Positions 1 to 64,000 of a stretch of DNA of 64,000 bases are shown here, piece by piece. A model generated the notes under the pieces. The model worked only from the letters and a program-made list of their open reading frames with translations, was not told the DNA's origin and searched no databases. The translations under genes and the position numbers were made by a program. The stretch comes from a virus, in IMG/VR virus record IMGVR_UViG_3300008111_000001, one strand, 5' to 3'. Each line of letters begins with the position of its first letter. The stretch's first letter is position 1.

Positions 1-1
1 C

Positions 2-439
2 GAACTGCTGGAAGAAGTACGGCATACCATCCGTGAGGTTCAGACCAATCTTGCGAGCGGTTTCCAAGAACTGCTCACGAGTGATCTTGTTCATGGACTT
101 CTCGTTGATTGCAGCAGTGAGAACATCGATGATATTCATCTTCTCACCGTCCAACGTCACAAACAAGTCCATACGCACAGGACGCATGATGCCGGTAACC
201 AGGAAGTATTCCTTGCCAGTGTTCGGGCTGATCTGCTTGAGAAGGGTCAGGCGAGTCAGCTTGGCATCGTGAAGAACAGCCGAAGCCGGCACTTCAATGC
301 CATTGATGCTGCCCTTGAAGGAAATCTCGCGTCCAACACGAAGCGTGTTTGTCTTGCCAGTTGACTCGAACATTTCCGGGGTGTCGGCCACGGCAGAGAA
401 CAAGTCAAAATCAATATTGAAATCAGTAAAGATACTCAT
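2..439 (-). CDS. hypothetical protein, 3' end runs off the window
   Basis: Read by hand: ATG at 439-437, open to the window edge (MSIFTDFNIDFDLFSAVADTPEMFESTGKT...), strongly biased codons (AAG, TTC, ATC). Not in the ORF track because it has no stop in the window. Confidence 0.8.
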   Translation of the reverse strand, partial: MSIFTDFNIDFDLFSAVADTPEMFESTGKTNTLRVGREISFKGSINGIEVPASAVLHDAKLTRLTLLKQISPNTGKEYFLVTGIMRPVRMDLFVTLDGEKMNIIDVLTAAINEKSMNKITREQFLETARKIGLNLTDGMPYFFQQF

Positions 440-564
440 AGTGTGTTTGTTTCCTTTTGCTAAGTTTACTTACAGTGTTTTTCTAAAGGGACTATTTGAT
501 TTTATTTATTTGTTGAAACCTGGAGAAGGGCCTGTGATAGACCCAACTCCAGGTTTCTGTATGT

Positions 565-717
565 TCAGCTGTCCGACGAGACGCCGGCGTTGAACCCATT
601 CTTGAACTGGTTCTTTGCGGAAGAAAGACCATTCTTGGTCTTTGTAGGAGCTGCCTTGGTAGCAGACACCAACTTGCCGGTCACTTTGCCAGTCTTTTGA
701 ATAATGTTCAGCTTCAT
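565..717 (-). CDS. small basic protein (50 aa, MKLNIIQKTGKVTGKLVS...)
   Basis: Read by hand; AAGAAGGT RBS-like sequence upstream; stem-loop (CCTGGAG...CTCCAGG) after the stop. Confidence 0.6.
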   Translation of the reverse strand: MKLNIIQKTGKVTGKLVSATKAAPTKTKNGLSSAKNQFKNGFNAGVSSDS

Positions 718-786
718 GCTGTTACCTTCTTTCTGTTTTGTGGTTAACTATCTCCAAAGATGGAGTCGATAAGATCAAAGAACCAT

Positions 787-802
787 CCGAACAATAGTTC
801 GA
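787..802. promoter_or_regulatory. LexA/SOS-box-like palindrome CCGAAC-AATA-GTTCGA
   Basis: One mismatch to the actinobacterial SOS box TCGAAC-N4-GTTCGA; intergenic, upstream of the 565-717 gene. Confidence 0.45.
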
Positions 803-805
803 ACA

Positions 806-1015
806 TCAGGCTTCTTTGCGGGTGTTACGTCGAGCCCAATCGCTTGACTCTTGAATCGCTTGCTTGAGAAGCTCTTCCTTTTCAGCCATAGCGAGGATCA
901 TGCTCTTCAAGTCGCCTTCTGCTTCATAGATCCTGATCGCAGCTTCGACTTGATGCAACATTTCCATTGTTTTGTAGTCACAGCGAGGCCGTGGCATTGT
1001 CATGTTTGCTTGCAT
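806..1015 (-). CDS. hypothetical helical protein (69 aa)
   Basis: ORF track; same orientation as its neighbours; AAGGAG upstream. Confidence 0.65.
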   Translation of the reverse strand: MQANMTMPRPRCDYKTMEMLHQVEAAIRIYEAEGDLKSMILAMAEKEELLKQAIQESSDWARRNTRKEA

Positions 1016-1517
1016 GCTTTCTCCTTTGTTTGTGCTGCAGGTCTTAGGACTCGCAGCTATTTTTTAGAATGTGAAACCATTGGCGCCAGTGGTCCACCCG
1101 CTGATATGTGAGCGAGTGGAACCACCGGGAGGCGCCATGCGAATAGCCCAGTTGGTAATGCGTACACTACCTTAGGGGGACTGGGTGCTCCCGTTGCATA
1201 CTGGCTGATCAGGCCGAACAATATATTCTTTGGACATCCGTATACAAGAGCCCTCTAGTTAAAATAGTCGATGTAGTCCTGAACTAGAACCATACTACAC
1301 CTGTTTCCTTATATCGCTTTATTGCGAGCAGATTCTTACTGCATCGGAGTTCTATATTATGACAGGATCGAATCATAATATATATCCCAAAGAGAGTTAT
1401 CCAGACTCTCAATCCATTTTTCCGATTTAGAATCGGCCAGGACACACACTGGTATGTGCGCGGGTACTCGTTACCTCCCCAGTGTTACCTGGGGAACGCA
1501 CTAGGCTTAAAACCTGT

Positions 1518-1640
1518 TTATACTCGCCTAGTCGAGTTTTTCGCCCACGCTTCTAGCAGACCCAAGGTTAGGCCGAAGAACAAGCTTTTCTTCCAATGTT
1601 TGCGTTGAAACGTTCTGATATCACGAAAGTATTCTCTCAT
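1518..1640 (-). CDS. small hypothetical protein (40 aa, MREYFRDIRTFQRKHWKKSLFFGLTLGLLEAW...)
   Basis: Read by hand; ATG 2 nt after the stop of 1643-1948; hydrophobic stretch. Confidence 0.4.
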   Translation of the reverse strand: MREYFRDIRTFQRKHWKKSLFFGLTLGLLEAWAKNSTRRV

Positions 1641-1642
1641 GA

Positions 1643-1948
1643 TCAGACCGCCCGCGCAAATGAAGTCTGCTTGGGACGTGTTTCATTGAAGGCATTACGA
1701 CATGCTTCAATGGCTTCATCACGATCCAGGTAATGAACCTTGGAAAGATCTCCCATGTCATTGACATAGGCGTACTTCTTCCATCCGTTGTATCGGAGCA
1801 CGACGAGGTGACCGGCACGCTTTCGTCCAACCATGATCGGCTTTCCGTAAAGACGACGATTCGTGATAGCCGACTTGACGTGATATTGAATTGTGTAGGC
1901 GCTGAATCCCAAGAGGAACACGGCGCACGTCCAAACAATTTGCATCAT
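1643..1948 (-). CDS. hypothetical protein with N-terminal hydrophobic segment
   Basis: ORF track; AAGGAG RBS; N-terminal TM-like IVWTCAVFLLGFSAY. Confidence 0.7.
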   Translation of the reverse strand: MMQIVWTCAVFLLGFSAYTIQYHVKSAITNRRLYGKPIMVGRKRAGHLVVLRYNGWKKYAYVNDMGDLSKVHYLDRDEAIEACRNAFNETRPKQTSFARAV

Positions 1949-2208
1949 TTCTATTTCTCCTTATAGGGCTAGATAGTTTTTACAACTTTTTTATAACTAT
2001 AAGCCCCCTGACACACCCGAAGGCATGCCAGGGGGACTTACGGGGAGCTAGGAGCTCTCTCGTTACTCCCACCCGAGAGATCAAGCAGTTTTACGACATG
2101 CTTAGGTCGTGTGCAGGGCATCTACGAGTTCTCATACCTGCGTTTGAGAACACCGCCATTTCCCAATGAAATGGATTTATGCAGTTTAACGACGTGCAGG
2201 TCGTTTGG

Positions 2209-2352
2209 TCAGCGATCCGTGTGAATGAGTCGCTCTTCGAGGACGCATGCCTCGGCGTGGAGACGAAGGGATTCCGCGATGCTGTTGGCATTTCTTGCTG
2301 CCTCGCGAAGTTCCTTGATCTTTGTTTCCATGGTTTCTTGCTGGTCGCTCAT
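2209..2352 (-). CDS. small helical protein (47 aa, MSDQQETMETKIKELREAA...)
   Basis: Read by hand; AGGAGG RBS; ATGA overlap with the upstream gene. Confidence 0.65.
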   Translation of the reverse strand: MSDQQETMETKIKELREAARNANSIAESLRLHAEACVLEERLIHTDR

Positions 2353-2525
2353 GATTGAGCCTCCTTGTTTGTTGTGATTCGTTGACCCATGTTGCTCTTG
2401 TGGAGCTCCATCTTTCGGAGCAGCTCTCGCACCACAGAGAGGATTTGGCTAGAGCCTCCTCCTTCTCGCATCAGCATTTCGCTGAAGATGCGTTCTGCGC
2501 TTTCACGCATTTCTTTGTCGTTCAT
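2349..2525 (-). CDS. small protein (58 aa, MNDKEMRESAERIFSEML...), paralog of 2848-3006
   Basis: Read by hand; GGAGG RBS; translationally coupled on both sides. Confidence 0.7.
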   Translation of the reverse strand: MNDKEMRESAERIFSEMLMREGGGSSQILSVVRELLRKMELHKSNMGQRITTNKEAQS

Positions 2526-2851
2526 GATTCCTCCTTATTCGTTGGGCATTTTCCGTCAATCAGAAATCGACGGGATCTGATACAACCGTAGTCATCCATA
2601 CGGTTTGCGACTTTCTGATAGTGACGCTTGTCACCAATTATGCGAATGTAGGGCTTACCGGTTATTCCACCGATAACCCTTCCGATACCCCAAGAGATAT
2701 CTGATAGTTCATCCAAGAGTTCGCTTTTAGAACGAACCTCAAACAACTCCCAAAGTTCTCCGACTTTCTTTCCATCTACGAGTCGCCGGCTAAACAAATC
2801 AGCCAAACCACCGCGAACAGATTTCTTGTTCATGCAATTACACCAAATCAT
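2522..2851 (-). CDS. hypothetical protein (109 aa)
   Basis: ORF track; ATGA coupling with both neighbours. Confidence 0.7.
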   Translation of the reverse strand: MIWCNCMNKKSVRGGLADLFSRRLVDGKKVGELWELFEVRSKSELLDELSDISWGIGRVIGGITGKPYIRIIGDKRHYQKVANRMDDYGCIRSRRFLIDGKCPTNKEES

Positions 2852-3006
2852 TTCTCAACCCTTCCCATGTCTGAAGGGTATCCGATCTGTATTGCAGCAC
2901 AAAGAGCTTGTGCTTTTTCTGTAATAGCAGGAGAGAATCCGCCTTTACGCTTTCTCATTTCACTGAGAATTGCTTCAGCAGCTTCTTGAATTTCCTTATT
3001 GGTCAT
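2848..3006 (-). CDS. small protein (52 aa, MTNKEIQEAAEAILSEM...), paralog of 2349-2525
   Basis: Read by hand; GGGAGG RBS; N-terminal helix similar to 2349-2525. Confidence 0.7.
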   Translation of the reverse strand: MTNKEIQEAAEAILSEMRKRKGGFSPAITEKAQALCAAIQIGYPSDMGRVEK

Positions 3007-3318
3007 GATCGCCTCCCAGCGTTCGTAGGTCTAAGCGCTTTTTAGAACTTTTTGAAAGCTCGCGTATTCAACGACCCTGTCAGAACTACCGCGGTACCAC
3101 GATAGCTCTGACAGAAGTCGTCTAGTCATTGTGATTGAAGCAGATTGATGCCTGCTGACAGCAATGACACTGTCTCCTCACTCGGAAACCGAAGACTCAA
3201 TCACTGCTATTCTGTAGCCAGTGATTGCTTGAGGATGTCGGAAGAGGAACTAGATGGTATTTTTTTGATGCTGAGACAGCCGGGAACCCCGAAGGGTCCC
3301 CGACTGCTCGCGTGTGGC

Positions 3319-3690
3319 TCAGATGTCTCCGAGGTTTCCCTCATCGTTCTTTCCGAGCTCGGTCGCCCAGGTGGGCGTGTTGGCCATCCGGAAGTAGATG
3401 GCGGTCTGCTTGACTTCCTCGCCGGCCTTGTTGGTCCAGCTCTCCTCGCGGACCCCGGAGGTTCCATCCGTGAAGACCACCGGGTTGAACTCGGCGGTCA
3501 GGGTGAGGATGTGGTCGGTTCCCTTCAGCTCGGTGAGCTTCTTGGCGACCTTGAGAGCCACGACGGGCGTGGTGCGGATGGTGACCTTGTCAGCCTGCTC
3601 GGTGTGACCGAGAGGGGTGACCAACAGGTTCCCAAACTCTCCGAATGCACCCTTTGCGGTGCCGGCCCAGTTGACCTGGAACTTCTTCAT
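3319..3690 (-). CDS. putative OB-fold/SSB-like protein, paralog 1
   Basis: GVREESWTNKAGEEVKQTAIYF resembles the SSB beta4-beta5 hairpin; acidic tail DEGNLGDI; AAGGAGG RBS. Confidence 0.5.
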   Translation of the reverse strand: MKKFQVNWAGTAKGAFGEFGNLLVTPLGHTEQADKVTIRTTPVVALKVAKKLTELKGTDHILTLTAEFNPVVFTDGTSGVREESWTNKAGEEVKQTAIYFRMANTPTWATELGKNDEGNLGDI

Positions 3691-3891
3691 GTTGCCTCCT
3701 TAGGCTTAGTGGGACCCAGGTGAAATCCTAGTTCAATCCCATAACTTGAGTTTAGAATACGGACTAATGATGCCCGCAAACTAAAGACTAGGGTTCTAGT
3801 CCAAAAACTATATAACTTTAATTATAAATCTATCACTTTGTTAAAGTCCTTATCCCGGGGAGTAAACACCCCCCGGGACCAGACGTTGGCA

Positions 3892-4098
3892 TCAGAACAA
3901 TGTGGGCTGTGAGTCCCTTAGTTCTTGTTTCTGCTTCCTCACCTTCTTAGAGGCTTGGATAGCATTTCTGCGGGCCTTGCACTTATTGCAGATGAATACG
4001 TGACCTTCATTGGGAAAGCGCCCCAAATAGGTCAGTTCACCCTTATAGTGAAATTCCCCGCAATAATCACAATTGCGGTTGTCATAGTTATAAGCCAT
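3892..4098 (-). CDS. small C4 zinc-finger protein
   Basis: CDYC...CNKC pairs, basic C-terminus; GGGAG RBS. Confidence 0.7.
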   Translation of the reverse strand: MAYNYDNRNCDYCGEFHYKGELTYLGRFPNEGHVFICNKCKARRNAIQASKKVRKQKQELRDSQPTLF

Positions 4099-4298
4099 GA
4101 CTCTCCCTTCTATCCTTTACTTTTGTTTCAAGGACTATGGTATAAATTGATATTTGTGGGACTATCTCTTTCAAAAAAACTCCTTTCTCCCCCACCCCGA
4201 AGCCCGAAGGCCCCGAGGCAGGGGATAGTGGTTTGGCCCCTTATGTTCCCAGGCTGGGGATGGCCCGGTCGTCCGTGTCACGACAGTGTTCCCTCTGG

Positions 4299-4547
4299 TC
4301 AGGCCGGACGTGCCAGCTTGAGACCGAAGCTCTTGATGAGCTCGTTGGCCTCAGCCTTAGCAGCGTCGTCCGACTGCGCCTTCAGGGCGTGCTTCTTCCA
4401 CTCGGTGGACGAAGTCGCCTTGAGGATCAGCCGGTAGCTCCTCTCAGCCAGGCGTACCTCACGGTACAACTGTGCGCGGACGAGCCTGCCGGACTCAGTG
4501 TGGACAAGCATTTGCTCCTTGCCCAGCTGGGTCTTGGTGATCGACAT
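4299..4547 (-). CDS. hypothetical protein (82 aa)
   Basis: ORF track; perfect AGAAAGGAGGTG RBS. Confidence 0.8.
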   Translation of the reverse strand: MSITKTQLGKEQMLVHTESGRLVRAQLYREVRLAERSYRLILKATSSTEWKKHALKAQSDDAAKAEANELIKSFGLKLARPA

Positions 4548-4578
4548 GTTGGTTTCACCTCCTTTCTTTGGTGAGAGA

Positions 4579-4625
4579 ATCTGACTGGGTGTCTATCCTC
4601 AAAGAGAAAACCCCCTTGATAGGGG
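4579..4625 (-). promoter_or_regulatory. early cassette copy A (hairpin + T-tract + GAGGATAGAC)
   Basis: Core CTATCCTC on + strand at 4593-4600; CCCCT-TGAT-AGGGG stem adjacent; 36 bp identical to 5285-5320. Confidence 0.8.
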
Positions 4626-4671
4626 GCTTCTCCTTGTCCAACGGTTGACCGCTCACCGTCGGAATTGTGGA

Positions 4672-5076
4672 TCAGGCGTCTCCGAGGTTTCCTTCCTCGT
4701 CCAGATCAGTCTGGTCGAGGTTGGCGATCTCGTTGACACCCTGGTGAATGAAGTACTTGGGAGTATCCACCATCTTGAAGTAGACGGCCGTCTGGTTGAC
4801 GACCGCACCCTTCTTGTTGGTGAAAGTCTCCTTACGGACTCCACTGACGCCACCGACCTCGGTGAAGGCCAGGGTCACGGTCATACCGCGCTTGTTCCCG
4901 TCCTCCATCTTCTTTGCGATGGCCTTGGCAGTCGTCGGCTTGCAACGGACCACGACCCTGTCGGCGGGGTTCTTGGCGCCGATGAAGTTGACGAGCAACT
5001 CCCCGAACTCTCCGAACTTACCGACCTTGGCCATGGCCATGTTGATGACCACGATTGCGTTGATGATGTTGTCCAT
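4672..5076 (-). CDS. putative OB-fold/SSB-like protein, paralog 2
   Basis: Start moved to ATG 5076 (GGAGGT RBS). Shares GxFGEFGxLLV, ADxVxxR, SGVRxExxTNKxG, QTAxYFxMxxTP and EGNLGD with 3319-3690. Confidence 0.5.
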   Translation of the reverse strand: MDNIINAIVVINMAMAKVGKFGEFGELLVNFIGAKNPADRVVVRCKPTTAKAIAKKMEDGNKRGMTVTLAFTEVGGVSGVRKETFTNKKGAVVNQTAVYFKMVDTPKYFIHQGVNEIANLDQTDLDEEGNLGDA

Positions 5077-5284
5077 GTGGACCTCCATCGTTGGTGTCTC
5101 GGCTTAACGTACCGGACGTGGTTATCACGTTTCCATGGTGTTCTTACCTTCTGGCTGAGCGAATATGTGGCTCAGTTCCCCATTAGGTCCCACTCACATG
5201 GTTTGTGGGTCGGTAGTTGTGCGATGTCTTGGCCCTACGGCCCTTTCCCTAACGAGGGGTGACTAACGCACGGTCACCTGGAGG

Positions 5285-5384
5285 ATCTGACTGGGTGTCT
5301 ATCCTCAAAGAGAAAACCCCAGAACTCGCATGAATTACACACCCATCGGTGCGCCCTTCGGATTCATACGAGTCCCGGGGTTTT
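5285..5384 (-). promoter_or_regulatory. early cassette copy B with long hairpin
   Basis: Core at 5299-5306; stem AAAACCCC..ACTCG..ATGAAT / ATTCAT..CGAGT..GGGGTTTT spans 5313-5384. Confidence 0.8.
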
Positions 5385-5521
5385 CCCGTAAATAAAACAC
5401 ACAATAATTCACTTATACTTATATAAGGCAGGTAACCAATGCCAACTTCATATAAGCTATTATCTTTAGTCGTGTGTTGCGACTTCCCAGATTACTGCTG
5501 GTTCAGTGAGTCGACTTGCCA

Positions 5522-5794
5522 TCACGGCAGCTCGATGATGTCACCGGGCCGGATCACAGTGCCATAAGCCTGTGTCAGCTGGTAACGTGCAGCGAGCATG
5601 TCTCCGTCGCAATGCTTTGCAGCAATGCCCCAGAGAGTGTCTCCCTGATAAACCGTAATGGTACGGTCTTGGCAAGTGAACGAGGGACTCGCCACTTCCT
5701 TGACCATGCCATATCCGGCTGTCAGAAAGATCACCGTGAGGGCAGCCACGAGAATACGCCTGAAAACGTACACTCGCTTGGGCAGCCTCTGCAT
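5522..5794 (-). CDS. membrane-anchored LysM protein (YneA/ChiZ-like)
   Basis: Start at ATG 5794 (GAAAGGGAGG RBS); basic patch + TM (RVYVFRRILVAALTVIFL); C-terminal LysM (ITVYQGDTLWGIA...IRPGDIIELP). Confidence 0.75.
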   Translation of the reverse strand: MQRLPKRVYVFRRILVAALTVIFLTAGYGMVKEVASPSFTCQDRTITVYQGDTLWGIAAKHCDGDMLAARYQLTQAYGTVIRPGDIIELP

Positions 5795-5861
5795 GATGCC
5801 TCCCTTTCTCCCAGCGGATTGGTTAAATCCTTTTGTACTGGGACCGTAGGTAGACCCGGTT

Positions 5862-5908
5862 GGTCTATCCTCAAAAAAGGAAGTTCCCAGGGATTTCTCC
5901 CCAGGAAC
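5862..5908 (-). promoter_or_regulatory. early cassette copy C
   Basis: Core at 5865-5872; GTTCC/GGAAC and GGGA/TCCC stem, GAAA loop on the minus strand. Confidence 0.8.
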
Positions 5909-5919
5909 AACCTTTTTCG

Positions 5920-6297
5920 TTAGGCTTCCCACCTTTCTCTCATGCGCTGCACCATTTCAGGTGAAACGCCGTGGATGTTACCGTAGGACCCGGTGCACAC
6001 GATTATCTCGTGATCTACACCAAGCTCTTGCGCTAAGTCAATATACTTAGCAAACTCCCACGTCCGGGTGAACGTGTTAGCCACAGCTACCACTGGGGTA
6101 CCTGCAACAAGAGCTTCTCGCACCGCTTGAAAGCACTTTTCGTGCACTTCAGCGAGGCGAGAATGATCGAATTCGTACTTACCCGAAGCGTCTACCATAT
6201 AGGTATCTGCTTCAAAGCACGCATTGGGTGCCATCTCGGCAGCCAACGTACTTTTACCCGAACCGGGTAAGCCACGAATGATTAGGAGCTTTGTCAT
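5920..6297 (-). CDS. P-loop kinase/ATPase (AAA_33, N4BP2/PNK-like)
   Basis: Start at ATG 6297; IIRGLPGSGKST Walker A; VANTFT and NIHGV motifs typical of this family. Confidence 0.85.
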   Translation of the reverse strand: MTKLLIIRGLPGSGKSTLAAEMAPNACFEADTYMVDASGKYEFDHSRLAEVHEKCFQAVREALVAGTPVVAVANTFTRTWEFAKYIDLAQELGVDHEIIVCTGSYGNIHGVSPEMVQRMRERWEA

Positions 6298-6329
6298 TGC
6301 TCCCTCTCCTTTCTTGGACTGGCCTGGGT

Positions 6330-6384
6330 GGCCTATCCTCAAAAAAGGAAGTTTCCCCCAGGGCCCGAAGACCCCAGGGGAAAC
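6330..6384 (-). promoter_or_regulatory. early cassette copy D
   Basis: Core at 6333-6340; stem with C(UUCG)G loop and G-U pairs on the minus strand. Confidence 0.8.
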
Positions 6385-6399
6385 AGTGTTACCCACCTC

Positions 6400-6681
6400 T
6401 CAGAGGTAGGTAACATCCTGGAGAATCCCATTAGGGACATCCAGGAGTGGAAAGAGGAGACGAATCCCCTCTTTCATGTAACCCTTATGCACAATGGCGA
6501 ACAGGGCGGGGATTTCCCCATCCTGTCCACCAATGTGGGTCAGGGTTACCTCGTCAGCCAATTGGCCAACGAGACCTTCGTGACCCGGGATTTCCCGGAC
6601 CACAAAGGTTTGTCCTTCATGAGGAATGAACCCCACAAAGGACGTTGAGGTGGTTGCCCACCATTGGATGTCGAGTTTCAT
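6400..6681 (-). CDS. hypothetical protein (93 aa, MKLDIQWWATT...)
   Basis: Start at ATG 6681 with AAGGAGGT RBS, inside the longer track ORF 6400-6969. Confidence 0.75.
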   Translation of the reverse strand: MKLDIQWWATTSTSFVGFIPHEGQTFVVREIPGHEGLVGQLADEVTLTHIGGQDGEIPALFAIVHKGYMKEGIRLLFPLLDVPNGILQDVTYL

Positions 6682-6746
6682 CTCGACCTCCTTTGCCACT
6701 TCGCCGGGATGGCTAGGCTGTGGCTCAAGCCTAGGGAAAGACCATT

Positions 6747-6812
6747 GGTCTATCCTCAAAAAAAGAAGTTTCCCCGAGGACCAGCATTTCTGCCAATCCC
6801 CGGGGAAAACAA
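6747..6812 (-). promoter_or_regulatory. early cassette copy E
   Basis: Core at 6750-6757; GTTTCCCCG...CGGGGAAAAC stem, GAAA loop on the minus strand. Confidence 0.8.
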
Positions 6813-6814
6813 CC

Positions 6815-7273
6815 CTAGACGAAATCTGGACCTTCATCCTCCTCTCCATCCCAGTTATCCTGGGATTCGTCATCATTGATTTGCAGCAGCATAGAGAAGA
6901 GAGAGAATCCTTTCCACAGGTCCTCCCCACCGATGTTCTCCTCTGCCAATGGCCACTCGGGGCATTCACCCTCAGCAGCCATCTGACATTCCACCGACCA
7001 CCACTCGGGGATTACCCGAATGGAGTACAAGTCATCGGCGTACAGTTTCACTGGTCCGCCCATGAGGGAGATCTCTTCCATCTCCTCCTTGTTCAGAGCC
7101 CAGATCGTCCCCGCAGGAGCATCTTCCCGTGAGAAGATGATCTGTCCATCCTCCAGGTATGACCTGGCAATGGCCTTCTGCCAACCGGTCCCGATGCCCA
7201 GGGTTACCTGAGTAATTGCTTCACCATCCCAAATAATGGAGATGGTTCCACTGTACTCTGTCGTGAACTGCAT
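6815..7273 (-). CDS. hypothetical acidic protein (152 aa)
   Basis: ORF track; GAAAGGT RBS; sits between cassettes E and F. Confidence 0.75.
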   Translation of the reverse strand: MQFTTEYSGTISIIWDGEAITQVTLGIGTGWQKAIARSYLEDGQIIFSREDAPAGTIWALNKEEMEEISLMGGPVKLYADDLYSIRVIPEWWSVECQMAAEGECPEWPLAEENIGGEDLWKGFSLFSMLLQINDDESQDNWDGEEDEGPDFV

Positions 7274-7307
7274 GACTACCTTTCCGACCTGTTACTTGTT
7301 GTTCGCA

Positions 7308-7364
7308 GGTCTATTGTCAAAAAAGAAAGTTTCCCCGAGGACCTTTCGATCCCCGGGGAAAACA
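7308..7364 (-). promoter_or_regulatory. early cassette copy F (variant core GACAATAGAC)
   Basis: CTATTGTC at 7311-7318; hairpin base nearly identical to copy E. Confidence 0.7.
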
Positions 7365-7403
7365 ATCCCATTGCTCATCTGGTGGACTCATCACCAGGAA
7401 TGA

Positions 7404-7670
7404 TCAGACCTCTTCCGAGCGGAAAAAGGCCTTGACTTCGGCCCAGTCGACCGTACGGGTTTTCGCCACGAAGGCAACTCCCGCTCCAATCGAAATGACC
7501 ACCAACATCGGCCAGTTGATGATGCTGATGCCGAAGCCCAGGATCATCCTGACCAGGACGAACGGCAGGGAGATGATCCCCACCGTTATGTCCGAAGTGG
7601 GCTCCAGAACGAGGAGCACACAAATGATGGAAGTCACCACGAGGGTGATCTTGTTGTTGATTCCGAACAT
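7404..7670 (-). CDS. small membrane protein (88 aa)
   Basis: Start at ATG 7670 (GGAGG RBS); 2-3 hydrophobic segments. Confidence 0.75.
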   Translation of the reverse strand: MFGINNKITLVVTSIICVLLVLEPTSDITVGIISLPFVLVRMILGFGISIINWPMLVVISIGAGVAFVAKTRTVDWAEVKAFFRSEEV

Positions 7671-7824
7671 GATTCCTCCAAGAAACATGTTTTTGTCCGG
7701 CTTAACGTACCGAACATGATTATTACGTTTCTCTTTTGTCAAGGTAAGATAACCTGTCAGGCATTTAGCTCCTGCTGCGTCACCCATGATTTATAGAGCG
7801 CTCAGGTTCTGCGCTAAGGATAAT

Positions 7825-7860
7825 GGTCTATCCTCAAAGAAAAAGGTTCCCGAAGGAACC
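7825..7860 (-). promoter_or_regulatory. early cassette copy G
   Basis: Core at 7828-7835; perfect GGTTCC-TTCG-GGAACC hairpin on the minus strand. Confidence 0.8.
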
Positions 7861-7931
7861 AATTCCTTTTAGTGATTATCCTGTTCCCAAGCGTCACTAC
7901 TGCTCGGCCACCCTATGGTGACAGTATGGAA

Positions 7932-8024
7932 TCAGTCCTTCTTCTTGAACAGGTCCACGAAGAACGTGACCTCTGCAATCAGAAGCATGCTGATGCCGAC
8001 GATGTACATCGGAATCTGCAACAT
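7932..8024 (-). CDS. 30-aa single-TM microprotein (MLQIPMYIVGISMLLIAEVTFFVDLFKKKD)
   Basis: Read by hand; perfect AGAAAGGAGGTG RBS; own cassette (copy H). Confidence 0.7.
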   Translation of the reverse strand: MLQIPMYIVGISMLLIAEVTFFVDLFKKKD

Positions 8025-8063
8025 TGCACACCTCCTTTCTTTGGTGTAGTGGGCATGGCTGGA

Positions 8064-8114
8064 TGCCTATCCCTAAAAAGAAGTTCCCCCAGGATCCGAA
8101 GACCCCAGGGGAAC
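8064..8114 (-). promoter_or_regulatory. early cassette copy H (core AGGGATAGGC)
   Basis: CTATCCCT at 8067-8074; hairpin nearly identical to copy D, C(UUCG)G loop. Confidence 0.75.
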
Positions 8115-8148
8115 AACTCTTTGTGCACCTGCCCTACCAGGTGCTTTG

Positions 8149-8442
8149 TCAGGCAGCGTGGGCTGTGTTGTACCAGTACCACATTTGGTTCTGGTAGTCC
8201 CACTTCCTTTCGCTACGGATGGTGATCATGCGACCACCGAATTCCCGAGTGAACCACTCGGTGTTGCTGTGGATGTGCCCGAAGACCAGGCAGTCCGATT
8301 CGCCTCCCGAAGGAGATGCCACCCAGACTTCAGTGCCTGTGTGGGCGATGAAGCGTGCGGTCACCTCCTTCGTGTAGGGGAGGACATTGCCGTCGTAGTC
8401 AACGGCATAGGTGCCGATGACATCATTGATGGATGTGATCAT
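8149..8442 (-). CDS. hypothetical protein (97 aa)
   Basis: Start at ATG 8442 after GAAAGGA; within track ORF 8149-8469. Confidence 0.7.
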   Translation of the reverse strand: MITSINDVIGTYAVDYDGNVLPYTKEVTARFIAHTGTEVWVASPSGGESDCLVFGHIHSNTEWFTREFGGRMITIRSERKWDYQNQMWYWYNTAHAA

Positions 8443-8854
8443 GTTGATGATCCTTTCATTGCTACACATTTCTTTTACGATGGTAACGTGTTCATCGGAG
8501 CTGTCCTTTTATGCTGCATACCTGCACCACTGTAGGGAGTGGACGACCGCTCATTGTCGTTCATGGCAAGCACATACCCCATGGGGGGGTGGCCTCGTTA
8601 AAACTTAGAGAGACACATATGTACCCATTATCTCCCCCTTATAAATTTTTCTCTATTTTTACCCTATATTAAACTTATATAATCCTATATAAATCAGTGT
8701 TGTTTCTGATCGAAAGTCGCCCGCAAGAAATTTTTTGGAAAATATTCGCATATGTGTTGCAAGCAATGCTGTAGGTAGCTATAGTTCTACATGTCCGGTT
8801 ATTGAGGCCGGCGAACATCACTCACTCAATGCTTAACATAGAAAAGGAATAATA

Positions 8855-8974
8855 ATGAATTCATATATGGATTGCCCACACTGTGGTACAGAGTTTATTA
8901 TGAAAATGAGATCTACGAGGAGCTGGGCTGGGAGTCCGGTTACGATTACTGAGTTTTTTCTCTACAGTTTCTAG
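8855..8974 (+). CDS. small CPHCG zinc-ribbon-like ORF, possibly frameshifted
   Basis: AAGGA RBS, MNSYMDCPHCGTEF...; only one CxxC pair. Confidence 0.4.
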   Translation: MNSYMDCPHCGTEFIMKMRSTRSWAGSPVTITEFFLYSF

Positions 8975-8984
8975 ATAAAACAAA

Positions 8985-9022
8985 AAGGGGTAGGAGTAAC
9001 GTCACTGTTTCTCCTACCCCTT
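8985..9022. terminator. bidirectional intrinsic terminator
   Basis: AAGGGGTAGGAG / CTCCTACCCCTT 12-bp stem between convergent genes, flanked by A and T runs. Confidence 0.8.
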
Positions 9023-9052
9023 AAAAATTTTTTGCCGCCGAATGACTATAAT

Positions 9053-10513
9053 TTAGCCTACTTGTTGTTCTCCTCGGCGTTTGTTGATTCCGTATAGTAA
9101 CGCTGCTCCTCCGGCAGCTAGACCGGCTGAAATACTGTGTGAGGACATAAGTTTTTCTAGTGTTCTAGCAGAGATAGCTTTTTTGCTGGTAACTTTAGTG
9201 ACAGCTTCAGCTGAGTCGTCTAACATGTTACCGGCTGCAGATAAAGCTGAAGATATTTGTCCGGCAACTTGAGCGGAGTCATCTATAGCTGTAATAGCTG
9301 CTCCTGTGGATCTAATAGCCATTCTTCGTTGAGCAGCTTTATCTAAGGACGCTTCTATAGCAGAGTATCCTGGATGGTATCTCATGTCGCCCATAGCGAT
9401 ACCACCACGTAATTTTTCGCCGGCTCTTGTGACAGCACCAGCAATCCTGCTATCTCCAACTTCTAATCTTTCATATTGTTTCAAATATTTTTGAGACATA
9501 TCTAAAACTTGTTTATCGGAAATGTTGTTGATGGGAACTCTTTTGCCACGAACATTTCTACTTCTACTACCTTGAAAAGCTTGTAGACGTTCTTCTGGAG
9601 TCATTCCAGCTAAACGTTGAGACTCATTGTATATAGCTGTGTCCACATAATATTTTTGCGTGATGTCTCTGTTTATTTCTTCACCAATATTAAACAAAGC
9701 TTCTTGGCTTAAAGTTGACATCTCTTTTCCTACTAAACGTCTTAACTTTGTTTTACCTATGTTAGGATTCTGTTCAGCGATCCTTAGACTCAACAAAGAT
9801 CTTCTATGATATCTTCCTTCTTCCACAAAAAAATCCCTATTATCTACAGCATCAATGTACCCCTGTTTAGACTTTGGACCAGGATCAGGCTTACCTAAAG
9901 TACCTTTAGCAGATTTGACCATCTTACTATACTGAGACCTACCTCTACTAGTCCCAACAGATTTAGAAATGATATCCATCATTTCCTGTTCAGCATCAGG
10001 ATTATTAGCAAGCTTAATAATAGCTGCACTACGATCAATAGAAGGAGCAGTCCTTTTACCAGTTTTTAAAGTAGTATCCTTTTTTGTACTTTTACTTTTC
10101 GGATTTTTTAAAGCATCATCGATAGTTTTAGTCGACGGATTCACCTGTTGAGGAATAACAACATTTTGTTGAACACCAGCAGCAGCAGCACTACTAGAAG
10201 GCTGCGTTTGAGTAATCGTACCCTGCAATACAGGAGCATTAGAAGGCTGAGAAGCCACAGTCTGAGAAACAGCAGCAGCAGGAGCCTGAGAAGGAGCAGA
10301 AGCACTCCTTAAAGAAGTCAGCTCAGTTTTAGCCTGTTTAATGTTAATCTCACCAATACCACCCTGATGAAAAACAAGCTTACCCTTCTTATTGATACCA
10401 CCAATAACCTGACCAGGCGCAACATTAGCTATAGCATTCGTATAATCTTTCCAATTATCAAAATACTGTAAACCAAGCTTATTTAGTTCATCCAACTTAG
10501 GATTACTGGCCAT
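9053..10513 (-). CDS. hypothetical protein (486 aa) with C-terminal membrane anchor
   Basis: ORF track; Ala/Gln/Ser linker; C-terminal ISAGLAAGGAALLYGINKRRGE. Confidence 0.8.
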   Translation of the reverse strand: MASNPKLDELNKLGLQYFDNWKDYTNAIANVAPGQVIGGINKKGKLVFHQGGIGEINIKQAKTELTSLRSASAPSQAPAAAVSQTVASQPSNAPVLQGTITQTQPSSSAAAAGVQQNVVIPQQVNPSTKTIDDALKNPKSKSTKKDTTLKTGKRTAPSIDRSAAIIKLANNPDAEQEMMDIISKSVGTSRGRSQYSKMVKSAKGTLGKPDPGPKSKQGYIDAVDNRDFFVEEGRYHRRSLLSLRIAEQNPNIGKTKLRRLVGKEMSTLSQEALFNIGEEINRDITQKYYVDTAIYNESQRLAGMTPEERLQAFQGSRSRNVRGKRVPINNISDKQVLDMSQKYLKQYERLEVGDSRIAGAVTRAGEKLRGGIAMGDMRYHPGYSAIEASLDKAAQRRMAIRSTGAAITAIDDSAQVAGQISSALSAAGNMLDDSAEAVTKVTSKKAISARTLEKLMSSHSISAGLAAGGAALLYGINKRRGEQQVG

Positions 10514-10515
10514 AG

Positions 10516-10806
10516 CTAACTCATATCTCTAGGATCAACAACAATATTCATAACAGCATTATCGTCAGCAAGCTCACGCACAACATCACAAGCGTTACGG
10601 TTTGTTAACTCGCAAATATCAACAACCATAGCCCATTCATCATGAGAAAAAATACAGAAAACCAAATAGCCATCAGGTTCACCCTGAACAGTCACAACAT
10701 ACTCAGACTGATTCTCCTCCAAAAAATGGGCGAACGAATAAAACTCAGAAGGATCAGCAGTAACCTTATCCTTAAAAAAATCTAGAACCCTACGAACAAA
10801 ATCCAT
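10516..10806 (-). CDS. hypothetical acidic protein (96 aa)
   Basis: ORF track; AAGGGTGG RBS; TACTAT 29 nt upstream. Confidence 0.75.
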   Translation of the reverse strand: MDFVRRVLDFFKDKVTADPSEFYSFAHFLEENQSEYVVTVQGEPDGYLVFCIFSHDEWAMVVDICELTNRNACDVVRELADDNAVMNIVVDPRDMS

Positions 10807-10915
10807 AACACCACCCTTAGTTATGGAATATAGTACCCAAATTTAGTCCACAACATCACGAACAGAAGCAAACAACAACAAAACTCTCATATATGTTGCA
10901 ATCTGCAAGGCAGCC

Positions 10916-11068
10916 TCACTCATCATCTGAGTCATCAGCTTCCTCCCAACAATCACCGCAATCTCTACATTTTATAAAAAAAATTTTCTGACCGTTGTCA
11001 TTTCCTGAGGAAATAATAAAGTTAGGCGGGTAAGAGCATTCTGAACAAGTTGTCGGTTCAAATTTCAT
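10916..11068 (-). CDS. 50-aa C4 zinc-ribbon protein (MKFEPTTCSECSYPP...KCRDCGDCWEEADDSDDE)
   Basis: Read by hand; ATG 2 nt after the recA stop; CxxC...CxxCGxxW pattern. Confidence 0.65.
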   Translation of the reverse strand: MKFEPTTCSECSYPPNFIISSGNDNGQKIFFIKCRDCGDCWEEADDSDDE

Positions 11069-11070
11069 TT

Positions 11071-12084
11071 CTAGCCTTTGATTACGCTCACTATCTCTGG
11101 AGAGTTCTTTAATCTCTCAATAGCATTATCTCTGCCCTGGGCAAAGTTTTCTCCATTATAGTAAACCCATGCGCCCTTTTGGCTAAGAATTCCCTTATCA
11201 ATTCCTAAATCAAAAATACAACCAAACTGATCGATGCCCTGAGCGTAAACAATGTCAAACTCCACTATTTTCATTGGGGGAGCCATCTTGTTCTTGATAA
11301 TCTTAGCTTTTACTTTGATTCCCGAAGGATCGCCGTGTTTGTCTTTTAGATCTTCCTTTTTGCGGACATCAATGCGAACGGATGCTGCATACTTTAGTGC
11401 GAAGCCACCAGGAGTTGTTTCTGGATTGCCAAACATAACACCAATCTTATTTCTTAACTGATTGATGAAAATAATCAAAGTGTCATGCTGGGCAGCTAAA
11501 CCTGTTAGCTTGCGCATAGCTTTAGCCATCATTCGGGCCTGTAGCCCCATTTGCTGCTGTTCCATTTCGCCATCAAGCTCAGCCTTAGGAACTAGTGCAG
11601 CAACAGAGTCGATAACAATCAAACCTATGTCGCCAGTTCTCAACAATCTGTCAGCGATGTCGAAGCCTTGCTCGCCGTAGTCAGGCTGTGCAAGCAAAAG
11701 GTTGTCTAAATCGATTCCAACGGCTTGCATGTACACTGGGTCAAGCGCATGCTCAGCGTCGATGTAGGCGCACGTGAGGCCCATTTCCTGGGCTTTGGCG
11801 ACAGCTGTCAAAGCAAGTGTAGACTTGCCGGATGACTCGGGGCCAAATATTTCTACAACTCTACCACGTGGTAGACCACCGATGCCCAAAGCATGATCTA
11901 GTGTTAGCGCACCAGTTGGTATCGATGACCACGGCTTTACATTTGTGGAGCCGAGCTTAATAACTGCTCCAGAACCATACTGTTTTTGCAATTGTGCAAT
12001 TGCGAGCTCTAACGCTTTTGAGTCCTCTTTTAAGGCTTTCTTGCCTGACGCCACATTTTCAGCTGTTGCTGTTTCCTCTGTCAT
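11071..12084 (-). CDS. recA: recombinase RecA
   Basis: GPESSGKST Walker A, YIDAEHALDP, IVIDSVAALVPKAE, FINQLRNKIGVMFGNPETTPGG, QKGAWVYY. Confidence 0.97.
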   Translation of the reverse strand: MTEETATAENVASGKKALKEDSKALELAIAQLQKQYGSGAVIKLGSTNVKPWSSIPTGALTLDHALGIGGLPRGRVVEIFGPESSGKSTLALTAVAKAQEMGLTCAYIDAEHALDPVYMQAVGIDLDNLLLAQPDYGEQGFDIADRLLRTGDIGLIVIDSVAALVPKAELDGEMEQQQMGLQARMMAKAMRKLTGLAAQHDTLIIFINQLRNKIGVMFGNPETTPGGFALKYAASVRIDVRKKEDLKDKHGDPSGIKVKAKIIKNKMAPPMKIVEFDIVYAQGIDQFGCIFDLGIDKGILSQKGAWVYYNGENFAQGRDNAIERLKNSPEIVSVIKG

Positions 12085-12119
12085 TAAATCCTACCGATCT
12101 TCAGCTTGATGATACATAG

Positions 12120-12128
12120 ATTATACCA
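12120..12128 (-). promoter_or_regulatory. extended -10 promoter TGGTATAAT for recA
   Basis: Perfect TGnTATAAT starting 44 nt upstream of the recA ATG. Confidence 0.65.
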
Positions 12129-12167
12129 CGAAAGCCAAGACGTTCCCAACTAAATGACCAGGACTAA

Positions 12168-12176
12168 TGATATAAT
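12168..12176 (+). promoter_or_regulatory. extended -10 promoter TGATATAAT
   Basis: Divergent from the recA promoter; 44 nt upstream of ATG 12212. Confidence 0.6.
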
Positions 12177-12211
12177 ATACGATACGTTTTACATTATGAA
12201 TTAGGAGTTTT

Positions 12212-12373
12212 ATGCAAAAGAAAATTAGAGTTGACGAACAGCTGCATCTAGCATTATACCTTTTAAAAAATCGTTTCAATACACCAGTAGACCTTGTTAG
12301 ATACTGGGCTTTTTCCGGGCCATGCTTAGAGAATCATCCGTCGATAGAAGATTGTTCTCCGAGAAAAGATTGA
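12212..12373 (+). CDS. small hypothetical protein (53 aa, MQKKIRVDEQLHLALYLLKN...)
   Basis: Read by hand; AGGAG RBS and extended -10 upstream. Confidence 0.6.
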   Translation: MQKKIRVDEQLHLALYLLKNRFNTPVDLVRYWAFSGPCLENHPSIEDCSPRKD

Positions 12374-12430
12374 TTGCGTTTTCGTTATGTGTTGACTTGC
12401 GTTGACACAGTGTGATAAGCTAGCCATGAT

Positions 12431-12501
12431 CCCCCCTTCCCCCCTTCCCCCCTTACTATATACATATATAGTTACTATATACCTGTATACTTATATAGTA
12501 A
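12431..12501. repeat. (CCCCCCTT)x3 followed by nested AT-rich palindromes
   Basis: C6TT x3 at 12431-12454; ACTATATA-CA-TATATAGT at 12455-12472; TTACTATATA-N10-TATATAGTAA at 12472-12501. Confidence 0.85.
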
Positions 12502-12553
12502 CGTATAATAATATACTCTATATAAGAGAACGTGCCCACGAAAGAGGTAGCCG

Positions 12554-13975
12554 ATGAACATATATCAAATCTTCATACCTGAACTAGGCACTAATGTTAA
12601 GTTTAAAGTTTTACCAGTAAAAGACGCAGAAGACTTTGTTAAGAAAAACAAAAGCGTAAAAGATTTAAGAAAAAGAATATTACAATTTATTGTTTATAAT
12701 TTAACAACTGACGTCGCTGCCGCCTTAGCGTCGATGTCCAGAGAAGCAGCTGAAAGAGCACTAGAAGCTGTTTACGCAGGCTGCATCATGTTAAACCCAA
12801 GCTTAGACGTAGACTACTGGCTGAATATAGCATATTCAACGAATCCAGCAAAGTTCTCCGATGGACCAGGCAAAGATTATAATATTGACCAAATCAAAAA
12901 ATTTCTACGCCAAGCGGAAGCTAAAACAAAATCTACGACCGCAGCTTCAAAGGTAAAGAAATTAAACAAACAAAAGTTTTTGGGGCTAGAACAATATCTT
13001 AAAAGCAATGTCATAGGACAGGATGAGGCAATCGATGAAGTTGTTTCCGCCCTGTTTAGATCTCAGGCGGAACTAAATGATCCCAATAGACCACTAGGAG
13101 TTTTCTTATTTGCGGGAAGTTCAGGTGTTGGAAAAACACATTTAGCTAACGCTTTACATAAATATCTTTTTGATGATAATTCTTCTATGGTGAGAATAGA
13201 TTGCGGTGAATATCAGCATAAGCATGAGAACCAAAAACTTTTAGGTTCACCACCAGGATACATAGGGCACGATGATGGTGGTCAGCTCACTAATCAGATT
13301 AAGAAAAATCCAAACACAGTTGTGCTAATTGATGAGGTGGAGAAGGCGCACGCAGATATTTGGAATACGTTCTTAAGAATATTTGACGAAGGAATGGTTA
13401 CTGACTCTAAGGGTGAGGTCGTTAACTTTAGAAATTGTATTATTATCTTAACTACCAATTTAGGAAATGATAAAACTGTAGACCATATGATTTCTACTGG
13501 CGCTGGCTTTACTCGTAATGTGGTTTTCAAAAGAGAAACAAAAGAAGTGCCACCAAGATCTGTCGTACAAAAAAACGCTAATGAGGCAATTAATAAATAT
13601 TTTAAGCCAGAGTTAATCAATAGGCTGGACAAAATTGTTGTATTTAATCATTTAAACTATGAAAACTGTCAAAAAATAGCTGAAATGGAAATGAGCTTAA
13701 TAGCAGATAAATTGTCTCGAAAAGGTTTATCGATTGCATACACAGATAATGTTATAAATGCCCTGATAGATAAAGGGATAGATACTGTTAAGGGTGCAAG
13801 AGGTATTTCTCAGGTTCGACGTGATGTTATAGAAACACCACTTGCTAAAACAATTGTTAATAGCAGCATACCAAAAGGTACTATATTTTATATTGACTAT
13901 CTTAATGATAGTTTTACTTTTGATTTTCAAAAGCCAATAAAAAAACAGGCTATTAACAAAAAGGAAGAATCATAA
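12554..13975 (+). CDS. ClpB/ClpC-type AAA+ ATPase, single (D2-like) nucleotide-binding domain
   Basis: VIGQDEAI, RPLGVFLFAGSSGVGKT, LLGSPPGYIG, LIDEVEKAH, GARGI sensor-2; unrelated ~140-aa N-terminus. Confidence 0.9.
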   Translation: MNIYQIFIPELGTNVKFKVLPVKDAEDFVKKNKSVKDLRKRILQFIVYNLTTDVAAALASMSREAAERALEAVYAGCIMLNPSLDVDYWLNIAYSTNPAKFSDGPGKDYNIDQIKKFLRQAEAKTKSTTAASKVKKLNKQKFLGLEQYLKSNVIGQDEAIDEVVSALFRSQAELNDPNRPLGVFLFAGSSGVGKTHLANALHKYLFDDNSSMVRIDCGEYQHKHENQKLLGSPPGYIGHDDGGQLTNQIKKNPNTVVLIDEVEKAHADIWNTFLRIFDEGMVTDSKGEVVNFRNCIIILTTNLGNDKTVDHMISTGAGFTRNVVFKRETKEVPPRSVVQKNANEAINKYFKPELINRLDKIVVFNHLNYENCQKIAEMEMSLIADKLSRKGLSIAYTDNVINALIDKGIDTVKGARGISQVRRDVIETPLAKTIVNSSIPKGTIFYIDYLNDSFTFDFQKPIKKQAINKKEES

Positions 13976-14484
13976 TGAGTATATTCCAAAATCCAGGACT
14001 TACTGGATCTCCAGCTCTTGGTCGTAGCGCAACAGTCCGCCGGACAAGGGTTCCTGGAAGCCAGATGCAGCTACCTGGTTTTGAAGCTGCTGGAGGGCCA
14101 GCCGTAAGGCCATCGCACTCCGTGCCAAAAAGGCGTGCAATGGGTGGAACTACTGCAGGGACTGCCAGGGTAAGTGGACAAAGGTTTCTTCCAGGTTTTA
14201 ATCCAGCCAATGCACCTGGGTCAGGAAGAGATATGAAAAGAACTCAAATGACCCCAAAAAGAATGGCCGGAATCGATGCAGCAAGAGCAAGACAAGCAGC
14301 AAAGAAATTAGGTGGCGTTGATACAGGAATGATGCACGGTCCATCCATACCTGCTAATAAAATGAAAATGAGCTCTAGATCTTTGATGGGAATAGGATTA
14401 GGTCTAGGTGTTGCAGCTGGCGTAGCAATGAACAGAAGAGGAGAAGGTGCTTCGTCAGGAAGACAGTCAATGTATAAATATTAA
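13975..14484 (+). CDS. basic low-complexity protein with C-terminal membrane anchor
   Basis: Arg/Gly/Pro-rich; GIGLGLGVAAGVAMNRRGE. Confidence 0.75.
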   Translation: MSIFQNPGLTGSPALGRSATVRRTRVPGSQMQLPGFEAAGGPAVRPSHSVPKRRAMGGTTAGTARVSGQRFLPGFNPANAPGSGRDMKRTQMTPKRMAGIDAARARQAAKKLGGVDTGMMHGPSIPANKMKMSSRSLMGIGLGLGVAAGVAMNRRGEGASSGRQSMYKY

Positions 14485-14503
14485 AAAATAATAGTTAGGA
14501 ATT

Positions 14504-14926
14504 ATGATGAATGATTGGAAAAAGTTTACAGATGTTAATGGTGATTTTCAGTTAGCAAATTTTTTGTATAAGACAATAAATGATTTGATGAAGCAGTCCT
14601 TAGATATGGGCACCTTGCTGTCGAATGATCCACAGAAGCTTCGAGCATTTAAAGAGCAAACAAAAAAGCTTTTTAAATCTAAATGGTTTGAAATAGCTGA
14701 CTCTTTAGAGTTTTTCGACATAATTGAAAAATGCTCATGCTTTAATGAGGAAAAAGATTTTTATTGCGAAATATGTAAGGGATCAAGATACAAAATATCC
14801 CCTTATCTAACCTCAGATGAAATTAGAGAAGTAGGCATTTTTTATAATGCAATCCAAAATGCAGAAGTAGCCAGTAAACTACAGAAGGGTTTAATGAAGG
14901 CTCTAGATGAATTGTCCGAGATGTAA
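14504..14926 (+). CDS. hypothetical protein with Cys cluster
   Basis: CSC...CEICKG. Confidence 0.75.
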   Translation: MMNDWKKFTDVNGDFQLANFLYKTINDLMKQSLDMGTLLSNDPQKLRAFKEQTKKLFKSKWFEIADSLEFFDIIEKCSCFNEEKDFYCEICKGSRYKISPYLTSDEIREVGIFYNAIQNAEVASKLQKGLMKALDELSEM

Positions 14927-15092
14927 CGGTATGGTCCAAACTGTAACTGAATATTTTGATTTCGCAAAACAATATTTAGTAAGAGATACCTATTGTTCAC
15001 GTTGCAAAAGTGTTACAATAGAAAGGTTTCATTCTGATAGTTCCTATGATAGCGAGTGGATTGATTTAAATGAGCAACATCGAAAAGAGTGA
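14907..15092 (+). CDS. C4 zinc-ribbon protein (61 aa)
   Basis: CPRC...CSRC. Confidence 0.65.
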   Translation: MNCPRCNGMVQTVTEYFDFAKQYLVRDTYCSRCKSVTIERFHSDSSYDSEWIDLNEQHRKE

Positions 15093-15786
15093 CAAAGGAA
15101 AATTTTTACAAGATTTTGAATCCTTACGTCCAGATTTGTTTTTTCCCGAAAATTGGACAGATGAAGAAAAGGAAAAGGCTGTTGAGTTAGTCCGGCCTCA
15201 GAAAACTAGAACTTCTATGTTTTCTTCTATTCCAATGAACTGTGAAGCGCACAAGTGTACATTCGCAGATACATGCCCTTTGCTTAAGGAGAATCTTGCC
15301 CCAAGAGGAAAACCTTGCCCAATAGAGATGTCTATAGTGGCGCAATTTACCAAAGAGTATATGGAGCAACTCGATGTGCATCCAGACAATTTGGTTGAAG
15401 TTTCTATGGTCAGAGATCTTGTCGACCAAGAAGTGCAATATATTCGTAAAACAAAACTTTTAGCTAAAGAACATTTTATTCAAGAGAATATTATTGGTGT
15501 AGACAACGATGGTCAGCCAATCTTGAAAAAAGAACTGCACCTTGCTGTGGATCTAGAAGACAGATTGCATAAGCGTAGAAAAGATCTAAGAAATCAACTC
15601 CTTGCCACGAGAGAAGCTAAAGCTAAGGTTGGTCAGGCGCAATTGGATAGCGCTCAAGCAATTTCTGATATTTTGTATAAGGTTCAGTCTTTAGAGAATC
15701 AAAGAGAAAAAGTTCTCAAACAAAAGCTGGGCATTTATGACAAAGATGATTATATTGAGATAGATCCGCCAAAGGATATTGATTAA
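15070..15786 (+). CDS. Cys-cluster helical protein, candidate terminase small subunit
   Basis: Cx4Cx4C...CPIE followed by long helices; several genes upstream of terL. The gene is clear; the function is a guess. Confidence 0.45.
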   Translation: MSNIEKSDKGKFLQDFESLRPDLFFPENWTDEEKEKAVELVRPQKTRTSMFSSIPMNCEAHKCTFADTCPLLKENLAPRGKPCPIEMSIVAQFTKEYMEQLDVHPDNLVEVSMVRDLVDQEVQYIRKTKLLAKEHFIQENIIGVDNDGQPILKKELHLAVDLEDRLHKRRKDLRNQLLATREAKAKVGQAQLDSAQAISDILYKVQSLENQREKVLKQKLGIYDKDDYIEIDPPKDID

Positions 15787-18700
15787 TGTCGGAAGAACTT
15801 TTTCAGAGACTGTCTAAACTAGTTAGTTCAAGCACCAAAAATCTTTTTGGTAAAAAGAATAAAGGTGTTGGCGAAAAGATCTTGGATGATCAGAGGGCAA
15901 CTGGTATATACGGTACTGCAGATGAGTTTATGCAAACACAAGCAGAATTTGAAAAGATGTACTACACAATGTTGTCTGATCCGGAAAATCTTAAGCCTGG
16001 AATGGCTAATGCTGTAGATGTGGATCATCTTCGTAAACTTGGTAAAATTGATTTGTCATACTTTAATTATAAAGCAAAGACACAATTACTTTCAAGCTAT
16101 AGAACCAATGTAGTTAAATTGGAAGATTTGATATCAAACGTTGGCTTTCCTAATATTGCTCTTCCAGAGGGCGCTAATGATGTAAGAGTTGGTTTATTGT
16201 TTGATGTAGATCAAAAAATGCAACACCCAGTGTTTGCGGTATTAAATAAAATGATATTTAACGTTGATCCTATGTCAGAATCCATAAGTGATATGACTTT
16301 CAATACGCAAAACATTATGTCTTCTTCGCAGATACAAAGAAATATGTCTCAGATATCCGCTATTGCTAATGGAAGTCTTTTTACTCAAACATCAAAAATA
16401 GCAACTCTAGACATTGAGTCTACTGGTTTAATGTTTGGTTCTCAAGCTAGATCTGTTTCTTTAATACAAAGAACTGGTTTGGACCAGGCCGCTTTGATGG
16501 TCGAGGATATGGATTTCATGTATGAGTCACCAAGGCTCGCTGGGGTTTTGGCTAGCGATAGTCAAACTTTAACTGAATTTATAGCCGAGCAAGAAGGCTT
16601 TCTTAAGTCAGGAAAAATTATTGGTAATGAAGATGAATTTATGGGAAAGATGGAAAAACTATTTGGTTATCTTTCTAATGAAGCTAAAGTAGACTTCCTT
16701 GCTGGACACAATATCCAATATGACATAAATACATTACTTGATACAACTAGGTCAATGAGTGGATATAAACAAAACGCTTCTCTAAATCTGGTAGTTGATA
16801 AATTTTTGGATAGAGTAAATAATAATCCCAACTTTATGGTAGACACCCTTGAAGTTGGTCGTCAGTATATGAGAAATTTATTTCAGCAAACTGAGGGCTC
16901 ATTGGCGGATCCCATAGCTAGAGGTGACAAATTTGTAAAAAGTTTTTTTGCTCAAGAAACTTTAGCTGATATTTCACGTGGCGGAAAAGCTACATATGCA
17001 GCTATGGAAAATTTTATTATGAATACAAATCTTTTAGATTTAATAGCCGCCGAAGATCACGCTCCTGAAGTTTTTGCAAAAATATTTGAAGGTTCTCACG
17101 TAGCTGAAACTGACACAATTATGCAGGACTACATGTTGAGGTATATACATCAAGGTAAATTAGATTTTCGTAATCCAAAGACAACAGTGCAGGGTAAAAG
17201 AATATCTGAAGAAATCATAAATATGGCAAGATTAACAGCACTAAAGTCCTCAGCAATTGTACCAGAGGCAAATATATCTGATCCACGACAGCTATCTCAA
17301 GCAGCCCTAAGGTATATACAGACAGATGAGGGTTTAGCTAGCACTAGCGTTATGATTAATGAGGAGCAAGCTAAGCAAGCATTTGGTGTAGATATTGACA
17401 GTGGTTTCATTAAATATGATCAAGGATCATATAAGATTTTTACTGGACAAGGTAGTCCAATAGAATTAGATAAAGTTAAAGCAAAAGAATATTTAAGAGA
17501 TGTTATAACTAAAGCTCAAGATACACAATATGAGGAAACAATTAATCTAACGCCAGCTGGATCACCTTCTTCAATTACCCGGAAGATTAATCCATTTGAA
17601 AGACGAATAATGAGTCTAGGTTTAACAAGAAGGCAAAACTCAGAAATATTAATAGCGCAAACTCTAATAGATCAAATCGGCATGCCAACGAATATTGGTC
17701 CGGTAGATGTGGATTCTTATATTCACAATGTTGGTAATTTTTATGAAAACTTTGCAGACAATCCCAGGGTAATAGGCGGGGGTTCTCCCGGCACAATTAA
17801 GGGTGTTGTACAAGAAATTCGCTCATTAATGAATCCGTCAAAAACGCCAACTTTTTCAATGGGATTCAATATGAATGCGCGTTCTTCTTCTGAAATACTA
17901 GCTCAATATGTTTCGCATGGCCAAACAATGTCTGGCTTAGGCATGGCTAATTCCATTTTAGGTCCTACCGAATTAGCTTTTGGAGATATGATGTCAAGGG
18001 CAACCGGTCGTGTAGCCAGGGAAAGAATGCACACCTTAAGTACTCAACCTAAAGGTGTAGACGATTCTTACTTATCGCAGATTAGAACATCTATGCGATA
18101 TGGTGTGTCTGAAGAAATAGGTGATGTAGTTTCTCAATTTGGCATATCTCATTTTCAGCTTCAGCAATCTTTAAGAATTATGGAATCTCAAACTCAAGAA
18201 TCTTTAGGTAAAAAACTAATTCTTCCTTATGAATATTTTAAATCAATTGAATTAGCATCGGATCCTAATGTGCCAGATATGGGTAAGGCAATTGCTCAAG
18301 GTAAAGTAAATATGTCTCTTAGCTATGTAGAAAGAATGAGCAGAGATGTAAATACTGGTCAAGAGGTACAGCGTAATGTGTTGAACCTAACATGGCAAGA
18401 AGGTCGAGATGATTCTGGTTTGACTTCAAGAAAAATAGCAGAAAAGTTATATGAAGATTTTGTTGAGACTGATAATTATAAAAATATTCTAAAAGAACCA
18501 GATAACCGTTTAAGGGTAGAGGTAGAGAATATAAAAACTTTTTTTCAAGGAAAAACTAAAGAATCTGCAGTATCAGAGCTAGAAGAGTTGGCTAAAAGAG
18601 GCGTCGTAGCAGGTCACATGGAAGATGTTGGTGTAGATAGCCCAATAGCCAAGCTGGTCCAAAATGCCTCTGCAATGGGAGTTGATTTAACTAGAGATAC

Positions 18701-19268
18701 TGGAAACAGAATTTTAGGCAATGTAATAGACGATTCCAACGATTTGCTAAGAGTATTTTTCTTTGACGAAACTACGGCTAGAGCTACTACACCAGCTGGC
18801 ACCACATTTACCAGAAATATGAACTCCATTGCTAGAGCTTCACTTAAAGGCGCTAACGATGTAGCAGAAAGACTTGCTGGTGATAGTGACCTTTTGAGAA
18901 CCGCAATGCAGAATATTAAAGCAGGTACTCGAAAGCAGGATATTTCGAAAAGCGTTGAAATTTATAATAATATAAAACCTCACGCTGGTTTGATTGCTAT
19001 GGGTGCAGCAGCTATGGCTGGTGGTTACTATTTATTTAGAAAGAAAGAAGAAAGAGATTTATATAACGAAACGCTTGAACAGCAACCGGTAGAAAACTAT
19101 AATCAAAATAGCGTGACGAATACATATACTGCAGCTATGACTTCTTTACCTTCTTCAAGAAGAGATCCATTGGTTACAGCTGGTGTTGTTGGTAATTTGG
19201 ATAGAAATAAAATTGGACATACAAAAATGGGAAATAATAAATACAATCATCTTTATGGAGGGCAGTAG
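15786..19268 (+). CDS. large protein with DEDDh (DnaQ-like) 3'-5' exonuclease domain and C-terminal TM
   Basis: LDIESTG (D209, E211), AGHNIQYD (D313), SHVAETD (H438, D443); AMGAAAMAGGYYLFRKK near the C-terminus. Confidence 0.8.
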   Translation: MSEELFQRLSKLVSSSTKNLFGKKNKGVGEKILDDQRATGIYGTADEFMQTQAEFEKMYYTMLSDPENLKPGMANAVDVDHLRKLGKIDLSYFNYKAKTQLLSSYRTNVVKLEDLISNVGFPNIALPEGANDVRVGLLFDVDQKMQHPVFAVLNKMIFNVDPMSESISDMTFNTQNIMSSSQIQRNMSQISAIANGSLFTQTSKIATLDIESTGLMFGSQARSVSLIQRTGLDQAALMVEDMDFMYESPRLAGVLASDSQTLTEFIAEQEGFLKSGKIIGNEDEFMGKMEKLFGYLSNEAKVDFLAGHNIQYDINTLLDTTRSMSGYKQNASLNLVVDKFLDRVNNNPNFMVDTLEVGRQYMRNLFQQTEGSLADPIARGDKFVKSFFAQETLADISRGGKATYAAMENFIMNTNLLDLIAAEDHAPEVFAKIFEGSHVAETDTIMQDYMLRYIHQGKLDFRNPKTTVQGKRISEEIINMARLTALKSSAIVPEANISDPRQLSQAALRYIQTDEGLASTSVMINEEQAKQAFGVDIDSGFIKYDQGSYKIFTGQGSPIELDKVKAKEYLRDVITKAQDTQYEETINLTPAGSPSSITRKINPFERRIMSLGLTRRQNSEILIAQTLIDQIGMPTNIGPVDVDSYIHNVGNFYENFADNPRVIGGGSPGTIKGVVQEIRSLMNPSKTPTFSMGFNMNARSSSEILAQYVSHGQTMSGLGMANSILGPTELAFGDMMSRATGRVARERMHTLSTQPKGVDDSYLSQIRTSMRYGVSEEIGDVVSQFGISHFQLQQSLRIMESQTQESLGKKLILPYEYFKSIELASDPNVPDMGKAIAQGKVNMSLSYVERMSRDVNTGQEVQRNVLNLTWQEGRDDSGLTSRKIAEKLYEDFVETDNYKNILKEPDNRLRVEVENIKTFFQGKTKESAVSELEELAKRGVVAGHMEDVGVDSPIAKLVQNASAMGVDLTRDTGNRILGNVIDDSNDLLRVFFFDETTARATTPAGTTFTRNMNSIARASLKGANDVAERLAGDSDLLRTAMQNIKAGTRKQDISKSVEIYNNIKPHAGLIAMGAAAMAGGYYLFRKKEERDLYNETLEQQPVENYNQNSVTNTYTAAMTSLPSSRRDPLVTAGVVGNLDRNKIGHTKMGNNKYNHLYGGQ

Positions 19269-19270
19269 TA

Positions 19271-20137
19271 ATGCCAGTTAATTTGGGTTCTTTAGGTAAA
19301 AGGGTTACATCTTTTTTCGATGATACCATAAAGCCAATGGCCCAGGCTAAACGAGCATCAGCTTCAGCTAGAACCGCTGGAGTTACTGGTAGGGCACGAC
19401 AAACATTCGATGATGTATCTGAATACGCTGGTAAAAGATTAGATGAAGAACTTATCCCTAAGTTACAGGGAACTGCACAAGGTTTTGCTCAGGGTCGTAC
19501 TGGAAGAGCTGTTCGTGGAACAGCGGTTGGTTTAGGTGGAACCTTAACTGAATTAGCCTCAAGTAAAGCTGGTATAGCCGGTATTGCTATTGGCGCTGGT
19601 GCAGTTGGATTCGGTTCTTCTGTGGGGCCAGCTGTCAAAGACGCTGCGTTTGAGGCTGCATTTGATGATACGGAAGCGGATAGATATTTTACTGGAAGAG
19701 ATTTAGATGCAAGATTTTTAGCTGGAACTTTAATGGGTGGCGTTGGTGGTGGAATGCTGCAGGCTACTGCGCCTGGGGATTATTTTGCGGCGAATCCACC
19801 AATTAATTCTGATACGTTTGCTGCTTCAATAGTTGCTGCAAGAACTGCTACGGGTCCAGTTACTGGCGGTATGGGTGCGGCAGCGGGAGCATTTTTAGGT
19901 TCTGGATTTGGTAAAACTGGTTCTAAAATAGGAAAAGTTGGAGGTGGATTAGTTGGCGGTGTTGTTGGGGCTAATCTCGGTATACTTTTGCCCGCTCTTG
20001 GCGTTGGTGCATATATGAATAATAATAAAGAGTTCTTCCAAAATTCACCCTATTCTTCAACTAGATCAACGCAAAGTGCTTTAAATGCGAGCGGAGACAT
20101 AGTCCTCGGGATGCATAACTCAAGAAGAGGATACTAA
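19271..20137 (+). CDS. Gly/Ala-rich multi-hydrophobic protein (candidate ejection/membrane protein)
   Basis: Many GxxxG segments; located upstream of terL. Confidence 0.6.
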   Translation: MPVNLGSLGKRVTSFFDDTIKPMAQAKRASASARTAGVTGRARQTFDDVSEYAGKRLDEELIPKLQGTAQGFAQGRTGRAVRGTAVGLGGTLTELASSKAGIAGIAIGAGAVGFGSSVGPAVKDAAFEAAFDDTEADRYFTGRDLDARFLAGTLMGGVGGGMLQATAPGDYFAANPPINSDTFAASIVAARTATGPVTGGMGAAAGAFLGSGFGKTGSKIGKVGGGLVGGVVGANLGILLPALGVGAYMNNNKEFFQNSPYSSTRSTQSALNASGDIVLGMHNSRRGY

Positions 20138-20139
20138 TT

Positions 20140-21612
20140 ATGTCAATGATGTACAATGGCGAAATGGAGCAGATAGGGCCCCTTAACGAGTCTACAATGG
20201 TAGATACTCCAGATACTGCACTTGGATTTAGAATGATGGAGCATCTACCAGGACTCAGTACTACCGTTATGTTTGGTTCCATGAGGGGATCGAATACCAT
20301 GATGTATGGTGGATTCATGGATGATCTTGGTGATCCACAAAAAGTTTTAAGCGCAAGACGTCAAAAAAGACTAGCCCAAAGAGCGTCAAAACATAGAATT
20401 ATGGTTGGCGGACAGATGTCTGCAGCTTCAAACTCTCATTTTATGGGCTCTGCATCCAGACAAGCTAGTGCCAGAGCCGCAGGAAAAACACCGTTTTTAA
20501 GATCCTCTAGGGTTAATAATATCACAGCAAATCCTAGAGCATTTTTTAGAGCCCATTCTCAAAGTATTTTTGCAGGAGAAAAAGCTGGAGCATATTCAAT
20601 GTTTGGCGGATACAAAATGCTAAACAATAAGTATGGTGAAAGATTAGCTGGAAAGATTCTTGGTGGTAGTCCTTTAGCTGAGGGAGAAAAAGCTTTTGGC
20701 CCAGGTTTACTTTCAGCTATTTCATCGGGAGTAAAAACTGATGCATTGGAAAGAAGAGCTATGAAAGGCTCTTCTAGAGCTGCAGCAAAACTTGCCAGAA
20801 TCGATAGAGCAACGTCATCTTTATTAACAGTCAATAGTCCAGCTGGGTTAACTGTTTCAGGTGGACAATTTGGTAAGGTAATTCCAAAAAGTATGAATAT
20901 GGGGATTGTTGCTCCAGCAGGAAAAACGGTGTCTCAAACAGCTATTGGACTAGGTGGATATAATCCAGCAACTGGAGCAGGTGCAATGGGGGTTCGTGGT
21001 AACCTTCAAGCTTCAGCTTTGAGCGGCGCAGCAACCGGATTCTTGGCTGGATATTCCCGTGGTGCCTTAGGTTTTGGCGGAGAAGGGTTGGTCGGCAGGG
21101 CTGCTCAAGGCGCAAAAGCTGCAGAATCAGCTTTTGCTAAAGCTGTTGGTTCATTTGGTGATGACGGAATAAAACTAGCAAGTGGACAAGTTCTAAAGGG
21201 CGCTGACGAAGCGGTATCATTTCTTAGGTCTACTAAGGGAGGAAAATTCTTTTCTCAAGTTGGAGCCAAAACAGCGTTAAAGCTTGGTGGCAAGGGGGCT
21301 GCAGGCATGCTGGCAATGAGAGGTGCAGCATTAGCTATTCCTGGACTTCAGGTTGTCGCTGCAGCATCACTGGCATATGATCTTGCTAAAATGGGCGGAG
21401 AGCTAGTTAAGAGTGGAATTAATTTTACGCGAGATGCAAATAAATCTTTGCAAGGATCTATAGCTAAACCTACATTTGGCATGGGATACAGAGATACTGA
21501 GGCAGCTGCTACATCAAGAGCTAGAGGAGTTCAGGCAATACAAAATTCTAGATTGAACGCTAGAAGCATGTTGGGCACAGAGGGCGCAATGATGGCTGCG
21601 CATTACGGATAG
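20140..21612 (+). CDS. Gly/Ala-rich protein (candidate ejection/membrane protein)
   Basis: Gly/Ala-rich; hydrophobic AGMLAMRGAALAIPGLQVVAAASLAY segment. Confidence 0.6.
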   Translation: MSMMYNGEMEQIGPLNESTMVDTPDTALGFRMMEHLPGLSTTVMFGSMRGSNTMMYGGFMDDLGDPQKVLSARRQKRLAQRASKHRIMVGGQMSAASNSHFMGSASRQASARAAGKTPFLRSSRVNNITANPRAFFRAHSQSIFAGEKAGAYSMFGGYKMLNNKYGERLAGKILGGSPLAEGEKAFGPGLLSAISSGVKTDALERRAMKGSSRAAAKLARIDRATSSLLTVNSPAGLTVSGGQFGKVIPKSMNMGIVAPAGKTVSQTAIGLGGYNPATGAGAMGVRGNLQASALSGAATGFLAGYSRGALGFGGEGLVGRAAQGAKAAESAFAKAVGSFGDDGIKLASGQVLKGADEAVSFLRSTKGGKFFSQVGAKTALKLGGKGAAGMLAMRGAALAIPGLQVVAAASLAYDLAKMGGELVKSGINFTRDANKSLQGSIAKPTFGMGYRDTEAAATSRARGVQAIQNSRLNARSMLGTEGAMMAAHYG

Positions 21613-21614
21613 TT

Positions 21615-23471
21615 ATGAGTATATTCACAAAAACACAAGAATTTAGAAGCGCTTTAGAAAAGCTATCTAGAGAAGATTTATTAGAAATAATTCGTATTCA
21701 AGACCCTGAGCTTATCAAGCAAGTTAATAGAATTGAATGGGTTTTTGAAAATAAATTATCTCATTTAGCTTGGAATGATGGAACTCCTGTTTTGGAGAGA
21801 AAAATGACAAACAGAGAATTGGCTCTTCTAATTGATGAGCCATTTGAAGTTGACTTAAATTTATTAGCTGATGGAATTAGCGCAGACCATCAAAGACAAT
21901 TGCATGTTTCTAAGGATCCAGTTGTTTGGGCAAAACAATTCTTGGAAGCAAATCTGCGTGTATATCAAATTCTTATATTGCGTGATCCATCTTTGAGAAA
22001 AGTTTTAAGAGCTGGTCGTCGTTTAGGAAAAACATTTAGTTTGGCAGTTCAACTTTTGCATTACAGTTATACTCATAAGGACGGTAGGTCTTTAGTTATC
22101 GCTCCAATGAAAACTCAGGTTGAACTTATCTATCAAGAAATATTAAGAATTGCTTCCAAAAATGAAGTAGTTATGAACTCTATAACAAGAAAAGTTACAA
22201 GCCCTCAATTCATGATTCAGTTTTCTAATGGTTCTACAATTAGATTCTTTACTTCAGGAATGAAGAGCGGTGGAAAGAGTGACGTTGCTCGTGGTCAGGA
22301 AGCCCATCTTATTATTCTTGACGAAATGGACTACATGCACGCAGACGATCTAGATGCGCTGTACGCTATGCTCCAAAAAACCGCTGAAGATCAACCAGAC
22401 AAAGTTATGATTGGAGCCTCTACCCCAACAGGTAGGCGAGAAAGATTCTGGGAATGGTGCAGATCACCAAGGTTTACTGAGTTTTGGTTTCCTTCTTACT
22501 GTAATCCATATTTTTCTAAAGAACAAGAGGAAGAATTTAGAGAACAATATTCTCCAAGTGGATATCGGCATGAAATAGAAGCTGATTGGGGTGAAGATTC
22601 TGAAGGTGTTTATCCTAGAAAGTTTGTAGATAGAGCTTTTATTTCTCCTTCGTGGAACTATATTCCAGAAATAACATCTGCCAGATCTTTTCATACAATA
22701 GGTGTTGACTGGGATAAATACGGTGCAGGAACAAATATTGTTGTTGTCGAAGTCTGCTCAGAAAATTATGAAGATTCCAGATTTAGAGGCAAGACAAAAA
22801 TTTGCTATAGAGAAGAAATAGCTAGATCTGAATACACTTTAACTAAAGCAGTAGATAGAATTATTGAACTTAATCAGATATTTAATCCAAAACATATTTA
22901 TGTAGACCGTGGGTATGGAGAGGTGCAAGTAGAGCTTCTTAAAAAGCATGGTGTCGAAAATCCTAGATCTGGTTTGAAAGAAAAAATAAAAGGTGTTGCG
23001 TTTGGCGAAAGCATAGACGTAAGAGATCCATATACAAAATTAATGGTTAAAAAAGAAATGAAACCTTTTATGGTTGATAATCTTCGTCAATATTTAGAAA
23101 AAGAAAAATTAATGATTCCAGATTCCGACGAAGAGTTGTATATGCAATTAATATCTTATGTTGTAGTTCGAACAACTCAAACTGGTCGACCAGTTTTCGA
23201 AGCAGCGGGATCAGCAATGGATCACGCACACGATGCTTTAATGCTGGCGCTTTTAGCTATTACGCAAAACTATGGAGAGTTTTCACAGGCACATTACGCA
23301 ACGAATACTGAAACTTTTTCTAATCATTTTTTTGTTCCAGATACTAAAAAAGTAGATAAAGAAGATGATGAAAAAAATAAAGTTATTATTACCGGACGAG
23401 TTGATGCGTTAAATCCATCAAAAGGTTTTCGTAGGTCTACTTCTACGAAAAGAGTAAGAAGGATGTTCTAA
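21615..23471 (+). CDS. terL: terminase large subunit
   Basis: AGRRLGKT Walker A, ARGQ, LIILDEMD Walker B, ASTP, RNase H-like nuclease IGVDWD / YVDRG / HAHDAL. Confidence 0.93.
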   Translation: MSIFTKTQEFRSALEKLSREDLLEIIRIQDPELIKQVNRIEWVFENKLSHLAWNDGTPVLERKMTNRELALLIDEPFEVDLNLLADGISADHQRQLHVSKDPVVWAKQFLEANLRVYQILILRDPSLRKVLRAGRRLGKTFSLAVQLLHYSYTHKDGRSLVIAPMKTQVELIYQEILRIASKNEVVMNSITRKVTSPQFMIQFSNGSTIRFFTSGMKSGGKSDVARGQEAHLIILDEMDYMHADDLDALYAMLQKTAEDQPDKVMIGASTPTGRRERFWEWCRSPRFTEFWFPSYCNPYFSKEQEEEFREQYSPSGYRHEIEADWGEDSEGVYPRKFVDRAFISPSWNYIPEITSARSFHTIGVDWDKYGAGTNIVVVEVCSENYEDSRFRGKTKICYREEIARSEYTLTKAVDRIIELNQIFNPKHIYVDRGYGEVQVELLKKHGVENPRSGLKEKIKGVAFGESIDVRDPYTKLMVKKEMKPFMVDNLRQYLEKEKLMIPDSDEELYMQLISYVVVRTTQTGRPVFEAAGSAMDHAHDALMLALLAITQNYGEFSQAHYATNTETFSNHFFVPDTKKVDKEDDEKNKVIITGRVDALNPSKGFRRSTSTKRVRRMF

Positions 23472-25252
23472 TGAGTGAGATTGGTGTAAATTATCAGGAA
23501 TCATATTCAGAAGTTCCTAATAATATTTATGGTGATTATAAATTTCAAGATGCCCCATATACAAACCCCACTGGATCAGAGGCATATAGAGCTGTAGGAC
23601 AAAAGGCCTATAACAGAACTGCTGATTCTGGAGTTAAACAGGCATATTCTATACCAATAGATTTTGTTAGAAAAGAAGCAGAATCAGCACAGACGCTTAT
23701 TACGGATACAATTGATGATATTGAAAATTTAATGAAAAAAGTTTATATAAATCCCAATATTAATAATGATCTTTTATCTGCGCATCAAAATCTTTGGGAT
23801 GAATTAAACAACAATCTATATACCACACAGCCTAAGGCATTGGCAGTCTACAATCAACGGGTTACTGATTCGTTAAAAATAAATTCAACACAAAATCTAC
23901 CACAACCAAATCAAATTGATGTATCAGAAAAAGATCTGGAAGATTCCGATGACATTGTCACCATTCTGCCTTATCCTGCTCCTGATAGTAAAGCCCATAA
24001 AGATCGAAAAGATGAAATGATTAAGGTAAGAATACCAATTCCTGGTCATATTAATTTTGAAGAAATAATTTTTGCAGAAAAACTAAATTCTACTTGTTCA
24101 AGAAAATTTTTAGAGGAGTTTTATTACTCCATAGCTCATTCTACTTTTTCATATTTTCTACAATTTAGAAAATTATTAAAGTCTCTTCAAAAAGAGGTAT
24201 ATGCAATACAATTATCTTTAAGCCAAGATTTTAGGGAGGTTTATGAAAACGAACTGCAGCAAAAAGTCGCAGCACACTATGACTCATGGTGCAAAACGGC
24301 CAAACATTATTCGAGCAGGATTGCAAAAACAATCGTATCCAAACCAGGAGCGATCCCTTCAGCCGAATTGGATAAAATCTCGAAAGAACATGCCGCAAAA
24401 TTTCAAGCTTTTTTTGCGATTAAATTAAATGCTGTAGATTCTGAAATAGAAGATATTTTACAATCATTAAAAAGAGATTTAGAAGAAAACTCTATAATCT
24501 TTTATACAAGATATTTAGCTCCTGGATTAAAGTTTTCATCTGAAATAGGAAGTCCTTTTGATTTGGATTATGAAACAACTTCTTTTAAGAAAAGGTTTCC
24601 ATTTTTAACTGAAGAAATGTTATTGGCATCAATTCTATTAAAGGGTAACTTTACTTCTATTATGGCTGACGTGGTAGATAGGCATCATATAGTTATGGGT
24701 AAAACTGACGCACTAATGCAGTTAATTCATGAAAAAAGAAAATACGCTAACTATATATCACAGCTATCTGTTAAAGGTTTGCCAAAGCCTAATGTTCTTC
24801 TTAATGTTCCAAACGACGTGTATGCTCAAATATTTAGTGGGGCAATTATTAGTTTGACCAGAAAAGATACTGTTCAATCAGATCATAAGCTTTTATCTGG
24901 ATTAGACGAAAATGACCATCCTCAGTATTTATTGAGAGACGGCGGAAAAATTATTGGTGACATAGAAGTGGCAGAAGGTATTACTATAGATGGAGTAGAC
25001 TTAAGTGAGCACGCTCACACGGGCGCGGATGGATCTAAGAAAATATCTTCTCTTGATATTGATTATAGCTTAGCTAGAAGCGCAGACTATAGCCAAGATG
25101 CTGCAAAAAAACCTTTATCTGTTAGTGTCAGTCAATTCAATGTAGATATTGTTAACGGTTTACCTAGATGTGACGCAGTTATAAATATAGAAGTAATTGA
25201 TGATATAATGGATAATTATGAATATGAAATTATTTATACGGAAGTAAATTAA
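23471..25252 (+). CDS. putative virion structural protein
   Basis: HKLLSGLDENDHPQYL motif and GITIDGVDLSEHAH beta-like segment; position in the morphogenesis operon. Confidence 0.55.
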   Translation: MSEIGVNYQESYSEVPNNIYGDYKFQDAPYTNPTGSEAYRAVGQKAYNRTADSGVKQAYSIPIDFVRKEAESAQTLITDTIDDIENLMKKVYINPNINNDLLSAHQNLWDELNNNLYTTQPKALAVYNQRVTDSLKINSTQNLPQPNQIDVSEKDLEDSDDIVTILPYPAPDSKAHKDRKDEMIKVRIPIPGHINFEEIIFAEKLNSTCSRKFLEEFYYSIAHSTFSYFLQFRKLLKSLQKEVYAIQLSLSQDFREVYENELQQKVAAHYDSWCKTAKHYSSRIAKTIVSKPGAIPSAELDKISKEHAAKFQAFFAIKLNAVDSEIEDILQSLKRDLEENSIIFYTRYLAPGLKFSSEIGSPFDLDYETTSFKKRFPFLTEEMLLASILLKGNFTSIMADVVDRHHIVMGKTDALMQLIHEKRKYANYISQLSVKGLPKPNVLLNVPNDVYAQIFSGAIISLTRKDTVQSDHKLLSGLDENDHPQYLLRDGGKIIGDIEVAEGITIDGVDLSEHAHTGADGSKKISSLDIDYSLARSADYSQDAAKKPLSVSVSQFNVDIVNGLPRCDAVINIEVIDDIMDNYEYEIIYTEVN

Positions 25253-25253
25253 T

Positions 25254-28200
25254 ATGACGTGGTTTAAATATTTTAAGTCAGATCAAACGATTAATTCTGC
25301 TACACCAAACTATAATTACTCATATCCATACCTGAAAAGGTCTATTGCCAAGTTCACGCCCAGGGATACTCTTAGTGTTGGCTTTTGGCTGTTTGCAAAT
25401 ATAAAAGATTTAAATATAAATACATATAAAAATTCTACGTTGCAAACTTTAGAAGACACTAATTCATATGTTGTAGTATACGAAAAAGGTGCAACATTTA
25501 TTCCTGTAAAAACAGTAATAGATGGTGATTATATTTATTTTCAAACCGCAGAAGAACATGTTGTCGCCACAGAAATACAGGGTTCATATTTTATATATTA
25601 TTCAACACCTAATTTAAGAAAGTTAAACGAAGTAGATAATGCTGGAATAGAAGATTACCAGATAAATCTTGCTCCAGTTTGGGAAGATATTGAATTAGAA
25701 CCATTCATCTATGGCGATGTTTATTCCGATGGTCCATCTGCAATTGGAACAATCTACTCTATCTCAACTGGTACTTTACCGACTGGATTATCTATTAATT
25801 CTTCTACTGGGCAAATAAGTGGAACAGTTAACTCAACTGGTGCCTATAGTTTCACGATTAGAGCTACTACAGATGATGAAAAATATTATAATGAAGCGAC
25901 TTTTTCTGGAACTGTCTATGAATATTTAGAATGGGTTGATTCTACTCTAGCAAATATCGATTACAATACCGCATATTCAGATTCAGTTTGGGCTGATGGA
26001 TATCCCGCTGCTACATATTTAATATCTTCTGGCGCCCTACCATCAGGCATTACTCTTAATTCGGTAACTGGGTTAGTCAGTGGAACAACAACAGCTAGTG
26101 GAGCATATTCCTTTACGATTAAAGCAGAAAATGCAATTGGATCAATAACTCAATCTTTTTCAGGAACTGTTCAAACGCCACCATCTTGGTCTGATCAAAC
26201 ACTTGACATTATTACTCAAGGCGTAGCATATAGTGATGGCGTTGCAGCCACAGGTACAGCGACTATAGTTTACTCTGTCTATTCTGGATCACTTCCCACT
26301 GGTTTATCTTTAAACAGCTCGACTGGTGCAATAACCGGGACCACTGGAGCAACTGGTTCTTATACTTTTACAATTCGTGCAACTAATAGTTGGGGGTATG
26401 TAGAAAAAACATTTACTGGAACTATCTACCAAATACCAGCATGGACTGATTCAACAATAGCAAATATGATTTATGGACAGGCGTATAGTGATGCAGTTAC
26501 AGCCTCAGGATATCCCGCAGTAACGTATTCCATTTCTACTGGAGCACTTCCTTCTGGAATAACATTAAATTCTTCTACTGGCGCAATTACTGGAACTTCA
26601 ACAACAGCTGGATCATATTCTTTTACTGTTAAGGCGGAAAACGCTGCAGGTAATGTTACTCAACTATTTACAGATGATTTATACGTAACACCAGCTTGGA
26701 CAGATAATACATTAGCAGCGTTTACTTATAATACAGCTTATTCAGATCAGGTAGTTGCTACGGGAAGTCCAACATATACAATTAGTTCTGGAACTCTACC
26801 AACAGGTCTATCATTAAATTCTTCCACTGGAGCAGTAACAGGTACCCCAACTTATTATGGAGCGTACTCTTTTACTATTCAAGCAGCCAATGAAACTGGA
26901 TCTGTCACACAATCATTTTCCGGTGCAATTTACGCAGCGCCATTTTGGACAGATTCTACATTGGCAACACCAACTTATGACGTAGCATATTCAGATTCTG
27001 TCATAGCAGGAGGCTATCCTACTCCTACATATTCGGTAACAACTGGAACACTACCAACCGGACTATCATTAAATTCCTCTAGTGGAGCAGTAACTGGAAC
27101 GACAACCGCAACTGGTTCACACTCATTTACTATTACTGCATCAAATACAGAAGGTAGTGTAAGTCAAGCATTTAGCTTCGATATTAACTTAGCTCCAACA
27201 TGGAATGACGAAACACTAGGAACTCCAACATACAATACCGCCTATTCAGATGGGGTGTCAAGTAATACAGCCTATCCTACAGTAACATATAGCATCAGTG
27301 CCGGATCGCTTCCTAGTGGCTTTAGTATTAATTCTTCTACTGGAGCAATTACTGGGACATACACAACGCCAGTTAATGATTCTTCTTTTTCTTACACTTT
27401 TACTGTTAAAGCAGAAAATACCGCTGGTAATGTCACTAAAGAATTCACCTGGTCAATATCAATTCCGTTTACAGTATCTGGCGGCTTTTCGTATAATGCC
27501 GGTACCGGCTATAGTGCTAGAGCCTTTACGGAAAATGGAACATTTGAAATATTAACTGGGAAAAAAAATATTGAAGTACTTATCATTCCTGGCGGAGGTG
27601 GCGGAGGTGGAGGTGCACACTCAAATGACTGGTATGGGACGGGTGACACATATGCTCCCGGTGGTGGTGGAGCAGCCAGTGAAACTTTTACGCCTACATT
27701 AACTAATATGACAGTTGGTAGTTATCCTGTCGTAGTTGGCGCTGGTGGAGCTGGTGGAGCAAGAGCCTATGTTCAGACGCCATCTGGTAACGCTGCGCCA
27801 AGTACGGCAACTGCATCAGATGGATCTAGTGGAGGGAATTCTACTTTTCAAGTCTCAGGAACAACCTATAATGCAAGTGGTGGTCAAGGTGGAGGAAAAG
27901 GAACGGCAACTTCTGGAGGAAATAACCCCAGTGGAGTTTATTATAACTACGCAGCATCTGGTGGTTTCGGCGCAGGAAACTCACTCTACGCTTTCACGCC
28001 CGGAGTACTCATAGATAATCAAATAACTGCCGGTAGCGGAGGATCCGGCTTAGGGAGTAGGGGTTCTGCCCCGGCCTTATATTATACTGGTGGCCCCGGA
28101 GGAAGCTCTGTCACTACTTGGAATCTAACAATTGGATATGGTGGCGATGGTGGCAGTTATGCATCTCGAGCTGCCACGCGTATTTTTGCTGGATCTGGTG

Positions 28201-28289
28201 GATCTGGTGGTTCGGGAGTAAACAGTAGTTCAAGTGGCCCTGGAAATGCAGGGTATCGTGGGCAAGTCATAGTTAGGTGGGCAACATGA
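25254..28289 (+). CDS. Ig-like (He_PIG-type) 7-repeat adhesion/fibre protein with glycine-rich C-terminal domain
   Basis: Seven ~85-aa repeats P-x-W-x-D...YSD...LP(T/S)G(L/I)(S/T)(L/I)NSxTG...Y(S/T)FT(I/V)xA; then a PGGGGGGG...G-rich domain. Confidence 0.85.
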   Translation: MTWFKYFKSDQTINSATPNYNYSYPYLKRSIAKFTPRDTLSVGFWLFANIKDLNINTYKNSTLQTLEDTNSYVVVYEKGATFIPVKTVIDGDYIYFQTAEEHVVATEIQGSYFIYYSTPNLRKLNEVDNAGIEDYQINLAPVWEDIELEPFIYGDVYSDGPSAIGTIYSISTGTLPTGLSINSSTGQISGTVNSTGAYSFTIRATTDDEKYYNEATFSGTVYEYLEWVDSTLANIDYNTAYSDSVWADGYPAATYLISSGALPSGITLNSVTGLVSGTTTASGAYSFTIKAENAIGSITQSFSGTVQTPPSWSDQTLDIITQGVAYSDGVAATGTATIVYSVYSGSLPTGLSLNSSTGAITGTTGATGSYTFTIRATNSWGYVEKTFTGTIYQIPAWTDSTIANMIYGQAYSDAVTASGYPAVTYSISTGALPSGITLNSSTGAITGTSTTAGSYSFTVKAENAAGNVTQLFTDDLYVTPAWTDNTLAAFTYNTAYSDQVVATGSPTYTISSGTLPTGLSLNSSTGAVTGTPTYYGAYSFTIQAANETGSVTQSFSGAIYAAPFWTDSTLATPTYDVAYSDSVIAGGYPTPTYSVTTGTLPTGLSLNSSSGAVTGTTTATGSHSFTITASNTEGSVSQAFSFDINLAPTWNDETLGTPTYNTAYSDGVSSNTAYPTVTYSISAGSLPSGFSINSSTGAITGTYTTPVNDSSFSYTFTVKAENTAGNVTKEFTWSISIPFTVSGGFSYNAGTGYSARAFTENGTFEILTGKKNIEVLIIPGGGGGGGGAHSNDWYGTGDTYAPGGGGAASETFTPTLTNMTVGSYPVVVGAGGAGGARAYVQTPSGNAAPSTATASDGSSGGNSTFQVSGTTYNASGGQGGGKGTATSGGNNPSGVYYNYAASGGFGAGNSLYAFTPGVLIDNQITAGSGGSGLGSRGSAPALYYTGGPGGSSVTTWNLTIGYGGDGGSYASRAATRIFAGSGGSGGSGVNSSSSGPGNAGYRGQVIVRWAT

Positions 28290-28780
28290 GTCATTGGGCA
28301 CAAATTAATGAAAATAATATCGTTATTAACGTAACTGTTGGCAATAATGAAGACATAGATGAGGGCTATCAATGGTTAATGGATAATATTGGTGGGCGAT
28401 GGCTAAAGACATCTATTAATACTTATGGTGGAATCCATATTTTAGGAGGAACTCCATTGCGTAAAAATTATGCTGGGATAGGGTTTATCTACCACGAAGA
28501 CATCGATGCCTTTGTTCCCCCAAAACCAGATCAATATCCTTCATTTGTAATTGATGCAGGGACTGGATTATGGATTCCTCCAGTCCCTAAGCCCGATAAT
28601 GAAAATGTATATGGTTGGAATGAAGAAGAAATTTCATGGGAATTAATTCCGCAACCCTTTCCATCTTGGACTATAGAAGATGCAAGATGGATTCCTCCAG
28701 TATCTCGTCCAATAGACGAAAATATATATGTATGGAATGAAGAAAACTTATCATGGAATATAGCAGAGGTGCCATTATGA
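28286..28780 (+). CDS. tail-fibre-associated protein (MSHWAQI... family) with duplicated C-terminal Pro/Trp module
   Basis: Start at ATG 28286 (ATGA overlap); GTPLRKNYAGIG motif; W-I-PP-V...Y-x-WNEE-x-x-SW occurs twice. Confidence 0.7.
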   Translation: MSHWAQINENNIVINVTVGNNEDIDEGYQWLMDNIGGRWLKTSINTYGGIHILGGTPLRKNYAGIGFIYHEDIDAFVPPKPDQYPSFVIDAGTGLWIPPVPKPDNENVYGWNEEEISWELIPQPFPSWTIEDARWIPPVSRPIDENIYVWNEENLSWNIAEVPL

Positions 28781-29307
28781 CAGTAACATATTTTAATCCT
28801 TATTACGGATTTTACTCTGAGGTTTCAGTAGATCAGTATGAAGTTGATTTAAATTCTTCTTCAAGTTATAATTTTTCTTTTATTAATTCCATGACTGATT
28901 GGGACAATGGCCTATCTAATAAGCCTGGATCTAAATTGTACATGAATTTCTCTGGGCCAAAATTTACCCTTTATGGTTCTAAGGGTATAAATTATGGAAA
29001 ATTTAGAATTAAATTTACGGCCTTACAGAATAATGAAAGTCCAGCTATTGTAGATTTAGATTGGCAAACTATAGATTGTTTCTCTTCTATCGAGCTGAAT
29101 AGCGTGCAACTTTTTTCTAAAAATGACTTTCAAGAAAGAGATTATGTAGCAGAGCTGGAAGTATTATATGATAAAAATATATCCGCTAGAGGCAATAATG
29201 TTAAGATATCCTCATATTCTTTTAGCTATAATCTTTATCTTAAAGTTGGAAATGAAATAATAAATCAAACAGATAATAGTTTTGCAAAGATTGGTGGGGT
29301 TAGATAA
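28777..29307 (+). CDS. putative structural beta-sandwich protein
   Basis: Start at ATG 28777 (GAGGTG RBS); FSGPKFTLYGSKGxNYGKFRI pattern. Confidence 0.6.
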   Translation: MTVTYFNPYYGFYSEVSVDQYEVDLNSSSSYNFSFINSMTDWDNGLSNKPGSKLYMNFSGPKFTLYGSKGINYGKFRIKFTALQNNESPAIVDLDWQTIDCFSSIELNSVQLFSKNDFQERDYVAELEVLYDKNISARGNNVKISSYSFSYNLYLKVGNEIINQTDNSFAKIGGVR

Positions 29308-31283
29308 TGGCTATTATACCTGTAAATATAGAAAATTTAAAACCAAATAAAGAATATATTGTTACGGTTAGAAGCAAAAATAATGATGTCAATGTGGTTT
29401 CTCCTTATACTGATTCTGTAAGATTTTTTACTCCGACAGATTCTACTATTCCAGGTGCGCCAACTAATTTAGTTTTGGCGGCATCTTTTCTCAATGTACT
29501 CTTCAAATATACAGATAGCGTTGATGAAGACACTGCTAAATACGAGTATGAATTATATAAGCAAGAGCAAATAGAAAGTGTTGGAGGCGAGTATCAAGTT
29601 ATCTCTGCTGCAACTCCGCTAACTCCCCATAGGACTGGTTTTGTGCAAACAAATGTTTTTTTGGTTTCAGTAGATGATAACAGCACTACAACAAGCACAT
29701 CTTCTACAACTAATCCTGTTAAATATTATGGAAGAGTTCGCTCAATAGATTCCGCAGGCAATATTAGCGATTGGACGAATATAGTTGCTTCGGGGGATAC
29801 TCCATTAATTGATGAAGAATTTATTGGTTCATTAACTGCAGCTAAAATAACTGCTGGCACAATAGGTGCACATGAAATAATTTTAACCCAACCAGGAACT
29901 GCCACAACAATAACCAGTCCAGACAATAAAGCTATACTTAGATCATCTGACTACAACGGTTCATATAATAATACAACCGATACATGGTCTGCAGGCACGG
30001 CTGGGTGGATTATATCTGGGGATGGAAGAGCTGAATTTAATAATATTGTTGCAAGAGGAGAATTATTAGCTGGCGCTTTTTCACTTAATTCTAATAATTA
30101 CTGGAATAGCTCTACAATAAAAACATATGGCGATTATAGTGACTTTAGGGTTGGTGACTCAACAAGATATATCTTATGGGATAATAGCGCCGGAACATTA
30201 TCCATAACCGGAACAATTAATGCAGTGGGGGGTACGTTTAGTGGAAGCATTACTTCTAGCGCAACGATAACTGGAGGAACTATACAAACCGCATCAAGCG
30301 GTCAAAGGATCGTTTTAAGTGGCACTACATTCAATCTATACGCTGCAGGGTCTGGAGACACGTCAACTATAGCATTTAATCCAGCAGCAACAACCAATTA
30401 TGGACTCATGACAAGTACTGGCGGCATTAAAATAACTGCACAAGGTGCAACATTAAGCATTGGCTATTCTCCAACGGATCTTGGAACCACTGGCATTAGA
30501 TTGGAATCTGGAGCATATTTTCAAGTTTTAAATGGTTCAATAGATATTAGAAGAAATACGACAACAACAGATTGGGCAACAGCTAATTTAATTTTAAGAG
30601 CCAATTCTGGTAACGACAATACATCAATAGCATTTAAGGCAAACGAAACAAACAATAATGCTACAGCGCAGATACGTGTTGGTGGTGGAGCTAATTATTT
30701 TTACTTTAGAAACTATAATGACACAGCAAATGTTAGAATAATTGCAGCAGAAGCTATTTTTGGCGGAACTATAAACGCATCAGATGTTAATAGCGCAAAT
30801 GTACTCATTGACTCAACGGCAGCAAACGTCTCATTAGGCTTTAAAGCAAGTAGTGGAACCTACTCTGCCCAGATTAGAATGGGCGGGAGCAATGAGTTAT
30901 ATTTTACGCAGGGTTTAAATTCTAATGCGCTAAACACTATAAATGTTGATAAAGTCGTTTATGTAAGCGGTACGTTAGGGACGTCCTCCATTAGGTATAA
31001 GGAAAATATAGAAAATATTTTTAATATTGAAAATACAGATGCAATAGACACATTAAAATTAATTAATATTTCAAAATTTAATTTCAAAAGTCAACCAGGC
31101 CTATTAAAATATGGTGTAATAGCTGAACAATTAGAAAAAGTTTTTCCAGAAGCAATTCACTATAATGATGACAATATGGTTGAGGCCGTCTTTACAGACA
31201 TGCTTAACATGCTGCAATTAGCTGGAATTAGACAATTAATTAATAAGATAGAAAAATTAGAAGAAAAAATAAACTTGATATGA
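29307..31283 (+). CDS. tail fibre/spike with FN3-like N-terminus and C-terminal intramolecular chaperone (peptidase S74-like)
   Basis: PGAPTNL...YYGRVRSIDSAGNISDW; C-terminal SSIRYKENI...YGVIAEQL...FPE followed by a coiled coil. Confidence 0.8.
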   Translation: MAIIPVNIENLKPNKEYIVTVRSKNNDVNVVSPYTDSVRFFTPTDSTIPGAPTNLVLAASFLNVLFKYTDSVDEDTAKYEYELYKQEQIESVGGEYQVISAATPLTPHRTGFVQTNVFLVSVDDNSTTTSTSSTTNPVKYYGRVRSIDSAGNISDWTNIVASGDTPLIDEEFIGSLTAAKITAGTIGAHEIILTQPGTATTITSPDNKAILRSSDYNGSYNNTTDTWSAGTAGWIISGDGRAEFNNIVARGELLAGAFSLNSNNYWNSSTIKTYGDYSDFRVGDSTRYILWDNSAGTLSITGTINAVGGTFSGSITSSATITGGTIQTASSGQRIVLSGTTFNLYAAGSGDTSTIAFNPAATTNYGLMTSTGGIKITAQGATLSIGYSPTDLGTTGIRLESGAYFQVLNGSIDIRRNTTTTDWATANLILRANSGNDNTSIAFKANETNNNATAQIRVGGGANYFYFRNYNDTANVRIIAAEAIFGGTINASDVNSANVLIDSTAANVSLGFKASSGTYSAQIRMGGSNELYFTQGLNSNALNTINVDKVVYVSGTLGTSSIRYKENIENIFNIENTDAIDTLKLINISKFNFKSQPGLLKYGVIAEQLEKVFPEAIHYNDDNMVEAVFTDMLNMLQLAGIRQLINKIEKLEEKINLI

Positions 31284-31289
31284 TATAAT
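31281..31289 (+). promoter_or_regulatory. extended -10 promoter TGATATAAT
   Basis: 32 nt upstream of ATG 31313. Confidence 0.6.
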
Positions 31290-31312
31290 GGAATTCTATT
31301 TAAGGAGTAGCT

Positions 31313-31492
31313 ATGAATAATGATCTTGATGTAAATATATTAGTTCAAACCTTTAATGAGCGAATGGCCCAAATGATGACAGAAATAGTAATCAAAGAGG
31401 CAACCATTAAGCAGATGACTGCTCAGATTGAGCAATTAACTGCGCAACAAAAAACAGTAAAAACAAAAACAAAATCAGAAGACTTTGAGTGA
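31313..31492 (+). CDS. small coiled-coil protein (59 aa, MNNDLDVNILVQTFNERMAQMM...)
   Basis: Read by hand; AAGGAG RBS. Confidence 0.75.
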   Translation: MNNDLDVNILVQTFNERMAQMMTEIVIKEATIKQMTAQIEQLTAQQKTVKTKTKSEDFE

Positions 31493-31502
31493 GGTAAATA
31501 AA

Positions 31503-31694
31503 ATGTCAGATGTAATTGATGTAAATGAGGCAGTTGAGCCAAAGAAAGAATTCACTATCGAGATTAAGATTTCCGATGCAAACCTACAGTATAAGAGTGA
31601 TTTTAATGAAGCTGAAACCATATTTTGGATGGAGTCTGTTAAGACGTTAATCCTTAATAACGCATTCGCTAGATCACAGCAAGCTAATCAGTAA
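31503..31694 (+). CDS. small hypothetical protein (63 aa)
   Basis: Start at ATG 31503 (GAGGT RBS). Confidence 0.7.
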   Translation: MSDVIDVNEAVEPKKEFTIEIKISDANLQYKSDFNEAETIFWMESVKTLILNNAFARSQQANQ

Positions 31695-31753
31695 CTTATA
31701 AAAAAAAATCCATAGAGCTACTATTACAGTAGCTTTTATATTGGAGAAGATAA

Positions 31754-33418
31754 ATGGCAGTTCTCGATTTTTTGCCTTTTCGGCAAGTTGATAAAAAAAA
31801 TAACTTTGTAGCAAAAGCTTTAAAGCCAGAAGAGATAAGTTCTATAAATAAAGCCATGAAAGTGGCTGCCCTTGCGCTTGGCTTTCAAGGTAATACATAT
31901 TATTATAATAATAGAGCTACTTTTGAGCCTTCTCCTTATGACTTTGATCGGATCATGCAGGCAGCCGATACAGATTCCTATGTTAAACAAGCAATAAATA
32001 AATATAAGGAATTGTTCTGGAAAGAAAGCTGGTCAATAGCTGGGGAAAATCCGGAAGCCGTCTCCTACCTATATCAAAGAATAGATTATATGGAAATGGC
32101 TATGAAAAGGCCATTTTTAGATTTTTTGATTGAAGTTACTGAGCATATTGTAAAATACGCAAATGTATTCGTAGTCAAAGCTAGGGGTGACATATCGGAA
32201 TATTTTCCTACGCCGATATCCGGTGTGAATGCAGCACAACCTGTTGTTGGCTATTATCTAATCCCCACGGAACAAGTCAGAATTTTAAGAGATAAATTCA
32301 ATAGACCAAAATCATACCAGCAAGCTACCGACCCACTAACATACATGCCGTCAGAGAGAGATCCCGTGTGGTCCGCTGATCGTGTCATACATATGTATTT
32401 AGATAAAAAATCTGGAAGAGCTTTTGGTACTCCATTTCTAAGTTCTGTGCTTGATGATGTCGTTGCCCTTCGTCAAATAGAGGAAGATATTCAAAACCTT
32501 GTCCATAGAGAGCTTTTCCCGTTATACAAATACACTATAGGTACGGCGGATCAGCCAGCAGAACCTCAAGAGATATCTAATGCAGCATCAGAAATAGAAT
32601 CTTTAAGGGCAGAAGGTGGTCTAATACTTCCTTATAGGCATAACATTGAGGTTATTGGAGCCAATAACAGCGCACTTGATGCTTCCGGCTATCTTGAACA
32701 TTTTAAGGAAAGAGTTGCAGTTGGATTAGGAGTTGCTCCTCATCACCTAGGAATGATGATGAACGGTGGCAATAGATCTGTAACTGACCGTCTTGACACT
32801 GCCCTATATGATAAAGTTAAGCAGTATCAGAAGATAGTTGCAGAAATGATTAGGGTTCATATTTTTAATGAACTTTTGCTTGAGGGCGGATTTGATCCAG
32901 TAACTAATCCCTTGGAAGAGGGCATATCGGATAGATGTTATTTTAAATTTAATGAAATTGACGTCGATACCCAGGTTAAAAAAGAAACCCATGTCATACA
33001 AAAGTATGTCAATAATATGATTTCAATAAAGGAAGCCAGACTAGAGCTTGGCTTAAATCCTGAATACGAAGAAGATGAAATGTTTGCCGCAATACAAGGC
33101 AAGGTTCAAATGGATCTAGCTAAGAACCAGGCTGAGTTGACTATGGCAAAGTCAGAATCAAAAGATGTTTTAACAGATGGAGACAAGCAGGCTCCTGCTC
33201 AAAAAGGTGAAAGAAACCTAGTTAATAGAAGACGGGGTGCCGGTAATTCAACTCGTCCAGCGAATCAGCAAGGTAGAAATACTTCACCCAATATAAGAAG
33301 ATCTGATAATGCGTGGTTGACATTAGTTGAAAATGCCCTTGAATCAGAGTATACTATAGTTTATACAAAAGAGGAAAAGGAAGATAATAATGTCGATAAA
33401 CCCAACTCTCAAGAATGA
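31754..33418 (+). CDS. portal protein
   Basis: 554 aa, first gene of the head module; helical FKERVAVGLGVAPHHLG...GGNRS segment; low-complexity tail. Call rests on synteny and size. Confidence 0.75.
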   Translation: MAVLDFLPFRQVDKKNNFVAKALKPEEISSINKAMKVAALALGFQGNTYYYNNRATFEPSPYDFDRIMQAADTDSYVKQAINKYKELFWKESWSIAGENPEAVSYLYQRIDYMEMAMKRPFLDFLIEVTEHIVKYANVFVVKARGDISEYFPTPISGVNAAQPVVGYYLIPTEQVRILRDKFNRPKSYQQATDPLTYMPSERDPVWSADRVIHMYLDKKSGRAFGTPFLSSVLDDVVALRQIEEDIQNLVHRELFPLYKYTIGTADQPAEPQEISNAASEIESLRAEGGLILPYRHNIEVIGANNSALDASGYLEHFKERVAVGLGVAPHHLGMMMNGGNRSVTDRLDTALYDKVKQYQKIVAEMIRVHIFNELLLEGGFDPVTNPLEEGISDRCYFKFNEIDVDTQVKKETHVIQKYVNNMISIKEARLELGLNPEYEEDEMFAAIQGKVQMDLAKNQAELTMAKSESKDVLTDGDKQAPAQKGERNLVNRRRGAGNSTRPANQQGRNTSPNIRRSDNAWLTLVENALESEYTIVYTKEEKEDNNVDKPNSQE

Positions 33419-33752
33419 GCAGTTAGCAGCCTATTTAGCTACAGATGATTCGGTACGAGCTTTAGAAAAAGCCGTAGATAATGGTCAAACTCGACTCGCT
33501 CTTCAGGTAGTCCTAGATCTTATTTCTGAATTAACAGAAAGAGTTATGGATTTAGAAGATATTGTTCATTCATCTGAGGAAGAGTTGGATGGGCAAGATG
33601 CGCCCAGTGAAGTTGTCGTAGCCAACGATACTCCGGTTGAACAGCAGGTCCCAGTAAATGCTGATAAAAGCGAAGCTAAAAAAGATGAAGCTGTAACCGA
33701 AAAGGTAGAGCAAAATAAAGTAAAGTCTGAGGAGACTAAAGTTTCAAAATGA
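33390..33752 (+). CDS. acidic hypothetical protein (120 aa)
   Basis: ORF track; coupled to the next gene. Confidence 0.7.
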   Translation: MSINPTLKNEQLAAYLATDDSVRALEKAVDNGQTRLALQVVLDLISELTERVMDLEDIVHSSEEELDGQDAPSEVVVANDTPVEQQVPVNADKSEAKKDEAVTEKVEQNKVKSEETKVSK

Positions 33753-34528
33753 AGCTTTTAATAGGTTGTCCAATGTATAAGAGATCTTGGATACTACCCC
33801 ATTGGATTCGATGCATAATTAATCAATCTGTTTCTATTGAAGATATTGGTTTTGTTTTTGAAGTTTCGCCTGATGATACTGAAACAATAAATTCTTTGCA
33901 GGCTTGGAAAAAGTTTGACAACAGAATACCTTATTTTAATATAAAAATAAGAGAAGATATACCTCATTTTCAACATGAAAACAATGGAAGACAATGGACA
34001 ATCTCTAAGTATGAAAATATGGTTTCGCTTAGAAATTCATTACTTAATACAGTAAGAGAAGTAAATCCTGATTATTATCTCAGCTTAGATTCAGATATAT
34101 TGTTGACAAATCCAAATACCATAGAATTATTGATGGCACACATTAAGTCTGGCGCCGATGCAGTGAATCCGTTAATGTTCATGACTCCATTTGGAACAAT
34201 GTATCCAAGTGTTATGACATGGAGATCTGATGCTCCAAGAAAAGCATTTAGGTTAGAGAAGTATCCTTTAGGAACCTATTTTAAATCTGATGTAATTATG
34301 GCAGCAAAAATGATGAGTAAAAAAGTTTATTCCAACATTGACTACAGTGTTCATGAGCAAGGCGAAGATGTTGGTTGGTCGTGGTCTTGCAAGCAGGCTG
34401 ATTATAATCTTTTTTGCGCTTCATATATTTATGCCCCACATATAATGTCTGAATTGATGTATAATGGATATTTAAGCAATGGAGACGAAAGATCTGAGAT
34501 AGTTTTTGAGAACTATGCTAAAGTGTGA
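33749..34528 (+). CDS. GT-A fold glycosyltransferase (GT2-like)
   Basis: N-terminal LLIGCPMY strand, YYLSLDSDILL (DxD), GEDVGWS. Confidence 0.8.
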   Translation: MKLLIGCPMYKRSWILPHWIRCIINQSVSIEDIGFVFEVSPDDTETINSLQAWKKFDNRIPYFNIKIREDIPHFQHENNGRQWTISKYENMVSLRNSLLNTVREVNPDYYLSLDSDILLTNPNTIELLMAHIKSGADAVNPLMFMTPFGTMYPSVMTWRSDAPRKAFRLEKYPLGTYFKSDVIMAAKMMSKKVYSNIDYSVHEQGEDVGWSWSCKQADYNLFCASYIYAPHIMSELMYNGYLSNGDERSEIVFENYAKV

Positions 34529-34567
34529 TATATTTGTATAAAATTGTTCAATGTTATAAAAATAAAC

Positions 34568-34582
34568 TTACTATTAAAATAG
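34568..34582 (+). promoter_or_regulatory. candidate late promoter TTACTATTAAAATAG
   Basis: Identical 15-mer at 38191-38205; TACTAT core 36 nt before the start codon. Confidence 0.6.
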
Positions 34583-34604
34583 ATATTAATCAATAGGGGA
34601 ATTC

Positions 34605-36224
34605 ATGTCTTTTGATTTTGTAGAAAACTTTACATTACAGCTTCCTGACTTTTCAAAGTCAGATATAGATTTTTCAGAATCATTTAATTCCAGGCACGGT
34701 TTAATTATTGAAGTCGCCGCTATACATGAGGGCTTGACTGCTAATTATAACCATTATTCAGCTCTGGAGTTAGAAAAGGCTTTACAGTCTTGGGTTGAGC
34801 CCTATCCAAAGCCCATTATTCTCAATCATGATTTAAACACTGAGCCCATTGGCAGGGTAATGGCAGCTAAAATGGACAAAGAATCAGATGGAAGCGCTTT
34901 TGTCAGACTGCAAATAGCAATTACAGATCCCGTTGCAGCACAGAAAGTAATTGACAAAAGATATTTAACTGGTTCAGTTGGCGGAAGAGCTGCAAAAGCT
35001 GTTTGCAGCATTTCGGGTGACGATCTTGCTACTGAAGATGATTCCGGTCGCCCCCGTATGCCCAAGTTTAAGAGGGGTAAAGTTTACAAGGGCAAATTAG
35101 CATACATTGATATGCAAGATATTTCGTTTAAAGAGTATTCATTTGTGAATCAGCCAGCAGATCAAAAGTCTGGAGTTAGATCCACAAAGGTGCAAGATGG
35201 TAAGGCCGAAATCTCCGACTCTGATGGTTGGATCGCAAAGAGCGCTGCTTTTATTCTCAGTATGGATAATGAAGATATTATTTCAATTGAGGAAAATAGA
35301 TCAATTCTTTCAGATATGAAAAAGAAAGAATCGAAACCAATTTACTTACATTTAAAGGGCGCATTTTTGACTGCACTAGCCCTTCAGGAAAGTGAAAGTT
35401 ATATAAGTAATGCTAATTCATTACTATCCAATGAAGATTCTGAAAAAAATAATTCTGAGGAGACTCATAGCATGAAAGATGTTAATAAAGAAGAGGATAT
35501 CCTAGCTGTAGCCGAAGGGTTAAGCGAGGATCTTTCTAATATAGCAGCTTCTTCTTCCGAAGAGCCTTCAGACGCAGCTGATGAAAAAGTTGCCGAAGAG
35601 GCTTCAGAAGAAAAAGCCGAAGAGGTTTCAGAAGAGTCTGCTTCAACAGATTCAGAAGAAAAGAACTCAGCTGACGATTCAGAAGAGGCGGATGTACAGA
35701 CTGTAGATTCCGAAAATGCTGAAAAGCCAGAAGAGTCATCGGTTGAAACAACTGATGAGAATCAAGAAGAGGCCGAAGAGGTTGATCAGCTCAGCGATAA
35801 CAAAGAGGGCGTTGAGCAAGATGTCGATCCACTTAAGGCCAGAATTCAACTTCTTGAAGAAGAAAATGCAAAGCTCAAAGGCGCTCTGCATAGAACTTTG
35901 GTTGAAAGAGTTGTTGATACCAAGATTGGTTTAGGTTATGAGTCTGTTGATGATCGTGAAAAATTGATCGAAGAGCACGCTGCTCGTACAGCTTCATCGC
36001 TAGCCGATAGTCTCAGAGATTTGGCTAAGGCCCCAGCAAAGACTGGTAAAAGAGTCTCTAATTTTGCTGGCATGCCAGAAGTCACTTCTGAGGCAGAGGT
36101 AACTGAGTCTGAAGACAATGTTTTGACTTTGGATAAAGAGGAAGAAACCAGCAAGCCTGGTTCCTCTGTAGATTCTTTCGAACAGGTTCTAGTAGACGCC
36201 CTCATGGGCAGACGTAAACTTTAA
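34605..36224 (+). CDS. prohead protease fused to acidic scaffold
   Basis: IILNHD...PIGRV (His) and LTGSVGG (Ser) protease motifs; very acidic linker and C-terminal coiled coil. Confidence 0.8.
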   Translation: MSFDFVENFTLQLPDFSKSDIDFSESFNSRHGLIIEVAAIHEGLTANYNHYSALELEKALQSWVEPYPKPIILNHDLNTEPIGRVMAAKMDKESDGSAFVRLQIAITDPVAAQKVIDKRYLTGSVGGRAAKAVCSISGDDLATEDDSGRPRMPKFKRGKVYKGKLAYIDMQDISFKEYSFVNQPADQKSGVRSTKVQDGKAEISDSDGWIAKSAAFILSMDNEDIISIEENRSILSDMKKKESKPIYLHLKGAFLTALALQESESYISNANSLLSNEDSEKNNSEETHSMKDVNKEEDILAVAEGLSEDLSNIAASSSEEPSDAADEKVAEEASEEKAEEVSEESASTDSEEKNSADDSEEADVQTVDSENAEKPEESSVETTDENQEEAEEVDQLSDNKEGVEQDVDPLKARIQLLEEENAKLKGALHRTLVERVVDTKIGLGYESVDDREKLIEEHAARTASSLADSLRDLAKAPAKTGKRVSNFAGMPEVTSEAEVTESEDNVLTLDKEEETSKPGSSVDSFEQVLVDALMGRRKL

Positions 36225-36242
36225 TAATTAAGGAGATAAAAA

Positions 36243-37001
36243 ATGAGTTTAGCAAAGTTCCGCAAGGTTCATAGCAAAACAGGCGCTGGCCGGTTTGTTG
36301 TTTCTGAGGGCGTAGCCCCCAGTGCATACTTGCTTCCCCATCCTGGTTTGCCAACATGGTATCTAGACAGCGAAGATGATCGTTTCGAGATCGTCATTCC
36401 TAAGGGTACTATCCTTTCAGTGGTAGCCGACAGCAATGGCGATGCCCGGGTTGTACCAGCTAATGGTACAAGCTCAAACAAGAGCTGGGGCGACGTAATG
36501 CCTAGCTGGGACCCACAAGATGGCGCTACACCAACATCAACAAGCGGCTCAACCGATACCGTAACAGTATCAGCTCGCTCAATTCCAGTTGGTTGCGCAC
36601 AATATGATCTCTACAGACCATTTGATAAGGGCACATCGCAAGGTGCTGGCTTTATTACTCACGGCTATGTAGAGTATCCCATGGTTGCTGGCATTAATGA
36701 CGATGTAACAGTTGGGTCACTAATTCGTTCCGATTTCATGGGACGTCCAGTGGCTGCAGCTGCTGCCGATCTTCAGGACTATGCCTACCTCCAGGTCGGT
36801 AAGGTTATTGAGGTTGAGAAGTTTGCTACAAACTTCGATGACGGCCTCCTTAGCTACATGCAGCTCCCATCAGATCCAGGTGCACTAAAGACAGTATACG
36901 AACTTACTCGTAGCGGAAGCTACAGCGGTAAGCTCGGTATTCGTGCAAACCTAGATGTATACAATGTCATTGGTGCTTTCCGCGTCAATTTGACACTCTA
37001 A
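36243..37001 (+). CDS. capsid decoration/minor capsid protein
   Basis: Between scaffold and capsid; beta-rich; high-expression codon bias. Confidence 0.6.
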   Translation: MSLAKFRKVHSKTGAGRFVVSEGVAPSAYLLPHPGLPTWYLDSEDDRFEIVIPKGTILSVVADSNGDARVVPANGTSSNKSWGDVMPSWDPQDGATPTSTSGSTDTVTVSARSIPVGCAQYDLYRPFDKGTSQGAGFITHGYVEYPMVAGINDDVTVGSLIRSDFMGRPVAAAAADLQDYAYLQVGKVIEVEKFATNFDDGLLSYMQLPSDPGALKTVYELTRSGSYSGKLGIRANLDVYNVIGAFRVNLTL

Positions 37002-37034
37002 TCAAAACAATAACACAGGAGGAATATTCCTAAG

Positions 37035-38093
37035 ATGAGTAAGACAATCCAAGAGCTCCTCTCTGGTCTCCCAGCTTGGGAGGCTGCACTGACTGAGGAC
37101 GGGTATATCGATGCAGACAATAGAGTAACCATTAAGGAGGCTTTTGCTTCACCAGACGCAGCAGCCCTTTTCCCCAAGGTTCTCTCTCGTACGCTAAGAG
37201 AAGCAGCTGAGCCACAGCTTCTTGTGACCCCCCTGCTTTCCACTGTTCGTCTCGGTAAGGGGCGTTCTTTGGAGTTCCCAGCAGTCAATGCTATCCAAGC
37301 GGCTGAGATTCCAGAAGGCCAAGAATATCCAGAGCAAGCACTCGCCTTTGCAAAGCAGGTAGAGGGCAAAGTTTCAAAGAAGGGTGTAAAGCTAGCTTTC
37401 ACTGAGGAAGTAATCGCTGACTCACTTTGGGACATTGTCGGTCTACATGTTCGTGCAGCCGGACGTGCCATGGCTCGTTTAAAAGAGCAGATTGCTCTTA
37501 GCCGCTTCAAGGATGCAGCAACTATCGTTTTTGACAACGATAGCGGTTCATATGATGACACAACAGGTCTTGACATTAATGGCGCTGCCAATCAGACAAT
37601 TACCTGGGATGACATCGTGGACATGGCTGCTGTTCTCATGGCTGAAAATCATGTACCAACAGACTTTATTCTTCACCCCCTAATGTGGTCGGTATTCCTC
37701 AAGGATTCCATCTTCCATGCCGGTGGTGCAGCTTCTGGTGTTGGCACAAGTTGGGGATATCGTCCTCAGTCAGCTGAGGGTGCCCTTAATTCAACAGCTC
37801 CAATGGGACTAAATGTCCTTGTTTCACCATTCGTAAGCTTTACCGCTAAGAGTGGTGCAACTGCAGCTAAGTCAGACTTGTTCTTGATCGACCGTAACGA
37901 GGTAGGTACACTTCTCGTTAAGGACGACATGAGCACCGATCAGTTCGATGATCCAAGTCGCGACCTTCGTTCACTAAAGATGAAGGAGCGGTATGACATC
38001 GTAATGCTAGGTGACGGCGAAGGTATTACCGTAGCTAAGAACGTCAGACTCAGCCGTAACTATGAAGTACAGGTTACTAACGATATAGCCTGA
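37035..38093 (+). CDS. major capsid protein (HK97 fold)
   Basis: 352 aa; strong codon bias; IPEGQEYP E-loop-like segment and KKGVKLAFTEEVI backbone-helix pattern; followed by a strong terminator. Confidence 0.82.
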   Translation: MSKTIQELLSGLPAWEAALTEDGYIDADNRVTIKEAFASPDAAALFPKVLSRTLREAAEPQLLVTPLLSTVRLGKGRSLEFPAVNAIQAAEIPEGQEYPEQALAFAKQVEGKVSKKGVKLAFTEEVIADSLWDIVGLHVRAAGRAMARLKEQIALSRFKDAATIVFDNDSGSYDDTTGLDINGAANQTITWDDIVDMAAVLMAENHVPTDFILHPLMWSVFLKDSIFHAGGAASGVGTSWGYRPQSAEGALNSTAPMGLNVLVSPFVSFTAKSGATAAKSDLFLIDRNEVGTLLVKDDMSTDQFDDPSRDLRSLKMKERYDIVMLGDGEGITVAKNVRLSRNYEVQVTNDIA

Positions 38094-38138
38094 TAGAAAA
38101 CCTTAGGGTCGTTATAGTTACAAATTACCCTAAAGCTT

Positions 38139-38175
38139 GGGGGTGGTGGAGAAATCCGCCACCCCCTCTGCTTTT
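38139..38175 (+). terminator. intrinsic terminator after the capsid gene
   Basis: GGGGGTGG-TGGA-GAAA-TCCG-CCACCCCC then CTCTGCTTTT. Confidence 0.85.
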
Positions 38176-38190
38176 ATTGGATTTCTTTTA

Positions 38191-38205
38191 TTACTATTAA
38201 AATAG
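38191..38205 (+). promoter_or_regulatory. candidate late promoter TTACTATTAAAATAG
   Basis: Second identical copy, just after the capsid terminator; core 37 nt before GTG 38229. Confidence 0.6.
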
Positions 38206-38228
38206 GTTTTATTGATGGAGTGTGTTTA

Positions 38229-39002
38229 GTGAGCTTGTATTTAATAGACAACGCTACCGTAACTGTTAATACAGTTAATATTAAGTTTGGTAGAACAATA
38301 AAAATAGCTTCTTTAGTAAATGCTAACTTTACACTGTTTACCGACGCTGCTACACCGGTTCAAATTAGTTCTGCTTTTAGAACCATAAATACAATAACTG
38401 ATTATAATCAGATTAGTAGAACTTTAACGCTTTATTGGAACGTTGTTTTATCTTCTGGTTCAGATTATATTATTAAGGTAGCTAATTTAGTAGATTCCTC
38501 TGGCTTAACTGTTCCAGAGGAACAGATAAGCTTTACTAGCCAAACTAATTCTGCTACACCGTCTATTCTTCAAGAAACTCAAGGGACTGTTCTTAATGAG
38601 GTTCTAATTGAAGATAAATCAGTTAGGGTAGACATAGAAACCGGATATCAGATTCTGGCAAAAAATCCAGATTTTTATATTATTTCTACAGATCCTTCAA
38701 CGGGTAGCTTTTACTTAAATAATGATGAGAATAATGGACGAGTCACTATAAACTTTAGTTCACGTCCAGCATCAAACTTTTTGACCTCAAAATATTTTAA
38801 AGCTCAGAGAAAAAAAATACAGAAAACACCTTCTAGATGGGAGGCTGTAGACGCACAGGTGTCAATGCACTCATGGAGGGCTGATGTTTATGTGGACTTC
38901 CCATCTGACGACGCTACACCAGTTTATTCTACTGATGATAAAACATACTTTGAGTCTGGCTATAAGTATAGGGTTATTGTTTCTTCCGAAGTTGGTCCGT
39001 GA
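38229..39002 (+). CDS. Ig-like virion protein
   Basis: GTG start after GGAG; two beta-sandwich-like halves. Confidence 0.65.
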   Translation: MSLYLIDNATVTVNTVNIKFGRTIKIASLVNANFTLFTDAATPVQISSAFRTINTITDYNQISRTLTLYWNVVLSSGSDYIIKVANLVDSSGLTVPEEQISFTSQTNSATPSILQETQGTVLNEVLIEDKSVRVDIETGYQILAKNPDFYIISTDPSTGSFYLNNDENNGRVTINFSSRPASNFLTSKYFKAQRKKIQKTPSRWEAVDAQVSMHSWRADVYVDFPSDDATPVYSTDDKTYFESGYKYRVIVSSEVGP

Positions 39003-39412
39003 TGGCTAATGCACTGTACGCAAAAGCTAAAGAGGCCTTACTTGAGGGTTTATTGGATTTAACTGATAATAATATTAAAGTGGCATTAATAAAAAATACT
39101 TATTCTGTAAATTTAAATACTCATGAGTTTTTGTCAGATATATCAGGATCTGCTATCGCCGGATACTCAAATATTTTAACTGGCAAATCAACCTCTCTTG
39201 GCATCTTTGATGCAGAGAATATAACAATAGAGGATTATGGTAATTCTGGATTTTCTTATTTGGTTATATATAGAGATACCGGTACTGCAGCTACTTCTAG
39301 ATTAATTGCATACATTGATACGGCTACTGGCTTACCAGTTAACGCTACCGCAGATGTTATTTCAATTACGATAAATTGGAGTAATGATACTTATAAAATA
39401 TTTGGACTATAA
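39002..39412 (+). CDS. putative virion structural protein
   Basis: ATG overlaps the upstream TGA; MANALYAKAKEALL...FDAEN...WSND pattern. Confidence 0.65.
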   Translation: MANALYAKAKEALLEGLLDLTDNNIKVALIKNTYSVNLNTHEFLSDISGSAIAGYSNILTGKSTSLGIFDAENITIEDYGNSGFSYLVIYRDTGTAATSRLIAYIDTATGLPVNATADVISITINWSNDTYKIFGL

Positions 39413-39421
39413 AGGATATTT

Positions 39422-39760
39422 ATGACTACTTCATATCCCGGAACATTAGATAATTTTGTAAACCCAACCGCTACAGATAAGCTAAATTCTGCAACGGTAC
39501 CACATCATCAGCAGCACACGGATTTGAACGACGCTGTTGAGGCAATAGAGACGGTCCTTGGCTTAAGCCCAGCAGGCGCCCATTTGACAGTTAAAGACAG
39601 AATAATCGCAGCAGAATCTGCTATAGCTACTCAATCGGTTTTAAATGGTTTAACTGATGTTACTATATCAACAGCTAATCCTGGTGATGTTTTGCGTTAC
39701 AACGGCTCTGCCTGGGTAAATTATGGTGAAGAAAATCTTGTTGATGGAGGAAACTTTTAA
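39422..39760 (+). CDS. putative fibre-associated structural protein
   Basis: YP..LD...[16 protein letters not shown] trimer-like motif; [13 protein letters not shown]; ends in DGGNF. Confidence 0.65.
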
Positions 39761-39762
39761 CA

Positions 39763-42243
39763 ATGGCTAATACAATTAGAATCAAAAGAAGGGCATCTGG
39801 AGGATCTGGAGCGCCGAGCAGCTTAGAGAACGCAGAACTGGCATTTAACGAGGTTAATGACGTACTCTATTATGGTGAGGGTACTGGTGGGGCAGGCGGT
39901 ACAGCTACCACCATACTTGCTATTGGTGGATCTGGTGCTTTTGTAACTCTATCAAGTGATCAGACAATTTCTGGAAATAAAACATTTTCTGGAACAGTAG
40001 CTTTAGGTTCTTCTGCTACTGCAACAACACAAAGTCCAGGAGACAATACTACCAAAGTCGCAACCACAGCTTATGTTGATTCAGCCATAACTGCATCTAC
40101 TTATACATTCACTTTAGCTGGAGACTCTGGAACCTCTCAAACTGTAGACGATAATGAAACTGCGACTATTGCCGGTGGAACCGGCCTATCTTCAGTTGCA
40201 TCATCGTCAAATACCATAACCTTAAATCTTGATGATACAGCAGTCACCCCGGGGTCATACGGGACAAGTACAGCCGTGGGTTCATTTACTGTTGATGCAC
40301 AGGGTAGATTGACTTCAGCTAGTAATACAAATATTAGAACAGCAACTAGCTCTGTAACCGGTTTAGCTTCTTTTGATTCTACAGACTTTACAGTTACAAG
40401 CGGAGCAGTTACGCTCAACGCTGAAAGAATTCAAGATATTGTTGGAGGAATGGTTTCCGACAATGTAGAGTCTGGAATAAGCGTATCTTATGACGATACA
40501 AATGGAAAATTAGATTTCAATGTAAATGATCCAACTATAACAATTGCAGGTGATGTAGACGGAAGCGCCACGATGACTAATCTTGGCAATACTACAATTA
40601 CAGTAACCCTTGATACAGTAAATGACGATGCAGGCACACATGGTTCTTCTACCGCAATTCCTGTTATTACAATTAATGAAAAAGGTTTAGTAACAAATGT
40701 TACAACAGCCTCAATTTCTACTACCCTTAATATTGCTGGTGACACTGGAACTCCTGATGGAGTAGCTCTTGCAAGTGATACTTTAACAATTTCTGGTGGA
40801 GAGGGAATAGATACAGCTGTAACTAATAACACTATTACAATTTCCGGAGAAGATGCAACAACTTCCAATAAAGGTATTGCATCTTTTAACTCAGATAGCT
40901 TTTCGGTTAGCTCTGGCGCAGTGTCAATTAAGTCAGGTGGTGTAAGCAATAGTCAGCTAGCTAATTCATCAATAACAATAGGAACCACAAGTACTTCATT
41001 GGGTTCAACAAGTTTAGCTTTAGCAGGGTTACAACAAATTGACATTGACAATATTCGTATTGATGGAAATACAATTTCTGCTACAGATACTAATGGAGGA
41101 ATTTCATTAGATCCAAATGGAACTGGTCATGTCTCGGTTAATAACGCAAGAATAGAAAACTTAGCAAATCCAGAAAATCCACAAGACGCAGCCACTAAAG
41201 CCTATGTCGATTCTGCAACTCAGGGATTGCACATTCATGCAACAGTAAAAGCGGCAACTGGAGCTACATTGGCCACAATTACAGGCGGATCTGTCACCTA
41301 TAGCAATGGTACAGATGGAGTTGGGGCTACTCTAACTTTGGGAACAGCACTTACTGCCCTGGATAATTATAACCTCCAAAATGGAGATAGAATTTTAGTT
41401 AAAAATCAGGCAACAGCAGCACATAACGGTATTTATACATGGGCAACTGGTGGCACAGTTTTAACAAGAGCTACTGACTTTGATTCAGCAGCAGAAATCG
41501 CCGGTGGTGACTTTGTATTCGTAGACAATGGTGATAATTATGGCAACACCGGTTGGGTTTGTGCTGATGAAGTCAATACAGTGGGCACCGATGCTGTAAA
41601 CTGGATCCAGTTCTCAGGTGCAGGAACCTATTTGGCTGGTACCGGTTTGGTATTAGATGGTTCTACTTTTAATATTAACTTGGCTACAAATAGTGGTTTG
41701 TTAATTACTTCAGATGAATTGCAAGTCAATAGCACAATAGCTGGCAATGGTTTAACTTTTTCCAATGGTGTTATAGCTGTTGGCGGTACTTCTGACAGAA
41801 TTTCAGTAACATCAGACGCAATTGATATTGCGTCAACTTATGTAGGTCAAAACAGCATAACCACACTTGGTACGATAACTTCTGGTACATGGAATGGCAC
41901 TACTATTGCAATAGCCAATGGCGGCACTGGCGCAACCAATACTACTGACGCAAGAGCAAATCTTGGGTTAGCTATTGGCACAAATGTCCAAGCATACGAT
42001 GCTGAGTTGGCTGCTATAGCAGGGTTAACATCTGCTGCAGATAAGTTGCCATACTTTACAGGAAGTGGCACCGCTGCCTTAGCTGACTTTACCTCATTTG
42101 GTCGCTCACTTGTTGATGATGCTGATGCATCAGCCGCTAGAACAACTCTGGGACTTGGAACTATAGCTACCCAGAATTCAAATAATGTTTCGATTACTGG
42201 TGGCTCAATAGACAATATAACTATAGACGGTGGGACCTTCTGA
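39763..42243 (+). CDS. Thr/Gly/Ser-rich tail fibre/whisker-like protein
   Basis: [10 protein letters not shown] start; repeated LAGDSG/IAGDTG and ATSSxxGxASF units; [11 protein letters not shown]; ends in DGGTF. Confidence 0.75.
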
Positions 42244-42257
42244 TAGAAGGAATTTAA

Positions 42258-42710
42258 ATGAAATATGATGGTGATATAGCATATAATCAAGAGCATTATC
42301 AATATAATGGGTTATATGTAGTATCACCAGAGGCTTTTGGTTTAAGTCCTACATTTGGTAATTTAAATTTATTAAAAGTAATAGTCTTAAAGCCACCTTC
42401 TATAACAAGTACATTAGTTTTTGTTCCATCTCCCTCAGTAGTAATTCCAACCGGTGTTATAGAAAATTCGGAAACTTCTTCATCAATAGATTTTTCTGCA
42501 TTTGACGGATATGGTTCAATAGAGTTTGACAAAATCAATGCAGAAGCATATGCAATAGCAGGTTCTCAGGGAATCAATTCAGATAGCTCTGGTTATATAG
42601 CTATATCGGTAGATAAAAATGAATCCTATGCATTTGCTACTGCAGATACTATAGTTTTTGATAATAACTCTGCTGGCACAATAGATGTTACTATTATATC
42701 TAACGTATAA
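42258..42710 (+). CDS. putative structural protein
   Basis: ORF track; AGGA RBS. Confidence 0.65.
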   Translation: MKYDGDIAYNQEHYQYNGLYVVSPEAFGLSPTFGNLNLLKVIVLKPPSITSTLVFVPSPSVVIPTGVIENSETSSSIDFSAFDGYGSIEFDKINAEAYAIAGSQGINSDSSGYIAISVDKNESYAFATADTIVFDNNSAGTIDVTIISNV

Positions 42711-42726
42711 ATAAATAAGGGGTTTT

Positions 42727-43629
42727 ATGTCTACAGACAGAATTGTAATAAACGATACGGTTAGAATAACGGTTAAATTTAAAGATATAGACACTTCAGG
42801 TAATGAAGTGGACTTGTCACCGGTTCCCCCTGTAGCTGTTGTTATAAAAAATTCAGCAGGTACTACGGTAGAGTCAGGCAACGCTACAGCTAGCTCTTCT
42901 TCAGTTTATACATATGATTTTACTCCAGCTTCAGCAGACACATATTCTGTTAAATTTACTGGGATGTTAAGTAGTGGCAATTCGGTTGTAGTTGAACAAA
43001 AGCTATACGTTAGTTCTACAATTACGGAATATCAGCCGACCATCACCCTAAAGTCTGATGAAACAATTATTTTTGCCCCAGACGTTAAGCCCCTATACCT
43101 TGATCCAGAAGAACTTCTCGCATACTTTCCAGACGCTTCCCTATTAGAGATAGGGGAAATAATACATAATTATTCCAATGAAGTTAAGGCTTTATATAAC
43201 CTTCTTGATGAAGAAGATGGATCTGGTCTATCTTTTACTGTTTTAGAATATATAAAAGCAGCAACGGCTTGTGAGTTAAGCAGAACTTATGGCTTTGGTG
43301 GAGATGATGAAGTGTCAGTTCGACTCGGGGATTTCTCCCTCACCAACAGGTCCATGCCAAGAACAAAAGTTACCAGAGACAATGCCACAACATGGTGTCA
43401 GATAGCAGCCTCTCTAAGAAAAGAAATGCTAGCCGGCAAAGTCGGTCCTAGAGGTTTCCAGATGAAGAACTTGCCCAGCGGAGGGCTTCCTGTGACATCA
43501 GGAAAGATACCAGAAGTAGAAACCGGTAAAATAGTATATCTGTCAGACAGAGAGCTATACGGCCCAGGAAGAAGTGTCCCTCCTCACGACGACCCTATGC
43601 CAAGAAGAGGCTTTAAGAAGTATGATTGA
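42727..43629 (+). CDS. Ig-like domain fused to head-tail adaptor-like domain
   Basis: N-terminal beta-sandwich, helical C-terminal half (YIKAATACEL...VRLGDFSL); neck position. Confidence 0.55.
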   Translation: MSTDRIVINDTVRITVKFKDIDTSGNEVDLSPVPPVAVVIKNSAGTTVESGNATASSSSVYTYDFTPASADTYSVKFTGMLSSGNSVVVEQKLYVSSTITEYQPTITLKSDETIIFAPDVKPLYLDPEELLAYFPDASLLEIGEIIHNYSNEVKALYNLLDEEDGSGLSFTVLEYIKAATACELSRTYGFGGDDEVSVRLGDFSLTNRSMPRTKVTRDNATTWCQIAASLRKEMLAGKVGPRGFQMKNLPSGGLPVTSGKIPEVETGKIVYLSDRELYGPGRSVPPHDDPMPRRGFKKYD

Positions 43630-43993
43630 TATAAAAAGAAGTTTTAAAAAAGTCCTTCGAGAATGGGGCCATGATATCTACATGCAAAGGATATTGTCAA
43701 ATGGTAATCATTCAAATAAATTTGAAAGGGTTACAACTCGTCAAGTTGGTCAATCTGGCGTAACTAACTCTCTTTCAACCTCAGAAGCTCAGGATGGATT
43801 ATTCACAAAATATGACGCTGTATATTATTTTGAGGATCATATCAATCCAAAAGAGGGCGACAGGATATATGAAAATTTTTCTTTAAAAGTAAATAAAAAT
43901 TACACTATGTTCACTATAGATGCTGTTACTGCAGTAAGGGGGCGCATGGGTAAGATAGACTATTGGATCGTAGGCGCCACAAGAGAGAGATAA
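43622..43993 (+). CDS. head closure/stopper-like protein
   Basis: Start at ATG 43622; small beta-rich protein with PKEGDRI; neck position. Confidence 0.5.
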   Translation: MIDIKRSFKKVLREWGHDIYMQRILSNGNHSNKFERVTTRQVGQSGVTNSLSTSEAQDGLFTKYDAVYYFEDHINPKEGDRIYENFSLKVNKNYTMFTIDAVTAVRGRMGKIDYWIVGATRER

Positions 43994-43994
43994 A

Positions 43995-45590
43995 ATGATA
44001 GTTTTATCAAAAGGACAAACAGCAGAATTTAAATTTGTTTTTACTGATTATGATGGATCAATTTACGATCCCGGCAATCTATCTACTCCGGTAGATGTAG
44101 TAGTTTATGTTCTCAGAGGAGACACTGGTTCTGGGCCGGTTATTGATGGTCCATTTTCTTTATTATTAGATAACGCTAATGAAAATAATAATTCAATAAT
44201 TAGATCAGGTGTTGGCGAATACACTTTCACCTATAAAGTCCCTCAAAATCTATATGAATATGTTTATACGATAATAGCTAGAACAAGTAGCAATGTTCAA
44301 AACATAAACGCAACAGCAACTTTTCAGGTAAAAAATTCTACAAATGAAGTTTCATCAGTAACGATAACTTCACCAAAGTCTTCTGTCATAAACTATAAGC
44401 CAACTTATCAACAATTGGATAGAAGAAATACCAGTACAATACTATTACTGGGGCACGCAGATGGCATGCAATTGAATTATCCAATCCGAATTAACTCTAT
44501 TCAACACGCTGTTGATTTAATGGGGGCCAACACTAGTAGTCCCCTTTTAAGAGGGGTGCTGGATGCCTACTCATGTGGCGCTAGGGATATTATGATTTGC
44601 GCTGTTGCTCCAATGTCAGAGTATGTAGAAAGCTATGCTCAAAGAAATTTGTCAACAACAGTATTTTCTATCAACGACGCCACACCGGGCACCCAAAGTA
44701 CTTTTTATCAAAGATACTATGATCGATTGGCGCAAACGTATGAGGATATAATCGATTTGGATTTTGTTGATATTGTGGTACCTTTGGAGACTAGTATCAT
44801 GAATACTGGTGGGGTTGATTTTACTACTCAATTAGCAAATTATTGTTCGTCGTTTCACAATTCTACAGGTTTTGTTCAAATGGGAATTATTGGTTCAAGA
44901 TCAGACGGAATGAAGTCTTCAGATATAGATATATTGGAAGCTAATTCTTTATTTACTAATAAATTTACAACCTACTTAGATGGCCAAATAGCCTCAGACA
45001 AGGGTAGGTATGTGATACCTGTTTATGGAGAACTGGTATTCCAGCATCCGCAACTTAAGATAAGTTATACCTCAACTGTCGCTGCAGCATACGCCGGAAT
45101 GGTCGCCGCCAATCAACAGGCAAAAGCTTTAATTAGAACGAGAATACCCGGTGCCTTATCTATATTTGGCTCAGATTTAACCTATTCAGAATATGAAAGA
45201 CTAGAAGTCTTAGGTATTAATACGGTCTATAGAGGAAGAAAGACTAGAAGAGCTGTTCCCTTTGAAACCTATGTTACCAATGAGTATACTATGGCTAATC
45301 AGGACTCGGTTTTTAGTAAGCTATTTCAAATGAGACTGGTTACGGCAGTTGTAAGTGAAATAAAGGGAATAGCAGCATCTGGGCATGATTTACTCGGATT
45401 TGACAATATTATTGATGAGTCCAAAAAATATCTACAGTACTTAAAAGTTAATAAAGCCATATTAGATTATTCTTTTAACGCAAGATTTTCTGATTCGACA
45501 AAAGGTAAGTTAATTTTTGATATAGAATTAATATCATATTTTGCTATTAAGAAAATTAATTTTTCTTTAGCAGCTGGTCCAGGAGCTTAA
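43995..45590 (+). CDS. tail sheath-like protein, paralog 1 (with N-terminal Ig-like domain)
   Basis: C-terminal LEVLGINTV...RLVTAVVSEIK...I(ELIS)Y resembles the sheath C-terminal domain of 46568-47830. Confidence 0.6.
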   Translation: MIVLSKGQTAEFKFVFTDYDGSIYDPGNLSTPVDVVVYVLRGDTGSGPVIDGPFSLLLDNANENNNSIIRSGVGEYTFTYKVPQNLYEYVYTIIARTSSNVQNINATATFQVKNSTNEVSSVTITSPKSSVINYKPTYQQLDRRNTSTILLLGHADGMQLNYPIRINSIQHAVDLMGANTSSPLLRGVLDAYSCGARDIMICAVAPMSEYVESYAQRNLSTTVFSINDATPGTQSTFYQRYYDRLAQTYEDIIDLDFVDIVVPLETSIMNTGGVDFTTQLANYCSSFHNSTGFVQMGIIGSRSDGMKSSDIDILEANSLFTNKFTTYLDGQIASDKGRYVIPVYGELVFQHPQLKISYTSTVAAAYAGMVAANQQAKALIRTRIPGALSIFGSDLTYSEYERLEVLGINTVYRGRKTRRAVPFETYVTNEYTMANQDSVFSKLFQMRLVTAVVSEIKGIAASGHDLLGFDNIIDESKKYLQYLKVNKAILDYSFNARFSDSTKGKLIFDIELISYFAIKKINFSLAAGPGA

Positions 45591-45591
45591 C

Positions 45592-46455
45592 ATGGCATAT
45601 ATTAATAGAGATTTTCCCAGTTTTTCCGAAAACTTAAGATACGCATATCCGCAATTACAAGCTCCTGGGTATAGGAGATTGGATCAAGATGGTGTTGAAG
45701 AAGTTTATTCTGGTAACTTAAGCTATCTAGAGTTTATTGGTTTAGTTAAAAAAATGTGGGAAGAAAGTTATCCAGCAATACCAATCCTTCCTTTAAGTAT
45801 AAATAGGGAAACTTCCGTAACCTATAAGGACAATGGTGGAACAGATGTTACTTCTGGGGATCTTTCTTCTGCGCCATCTTCGACATATGTTGGGCTTGAT
45901 GAATTTCCCGCAATTATAGGTTATCACTTGGAATTAAGAAAGGCTCATACTACTGAGCCAAAGCCAAGAATGAGACAAAATGTATTGTCTAACACTGTGA
46001 CTATTTATGGTCAGCGTTTTCAGAATATTGTTGGCTTTACTGTTATGTCTAAAGTTGGCACTTTTCAGGGGTCGAATGGCTCAACTACTAGAGACGACCT
46101 TGATGCAGCGGTTTTGTGCGATCAGGTTATTGAAGCTTTCGAAGATTTTATGTTGGAATACACCTCTATTTTTAAGGCTGCAGGAGCATCTGAGCTAGTT
46201 TATTCTAGGCGTTTGTCTGATTCAGAAATCAATCGTGAAGGCAAAGATGTACACAAGAGAACTGTAACCTACATGCTAACTACAGAAAAGACCTTCGCAA
46301 TGTCCAATAGAAGAATTGAGAAGATTGTAGTTGATGCAAGAACTTGGATGGCCTACGAAAAGCAGTTATTAAGAGATCAATTGGCGACCCCTAATTATGA
46401 GGGTACAACGGGTAATATTATTGATTTATTCCAAACAGCAACTCCAAACACGTGA
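45592..46455 (+). CDS. tail completion/terminator-like protein
   Basis: Position immediately before the sheath; fold not verified. Confidence 0.45.
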   Translation: MAYINRDFPSFSENLRYAYPQLQAPGYRRLDQDGVEEVYSGNLSYLEFIGLVKKMWEESYPAIPILPLSINRETSVTYKDNGGTDVTSGDLSSAPSSTYVGLDEFPAIIGYHLELRKAHTTEPKPRMRQNVLSNTVTIYGQRFQNIVGFTVMSKVGTFQGSNGSTTRDDLDAAVLCDQVIEAFEDFMLEYTSIFKAAGASELVYSRRLSDSEINREGKDVHKRTVTYMLTTEKTFAMSNRRIEKIVVDARTWMAYEKQLLRDQLATPNYEGTTGNIIDLFQTATPNT

Positions 46456-46567
46456 AATGGTATATATAAAAATCCTCCCAATTTAACTTTGTAGTTGTTT
46501 TTATAAGTTATGTGTTACTATAGTTGAAGATTCAAAAAAGTTTATTATTTGGAGGATTGAAACCAAT

Positions 46568-47830
46568 ATGGCTATACCTGGAGTAAAAACATTAATTAGA
46601 GATCGCTTCTACAGTGTATCACGTCAGGATACACCTGTTGGTCCTAGAATAGTTGCAATAGCACGTCGTAGCACAGCAAACAATACTGGCTCAGTAGCAG
46701 ATCTTGACGTCGTTAGAGCCACAAATGAAGCAGACGTTATCACCGCCTTTGGCGATGGTTCAGACGCTCACCGCGCTTATTTGGAGCTTGTTTTGGCTGG
46801 AGCTGGAAGAATTTACATTGTTCCACTTCCTTCCGACACAAAATGGGACACTGACCCCGTGAGCCCTACAAGCACTGGAACTGTAACAAGTTCTTCTTAT
46901 GGTGGATCTGTTTTCGACGCCGCATTCATTGCTGCCGAAGCTGCTATCCCTGACATTATTATTCCTTGGGGTAGAGGAGCTCATCCAAATGACTGGCAAG
47001 ACCCAGCCACACCTAGCGATGACGCTTCGTATGGTTTCGTTGCAGATAATACTACTACGGTTTCAAGCAACTGGGCTTATCAAGTAGCCGCAAAGGTTAA
47101 GGATATCTCAGAGAATATTAACCCCTGTATTGCAGTTATGGGCATCAAGCCATATTATAGCACCACAGAGGTTATGACACCCGGTCAGGTCTCTACACAC
47201 TTGGCCTTGTCAGGTCTTCCAGACAGAAATGCTAGCGCTCTCCTCAAAGAGGTGGGCCCGTACGTTGTCGTGGTTGCTGCAGAAGTCAAGCCCGTAAACT
47301 ATCAGTCTGGCACAACAGAGTTTGGTTATGCTAACGGTGCTGCTCACGTAGCTGGCGCCTTAAGCCTTCTTCCTTCATACAGCTCATTGGTAAATAAGGC
47401 TCTCTACAATGTAGAGGCTCTTCGCTATGCTCCTTCTAGAACTCAGCAAGCAGCTCTCGGCGCCAAGGGTGTTAATACCGTTGTTGTAAACTTTAATAAA
47501 ATTCCAGTATTCGGAGAAGGCCTAACATTTGGATGGGCAACATCAGACTATACTCGTCTCTCAACAAAGAGAATCATAGACGACGCAACATCAGTTGTGA
47601 GACAAGCCTGCCAGAGATTTGTTGGTGAACCATCAAACATTCAGACAAGAAATGCGATGGAAACAGCTATCACTTCTGGCTTGAGAGGTATGCAAATCGT
47701 AGGAGCCTTGCTTGGTAGCGACTTTACAGTCTCATACATACCAAACGAAAACAAGGCGATTGTAGACCTCATTTTAACACCTGCCTTCGAGCTCAAGGAG
47801 ATCGAAGTCAGAGTAGCCATTAATCTATAA
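46568..47830 (+). CDS. tail sheath protein
   Basis: LGAKGVNTV, YTRLSTKRIID, FVGEP, TAITSGL, PAFELKEI; strong codon bias; precedes the tube gene. Confidence 0.85.
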   Translation: MAIPGVKTLIRDRFYSVSRQDTPVGPRIVAIARRSTANNTGSVADLDVVRATNEADVITAFGDGSDAHRAYLELVLAGAGRIYIVPLPSDTKWDTDPVSPTSTGTVTSSSYGGSVFDAAFIAAEAAIPDIIIPWGRGAHPNDWQDPATPSDDASYGFVADNTTTVSSNWAYQVAAKVKDISENINPCIAVMGIKPYYSTTEVMTPGQVSTHLALSGLPDRNASALLKEVGPYVVVVAAEVKPVNYQSGTTEFGYANGAAHVAGALSLLPSYSSLVNKALYNVEALRYAPSRTQQAALGAKGVNTVVVNFNKIPVFGEGLTFGWATSDYTRLSTKRIIDDATSVVRQACQRFVGEPSNIQTRNAMETAITSGLRGMQIVGALLGSDFTVSYIPNENKAIVDLILTPAFELKEIEVRVAINL

Positions 47831-47858
47831 TAATTACCGATTAGGAGGGTAAAACAAA

Positions 47859-48521
47859 ATGGCAGCAGAGGAATATACATCAGTTAATAAGTATCTTAAT
47901 ACTTATACCACATTCTCAGGTGCAGACATTGTAGCTACATTTGGTGGAGTAGAAATTGGTGCTCTTTCGGGCATCACGTTCTCAGTAACCAGAGAAAAGG
48001 CCCCAATCTATACCATGGGATCACCCAATCCACGCTCTTTCTCAAGAGGCAAAAGAGGTATCGCTGGTTCATTGATCTTCACAGTCTTTGACCGCCCCGC
48101 TTTGTACAAGATGTTGGATCAGAACTACTCACAAAATAGACCTATGGACTTCTACACCAGAAGCCACAATACCCTTCCTGGCGACAATGGCCACAGAAGA
48201 GGTATTGCTGATGTCAATGAGCAGAAGACCGGAGTAGTTAGAAAGGTTCCTTTCTATGCTGACCAAATTCCACCTTTTGACATTACTATAACATTTGCCA
48301 ACGAGTATGGTCAGGCCGCTGTCAGATCAATATTCGGTGTAGAGCTCCTCAATGAGGGTTCTGGCGCTTCTATGGATGACATCGTCATTGAAGAAACAAT
48401 GACATATGTTGCCCGTGAACTTGGCCCCATGTACACAATTAGAAATGACACTCTTGTTGATCCAACCAACTTGGTAGGAATACCACCCGAAGGATTGAAT
48501 ACAACAATCATCAGACCCTGA
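47859..48521 (+). CDS. tail tube protein
   Basis: TFSGADIVATF...TREKAPIYTMGS...RGKRGIAGSLIFTVF; strong codon bias; followed by a terminator. Confidence 0.8.
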   Translation: MAAEEYTSVNKYLNTYTTFSGADIVATFGGVEIGALSGITFSVTREKAPIYTMGSPNPRSFSRGKRGIAGSLIFTVFDRPALYKMLDQNYSQNRPMDFYTRSHNTLPGDNGHRRGIADVNEQKTGVVRKVPFYADQIPPFDITITFANEYGQAAVRSIFGVELLNEGSGASMDDIVIEETMTYVARELGPMYTIRNDTLVDPTNLVGIPPEGLNTTIIRP

Positions 48522-48540
48522 TAATTTTTAGTGTCGACAA

Positions 48541-48584
48541 AATAAGTGCATGGGAGGTATCTTCCATGCACTTATTTATTTTTT
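48541..48584 (+). terminator. intrinsic terminator after the tube gene
   Basis: AATAAGTGCATGG...CCATGCACTTATT 13-bp stem followed by a T-run. Confidence 0.85.
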
Positions 48585-48594
48585 GGAGATTTTA

Positions 48595-49392
48595 ATGGCA
48601 GAAATTAAAACATTTACTTTTAGAAAAAGTAAACAAGAAGAACCAGTCCAGCAAAGTGGCAATGATCTTTATGATTGGGAAAAATATTTATCTACAATGT
48701 CATTTTCTGGCGCAGATGCTGTTGCCACAATTGTTTTACCGGTAATTGGTCCAGACGGAAATGTTGAGTCTCAAGGAGATTCTATAAATCTGGGAGAATT
48801 ACAGACAATTTCCTATTCTATTCACAGAGAAAACTCTCCAGTAAGAACCCTCGGCCACGTAAATGTTAGGGGTTTTATAAAGGGTGGCAGAACCATCGCC
48901 GGAAGTTTAATATTTACGGTGTTTAACGAATATGCTTTTTATCGCATAAAAGAATTTAAACAGTATTTAGCGAGAAAAACAGGATATTTTGCACCCTTAG
49001 CGGATATGTTACCACCATTTGATATTGTTATTACATTCTTTAATGAATATGGTATTGGTTCAAAAATGAAGATATTTGGAGTAACCATAGTTGACGAAGG
49101 TCAAACACTATCTATAGACGACCTAATTACTGAACAGACTTATACTTACATGGCAAGAGGTATACAGCCCTTAGTTAGAATGCCAGATGACAGTACGGTG
49201 CCTAGGGATACCTCTTACACCGATGAAATGAAAGCCAGAGATCAAATTAGTACAAATGTTTTTGGTGATCTGATTATTTCTGATCTGGCTGAACTTCAAA
49301 AGCAGGTTGAAGAAACCGAATACTATAATACAAATTACAATAGGCCAACAGTTCCAGCTCAGGTTATGCCTCCTGGAAGACTACATCTGTAG
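48595..49392 (+). CDS. tube-like protein, paralog 2 (baseplate-proximal)
   Basis: Start at ATG 48595; FSGAD...HRENSPVRTLG...GGRTIAGSLIFTVF...PPFDIVITF. Confidence 0.7.
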   Translation: MAEIKTFTFRKSKQEEPVQQSGNDLYDWEKYLSTMSFSGADAVATIVLPVIGPDGNVESQGDSINLGELQTISYSIHRENSPVRTLGHVNVRGFIKGGRTIAGSLIFTVFNEYAFYRIKEFKQYLARKTGYFAPLADMLPPFDIVITFFNEYGIGSKMKIFGVTIVDEGQTLSIDDLITEQTYTYMARGIQPLVRMPDDSTVPRDTSYTDEMKARDQISTNVFGDLIISDLAELQKQVEETEYYNTNYNRPTVPAQVMPPGRLHL

Positions 49393-49404
49393 AAAGGTAA
49401 TATT

Positions 49405-50406
49405 ATGCCAGCACCAATTGCCCAGGTTTTCCCTGGGGTATTTTCCAATAACGCCAGGAAAGAATTTAATCCAATAAATGAAAAATTAGATTTAACTTGG
49501 AGCGGTGGTGCTTCTGACGATAGAAGATTTAGTAATTACTATGATTATTATTTCAGTGGGGAAGACATCAAGATTTTTATTGATGGATTATTTGATCCCA
49601 ATGATGAATTAGACATAGCAACTTTTGCATTCAATGTCCGTCAAGAAAAACAGCCTTTGTATGGGTTTTGGTCATACAACTACGATGCCATAATGTATGG
49701 AACCAGAATCATAACTGGGGAAATTGCTTTGTATACTAGATATCCAAGAAGAATGACAGATTTACTAGAAAAAGCAGCATCAACTAGATCTGCAATAGCA
49801 AATGATAAAAGCGCTCCAGGTAGAGTTCTATCAAATCTAAGAAGCCAATTAGAGACAGAAGAAGATGAGGCTTTAATAAATAAATATTGGGAAAGAGGTC
49901 AGCTAGATAGAATTACCGATGATCCTTTCGCTAAAAATGTTGTAGATTCCGATAGAAATATCTTTAGTGCACATCCTCCATTTAATTTTGTTGTAGTTTA
50001 TGGAATGGAAGAAGTGGCTTTGTCGCCAAAAAATCTGTTTCAAACAGACACTAATGATGTAGAATTTAATGGTTCTTTAGATAATTTATCTCGAACAATG
50101 TTGTCTGATGTTAATCAGAGAGTGGTAAAATCTACTTCGTTAAGTTCTCCAATGAAAATTGTTATACAAGAAGTTAACTTAATAAATATGTCAACGGTAT
50201 ATGCTCCAGGTGGACAGCCGGTTGTTGAAACCTATCAGTTTATGGCAAGAGATCATTATTTTACTGAAGTAGATACAACATTCATAAAGAGAGCTTCTGC
50301 TGCGAACGTTTCTTCTGGTCCGTTAGCACCTTTGGCAATTGCGGAGAATTTAAATTATGTAACAAACTGGGGGCAAACATTGGGTGGTTTAGCACCTATA
50401 ATATGA
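49405..50406 (+). CDS. tube-like protein, paralog 3
   Basis: YFSGEDIKIF...RQEKQPLYGF...GTRIITGEI...HPPFNF. Confidence 0.6.
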   Translation: MPAPIAQVFPGVFSNNARKEFNPINEKLDLTWSGGASDDRRFSNYYDYYFSGEDIKIFIDGLFDPNDELDIATFAFNVRQEKQPLYGFWSYNYDAIMYGTRIITGEIALYTRYPRRMTDLLEKAASTRSAIANDKSAPGRVLSNLRSQLETEEDEALINKYWERGQLDRITDDPFAKNVVDSDRNIFSAHPPFNFVVVYGMEEVALSPKNLFQTDTNDVEFNGSLDNLSRTMLSDVNQRVVKSTSLSSPMKIVIQEVNLINMSTVYAPGGQPVVETYQFMARDHYFTEVDTTFIKRASAANVSSGPLAPLAIAENLNYVTNWGQTLGGLAPII

Positions 50407-50409
50407 TTA

Positions 50410-50418
50410 TGATATAAT
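50410..50418 (+). promoter_or_regulatory. extended -10 promoter TGATATAAT
   Basis: 36 nt upstream of ATG 50446. Confidence 0.6.
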
Positions 50419-50445
50419 GTATAGTGATTAGTTCAAGGAGATATT

Positions 50446-51000
50446 ATGGATAATAAAAGAAAAGTTGTTTTACAGAATCTAGAAATAGAAGACACAAATA
50501 CCTCTCAGGAAATTAACTTTACGCTTTCAGGCTCCGATGATCCGAGCGCTCTAGATGTTGAGCTGGAAGATAATGAGGAGTTTTTGGCAGATATCGCTGA
50601 AGAAGAGCAAAAGCAATATACTGATATTGAAGAGGTTCCAGATGAAGAAGAGATCTGGAAAGATGGCCCTAAGGCTGGGGTCGTTAAGGAATGGAAAAAG
50701 CAGTACGGTGACATTTACGTCACCTCAATTACATATGATAAGCATGTTGTATGGCGTGTTCTTAACAGAGCTGAATATAAGCAGATTGTTAAGAAAATGG
50801 AGCAGCTGGTTCAGTCTGGACAGTTGTCGACAGCCGAAGCTAATATGTGGAATGAGGAAACAATAGCAGAACTCTGCATGCTGTATCCTAGATTTGACAA
50901 AGCTAATGCAGTTGGTTTTATGGCCGGTTTGCCATCGCTAATCTCGCAAGAGGTATTAGAGGCTTCTGGATTCGTGGCACTAGAGGTAAGACAGTTATAA
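50446..51000 (+). CDS. tail assembly chaperone 1
   Basis: Position before the tape measure; WKKQYGDIY...VWRVLNRAEY...EVLEASGF. Confidence 0.7.
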   Translation: MDNKRKVVLQNLEIEDTNTSQEINFTLSGSDDPSALDVELEDNEEFLADIAEEEQKQYTDIEEVPDEEEIWKDGPKAGVVKEWKKQYGDIYVTSITYDKHVVWRVLNRAEYKQIVKKMEQLVQSGQLSTAEANMWNEETIAELCMLYPRFDKANAVGFMAGLPSLISQEVLEASGFVALEVRQL

Positions 51001-51001
51001 A

Positions 51002-51631
51002 ATGTTAACAGCTGATATTATTTTTTCTTTAAAAAATAAATACGGCAACATTTATAGTGTTAATATAAAAAATCAAACTGTTGTTTTCAGAGAATTAACA
51101 TTCAAAGAATATGATAAAATTCTTTATCTAAAAACACTAGAAGATGTTGATTCTTCTGATATTGAAGATGTTATCCTTGAATTCGCCGTAATATACCCGG
51201 AGGGCTTCGACACTATGACGATACCTCCGGGTATTGTCGCTAATCTATCCTCCGAAATATTGGATATATCTGGTTTCTTCAGCGCTTCTGTTGCTAAGAG
51301 AATTCTTGAAGAAAAAAGATACGAAGCAACTGAAGTTAAAAATTTAATGAAAGCGTTTGTTTTGGCTACTATAACATCGTATGCTCCAGAAGATCTGGAG
51401 GATATGACTTTCTCTGAATTAGCAGAAAAAGTAGCTTTATCTGAAAAGATTATAGAGATAAAACAAAATGCTAATGGTATGGAATCTACTGATTTGAAGA
51501 TTCAATTAATAGATCCTGAAGAGGAAGAGCAAAAACAGAAAATTTCTGCAGCTAGACATAATCTTTCCAAGAAAGATGGCGAAGCTGCTTACGAAGATCC
51601 TATTGCTCAAAAGCTGTGGGGCATGAAATAA
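51002..51631 (+). CDS. tail assembly chaperone 2 (paralog of chaperone 1)
   Basis: LKNKYGNIY...VFRELTFKEY...EILDISGF. Confidence 0.7.
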   Translation: MLTADIIFSLKNKYGNIYSVNIKNQTVVFRELTFKEYDKILYLKTLEDVDSSDIEDVILEFAVIYPEGFDTMTIPPGIVANLSSEILDISGFFSASVAKRILEEKRYEATEVKNLMKAFVLATITSYAPEDLEDMTFSELAEKVALSEKIIEIKQNANGMESTDLKIQLIDPEEEEQKQKISAARHNLSKKDGEAAYEDPIAQKLWGMK

Positions 51632-51644
51632 GTAGGGAAACAAA

Positions 51645-54600
51645 TTGGTTAGAGATCCAGGACCTATTCACAATCTAGGTTATAGCGTAACGTCTAGAGA
51701 CGTTCCAACTATGATTGATGAAGAAAGGGGAGATGCTCCTAACTCATCATTTATTTCAAAAGCACTAAATGATCATCCTGTTTTAAGATTCGTTTCTACT
51801 GCAGCCACCACTATGGCTTCAGCTTTTGTTTTATCAAAGCTCACAAAACAAGGTGGATTAAAATTAGCCAAGACAGTTCAAGATAGAGCAGACAGTGGCG
51901 CCAGCAGGTTTGCCTCTAATATTGTTAACGTATTTCCTAAAATTAGAAAAGAGTTAGACGAACTTTCTGGCGTTAGCCGAATGATCGACGGCAATACTCC
52001 GGATCAAATCGATCCTTATTCAAGACTTGTTTTTGAGACAGCAGAAGGCAAGCTAACTACTGGCGTTATAAAGCACACAGATCGAGGCTATCACTGGACT
52101 GCCGGTGAGATCAGAAGAAGTGGCAAGGGGTTAGAATATGAGACAGCTGGAATATGGGGTTTCCGAGAGGAGTCTCAAGCTCGTTTAGTCTCTTTGGCCC
52201 GTAGAACGGCCTATGAGCTCCCTGCAGTGTATGTAGGTCAGAAAGCTATAGTCGATCCAATTTTTGGTGGCAGAGACGATTCTAAGGTTAAATGGTACAA
52301 CCCTGTAGATGTATTGACAGACTTTGTTAAAGATTCTACGATCAACTTAGTTACAATGATGATTCCAATGGAGGTTGGCGGAGCTGCAATAGGCAACGCA
52401 AGATCATCGCTGTCTAATTTTAGATATTCAATGTCTGACCTCGCCAGGTCCACTGGATCAAGTGACCTGAAGACAAACTCTTCAAGGATGTTTGTTAATT
52501 TGGCTGACGTTATGTCTGAGGTTGGTCACGACTTAGCTGACATAACTCAAAAGGCTGTAAAGATTTCCGCTCAAACCAGCGGAGCCATTAAGGCAGCTAC
52601 CACAGAGTATAGCCAGCAAAGAATTGATATCAATGCAATTCTTTCAAGAACAAGAAATTTAAGAGCAAAACAAATATATGAAGACTCTAAAGGTTCAAAG
52701 TTAAAGAGGGCTAGAAATGTTGCGACTCAATATGCATTTGGTAATGACGCCAACGGTAACTCTGGATATTTAGATTTATTTCCTGGACTCAGGGGTGTTG
52801 GCAGCGCTGTAAGGCAGGGTGTAAATCAGTTCCGTAAGGTTGGACAAGGTTACGATGTAGTAACTAGGGCGATTGACTTTGATGCAGCAGTACAGAAATA
52901 CGGTGCTGCAAACCCCGACGCTTACAGAGGGCAATTAAAGGGTATAATAAACAATCTTCAAGCTAACTCTACCAATAGAATGTCTATTATGGCCAGTAAA
53001 ATGGCCAGAACATTTGGTGGGCCAATCGGATCAGATAGCTTTTACTCGTCAGAGTTCTATAAAGGAATGGAACAAACAGAGTATAAAAAGGTTTTATACA
53101 AATCTTTAATGGAAAAAACTGCAACATCAGATAGGGATGATTTTGCGAAAACTATAGCAAAGTTTATTGACGATATTGACATCAACAAAACAGCTATGGA
53201 GCCATCAAGAAGAGTAACTATAGGTGAAACTAAAATACTACTTGATGGCGATGAACCATTTGATGAAATAATAAATAGGTTCAAGGGAACCTTATCTAAA
53301 AATAGGGCAGATGAATTTATTCAAAAGGTTGGAAGCTCTGATGTTTTACAGCAGTCCATTATTGATGCCAACAGGCTTTTTTCTGGAGCAGAGTTTCAGG
53401 CAGCATTAAAAGCAAAAGCTAACAAAGGTTATAAAGCATTCCAAGAGCAGGGAATGTTTAAAGTGGCTGGAACAGTTTTAAAAACTAAAAGAGCAGATTT
53501 TGAAGATTTCCTTGATTTAGATAATTTGTCTTACGCACAAAAAGATTTTCTAATTAAAAGATCCGCTCAAAGATTGGGGATGAAACTCAAAGCAGCTGAT
53601 GGCAGAGATCTAAGTAGAGGAGAATTAGGCGAGTCTTTAGGTAAAGTTGGTCTTGATGTAAAAAATCTTGGTCAACTAAGAAGTTTTCTTGTTAGGGAAA
53701 AACAAATAAGTTCTGGTGTTTTTGCTAGTGGGTTTAATCTGTTAGGATTAAGACGGGCAACTGTTGATGAGGCAACCCAACGCGGATTGTTTAGTAATTT
53801 AGATGAAGAGACTCAAAGTTTTATTAATCAAATGTCTTCCAGCATGGTTAGGGCTGATCCAACAAAAACAGCTTCTAGCGTTTCTGTTCTTCCAGATATT
53901 TTTATTACAAAGACTGGTGGTATTCTAGATGTTTCTGGAATAAGGCAAACTGCAAGAAATGTAGGAAACTTTCTAGCCAATGATTTAAGAATACCTGTTC
54001 TTGGTTTTAATCCGGCAGACTTATTCGGTAAGCAGTCTTTTAATGAAATGTCTGGAAGGGCTCCCTTTCAGTTTATTCAGGGTAAAGTTTCACAGCCTTT
54101 CCTTCAAGGCGCAGACAAATCTGCTGACTTCTACTTATTCTATAGCGGTGGAAAAACAAAAGGTAAAGTTATGGCGTTTAATTATAACGTCATGGCTCAA
54201 CAGTATACTTCTAGAACCTTGGATGGAACCTTTAGGCCGCTAGCTAAAAACAGCTCACAAATGTTGACTCGTGCAGCTAGAAATGCCGCTGCAGAAAGAG
54301 ACGCCGAATCCCTTAATTCCTTAAATTATCAAGAAGGCACATTCAGAAGTAGATTTTTTTCTGGTCTATCAAGATTCGGTGTAACACCAGAAAGAGAGTT
54401 AAAATTTAGAGAAGCTTTTGATATTAACTATGATCAACCAAACTCTATATTTGGTTTTATGTCTAGATTTTCCAGGAGAAATATTGATCCAGAAAATCCT
54501 AGATTTTTTGCACAAGTAATATCTGGGAGAGATATTAATACAAAAGCGGGAACGCTGAGAAAAAACATTGTTAAAGACGCAGACGGCAATGTCCAAAGAG

Positions 54601-57600
54601 TTAATGTAATTAACGCTGATACTGGCGAAGAAATGGTTTCAGAAAAAGCTTTGTTGGAAGCTTTTGAAGGGTTTAGAAGAAGGGCATTTGGAGCTGGTTT
54701 TTCTCGACGTGCAATGAGAGCGATAGAGGATGCTGATCCGTCATTAGCTACGTATTCTGGCGTAAAAGTAAGTCAGCTTCAGAATGTTCAGGAAAAAATA
54801 GATTTTGCAAATGTGTTGATCAGAGGTGTCGACAGAGATGCAAATATTTTAAGAAGACAGGGCATAGACGCTGCTACATTGTTCCAAAGTAGAGAGAGAA
54901 TTAGGAAGGTATTAGAGGAGTCAGACTTGTTATCTGGTTCTCAGATACGGTCAGTTAGCCCAACGATTCTTACAAGAGAAGACCAATTAACAGACGAACT
55001 ATTTAAGTTTTTAATTCAAAGAAACGAATTAGTTTCAAATAGCACTAGGCAAACATTCGGTCAAAATTTTATTAAGATAAACCAAGCTCTTGCAAATATA
55101 GCCAAGGAAATGCCTGCCGGTGAGTTGGCTGAAGCGCAAGCGGCAGCATTTGGAGCATTAACCAACCTAAACTCAGTAAGGGCAAACAGATCTTTTCTAA
55201 AAGAAATTGAAGTTCAAAGAAGAGCTCTTGCAAATGTTATAGAGTCTTTAGAAGGTTCTCCGGAATTAGTTCAGCCATTTTTATCTGGTTCAATTGAAAG
55301 AGTTGGAGAAATAGGTAAACTTGGTTTAGCTAAAAAATTATTATATCCATCATTAAGCACGGCTTCTTTTAAAATATCGCATTTAGCAACAGATCCACTT
55401 GGTTCAGCTACTGGTCCTGGCGCTGACGTTTTGTTGGTTCCCACTTTTGGTAGTGTATTTGCCAGGAATCCTGTTGGAGCATTAAAGAGTGTTGCAGGAA
55501 TAAATACATACAGTAGTCCAGAAAGCTATTCAAACCTATCTGCTGCAGTATCTCATGGTGTTGAAAGACTTAATAAATATTTTGGCACAGTTGGATTACA
55601 GTTAGATGTAAATCAATATGGTTCTCCGTTAGATCTTTTTGCAAGGGGCATGGTAGGCAAAAGAGTTCTGCCACTCTATGCTGGCGGATTAGCTTTCATG
55701 ACCGCTGATAGAACAATTGGTGGGATGGTCAATGAAAAAGATGCAAGAGGAGAAAGGGTTTATTCTCCATTTTTTGTTGGGGCAGCGACAAAAGCTGTAG
55801 GACAAGTTCATGCATTAGGTGCTGGGGTTATGCCTGGTGGAATGAGCTATGAAGAGAAAAAGGAACAGCTTTTTGAGGGAGAGGTGCCGATAAGGCAGGG
55901 TCGTTTCTGGCCATTGGGTAATACTCCATTTATGGGCGGAAAGATAATGTATTACAGGCCAAGTATTTATCGCAAGATTGAAGCTGGCTCAATGTTTACT
56001 TCTGATACATATGGTTCCCCTATAGAAAGAGCCTTATTCTATACGGACATATCTCCACTACGTCCATTGGATCCATATCGCTTTGAAAGAAAGCATTATG
56101 AAGATAGGCCATATCCTATAAGTGGAGAATATTTTTCTGGTCCGTTTGGTCCACTAACTCCCGCACTAAACGCCACAGTAGGCAGGATATTAAAGCCTCA
56201 AATAAAAATGCACGAGCAAGAAGTTTCGCAAGCTTTGTCTAATTATGCTCCAGCAGGACAATCTGGAGCTTATGATGCAAGCGCTTACTTGCGACAAGTT
56301 TCCATGCCCATGTTGCCCGGACAGGCAGCTCAACAGCAATTTGGGCAAGCTTCCATCGGTGGATTAATACAGGGCGGAACCCCAATTATGTCTATGGGGA
56401 TTTCTTCTGGTGGACCTGGCCCAGGAATACAAGCATCAGCAAACGCAGAGTTGGCAGGCAGGGCGGGAGCATTAAACACCGCCAAGTATTCCACCATGCA
56501 GAGCATAGGACAGATCAATGGTCAGTATACCCAAATGGCATATGGTCCCCCAAAAACTCCAGGTATGATGCCTCCAAGAATAGTTGGTGCGGGATCACCG
56601 ATTTCTGTTGGCGATCCACAGGTGCAACTTCAAGATTTTGGATATAGAACTCAAGAAGCCTTAGGTATCTATGGTTTCGCTGGTGCCGCATTCAGAGAAT
56701 CTTTTGGATATGGTCAAGGAGATTTTGAACCACAAAGAGCAGTTTTGCAATCTGCCTCCAAGGCATATGGTATGAGTAGGCAGTTCTGGGATTATAATCT
56801 TGGCGGACTTGGTGACGTTCCAATGTTAGGTGGAAGAAATTTTGGTTCAATAGAATTTTCTGAAATAACTAGAAGATTTATACCAAAAGAAAGAACTGGT
56901 GTTGATTATCTGAATCCAATACAAAACACTATGGGCAAACAATATCCATTTTTGCCAGGGCCAGAATATTATTTAGATTTCACTAGAGGAGATCCTTTTA
57001 CCAAGGTTCAAGAAGGTGAACTCCGTTTGCCTGGAGTCGCTTACGAAAGATTGAATCAACTGCATTCAGATGAAACTGGAAGATATGGTTTATTAGATCA
57101 ATTTAAAATACTTGGAGATGTTGCCCCTTACTCTAAGCAGTATAGGTATTTAGATAAAAAAATTAATAGTTATTTAGATGATCCATCAGAAAAGCTGCAG
57201 GCTGACAGTATTAGAGAAAGAGTAGCTTCTATACAGCAGAGGGAAACTTTCTCTGAATATAGTCATGTCGGCAAAACTGCTCAAGAAGCTGGCACTAACC
57301 CTCTTGTTCACAATCTATCTAGAGCGGCAGAATATATTGCCCACAGAGATACTTTTATAAATAGAAAGTTTATCAATAAACAAACGGCAGTGGAGGACTG
57401 GGAAAGAAACAATGTTTACGGAGCTACATTCCCAGAGTGGCAGAGACCATTCGAAAGCTTCATAGAACCAATGATTAACAAAGCTGCTGACAGAAATCCA
57501 TTAGCAGCATCTGCAAGCTTGGCTGCTGCAGGACTTTTTGCGGGTAGAACGCAACCAGGAAAACTGGTCATGTCTGGCCTAGGTGCCATTACCGGATTAG

Positions 57601-58340
57601 CAGCTTCTACAGGGGCTAATATTCAAGAGGCAATAACTGGAGAAAGATTTATTCCAACGGAAAGAAAAAAGGAATTAGCTCTTGAAGAGTATTCTGATAT
57701 TTTAAGCTACGTAAAAAATACAAGATTAGCTAACATGGCGGAATCATCGGGGGACGCAGCAGCAGCTTTTCAGTTTAGATCAGCAGCAAAAAGGACAATG
57801 TATGGTGCGCCAATAGAAGATATTGGCACAGGCAAATATGGAAGCGATGTAGAGTCTCTTTCTTTGGCTATCCCTAAAAGAAAAAGGGAGCATTTTAAAG
57901 CAATGATAAATGCTCCAGAAGAAGATAGGGGAAGAATACTTTCTACGGCTGGAAGATTGGAAAGAAGAATATACGAGGCAGCGTGGGGTATGCCAGTTGA
58001 AAAACGTCCAGAATTAACAGATTATTTTAGTAGGCATGAATTACCCGATGAGGGATGGGAAGGTTGGCATCCAAATACAAATATGGATTCTGTTAAAATT
58101 AAAATAGGACAGCACATGGGTCTTGAAATGTCTCAAATGGGTTACTATCCTCAACAGATAAGAGAAGCTAATCTAGCCAATCCCAGCTATCCTCGGTTTG
58201 ATTATTCTTCAGATTCTAATGCAGACGTATCATATAGATTACGTTCTTTAATGAATGGCATGGGTGTTACTGGTTCAGTTACTCCGGTCATGAATCCGTT
58301 TGGTGGTCAGCAAATTGACATAAGTGCAGGGGTTAGGTAG
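51645..58340 (+). CDS. tape-measure-like giant protein (2231 aa)
   Basis: TTG start; follows the chaperones; largely helical with hydrophobic G/A segments and aromatic C-terminal motifs. Confidence 0.7.
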   Translation: MVRDPGPIHNLGYSVTSRDVPTMIDEERGDAPNSSFISKALNDHPVLRFVSTAATTMASAFVLSKLTKQGGLKLAKTVQDRADSGASRFASNIVNVFPKIRKELDELSGVSRMIDGNTPDQIDPYSRLVFETAEGKLTTGVIKHTDRGYHWTAGEIRRSGKGLEYETAGIWGFREESQARLVSLARRTAYELPAVYVGQKAIVDPIFGGRDDSKVKWYNPVDVLTDFVKDSTINLVTMMIPMEVGGAAIGNARSSLSNFRYSMSDLARSTGSSDLKTNSSRMFVNLADVMSEVGHDLADITQKAVKISAQTSGAIKAATTEYSQQRIDINAILSRTRNLRAKQIYEDSKGSKLKRARNVATQYAFGNDANGNSGYLDLFPGLRGVGSAVRQGVNQFRKVGQGYDVVTRAIDFDAAVQKYGAANPDAYRGQLKGIINNLQANSTNRMSIMASKMARTFGGPIGSDSFYSSEFYKGMEQTEYKKVLYKSLMEKTATSDRDDFAKTIAKFIDDIDINKTAMEPSRRVTIGETKILLDGDEPFDEIINRFKGTLSKNRADEFIQKVGSSDVLQQSIIDANRLFSGAEFQAALKAKANKGYKAFQEQGMFKVAGTVLKTKRADFEDFLDLDNLSYAQKDFLIKRSAQRLGMKLKAADGRDLSRGELGESLGKVGLDVKNLGQLRSFLVREKQISSGVFASGFNLLGLRRATVDEATQRGLFSNLDEETQSFINQMSSSMVRADPTKTASSVSVLPDIFITKTGGILDVSGIRQTARNVGNFLANDLRIPVLGFNPADLFGKQSFNEMSGRAPFQFIQGKVSQPFLQGADKSADFYLFYSGGKTKGKVMAFNYNVMAQQYTSRTLDGTFRPLAKNSSQMLTRAARNAAAERDAESLNSLNYQEGTFRSRFFSGLSRFGVTPERELKFREAFDINYDQPNSIFGFMSRFSRRNIDPENPRFFAQVISGRDINTKAGTLRKNIVKDADGNVQRVNVINADTGEEMVSEKALLEAFEGFRRRAFGAGFSRRAMRAIEDADPSLATYSGVKVSQLQNVQEKIDFANVLIRGVDRDANILRRQGIDAATLFQSRERIRKVLEESDLLSGSQIRSVSPTILTREDQLTDELFKFLIQRNELVSNSTRQTFGQNFIKINQALANIAKEMPAGELAEAQAAAFGALTNLNSVRANRSFLKEIEVQRRALANVIESLEGSPELVQPFLSGSIERVGEIGKLGLAKKLLYPSLSTASFKISHLATDPLGSATGPGADVLLVPTFGSVFARNPVGALKSVAGINTYSSPESYSNLSAAVSHGVERLNKYFGTVGLQLDVNQYGSPLDLFARGMVGKRVLPLYAGGLAFMTADRTIGGMVNEKDARGERVYSPFFVGAATKAVGQVHALGAGVMPGGMSYEEKKEQLFEGEVPIRQGRFWPLGNTPFMGGKIMYYRPSIYRKIEAGSMFTSDTYGSPIERALFYTDISPLRPLDPYRFERKHYEDRPYPISGEYFSGPFGPLTPALNATVGRILKPQIKMHEQEVSQALSNYAPAGQSGAYDASAYLRQVSMPMLPGQAAQQQFGQASIGGLIQGGTPIMSMGISSGGPGPGIQASANAELAGRAGALNTAKYSTMQSIGQINGQYTQMAYGPPKTPGMMPPRIVGAGSPISVGDPQVQLQDFGYRTQEALGIYGFAGAAFRESFGYGQGDFEPQRAVLQSASKAYGMSRQFWDYNLGGLGDVPMLGGRNFGSIEFSEITRRFIPKERTGVDYLNPIQNTMGKQYPFLPGPEYYLDFTRGDPFTKVQEGELRLPGVAYERLNQLHSDETGRYGLLDQFKILGDVAPYSKQYRYLDKKINSYLDDPSEKLQADSIRERVASIQQRETFSEYSHVGKTAQEAGTNPLVHNLSRAAEYIAHRDTFINRKFINKQTAVEDWERNNVYGATFPEWQRPFESFIEPMINKAADRNPLAASASLAAAGLFAGRTQPGKLVMSGLGAITGLAASTGANIQEAITGERFIPTERKKELALEEYSDILSYVKNTRLANMAESSGDAAAAFQFRSAAKRTMYGAPIEDIGTGKYGSDVESLSLAIPKRKREHFKAMINAPEEDRGRILSTAGRLERRIYEAAWGMPVEKRPELTDYFSRHELPDEGWEGWHPNTNMDSVKIKIGQHMGLEMSQMGYYPQQIREANLANPSYPRFDYSSDSNADVSYRLRSLMNGMGVTGSVTPVMNPFGGQQIDISAGVR

Positions 58341-58342
58341 TA

Positions 58343-61300
58343 ATGTTAGGAAAAATAGCTAGCTTCCTAGAAAGACGAAAGCAAGAGATTCCTGAATATG
58401 AATCTTTTACTGACTATATGGCTGCGTACCTGTCTCCTTTGTCCCCAGAAAAGCAGGTTAGGGCAGCTAGAAGAATAATGACTAAAATACCTAGTGGTCG
58501 ACTAATGGAACCATTTGTTGATCCAGCTGATAATATTTTAAAATATAGAGCATCTTACTTTGATCCAGAAGAGCAAGGCAGAAAGGTTTTCAATAGCGTA
58601 GACGACGCCATAGAGTATTTCTCTGCCCTGCATCTTACTGAAGTTTACAGACTATCAAAAGATGAAGTTCCAGTGGTTTATAGGGGTTATGGTCAGGTTA
58701 TAAGGGAGATAGAAAAGGTCGCTAGGGAAAAGAAACTTTTTGGAATAGAAGATCTTGAAATGAACATTGCCATCCATAAGGGTGGGCTTGATACTCAACA
58801 GGGCGCTGAGGCACTAAAAGCATTTTTTGATGCACAAAAATCAAAAGGCTACGGTTTACTTTTACCTACGGACGATGGTGGTATTGCATTAAATTTAGTT
58901 GCTACAATCGCTGGAAAAAAACAGACACTAGGATTAGATCAAACCTTAGAACTAATGCAGGCAGCAAATGTTTCGATCATAGATCCAGACGTATTGGAAG
59001 AAGCTATGAAATCTGGAAATAAAAAACTGTCTTCTTTAATTCAAAAGTTAGATAAAAGATTACGTGGCGTTTTGTCGCCAAGAGAAGTGTCCGTTTCTGG
59101 TGATGCACTAAGATCAATATTAGATGACGTTGGTAAGCCTGGTCTATCATTTGCTGATTCGATTCTTAACACAGATCCAGTGTTTGAGGCATTGGGGTTA
59201 GCTTTAGATGTTGATACGTTGAAAAATGTTTCAAAAATGAAAAACTCGGAAAAAGCCGCAGACGCAGCACAAAGAATAAGAGAGTCTTGGATGATTGGTG
59301 GCCAAGATAGATCTAAAGATTTTTATAAAATAATTTTAGATGAAGTAATTCAAGGGCAAAGCGGACCAAATAAAAAACTATTAGGTAAAGAAAGTCAAAT
59401 ATATTCAGATGTCAGTAGCTATTTGAAAATTGCTATGCAAGACGCCATAGATAGTGGGGAGGTGGATATTACTGTCGGAAAATATGGTACGGACGTTTTA
59501 AAAAGTAAGTTGGGATTATTAAAAGAGAGTTTAGAAAAAAGCGCAGCTGGTAACGAAAGTGCACTAGGAGAAATAGGTCAAAAATTTAGCATCATTGACG
59601 TCCTGCTTGATGAAATAGAAAAGGGATCAGACGGTTCTATGTTGATAAACGATCCGTACACTAGGGCTATTCAAAAAGGTTATCAGTCTGAAATAGATGA
59701 ATTGAACAAAAAATACGCACAGTCCACTAGTAGGCTAGAGAAAGAAAATATTCTTTTAAAGAGAATGGAAGTTGAAAGGTCAATGCGTCAGTTAGATGAG
59801 TCTAAAGGTTTGTCTCAAATAACTGTTCGAGGAAACGTTGTTTTTGATGCAGGGGATCAAACACGTCCTGCCAGAATATTTTCTTTAAAAGGCGCAGCAA
59901 TGAACGTTGAGTTTACTGGAAGATATACAAAATATTCCATCATTGCGCCAAAGGCGACTACCAAAAGAGAAACTAGAATATCTGGATTAACAGACATTTT
60001 AAACCTTTCTGGAACAGGTGAATCTAAGGGCGCAGTCTATGCAGACCCCATGCTTGACGCATTCCATTCAGCAGTATTTGGCTCACCTCAATCGCAACAG
60101 TTAGGTAGAGAGTATTCTGCGGCGTTGCAAAAAGAGTTAAATGAAATGTTAAAAGCAAACAGGATTGATGAAGGCGGAAAATTTTATCAATCTTTGTTAA
60201 AAGCTACTCAATCACAGTCTGAAGACATATTGGAGACCCAGCAGTTCTCACAAATGATGCACAGGACTATGGCAGAGGAAATACTTGAAATACATAGAAG
60301 CGGCGTTCCGTTAGATCAACATCCTAGGGCTATGAATAGAATTTTGGATTTTGCTCAAAAAGAGTTCTTTAAGATCAAAAAGGGAATTCCTCTACCAGTA
60401 ATGCCTGATGTTTACAGATTTGCTTTAAATGCTGAGTCCACTCAGGTTGGTATATCCAGTGGGAGAATGTTCTTAGATATGGCCGATCAAAATATTGCAA
60501 TGGATGAAGGATTTAGTCTTAGCACCACTCGTGTCAGATTCTCTAATCACAACCTATTAATGAGCGAAAGGGACGTTATTAGATTCCACCATGCTCTTGG
60601 TGGATTCGACCTTGACGACAAAGGCTTGCCGGTTCTTGGAACATATATGTCTAATGGTAAAAGACGTTTGGCTATGGCAATGGCTCGCCAGCCTACGGGT
60701 GCAGGTGAAATGATTGGCTTTGTTCGCTTTAATGATATTGAAAGTTATCAAGAGCTATTTGGGCATAACGCGGACTTCATGAAAACGTTAGGTCAAATGA
60801 TTTCAGATGAAGAGGAGAAGTTAGCGTATCTACAAGGTTCGGGTAGCTCTCCCACTTTGCAAAGATTAAATATATTAAAGCAGAATTTAGAAGGCAAATT
60901 TACATCTGAAGAAATGACACGAATTGATCAGTCTGGCTTATTGGATCAACTTGAGGATACGATAATAGATGTTAGAGATAGATTATATGGCGGAAAGGCT
61001 AGAACTTTTAATAGAGCATATTTTGAATCATTAGGTGTATTAAAGCAGGGCGCAAGTGCGGTTGATTTTTTTGCTGGGTCTAGATTGGTGGATTTTGCTG
61101 GAGTTGATCCAGGTTTAGCTTCTCTCGGTTTTCAAAAATTAAAAACTGAGGTCATGACAATGAATCTTGAAGATGATGTCTTTAAAGCTTTGGAACATCT
61201 TATGACAGATCAGCAAAAAACTCAACTAGGTGCAATTAGAAATCAAATACAAACCTTAAAAGCTCCAGCTTTTTCGGGGTTGCCAATACCAGGTTCCATT

Positions 61301-63412
61301 TACGATGATTCGACACAGCTAGCAGTACTGGAGCAAGCTCAAAAAGATTTAGATAAAGCTTCAAAAGATTTTTATAAAACGTTAAATAGTTTTGGATTAG
61401 ATAAAGACAAAACGGCCATTGCTATGAACAAATACTATCTTGAAACAATGGAAAAAGCTTCAACGGAAAACGCTAACAATCTTGGTAAGCATGTTAACAG
61501 GGCTACTGTAATTGCAGATGGTTTAAATCAATTCGAGAAAGCCTTTGGGTCTGATCAAGCAATCAACGATGCCCTTAGGCAAAAGGGCCTATTAATAGGC
61601 TTGCCATCGTCAGAAACCGCAGTGGACATGACTCAAACATTTACTTCCGGAAGATTAAAGTTAAAAATGGACGCTGAAGCCGCTGCCGATCTTAGATACG
61701 GTATGGATATTTTTAGAAGAATGTATGGAAATAACTTTGATTTGGAAGAGCACGGCGCAGAAATTGTTAGCAAGTATGGAGAAATGTTTGGTTACCTGCA
61801 GCACAGGGGGGACCAGCAATTTGTTCTGGATAAAGCTTTAATTAATTTCGGAAAGCTAAACCAAGATGACCTCAGATCTTTTGCTGAATCCTACATAAAA
61901 GGCGCTGAAGCAAGAATGGCTGAAGGAATAAAAACTGATGAAGATTTGACTGCGCTAAAGAATCTGTTTTCTAAGGGGGATGCTCCTAAAAAATCTCAAG
62001 TGATAAACGCACTAACAGATATAGGAGTAATTGGTAGAGGTAATCTTTCTAATACAATCGAAGTTGCCCAGCAAGCCGAAGATAGCATTAATGCAGCAAG
62101 AAAAAGATTTGGCGATAACATGAAGGAGTTAAGAGATACATTAACTTCTGGTATGGGTAAAAATGTCACTGAAGCACAGTTATCCGCAAAAGCTATTTTG
62201 GACGCAAATCAGGATATTTTTGATGAATTGATGCAAGCTAATGCCGCCTATAGAGAAACGCAAAAAATTCTTAAAGAAGGAATACAGGATGGTCAATTTA
62301 TCGATTCTGCTAGAAGAGCAGAATTGACTGTGGGCTCTGATCGAGCTAGGATAAGAGCGGAAATATTAAGAACTCAATTAGGTGATAGTTTCTTGAGCGG
62401 AATTAATGAGGTTAGATCACAGAGAGCTTTAACTGGATTTAATCTAATAAATGCACTTCAGTTGGAGGCTTTAGATCGTGGAATGAGCTCATATGTTTTT
62501 GAACAGCTAACAGATTTAACAGAGAATTCAAATGAAGAGTTTGCTAACTTTTTTGCTAGAGTTAATGCAGCTAAAAGAAATAAAGCAGCTTATACAAAAG
62601 CTACTTCAAATATGCAAGTTAGAAATATTGTTGACAATTTCTTTAATGCTACCTCGTCTATGAGAGATGTGCTTCTTAGGGATATTTCTGGAGGAGGAAT
62701 TTTAGATCTTTCTCAGTATGGTGATGTTTCAGGGATGTTTGCAGACTTGGGTGTTGATATGCAACAGTTGGGCCAGGCTGTTGGAAAAGGGGTTGAAGAC
62801 ACTACGGATGAAAATATAAAAATTATATCCAATGCGATAAGAGCTAGAGCTTTATATGAAAGAGATATTTTGGATCCAGCAGTAGATGACTTTTTGAACG
62901 GTCAGATATCTGCAGATAAAGTGGTTGGCAAGAAAGACAGACCTAAGGGTATAGTTGGAGATGTTTTAAGGGAGCTTGATGAGCAGTCTCCATCAAATGT
63001 AAATCCATCTAAATTTAAACGTTTAGATATGGATTATTTGACAGAACAATTTTCTAAGCCTTCCGTTCAAAAAACGGCTATCGCAGCTGGCCTTTTGATA
63101 GCAGGAAGCTTTCTTTACCAAAATAAAAAAGATAAGACAACAGAAGACGCAGCAGGGCCACCACTGCTTCCTGGCGGATCAGCATATGAGCAAGGATACC
63201 CTAGTCCCAATGTTTCTGTTCCACAAATTGGTGGTGGCGGATATTCTTCCGGAATGAGCTATAAGGTTTCCTTATATGGTTCGAGGCAAGATGTTGAAAG
63301 GTTCCAACAAGCAGCTTCTGGACTTACTAATGGATCGATTAACAGTACTATGTATAATAGGATCCCCAGTGTGACGTCTGATCCATATCAGCAGCTCGCT
63401 AGCTCATTTTAA
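58343..63412 (+). CDS. giant tail-module protein with candidate two-barrel RNA polymerase core and C-terminal TM
   Basis: SDGSMLIN (D430), QITVRG (R496), LKG (K516), IIAPKATTK (K537/K541), VYRFAL (R692), LGGFDLDD (D756/D758/D759), ARQP (R782). The gene is certain; the function is inferred. Confidence 0.6.
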   Translation: MLGKIASFLERRKQEIPEYESFTDYMAAYLSPLSPEKQVRAARRIMTKIPSGRLMEPFVDPADNILKYRASYFDPEEQGRKVFNSVDDAIEYFSALHLTEVYRLSKDEVPVVYRGYGQVIREIEKVAREKKLFGIEDLEMNIAIHKGGLDTQQGAEALKAFFDAQKSKGYGLLLPTDDGGIALNLVATIAGKKQTLGLDQTLELMQAANVSIIDPDVLEEAMKSGNKKLSSLIQKLDKRLRGVLSPREVSVSGDALRSILDDVGKPGLSFADSILNTDPVFEALGLALDVDTLKNVSKMKNSEKAADAAQRIRESWMIGGQDRSKDFYKIILDEVIQGQSGPNKKLLGKESQIYSDVSSYLKIAMQDAIDSGEVDITVGKYGTDVLKSKLGLLKESLEKSAAGNESALGEIGQKFSIIDVLLDEIEKGSDGSMLINDPYTRAIQKGYQSEIDELNKKYAQSTSRLEKENILLKRMEVERSMRQLDESKGLSQITVRGNVVFDAGDQTRPARIFSLKGAAMNVEFTGRYTKYSIIAPKATTKRETRISGLTDILNLSGTGESKGAVYADPMLDAFHSAVFGSPQSQQLGREYSAALQKELNEMLKANRIDEGGKFYQSLLKATQSQSEDILETQQFSQMMHRTMAEEILEIHRSGVPLDQHPRAMNRILDFAQKEFFKIKKGIPLPVMPDVYRFALNAESTQVGISSGRMFLDMADQNIAMDEGFSLSTTRVRFSNHNLLMSERDVIRFHHALGGFDLDDKGLPVLGTYMSNGKRRLAMAMARQPTGAGEMIGFVRFNDIESYQELFGHNADFMKTLGQMISDEEEKLAYLQGSGSSPTLQRLNILKQNLEGKFTSEEMTRIDQSGLLDQLEDTIIDVRDRLYGGKARTFNRAYFESLGVLKQGASAVDFFAGSRLVDFAGVDPGLASLGFQKLKTEVMTMNLEDDVFKALEHLMTDQQKTQLGAIRNQIQTLKAPAFSGLPIPGSIYDDSTQLAVLEQAQKDLDKASKDFYKTLNSFGLDKDKTAIAMNKYYLETMEKASTENANNLGKHVNRATVIADGLNQFEKAFGSDQAINDALRQKGLLIGLPSSETAVDMTQTFTSGRLKLKMDAEAAADLRYGMDIFRRMYGNNFDLEEHGAEIVSKYGEMFGYLQHRGDQQFVLDKALINFGKLNQDDLRSFAESYIKGAEARMAEGIKTDEDLTALKNLFSKGDAPKKSQVINALTDIGVIGRGNLSNTIEVAQQAEDSINAARKRFGDNMKELRDTLTSGMGKNVTEAQLSAKAILDANQDIFDELMQANAAYRETQKILKEGIQDGQFIDSARRAELTVGSDRARIRAEILRTQLGDSFLSGINEVRSQRALTGFNLINALQLEALDRGMSSYVFEQLTDLTENSNEEFANFFARVNAAKRNKAAYTKATSNMQVRNIVDNFFNATSSMRDVLLRDISGGGILDLSQYGDVSGMFADLGVDMQQLGQAVGKGVEDTTDENIKIISNAIRARALYERDILDPAVDDFLNGQISADKVVGKKDRPKGIVGDVLRELDEQSPSNVNPSKFKRLDMDYLTEQFSKPSVQKTAIAAGLLIAGSFLYQNKKDKTTEDAAGPPLLPGGSAYEQGYPSPNVSVPQIGGGGYSSGMSYKVSLYGSRQDVERFQQAASGLTNGSINSTMYNRIPSVTSDPYQQLASSF

Positions 63413-63422
63413 GGTTAATTAG

Positions 63423-63869
63423 ATGATATTAAGTGTTAAAGATCAAAACAAAACTTTAGCCTCCGCTGCCAAACAGCCAAAAGATACATCCCATAGAAGC
63501 ATAACCGCAAATAAGTATGCAGCGAAGATAGCTTCTAGTAAAAGTCCTTCTAAAAATGTTGTATCTGAGTCACGTCAAAAAATCCAAGCATCGGGACAAT
63601 CAGATAAGGTCCGAGGTTCTTTTGAGGGCTTAGAAAATTCTTCGCCTGCTCATATTCTCATGGATGGGAGTGGCTATAGTGGCAAAAGACATCAGAAGGC
63701 CAGATATTCTAAGAATATTAATACTAAATTAGGTGGTAATTTTAACTTTAATTCTTTTACAAAGGAAACAAAAAGTAGTATAATAGATAACTATAGTTCT
63801 TCCACTATGAAAGATTCTTCTAGTGAAAGATTGTCTAAGATTATTAAGAATAACATGGCATTTGCCTAA
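63423..63869 (+). CDS. basic Ser/Lys-rich hypothetical protein
   Basis: ORF track; directly follows 58343-63412. Confidence 0.7.
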   Translation: MILSVKDQNKTLASAAKQPKDTSHRSITANKYAAKIASSKSPSKNVVSESRQKIQASGQSDKVRGSFEGLENSSPAHILMDGSGYSGKRHQKARYSKNINTKLGGNFNFNSFTKETKSSIIDNYSSSTMKDSSSERLSKIIKNNMAFA

Positions 63870-63877
63870 GGTGAGAT

Positions 63878-64000
63878 ATGTCTAATATTGAGCAATCAGA
63901 AAATGAAGAAGAGCAGAATTTAAACTCATCTGATCCGTTGTCATACGATTACAGTAGCAAAGCTTTTGTAAATATGATAATGATTGGCCCACTTGGCTTG
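63878..64000 (+). CDS. hypothetical protein, 5' part only
   Basis: AAGGTGAG RBS, ATG 63878, open to the window edge. Confidence 0.65.
   Translation, partial: MSNIEQSENEEEQNLNSSDPLSYDYSSKAFVNMIMIGPLGL

Follow-up and report, generated by a model that had tools for sequence, protein, structure and literature searches.

Here we report that P0001, a large open reading frame in the 64,000-nucleotide stretch of viral DNA analysed in this study (hereafter, the window), probably contains an RNA-polymerase-type core with an unusual metal-binding loop. As judged from gene order, the P0001 product is the tape-measure-slot protein of an uncultured contractile-tailed phage of about 180-216 kb that is a distant relative of Bacillus phage 0305phi8-36; by analogy, it may enter the cell together with the DNA and initiate transcription. 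We give about even chances to the fuller reading, in which the tail would deliver P0001 as a two-barrel RNA polymerase with the loop GGxDxDDK to transcribe the early genes; here we infer the catalysis, template, packaging and timing.

The window covers the structural region of a myovirus, including genes for the large terminase (21615), a capsid protein (37035) and the sheath (46568). P0001 (58343-63412, plus strand) is an intact open reading frame with an ATG start and a product of 1689 aa, located in the tail module. Each of the 79 loci collected from IMG/VR has a syntenic block made up of the tube paralogue, g49405, two small chaperone-like genes, P0050, P0001 and a gene of 148 aa. The two small genes (50446-51631, plus strand) are placed like ORF143 and ORF144, the tail chaperonins of 0305phi8-36, and correspond to PHROG 29362 and 29368, both of unknown function; the 148-aa gene (63423-63869, plus strand) always follows P0001. 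The upstream gene P0050 (51645-58340, plus strand; 2231 aa) was connected by tblastn to the ORF145 family of 0305phi8-36, the C-terminal 900 residues of its product (aa ~1300-2210) being 31-35% identical to ORF145 of 0305phi8-36 and its relatives. According to its annotation, ORF145 is a structural protein of the virion that was detected there by mass spectrometry (MS), and P0050 is, by this sequence relationship, a homologue of that virion protein and not the tape measure. It is much better conserved than P0001, with 304 invariant residues among 29 sequences. P0050 was also considered as the real polymerase and rejected, because it lacks a DxDxD-type signature and is conserved in a part that is rich in Gly, Pro and aromatic residues and homologous to a virion structural protein.

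In 79 of 79 loci, P0001 lies between the tail chaperones and ORF145 homologue on one side and the putative hub on the other. This is the slot of 0305phi8-36 ORF146, a 'hypothetical tape measure protein' whose record annotation states that MS detected it in virions. The same arrangement is seen in 0305phi8-36, Moorella phage MTATph1 and Acinetobacter phage ME3, where the gene after the ORF145 counterpart encodes a large protein preceding the hub. The earlier note on this DNA had placed the candidate polymerase next to the tape measure; synteny with ORF146 instead puts P0001 itself in the tape-measure slot, the gene upstream being the ORF145 homologue. No homology of P0001 to any recognised tape measure family was detected in Pfam, PHROG and NCBIfam or by hhalign against ORF146.

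Toward its C-terminus, the P0001 product contains a hydrophobic helix, read from the sequence as TAIAAGLLIAGSFLY (aa 1578-1592; 63074-63118, plus strand), and a Gly/Pro-rich tail (63140-63412, plus strand) that is apparent in the alignment consensus and whose conservation within P0001 is second only to that of the catalytic motifs. The C-terminus as a whole (aa ~1570-1689) retains 54-59% identity in loci where the remainder of the protein is only ~25-29% identical. These features bear on the proposal that P0001 is an active two-barrel RNA polymerase that is not delivered by the virion, being instead a late or middle polymerase encoded in the tail operon. Late expression together with the tail genes is expected, and the phages have no other recognisable RNA polymerase for their middle and late genes, as such a proposal would have it. 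However, the place between the chaperones and the putative hub is strictly conserved, an inner-tail protein would be expected to have, as P0001 does, a hydrophobic helix and strong conservation at its C-terminal end, and ORF146, which holds the same position in 0305phi8-36, is a virion protein; we consider a non-virion polymerase very improbable and retain the tail-delivered enzyme as the preferred reading.

All motifs named in the earlier note were located by script at the residues given there, including D430, R496, K516, K537, K541, R692, D756, D758, D759, and R782. In the beta-like part they are SDGSMLIN (429-436; nt 59627-59650), QITVRG (492-497), LKGAA (515-519) and IIAPKATTK (533-541), followed in the beta'-like part by VMPDVYRFAL (686-695), HALGGFDLDDKG (750-761; nt 60590-60625) and ARQPT (781-785). 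The first, beta-like barrel region (aa ~425-570; 59615-60052, plus strand) carries D430-G431, Q492..R496, K516-G517 and K541; it was assigned from conservation and from predicted AF2 strands at aa 433-436, 493-502 and 511-522, and it is interrupted by a long helical hairpin insert (aa 437-486). A connector of AF2-predicted helices (aa ~582-674; 60086-60364, plus strand) joins the two barrels. The second, beta-prime-like barrel region (aa ~676-800; 60368-60742, plus strand) was assigned from conservation, AF2 secondary structure and VIA alignments to the RNA polymerases QDE-1 and RDR2, and comprises in order the R692 strand, an FRVSxH strand, a short helix, the GGFDLDDK loop, a hairpin, R782-Q-P784...E789 and a last strand. 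Conservation and likeness to other polymerase loops mark GGFDLDDK (aa 753-760; 60599-60622, plus strand) as the candidate metal-binding loop, and RQPT...E (aa 782-789; 60686-60709, plus strand) lies downstream of it. Residues 800-1200 are mostly helical by prediction. Within this part of the protein (60743-61912, plus strand), alignments of 29 and 44 sequences contain a second invariant set, G1048, N1052, R1053, D1095, D1163, D1176, and G1187, and the structural alignment with QDE-1 extends to QDE-1 residue ~1150, beyond the trigger loop of that enzyme.

To describe the family, 48 P0001 homologues were obtained from a collection of 5.8 billion proteins in addition to the 79 IMG/VR loci, and a profile search of 1.84 billion representatives gave 226 clusters at 50% identity. 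Conservation was assessed in 58 distinct sequences, namely the window and IMG/VR loci, which are about 22-90% identical in the core. In this alignment of homologues, which the earlier note had called for, R496, K541, R692, L752, G753, F755, D756, L757, D758, D759, K760, R782, Q783, P784, and E789 are identical in 58/58 sequences, a set that includes G753 and every Asp of the DxDD loop; G754 is present in 54/58, and D430, G431 and K516 in 56/58. Of K537 and K541, which the earlier note had listed together, K541 is universal and K537 is not conserved. Even among the 32 most divergent representatives, at ~17% identity, the equivalents of K541, D756/D758/D759, R782, P784, and E789 remain invariant. 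Judged on these alignments, the conservation pattern of the core is of the active-site type and exceeds chance. The degenerate relic offered as one reading of the unusual loop is contradicted by these data and was dropped, because the loop and core residues are invariant. The four relatives selected for genome analysis each have one copy of the P0001 core, and a second paralogue was sought in them and not found. A split P0001 gene in one locus (L057) was rejected as a sign of separate subunits, since it is a single case with the parts in different frames and a poor ribosome-binding site.

Sequence comparisons were silent on the relationship of P0001 to known enzymes. Searches of Pfam, PHROG and NCBIfam gave no match for P0001, and 80 family members had no Pfam match; PF05183 gave no match in the P0001 family even at an E-value of 10, and neither did PF00623. 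Since Pfam, PHROGs and NCBIfam all miss the family, every P0001-type gene is at present annotated as hypothetical. Both phmmer and profile searches of the PDB sequences returned only helical-bundle noise, and P0001 had no tblastn match among 50,697 phage records. Comparison of the family profile by hhalign with Thermus phage P23-45 gp96, 0305phi8-36 ORF146 and ORF099, ME3 gp036, and Moorella CDS0027 also found nothing. Against a core alignment of 120 crAss gp66 sequences, queries of 48 and then 206 sequences gave non-significant P-values of 0.027-0.038 (probability 1.4-1.8%), the best segment being in the connector (aa 638-673 versus gp66 1187-1222; P 0.03, likewise non-significant), and against 43 YonO-like sequences the same queries gave P-values of 0.09-0.22, again not significant. 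A low-confidence run of this kind sets D430-G431 and R496 opposite D229-G230 and R293, respectively, of the YonO-like family, and the best local segments, though non-significant, are colinear with the expected residue mapping. Families of the two-barrel superfamily are known often to lack mutual sequence similarity (PMC10770324).

Predicted structures suggest a connection. Two independent AF2 models of the core had two-barrel RNA polymerases, QDE-1 and maize RDR2, as their sole large-coverage structural matches. These were the only recurring matches over more than 230 residues; one isolated row of 206 residues has an rmsd of 23.6 A. The QDE-1 match recurs in both models and in three library modes with a constant register (model start = QDE-1 700), and the structural alignment equates model residues 20-769 with QDE-1 700-1151. 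At their ends, the VIA alignments pair model residues 353-378 with QDE-1 1019-1031 or RDR2 842, which leaves a few residues at most between FDLDD and the Asp triads. By range offsets, D430 falls ~2 residues from QDE-1 D709 (model-2 residue 5 = QDE-1 700), and D756-D759 fall 1-4 residues from the triad D1007-D1011 (model 354 = QDE-1 1024). The AF2 secondary structure at FDLDD, a strand, strand, short helix, loop, and strand, is compatible with double-psi topology. The NADFDGD motif of beta-prime (rpoC) has the same strand/helix-loop-strand surroundings, and because of this shared context FDLDD was kept as the catalytic loop. In BFVD, three uncharacterised Caudovirales proteins were matched with E-values of 1e-7 to 1e-8 and are probably members of the P0001 family, and weak structural matches were found to crAss giant proteins (prob 0.28). 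A feature search of the ESM Atlas with P0001 found nothing, and the Atlas shape search gave only rows with TM of 0.22-0.34, mostly helicases of the UvrD/HelD type, which are probably driven by the long helical hairpin.

Based on these models, we consider it likely that the P0001 core shares fold homology with the two-barrel polymerases. The two-barrel polymerase core put forward in the earlier note thus draws support from the AF2 match to QDE-1 and RDR2, the colinear invariants and the likeness of the loops, while no sequence-profile method detects the relationship. The resemblance might in principle be coincidental, P0001 carrying a family-specific tail or ejection domain that is either structural or equipped with an unrelated acidic site of the DxD type, which AF2 and the aligners matched to QDE-1 by chance. 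We regard such a coincidence as unlikely, given that QDE-1 and RDR2 recur across two models and three library modes in one register, that invariant Asp, Arg and Lys residues fall on the catalytic residues of QDE-1, and that the GG...DK flanks of the loop match those of the YonO-like and gp66 loops.

The residues of the probable polymerase core can be compared with QDE-1 in detail. In QDE-1, D709 of the first barrel is the second-metal ligand and Q736, R738, K743, and K767 touch the product and NTP phosphates; R-x-P 962-964 forms the gate, D1007, D1009 and D1011 the triad, and residues 1102-1136 the trigger loop (PMC9508822). The P0001 series D430...Q492-x3-R496...K516...(25 aa)...K541 parallels D709...Q736-x-R738...K743...(24 aa)...K767 in colinear order, so that candidates for the single acidic residue and the basic residues of a beta-like barrel are present (D430 and K516 in 56, R496 and K541 in all 58 sequences). 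A strict DxDxD triad is absent from P0001, which has three invariant Asp residues at DxDD spacing in the loop G-G-F-D-L-D-D-K. On sequence grounds, GGFDLDDK reads as the canonical GGxDxDGDK without its glycine and with the third Asp one residue earlier; if the Phe is taken as the marker, the loop is instead xFDxDD in place of DFDxDx. In RDR2, whose loop is 830-DLDGD-834, G833E is a loss-of-function allele, and loss of the loop Gly in P0001 is therefore not obviously neutral.

The second departure concerns the R-x-P gate. No R-x-P was found upstream of the loop, where it would be expected about 35-45 residues before the triad; the invariant R692-F-A there contains no Pro, nor does a Pro follow R692, which precedes the loop by 64 residues with a variable insert between. 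The invariant R782-Q-P lies 24 residues downstream of the loop, with E789 after it. Both oddities listed in the earlier note, the DxDD loop and an RQP after rather than before it, were thus borne out in 58/58 sequences. When sub-profiles were compared, the best partner of RQP..E was FRSPLIHKSE, the canonical gate in the YonO-like family, in a pairing that is not significant. In an alternative low-confidence hhalign register, the strand with RQP matches the pre-catalytic strand of gp66, and DFDID is paired with D798/E800, neither of which is invariant. The barrel may be permuted, or it may simply have gained an extra hairpin with a second gate.

P0001 can be compared with several known systems. 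Neurospora QDE-1 and plant RDR2 are eukaryotic cellular RNA-dependent RNA polymerases (PF05183) with two barrels in a single chain, to which P0001 shows no detectable sequence similarity. They have a DxDGD loop where P0001 has DLDD-K and an R-x-P ~45 residues before the loop rather than 24 after it, and P0001 differs further in the ~50-residue helical hairpin within barrel 1 and in the embedding of the domain in a 1689-aa tail protein. In the YonO-like family, which includes 0305phi8-36 ORF099 and was aligned over 43 sequences, the invariants are D229-G230, R293, K298-G299, K349, R529-x-P531, E537, and G570-G571-x-D573-x-D575-G-D577. P0001 and the YonO-like enzymes (SPbeta YonO and ORF099) have in common the DG...R..KG...K series, a GGxDxD(G)DK loop and a ~60-residue spacer after DG, and GGFDLDDK is similar to the ORF099 loop GGADTDGDK, in which Lys follows D577. 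However, ORF099 is a free-standing protein of 1218 aa that is encoded at the genome end and matches PF05183 with an E-value of 1e-20, whereas P0001 has no such match, belongs to the tail module and lacks the loop Gly. The gp66 protein of crAss phage phi14:2 (PDB 6VR4) is, like P0001, a giant virion-type protein with a non-canonical loop followed by Lys, TGSDFDIDK; unlike P0001, it belongs to a podovirus, is outside the tape-measure slot and keeps DxDxD with YRIPNQG upstream.

These differences are also what favours another activity for P0001, namely a true two-barrel fold in an enzyme other than a transcribing RNA polymerase. Such an enzyme might resemble a primase or synthesise DNA, be a nucleotidyl-transferase with host nucleic acids as its substrate, or depend on metal and have retained the scaffold for a different reaction at the entry site. 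PolD provides a DNA-synthesising member of the two-barrel enzymes. The DxDD loop is unlike the DxDxD of every characterised two-barrel RNA polymerase, the R-x-P gate is displaced, and the Gly that is absent from the P0001 loop is essential in RDR2. Furthermore, the tape-measure-slot proteins of relatives bear other enzymes, as in Moorella phage MTATph1, where this protein carries an RNase_T exonuclease domain (E 5e-5). On the other hand, every metal-, NTP- and product-binding residue of QDE-1 has an invariant colinear counterpart in P0001, and the role in transcription is vacant in relatives that have no other recognisable RNA polymerase or sigma factor. In four relatives of 180-216 kb that are 85-100% complete, no match was found to PF00623, PF00940, PF05183, sigma-70 region 2, or the 0305phi8-36 RNA polymerase, while the controls matched. 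Phage 0305phi8-36 has a separate YonO-like RNA polymerase, ORF099, whereas the four relatives of the P0001 phage have no ORF099 homologue. We judge a different enzymatic activity to be improbable and continue with P0001 as a candidate RNA polymerase.

A tape-measure-fused virion RNA polymerase has a precedent in gp96 of Thermus phage P23-45 (PMC10770324), which is the closest functional precedent because P0001 lies in the tape-measure slot. The proposed layout is the same in both, with a two-barrel module on the N-terminal side of a tape-measure-position protein that is presumably threaded through the tail. In contrast to P0001, which belongs to a contractile-tailed phage and has no hhalign similarity to gp96, the latter is a siphovirus protein of 5002 aa with a DxDxD loop; a further difference from gp96 is that another giant tail protein, P0050, which is also conserved, accompanies P0001.

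In the mechanism that we propose, P0001 residues ~420-1190 would fold into a nucleotide polymerase with both barrels in one chain, as a member of the QDE-1 / YonO / crAss-gp66 clade. The first barrel would provide D430 as the second-metal ligand and R496, K516 and K541 as contacts to the product and NTP phosphates, and the second would provide the metal loop G-G-F-D756-L-D758-D759-K, with R692 and/or the downstream R782-Q-P...E789 as the NTP gate. P0001 would be assembled inside the tail, expelled on sheath contraction and anchored by its C-terminal hydrophobic helix, and it would then transcribe the first phage genes without the host polymerase, as P23-45 gp96 and crAss gp66 do. We extend this only tentatively, and hold it doubtful, to a new active-site architecture (xFDxDD for DFDxDx, and an R-x-P...E gate from a post-loop strand in a partly permuted beta-prime-like barrel) in what would be the sole RNA polymerase of ~200-kb myophages that form a widespread aquatic clade. 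Joined to the tape-measure-slot protein and held in the membrane by its C-terminus, this enzyme could link the entry of the genome with transcription from repeated TTTGAGGATAGAC cassettes, which lie at positions 4545-8134 of the window on the minus strand.

The P0001 family is accordingly put forward as a set of candidate tape-measure-slot two-barrel polymerases, invisible to Pfam, with a DxDD loop and a displaced R-x-P. To our knowledge, tape-measure-linked virion RNA polymerases have so far been known from one Thermus siphovirus. If the reading is true, they extend to contractile-tailed phages and are common there, with 226 clusters at 50% identity and contigs of up to 216 kb, and a search for two-barrel polymerases by the DxDxD signature overlooks an entire family. 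From the invariant GGFDLDDK loop one could then tell what the metal site really requires, and P0001 would explain how transcription starts in large phages without a recognisable RNA polymerase or sigma factor.

Homologues of P0001, the 1689-aa candidate two-barrel RNA polymerase encoded in the tape-measure slot, are not always carried by a single uninterrupted reading frame. In one sub-clade, represented by four distinct sequences from the records L031/L055, L037, L039, and L040, the homologue occupies two overlapping frames with a +1 shift (~11187-11320 in record coordinates). The frame break falls directly after the second barrel, at approximately residues 820-830, and the homology continues unbroken across the junction, where no start codon is found. 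Judging from these sequences, programmed frameshifting may yield a short and a long product of the P0001 homologue in this sub-clade. A different type of split was found in L057, a 216-kb genome rated as complete, where the homologue is divided into ORFs of 660 and 938 aa (L057:9536-14372). These ORFs lie in different frames, with a poor ribosome-binding site, and the split point is located within the second barrel, between the strand containing R692 and the FRVxxH strand; the gene may have been disrupted recently, or the split may stem from an error in the assembly.

The gene directly upstream of P0001 encodes the 2231-aa protein P0050 (window 51645-58340, plus strand), a homologue of the virion protein ORF145 from the Bacillus phage 0305phi8-36. 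P0050 is far more conserved than its neighbor P0001, with 304 residues invariant among 29 sequences, and its C-terminal half is abundant in glycine, proline, and aromatic residues. P0050 is not a typical tape measure. Further upstream, two plus-strand genes (window 47859-48521 and 48550-49392) match PHROG 9206, annotated as 'major head protein', with E values from 1e-41 to 1e-51. Their counterparts in 0305phi8-36, ORF140 and ORF141, are described in the record notes as the tail tube and a tube paralogue, and their assignment as head proteins appears to be an annotation error that has been passed on.

Two types of repeated sequence were identified in the window. The motif TTACTATW occurs at 17 sites (e.g., 12453, 12472, 34568, 38191, and 46515) versus 7.4 expected, a count reached by no shuffle, and structural genes start just downstream of many of these sites. 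The second type comprises eight intergenic cassettes on the minus strand (window 4545-8134), in which a GC-rich hairpin with a T-run is followed by TTTGAGGATAGAC and, after a spacer of ~30-40 nt, by the ribosome-binding site and ATG codon of a small leftward gene. The TTTGAGGATAGAC motif is near-invariant, being exact in six cassettes and carrying two mismatches in the other two. With up to two mismatches allowed, the window contains 12 matches versus 3.5 expected, and the eight clustered matches are all on a single strand. In the closest complete relative, 11 copies lie within 11 kb on one strand versus none in the control, and the motif is almost absent from distant relatives. These cassettes are candidate phage-specific terminator/promoter units of early genes.

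Relatives may carry other enzymatic modules in the tape-measure slot. In gp036 of the cultured Acinetobacter phage vB_AbaM_ME3 (L095:12415-17226), residues ~1174-1227 contain SREPAQG, a 42-aa gap, and MMGGDHDQDQAAV, a motif pair in canonical order identified by eye in a single sequence. By eye, this pair resembles both YRIPNQG...GSDFDIDK of gp66, the virion RNA polymerase of the crAss-like phage phi14:2, and NRAPTLH...NADFDGDQMAV of the cellular beta-prime subunit. ME3 gp036 had no match in Pfam or PDB, and no relatives for gauging motif conservation; the motif pair may mark a second polymerase module, of canonical type, in the gene slot that P0001 occupies. The corresponding protein of Moorella phage MTATph1 (L094:12735-16664) contains a predicted RNase_T-type exonuclease domain (E value 5e-5), which is another enzyme borne in the tape-measure slot.
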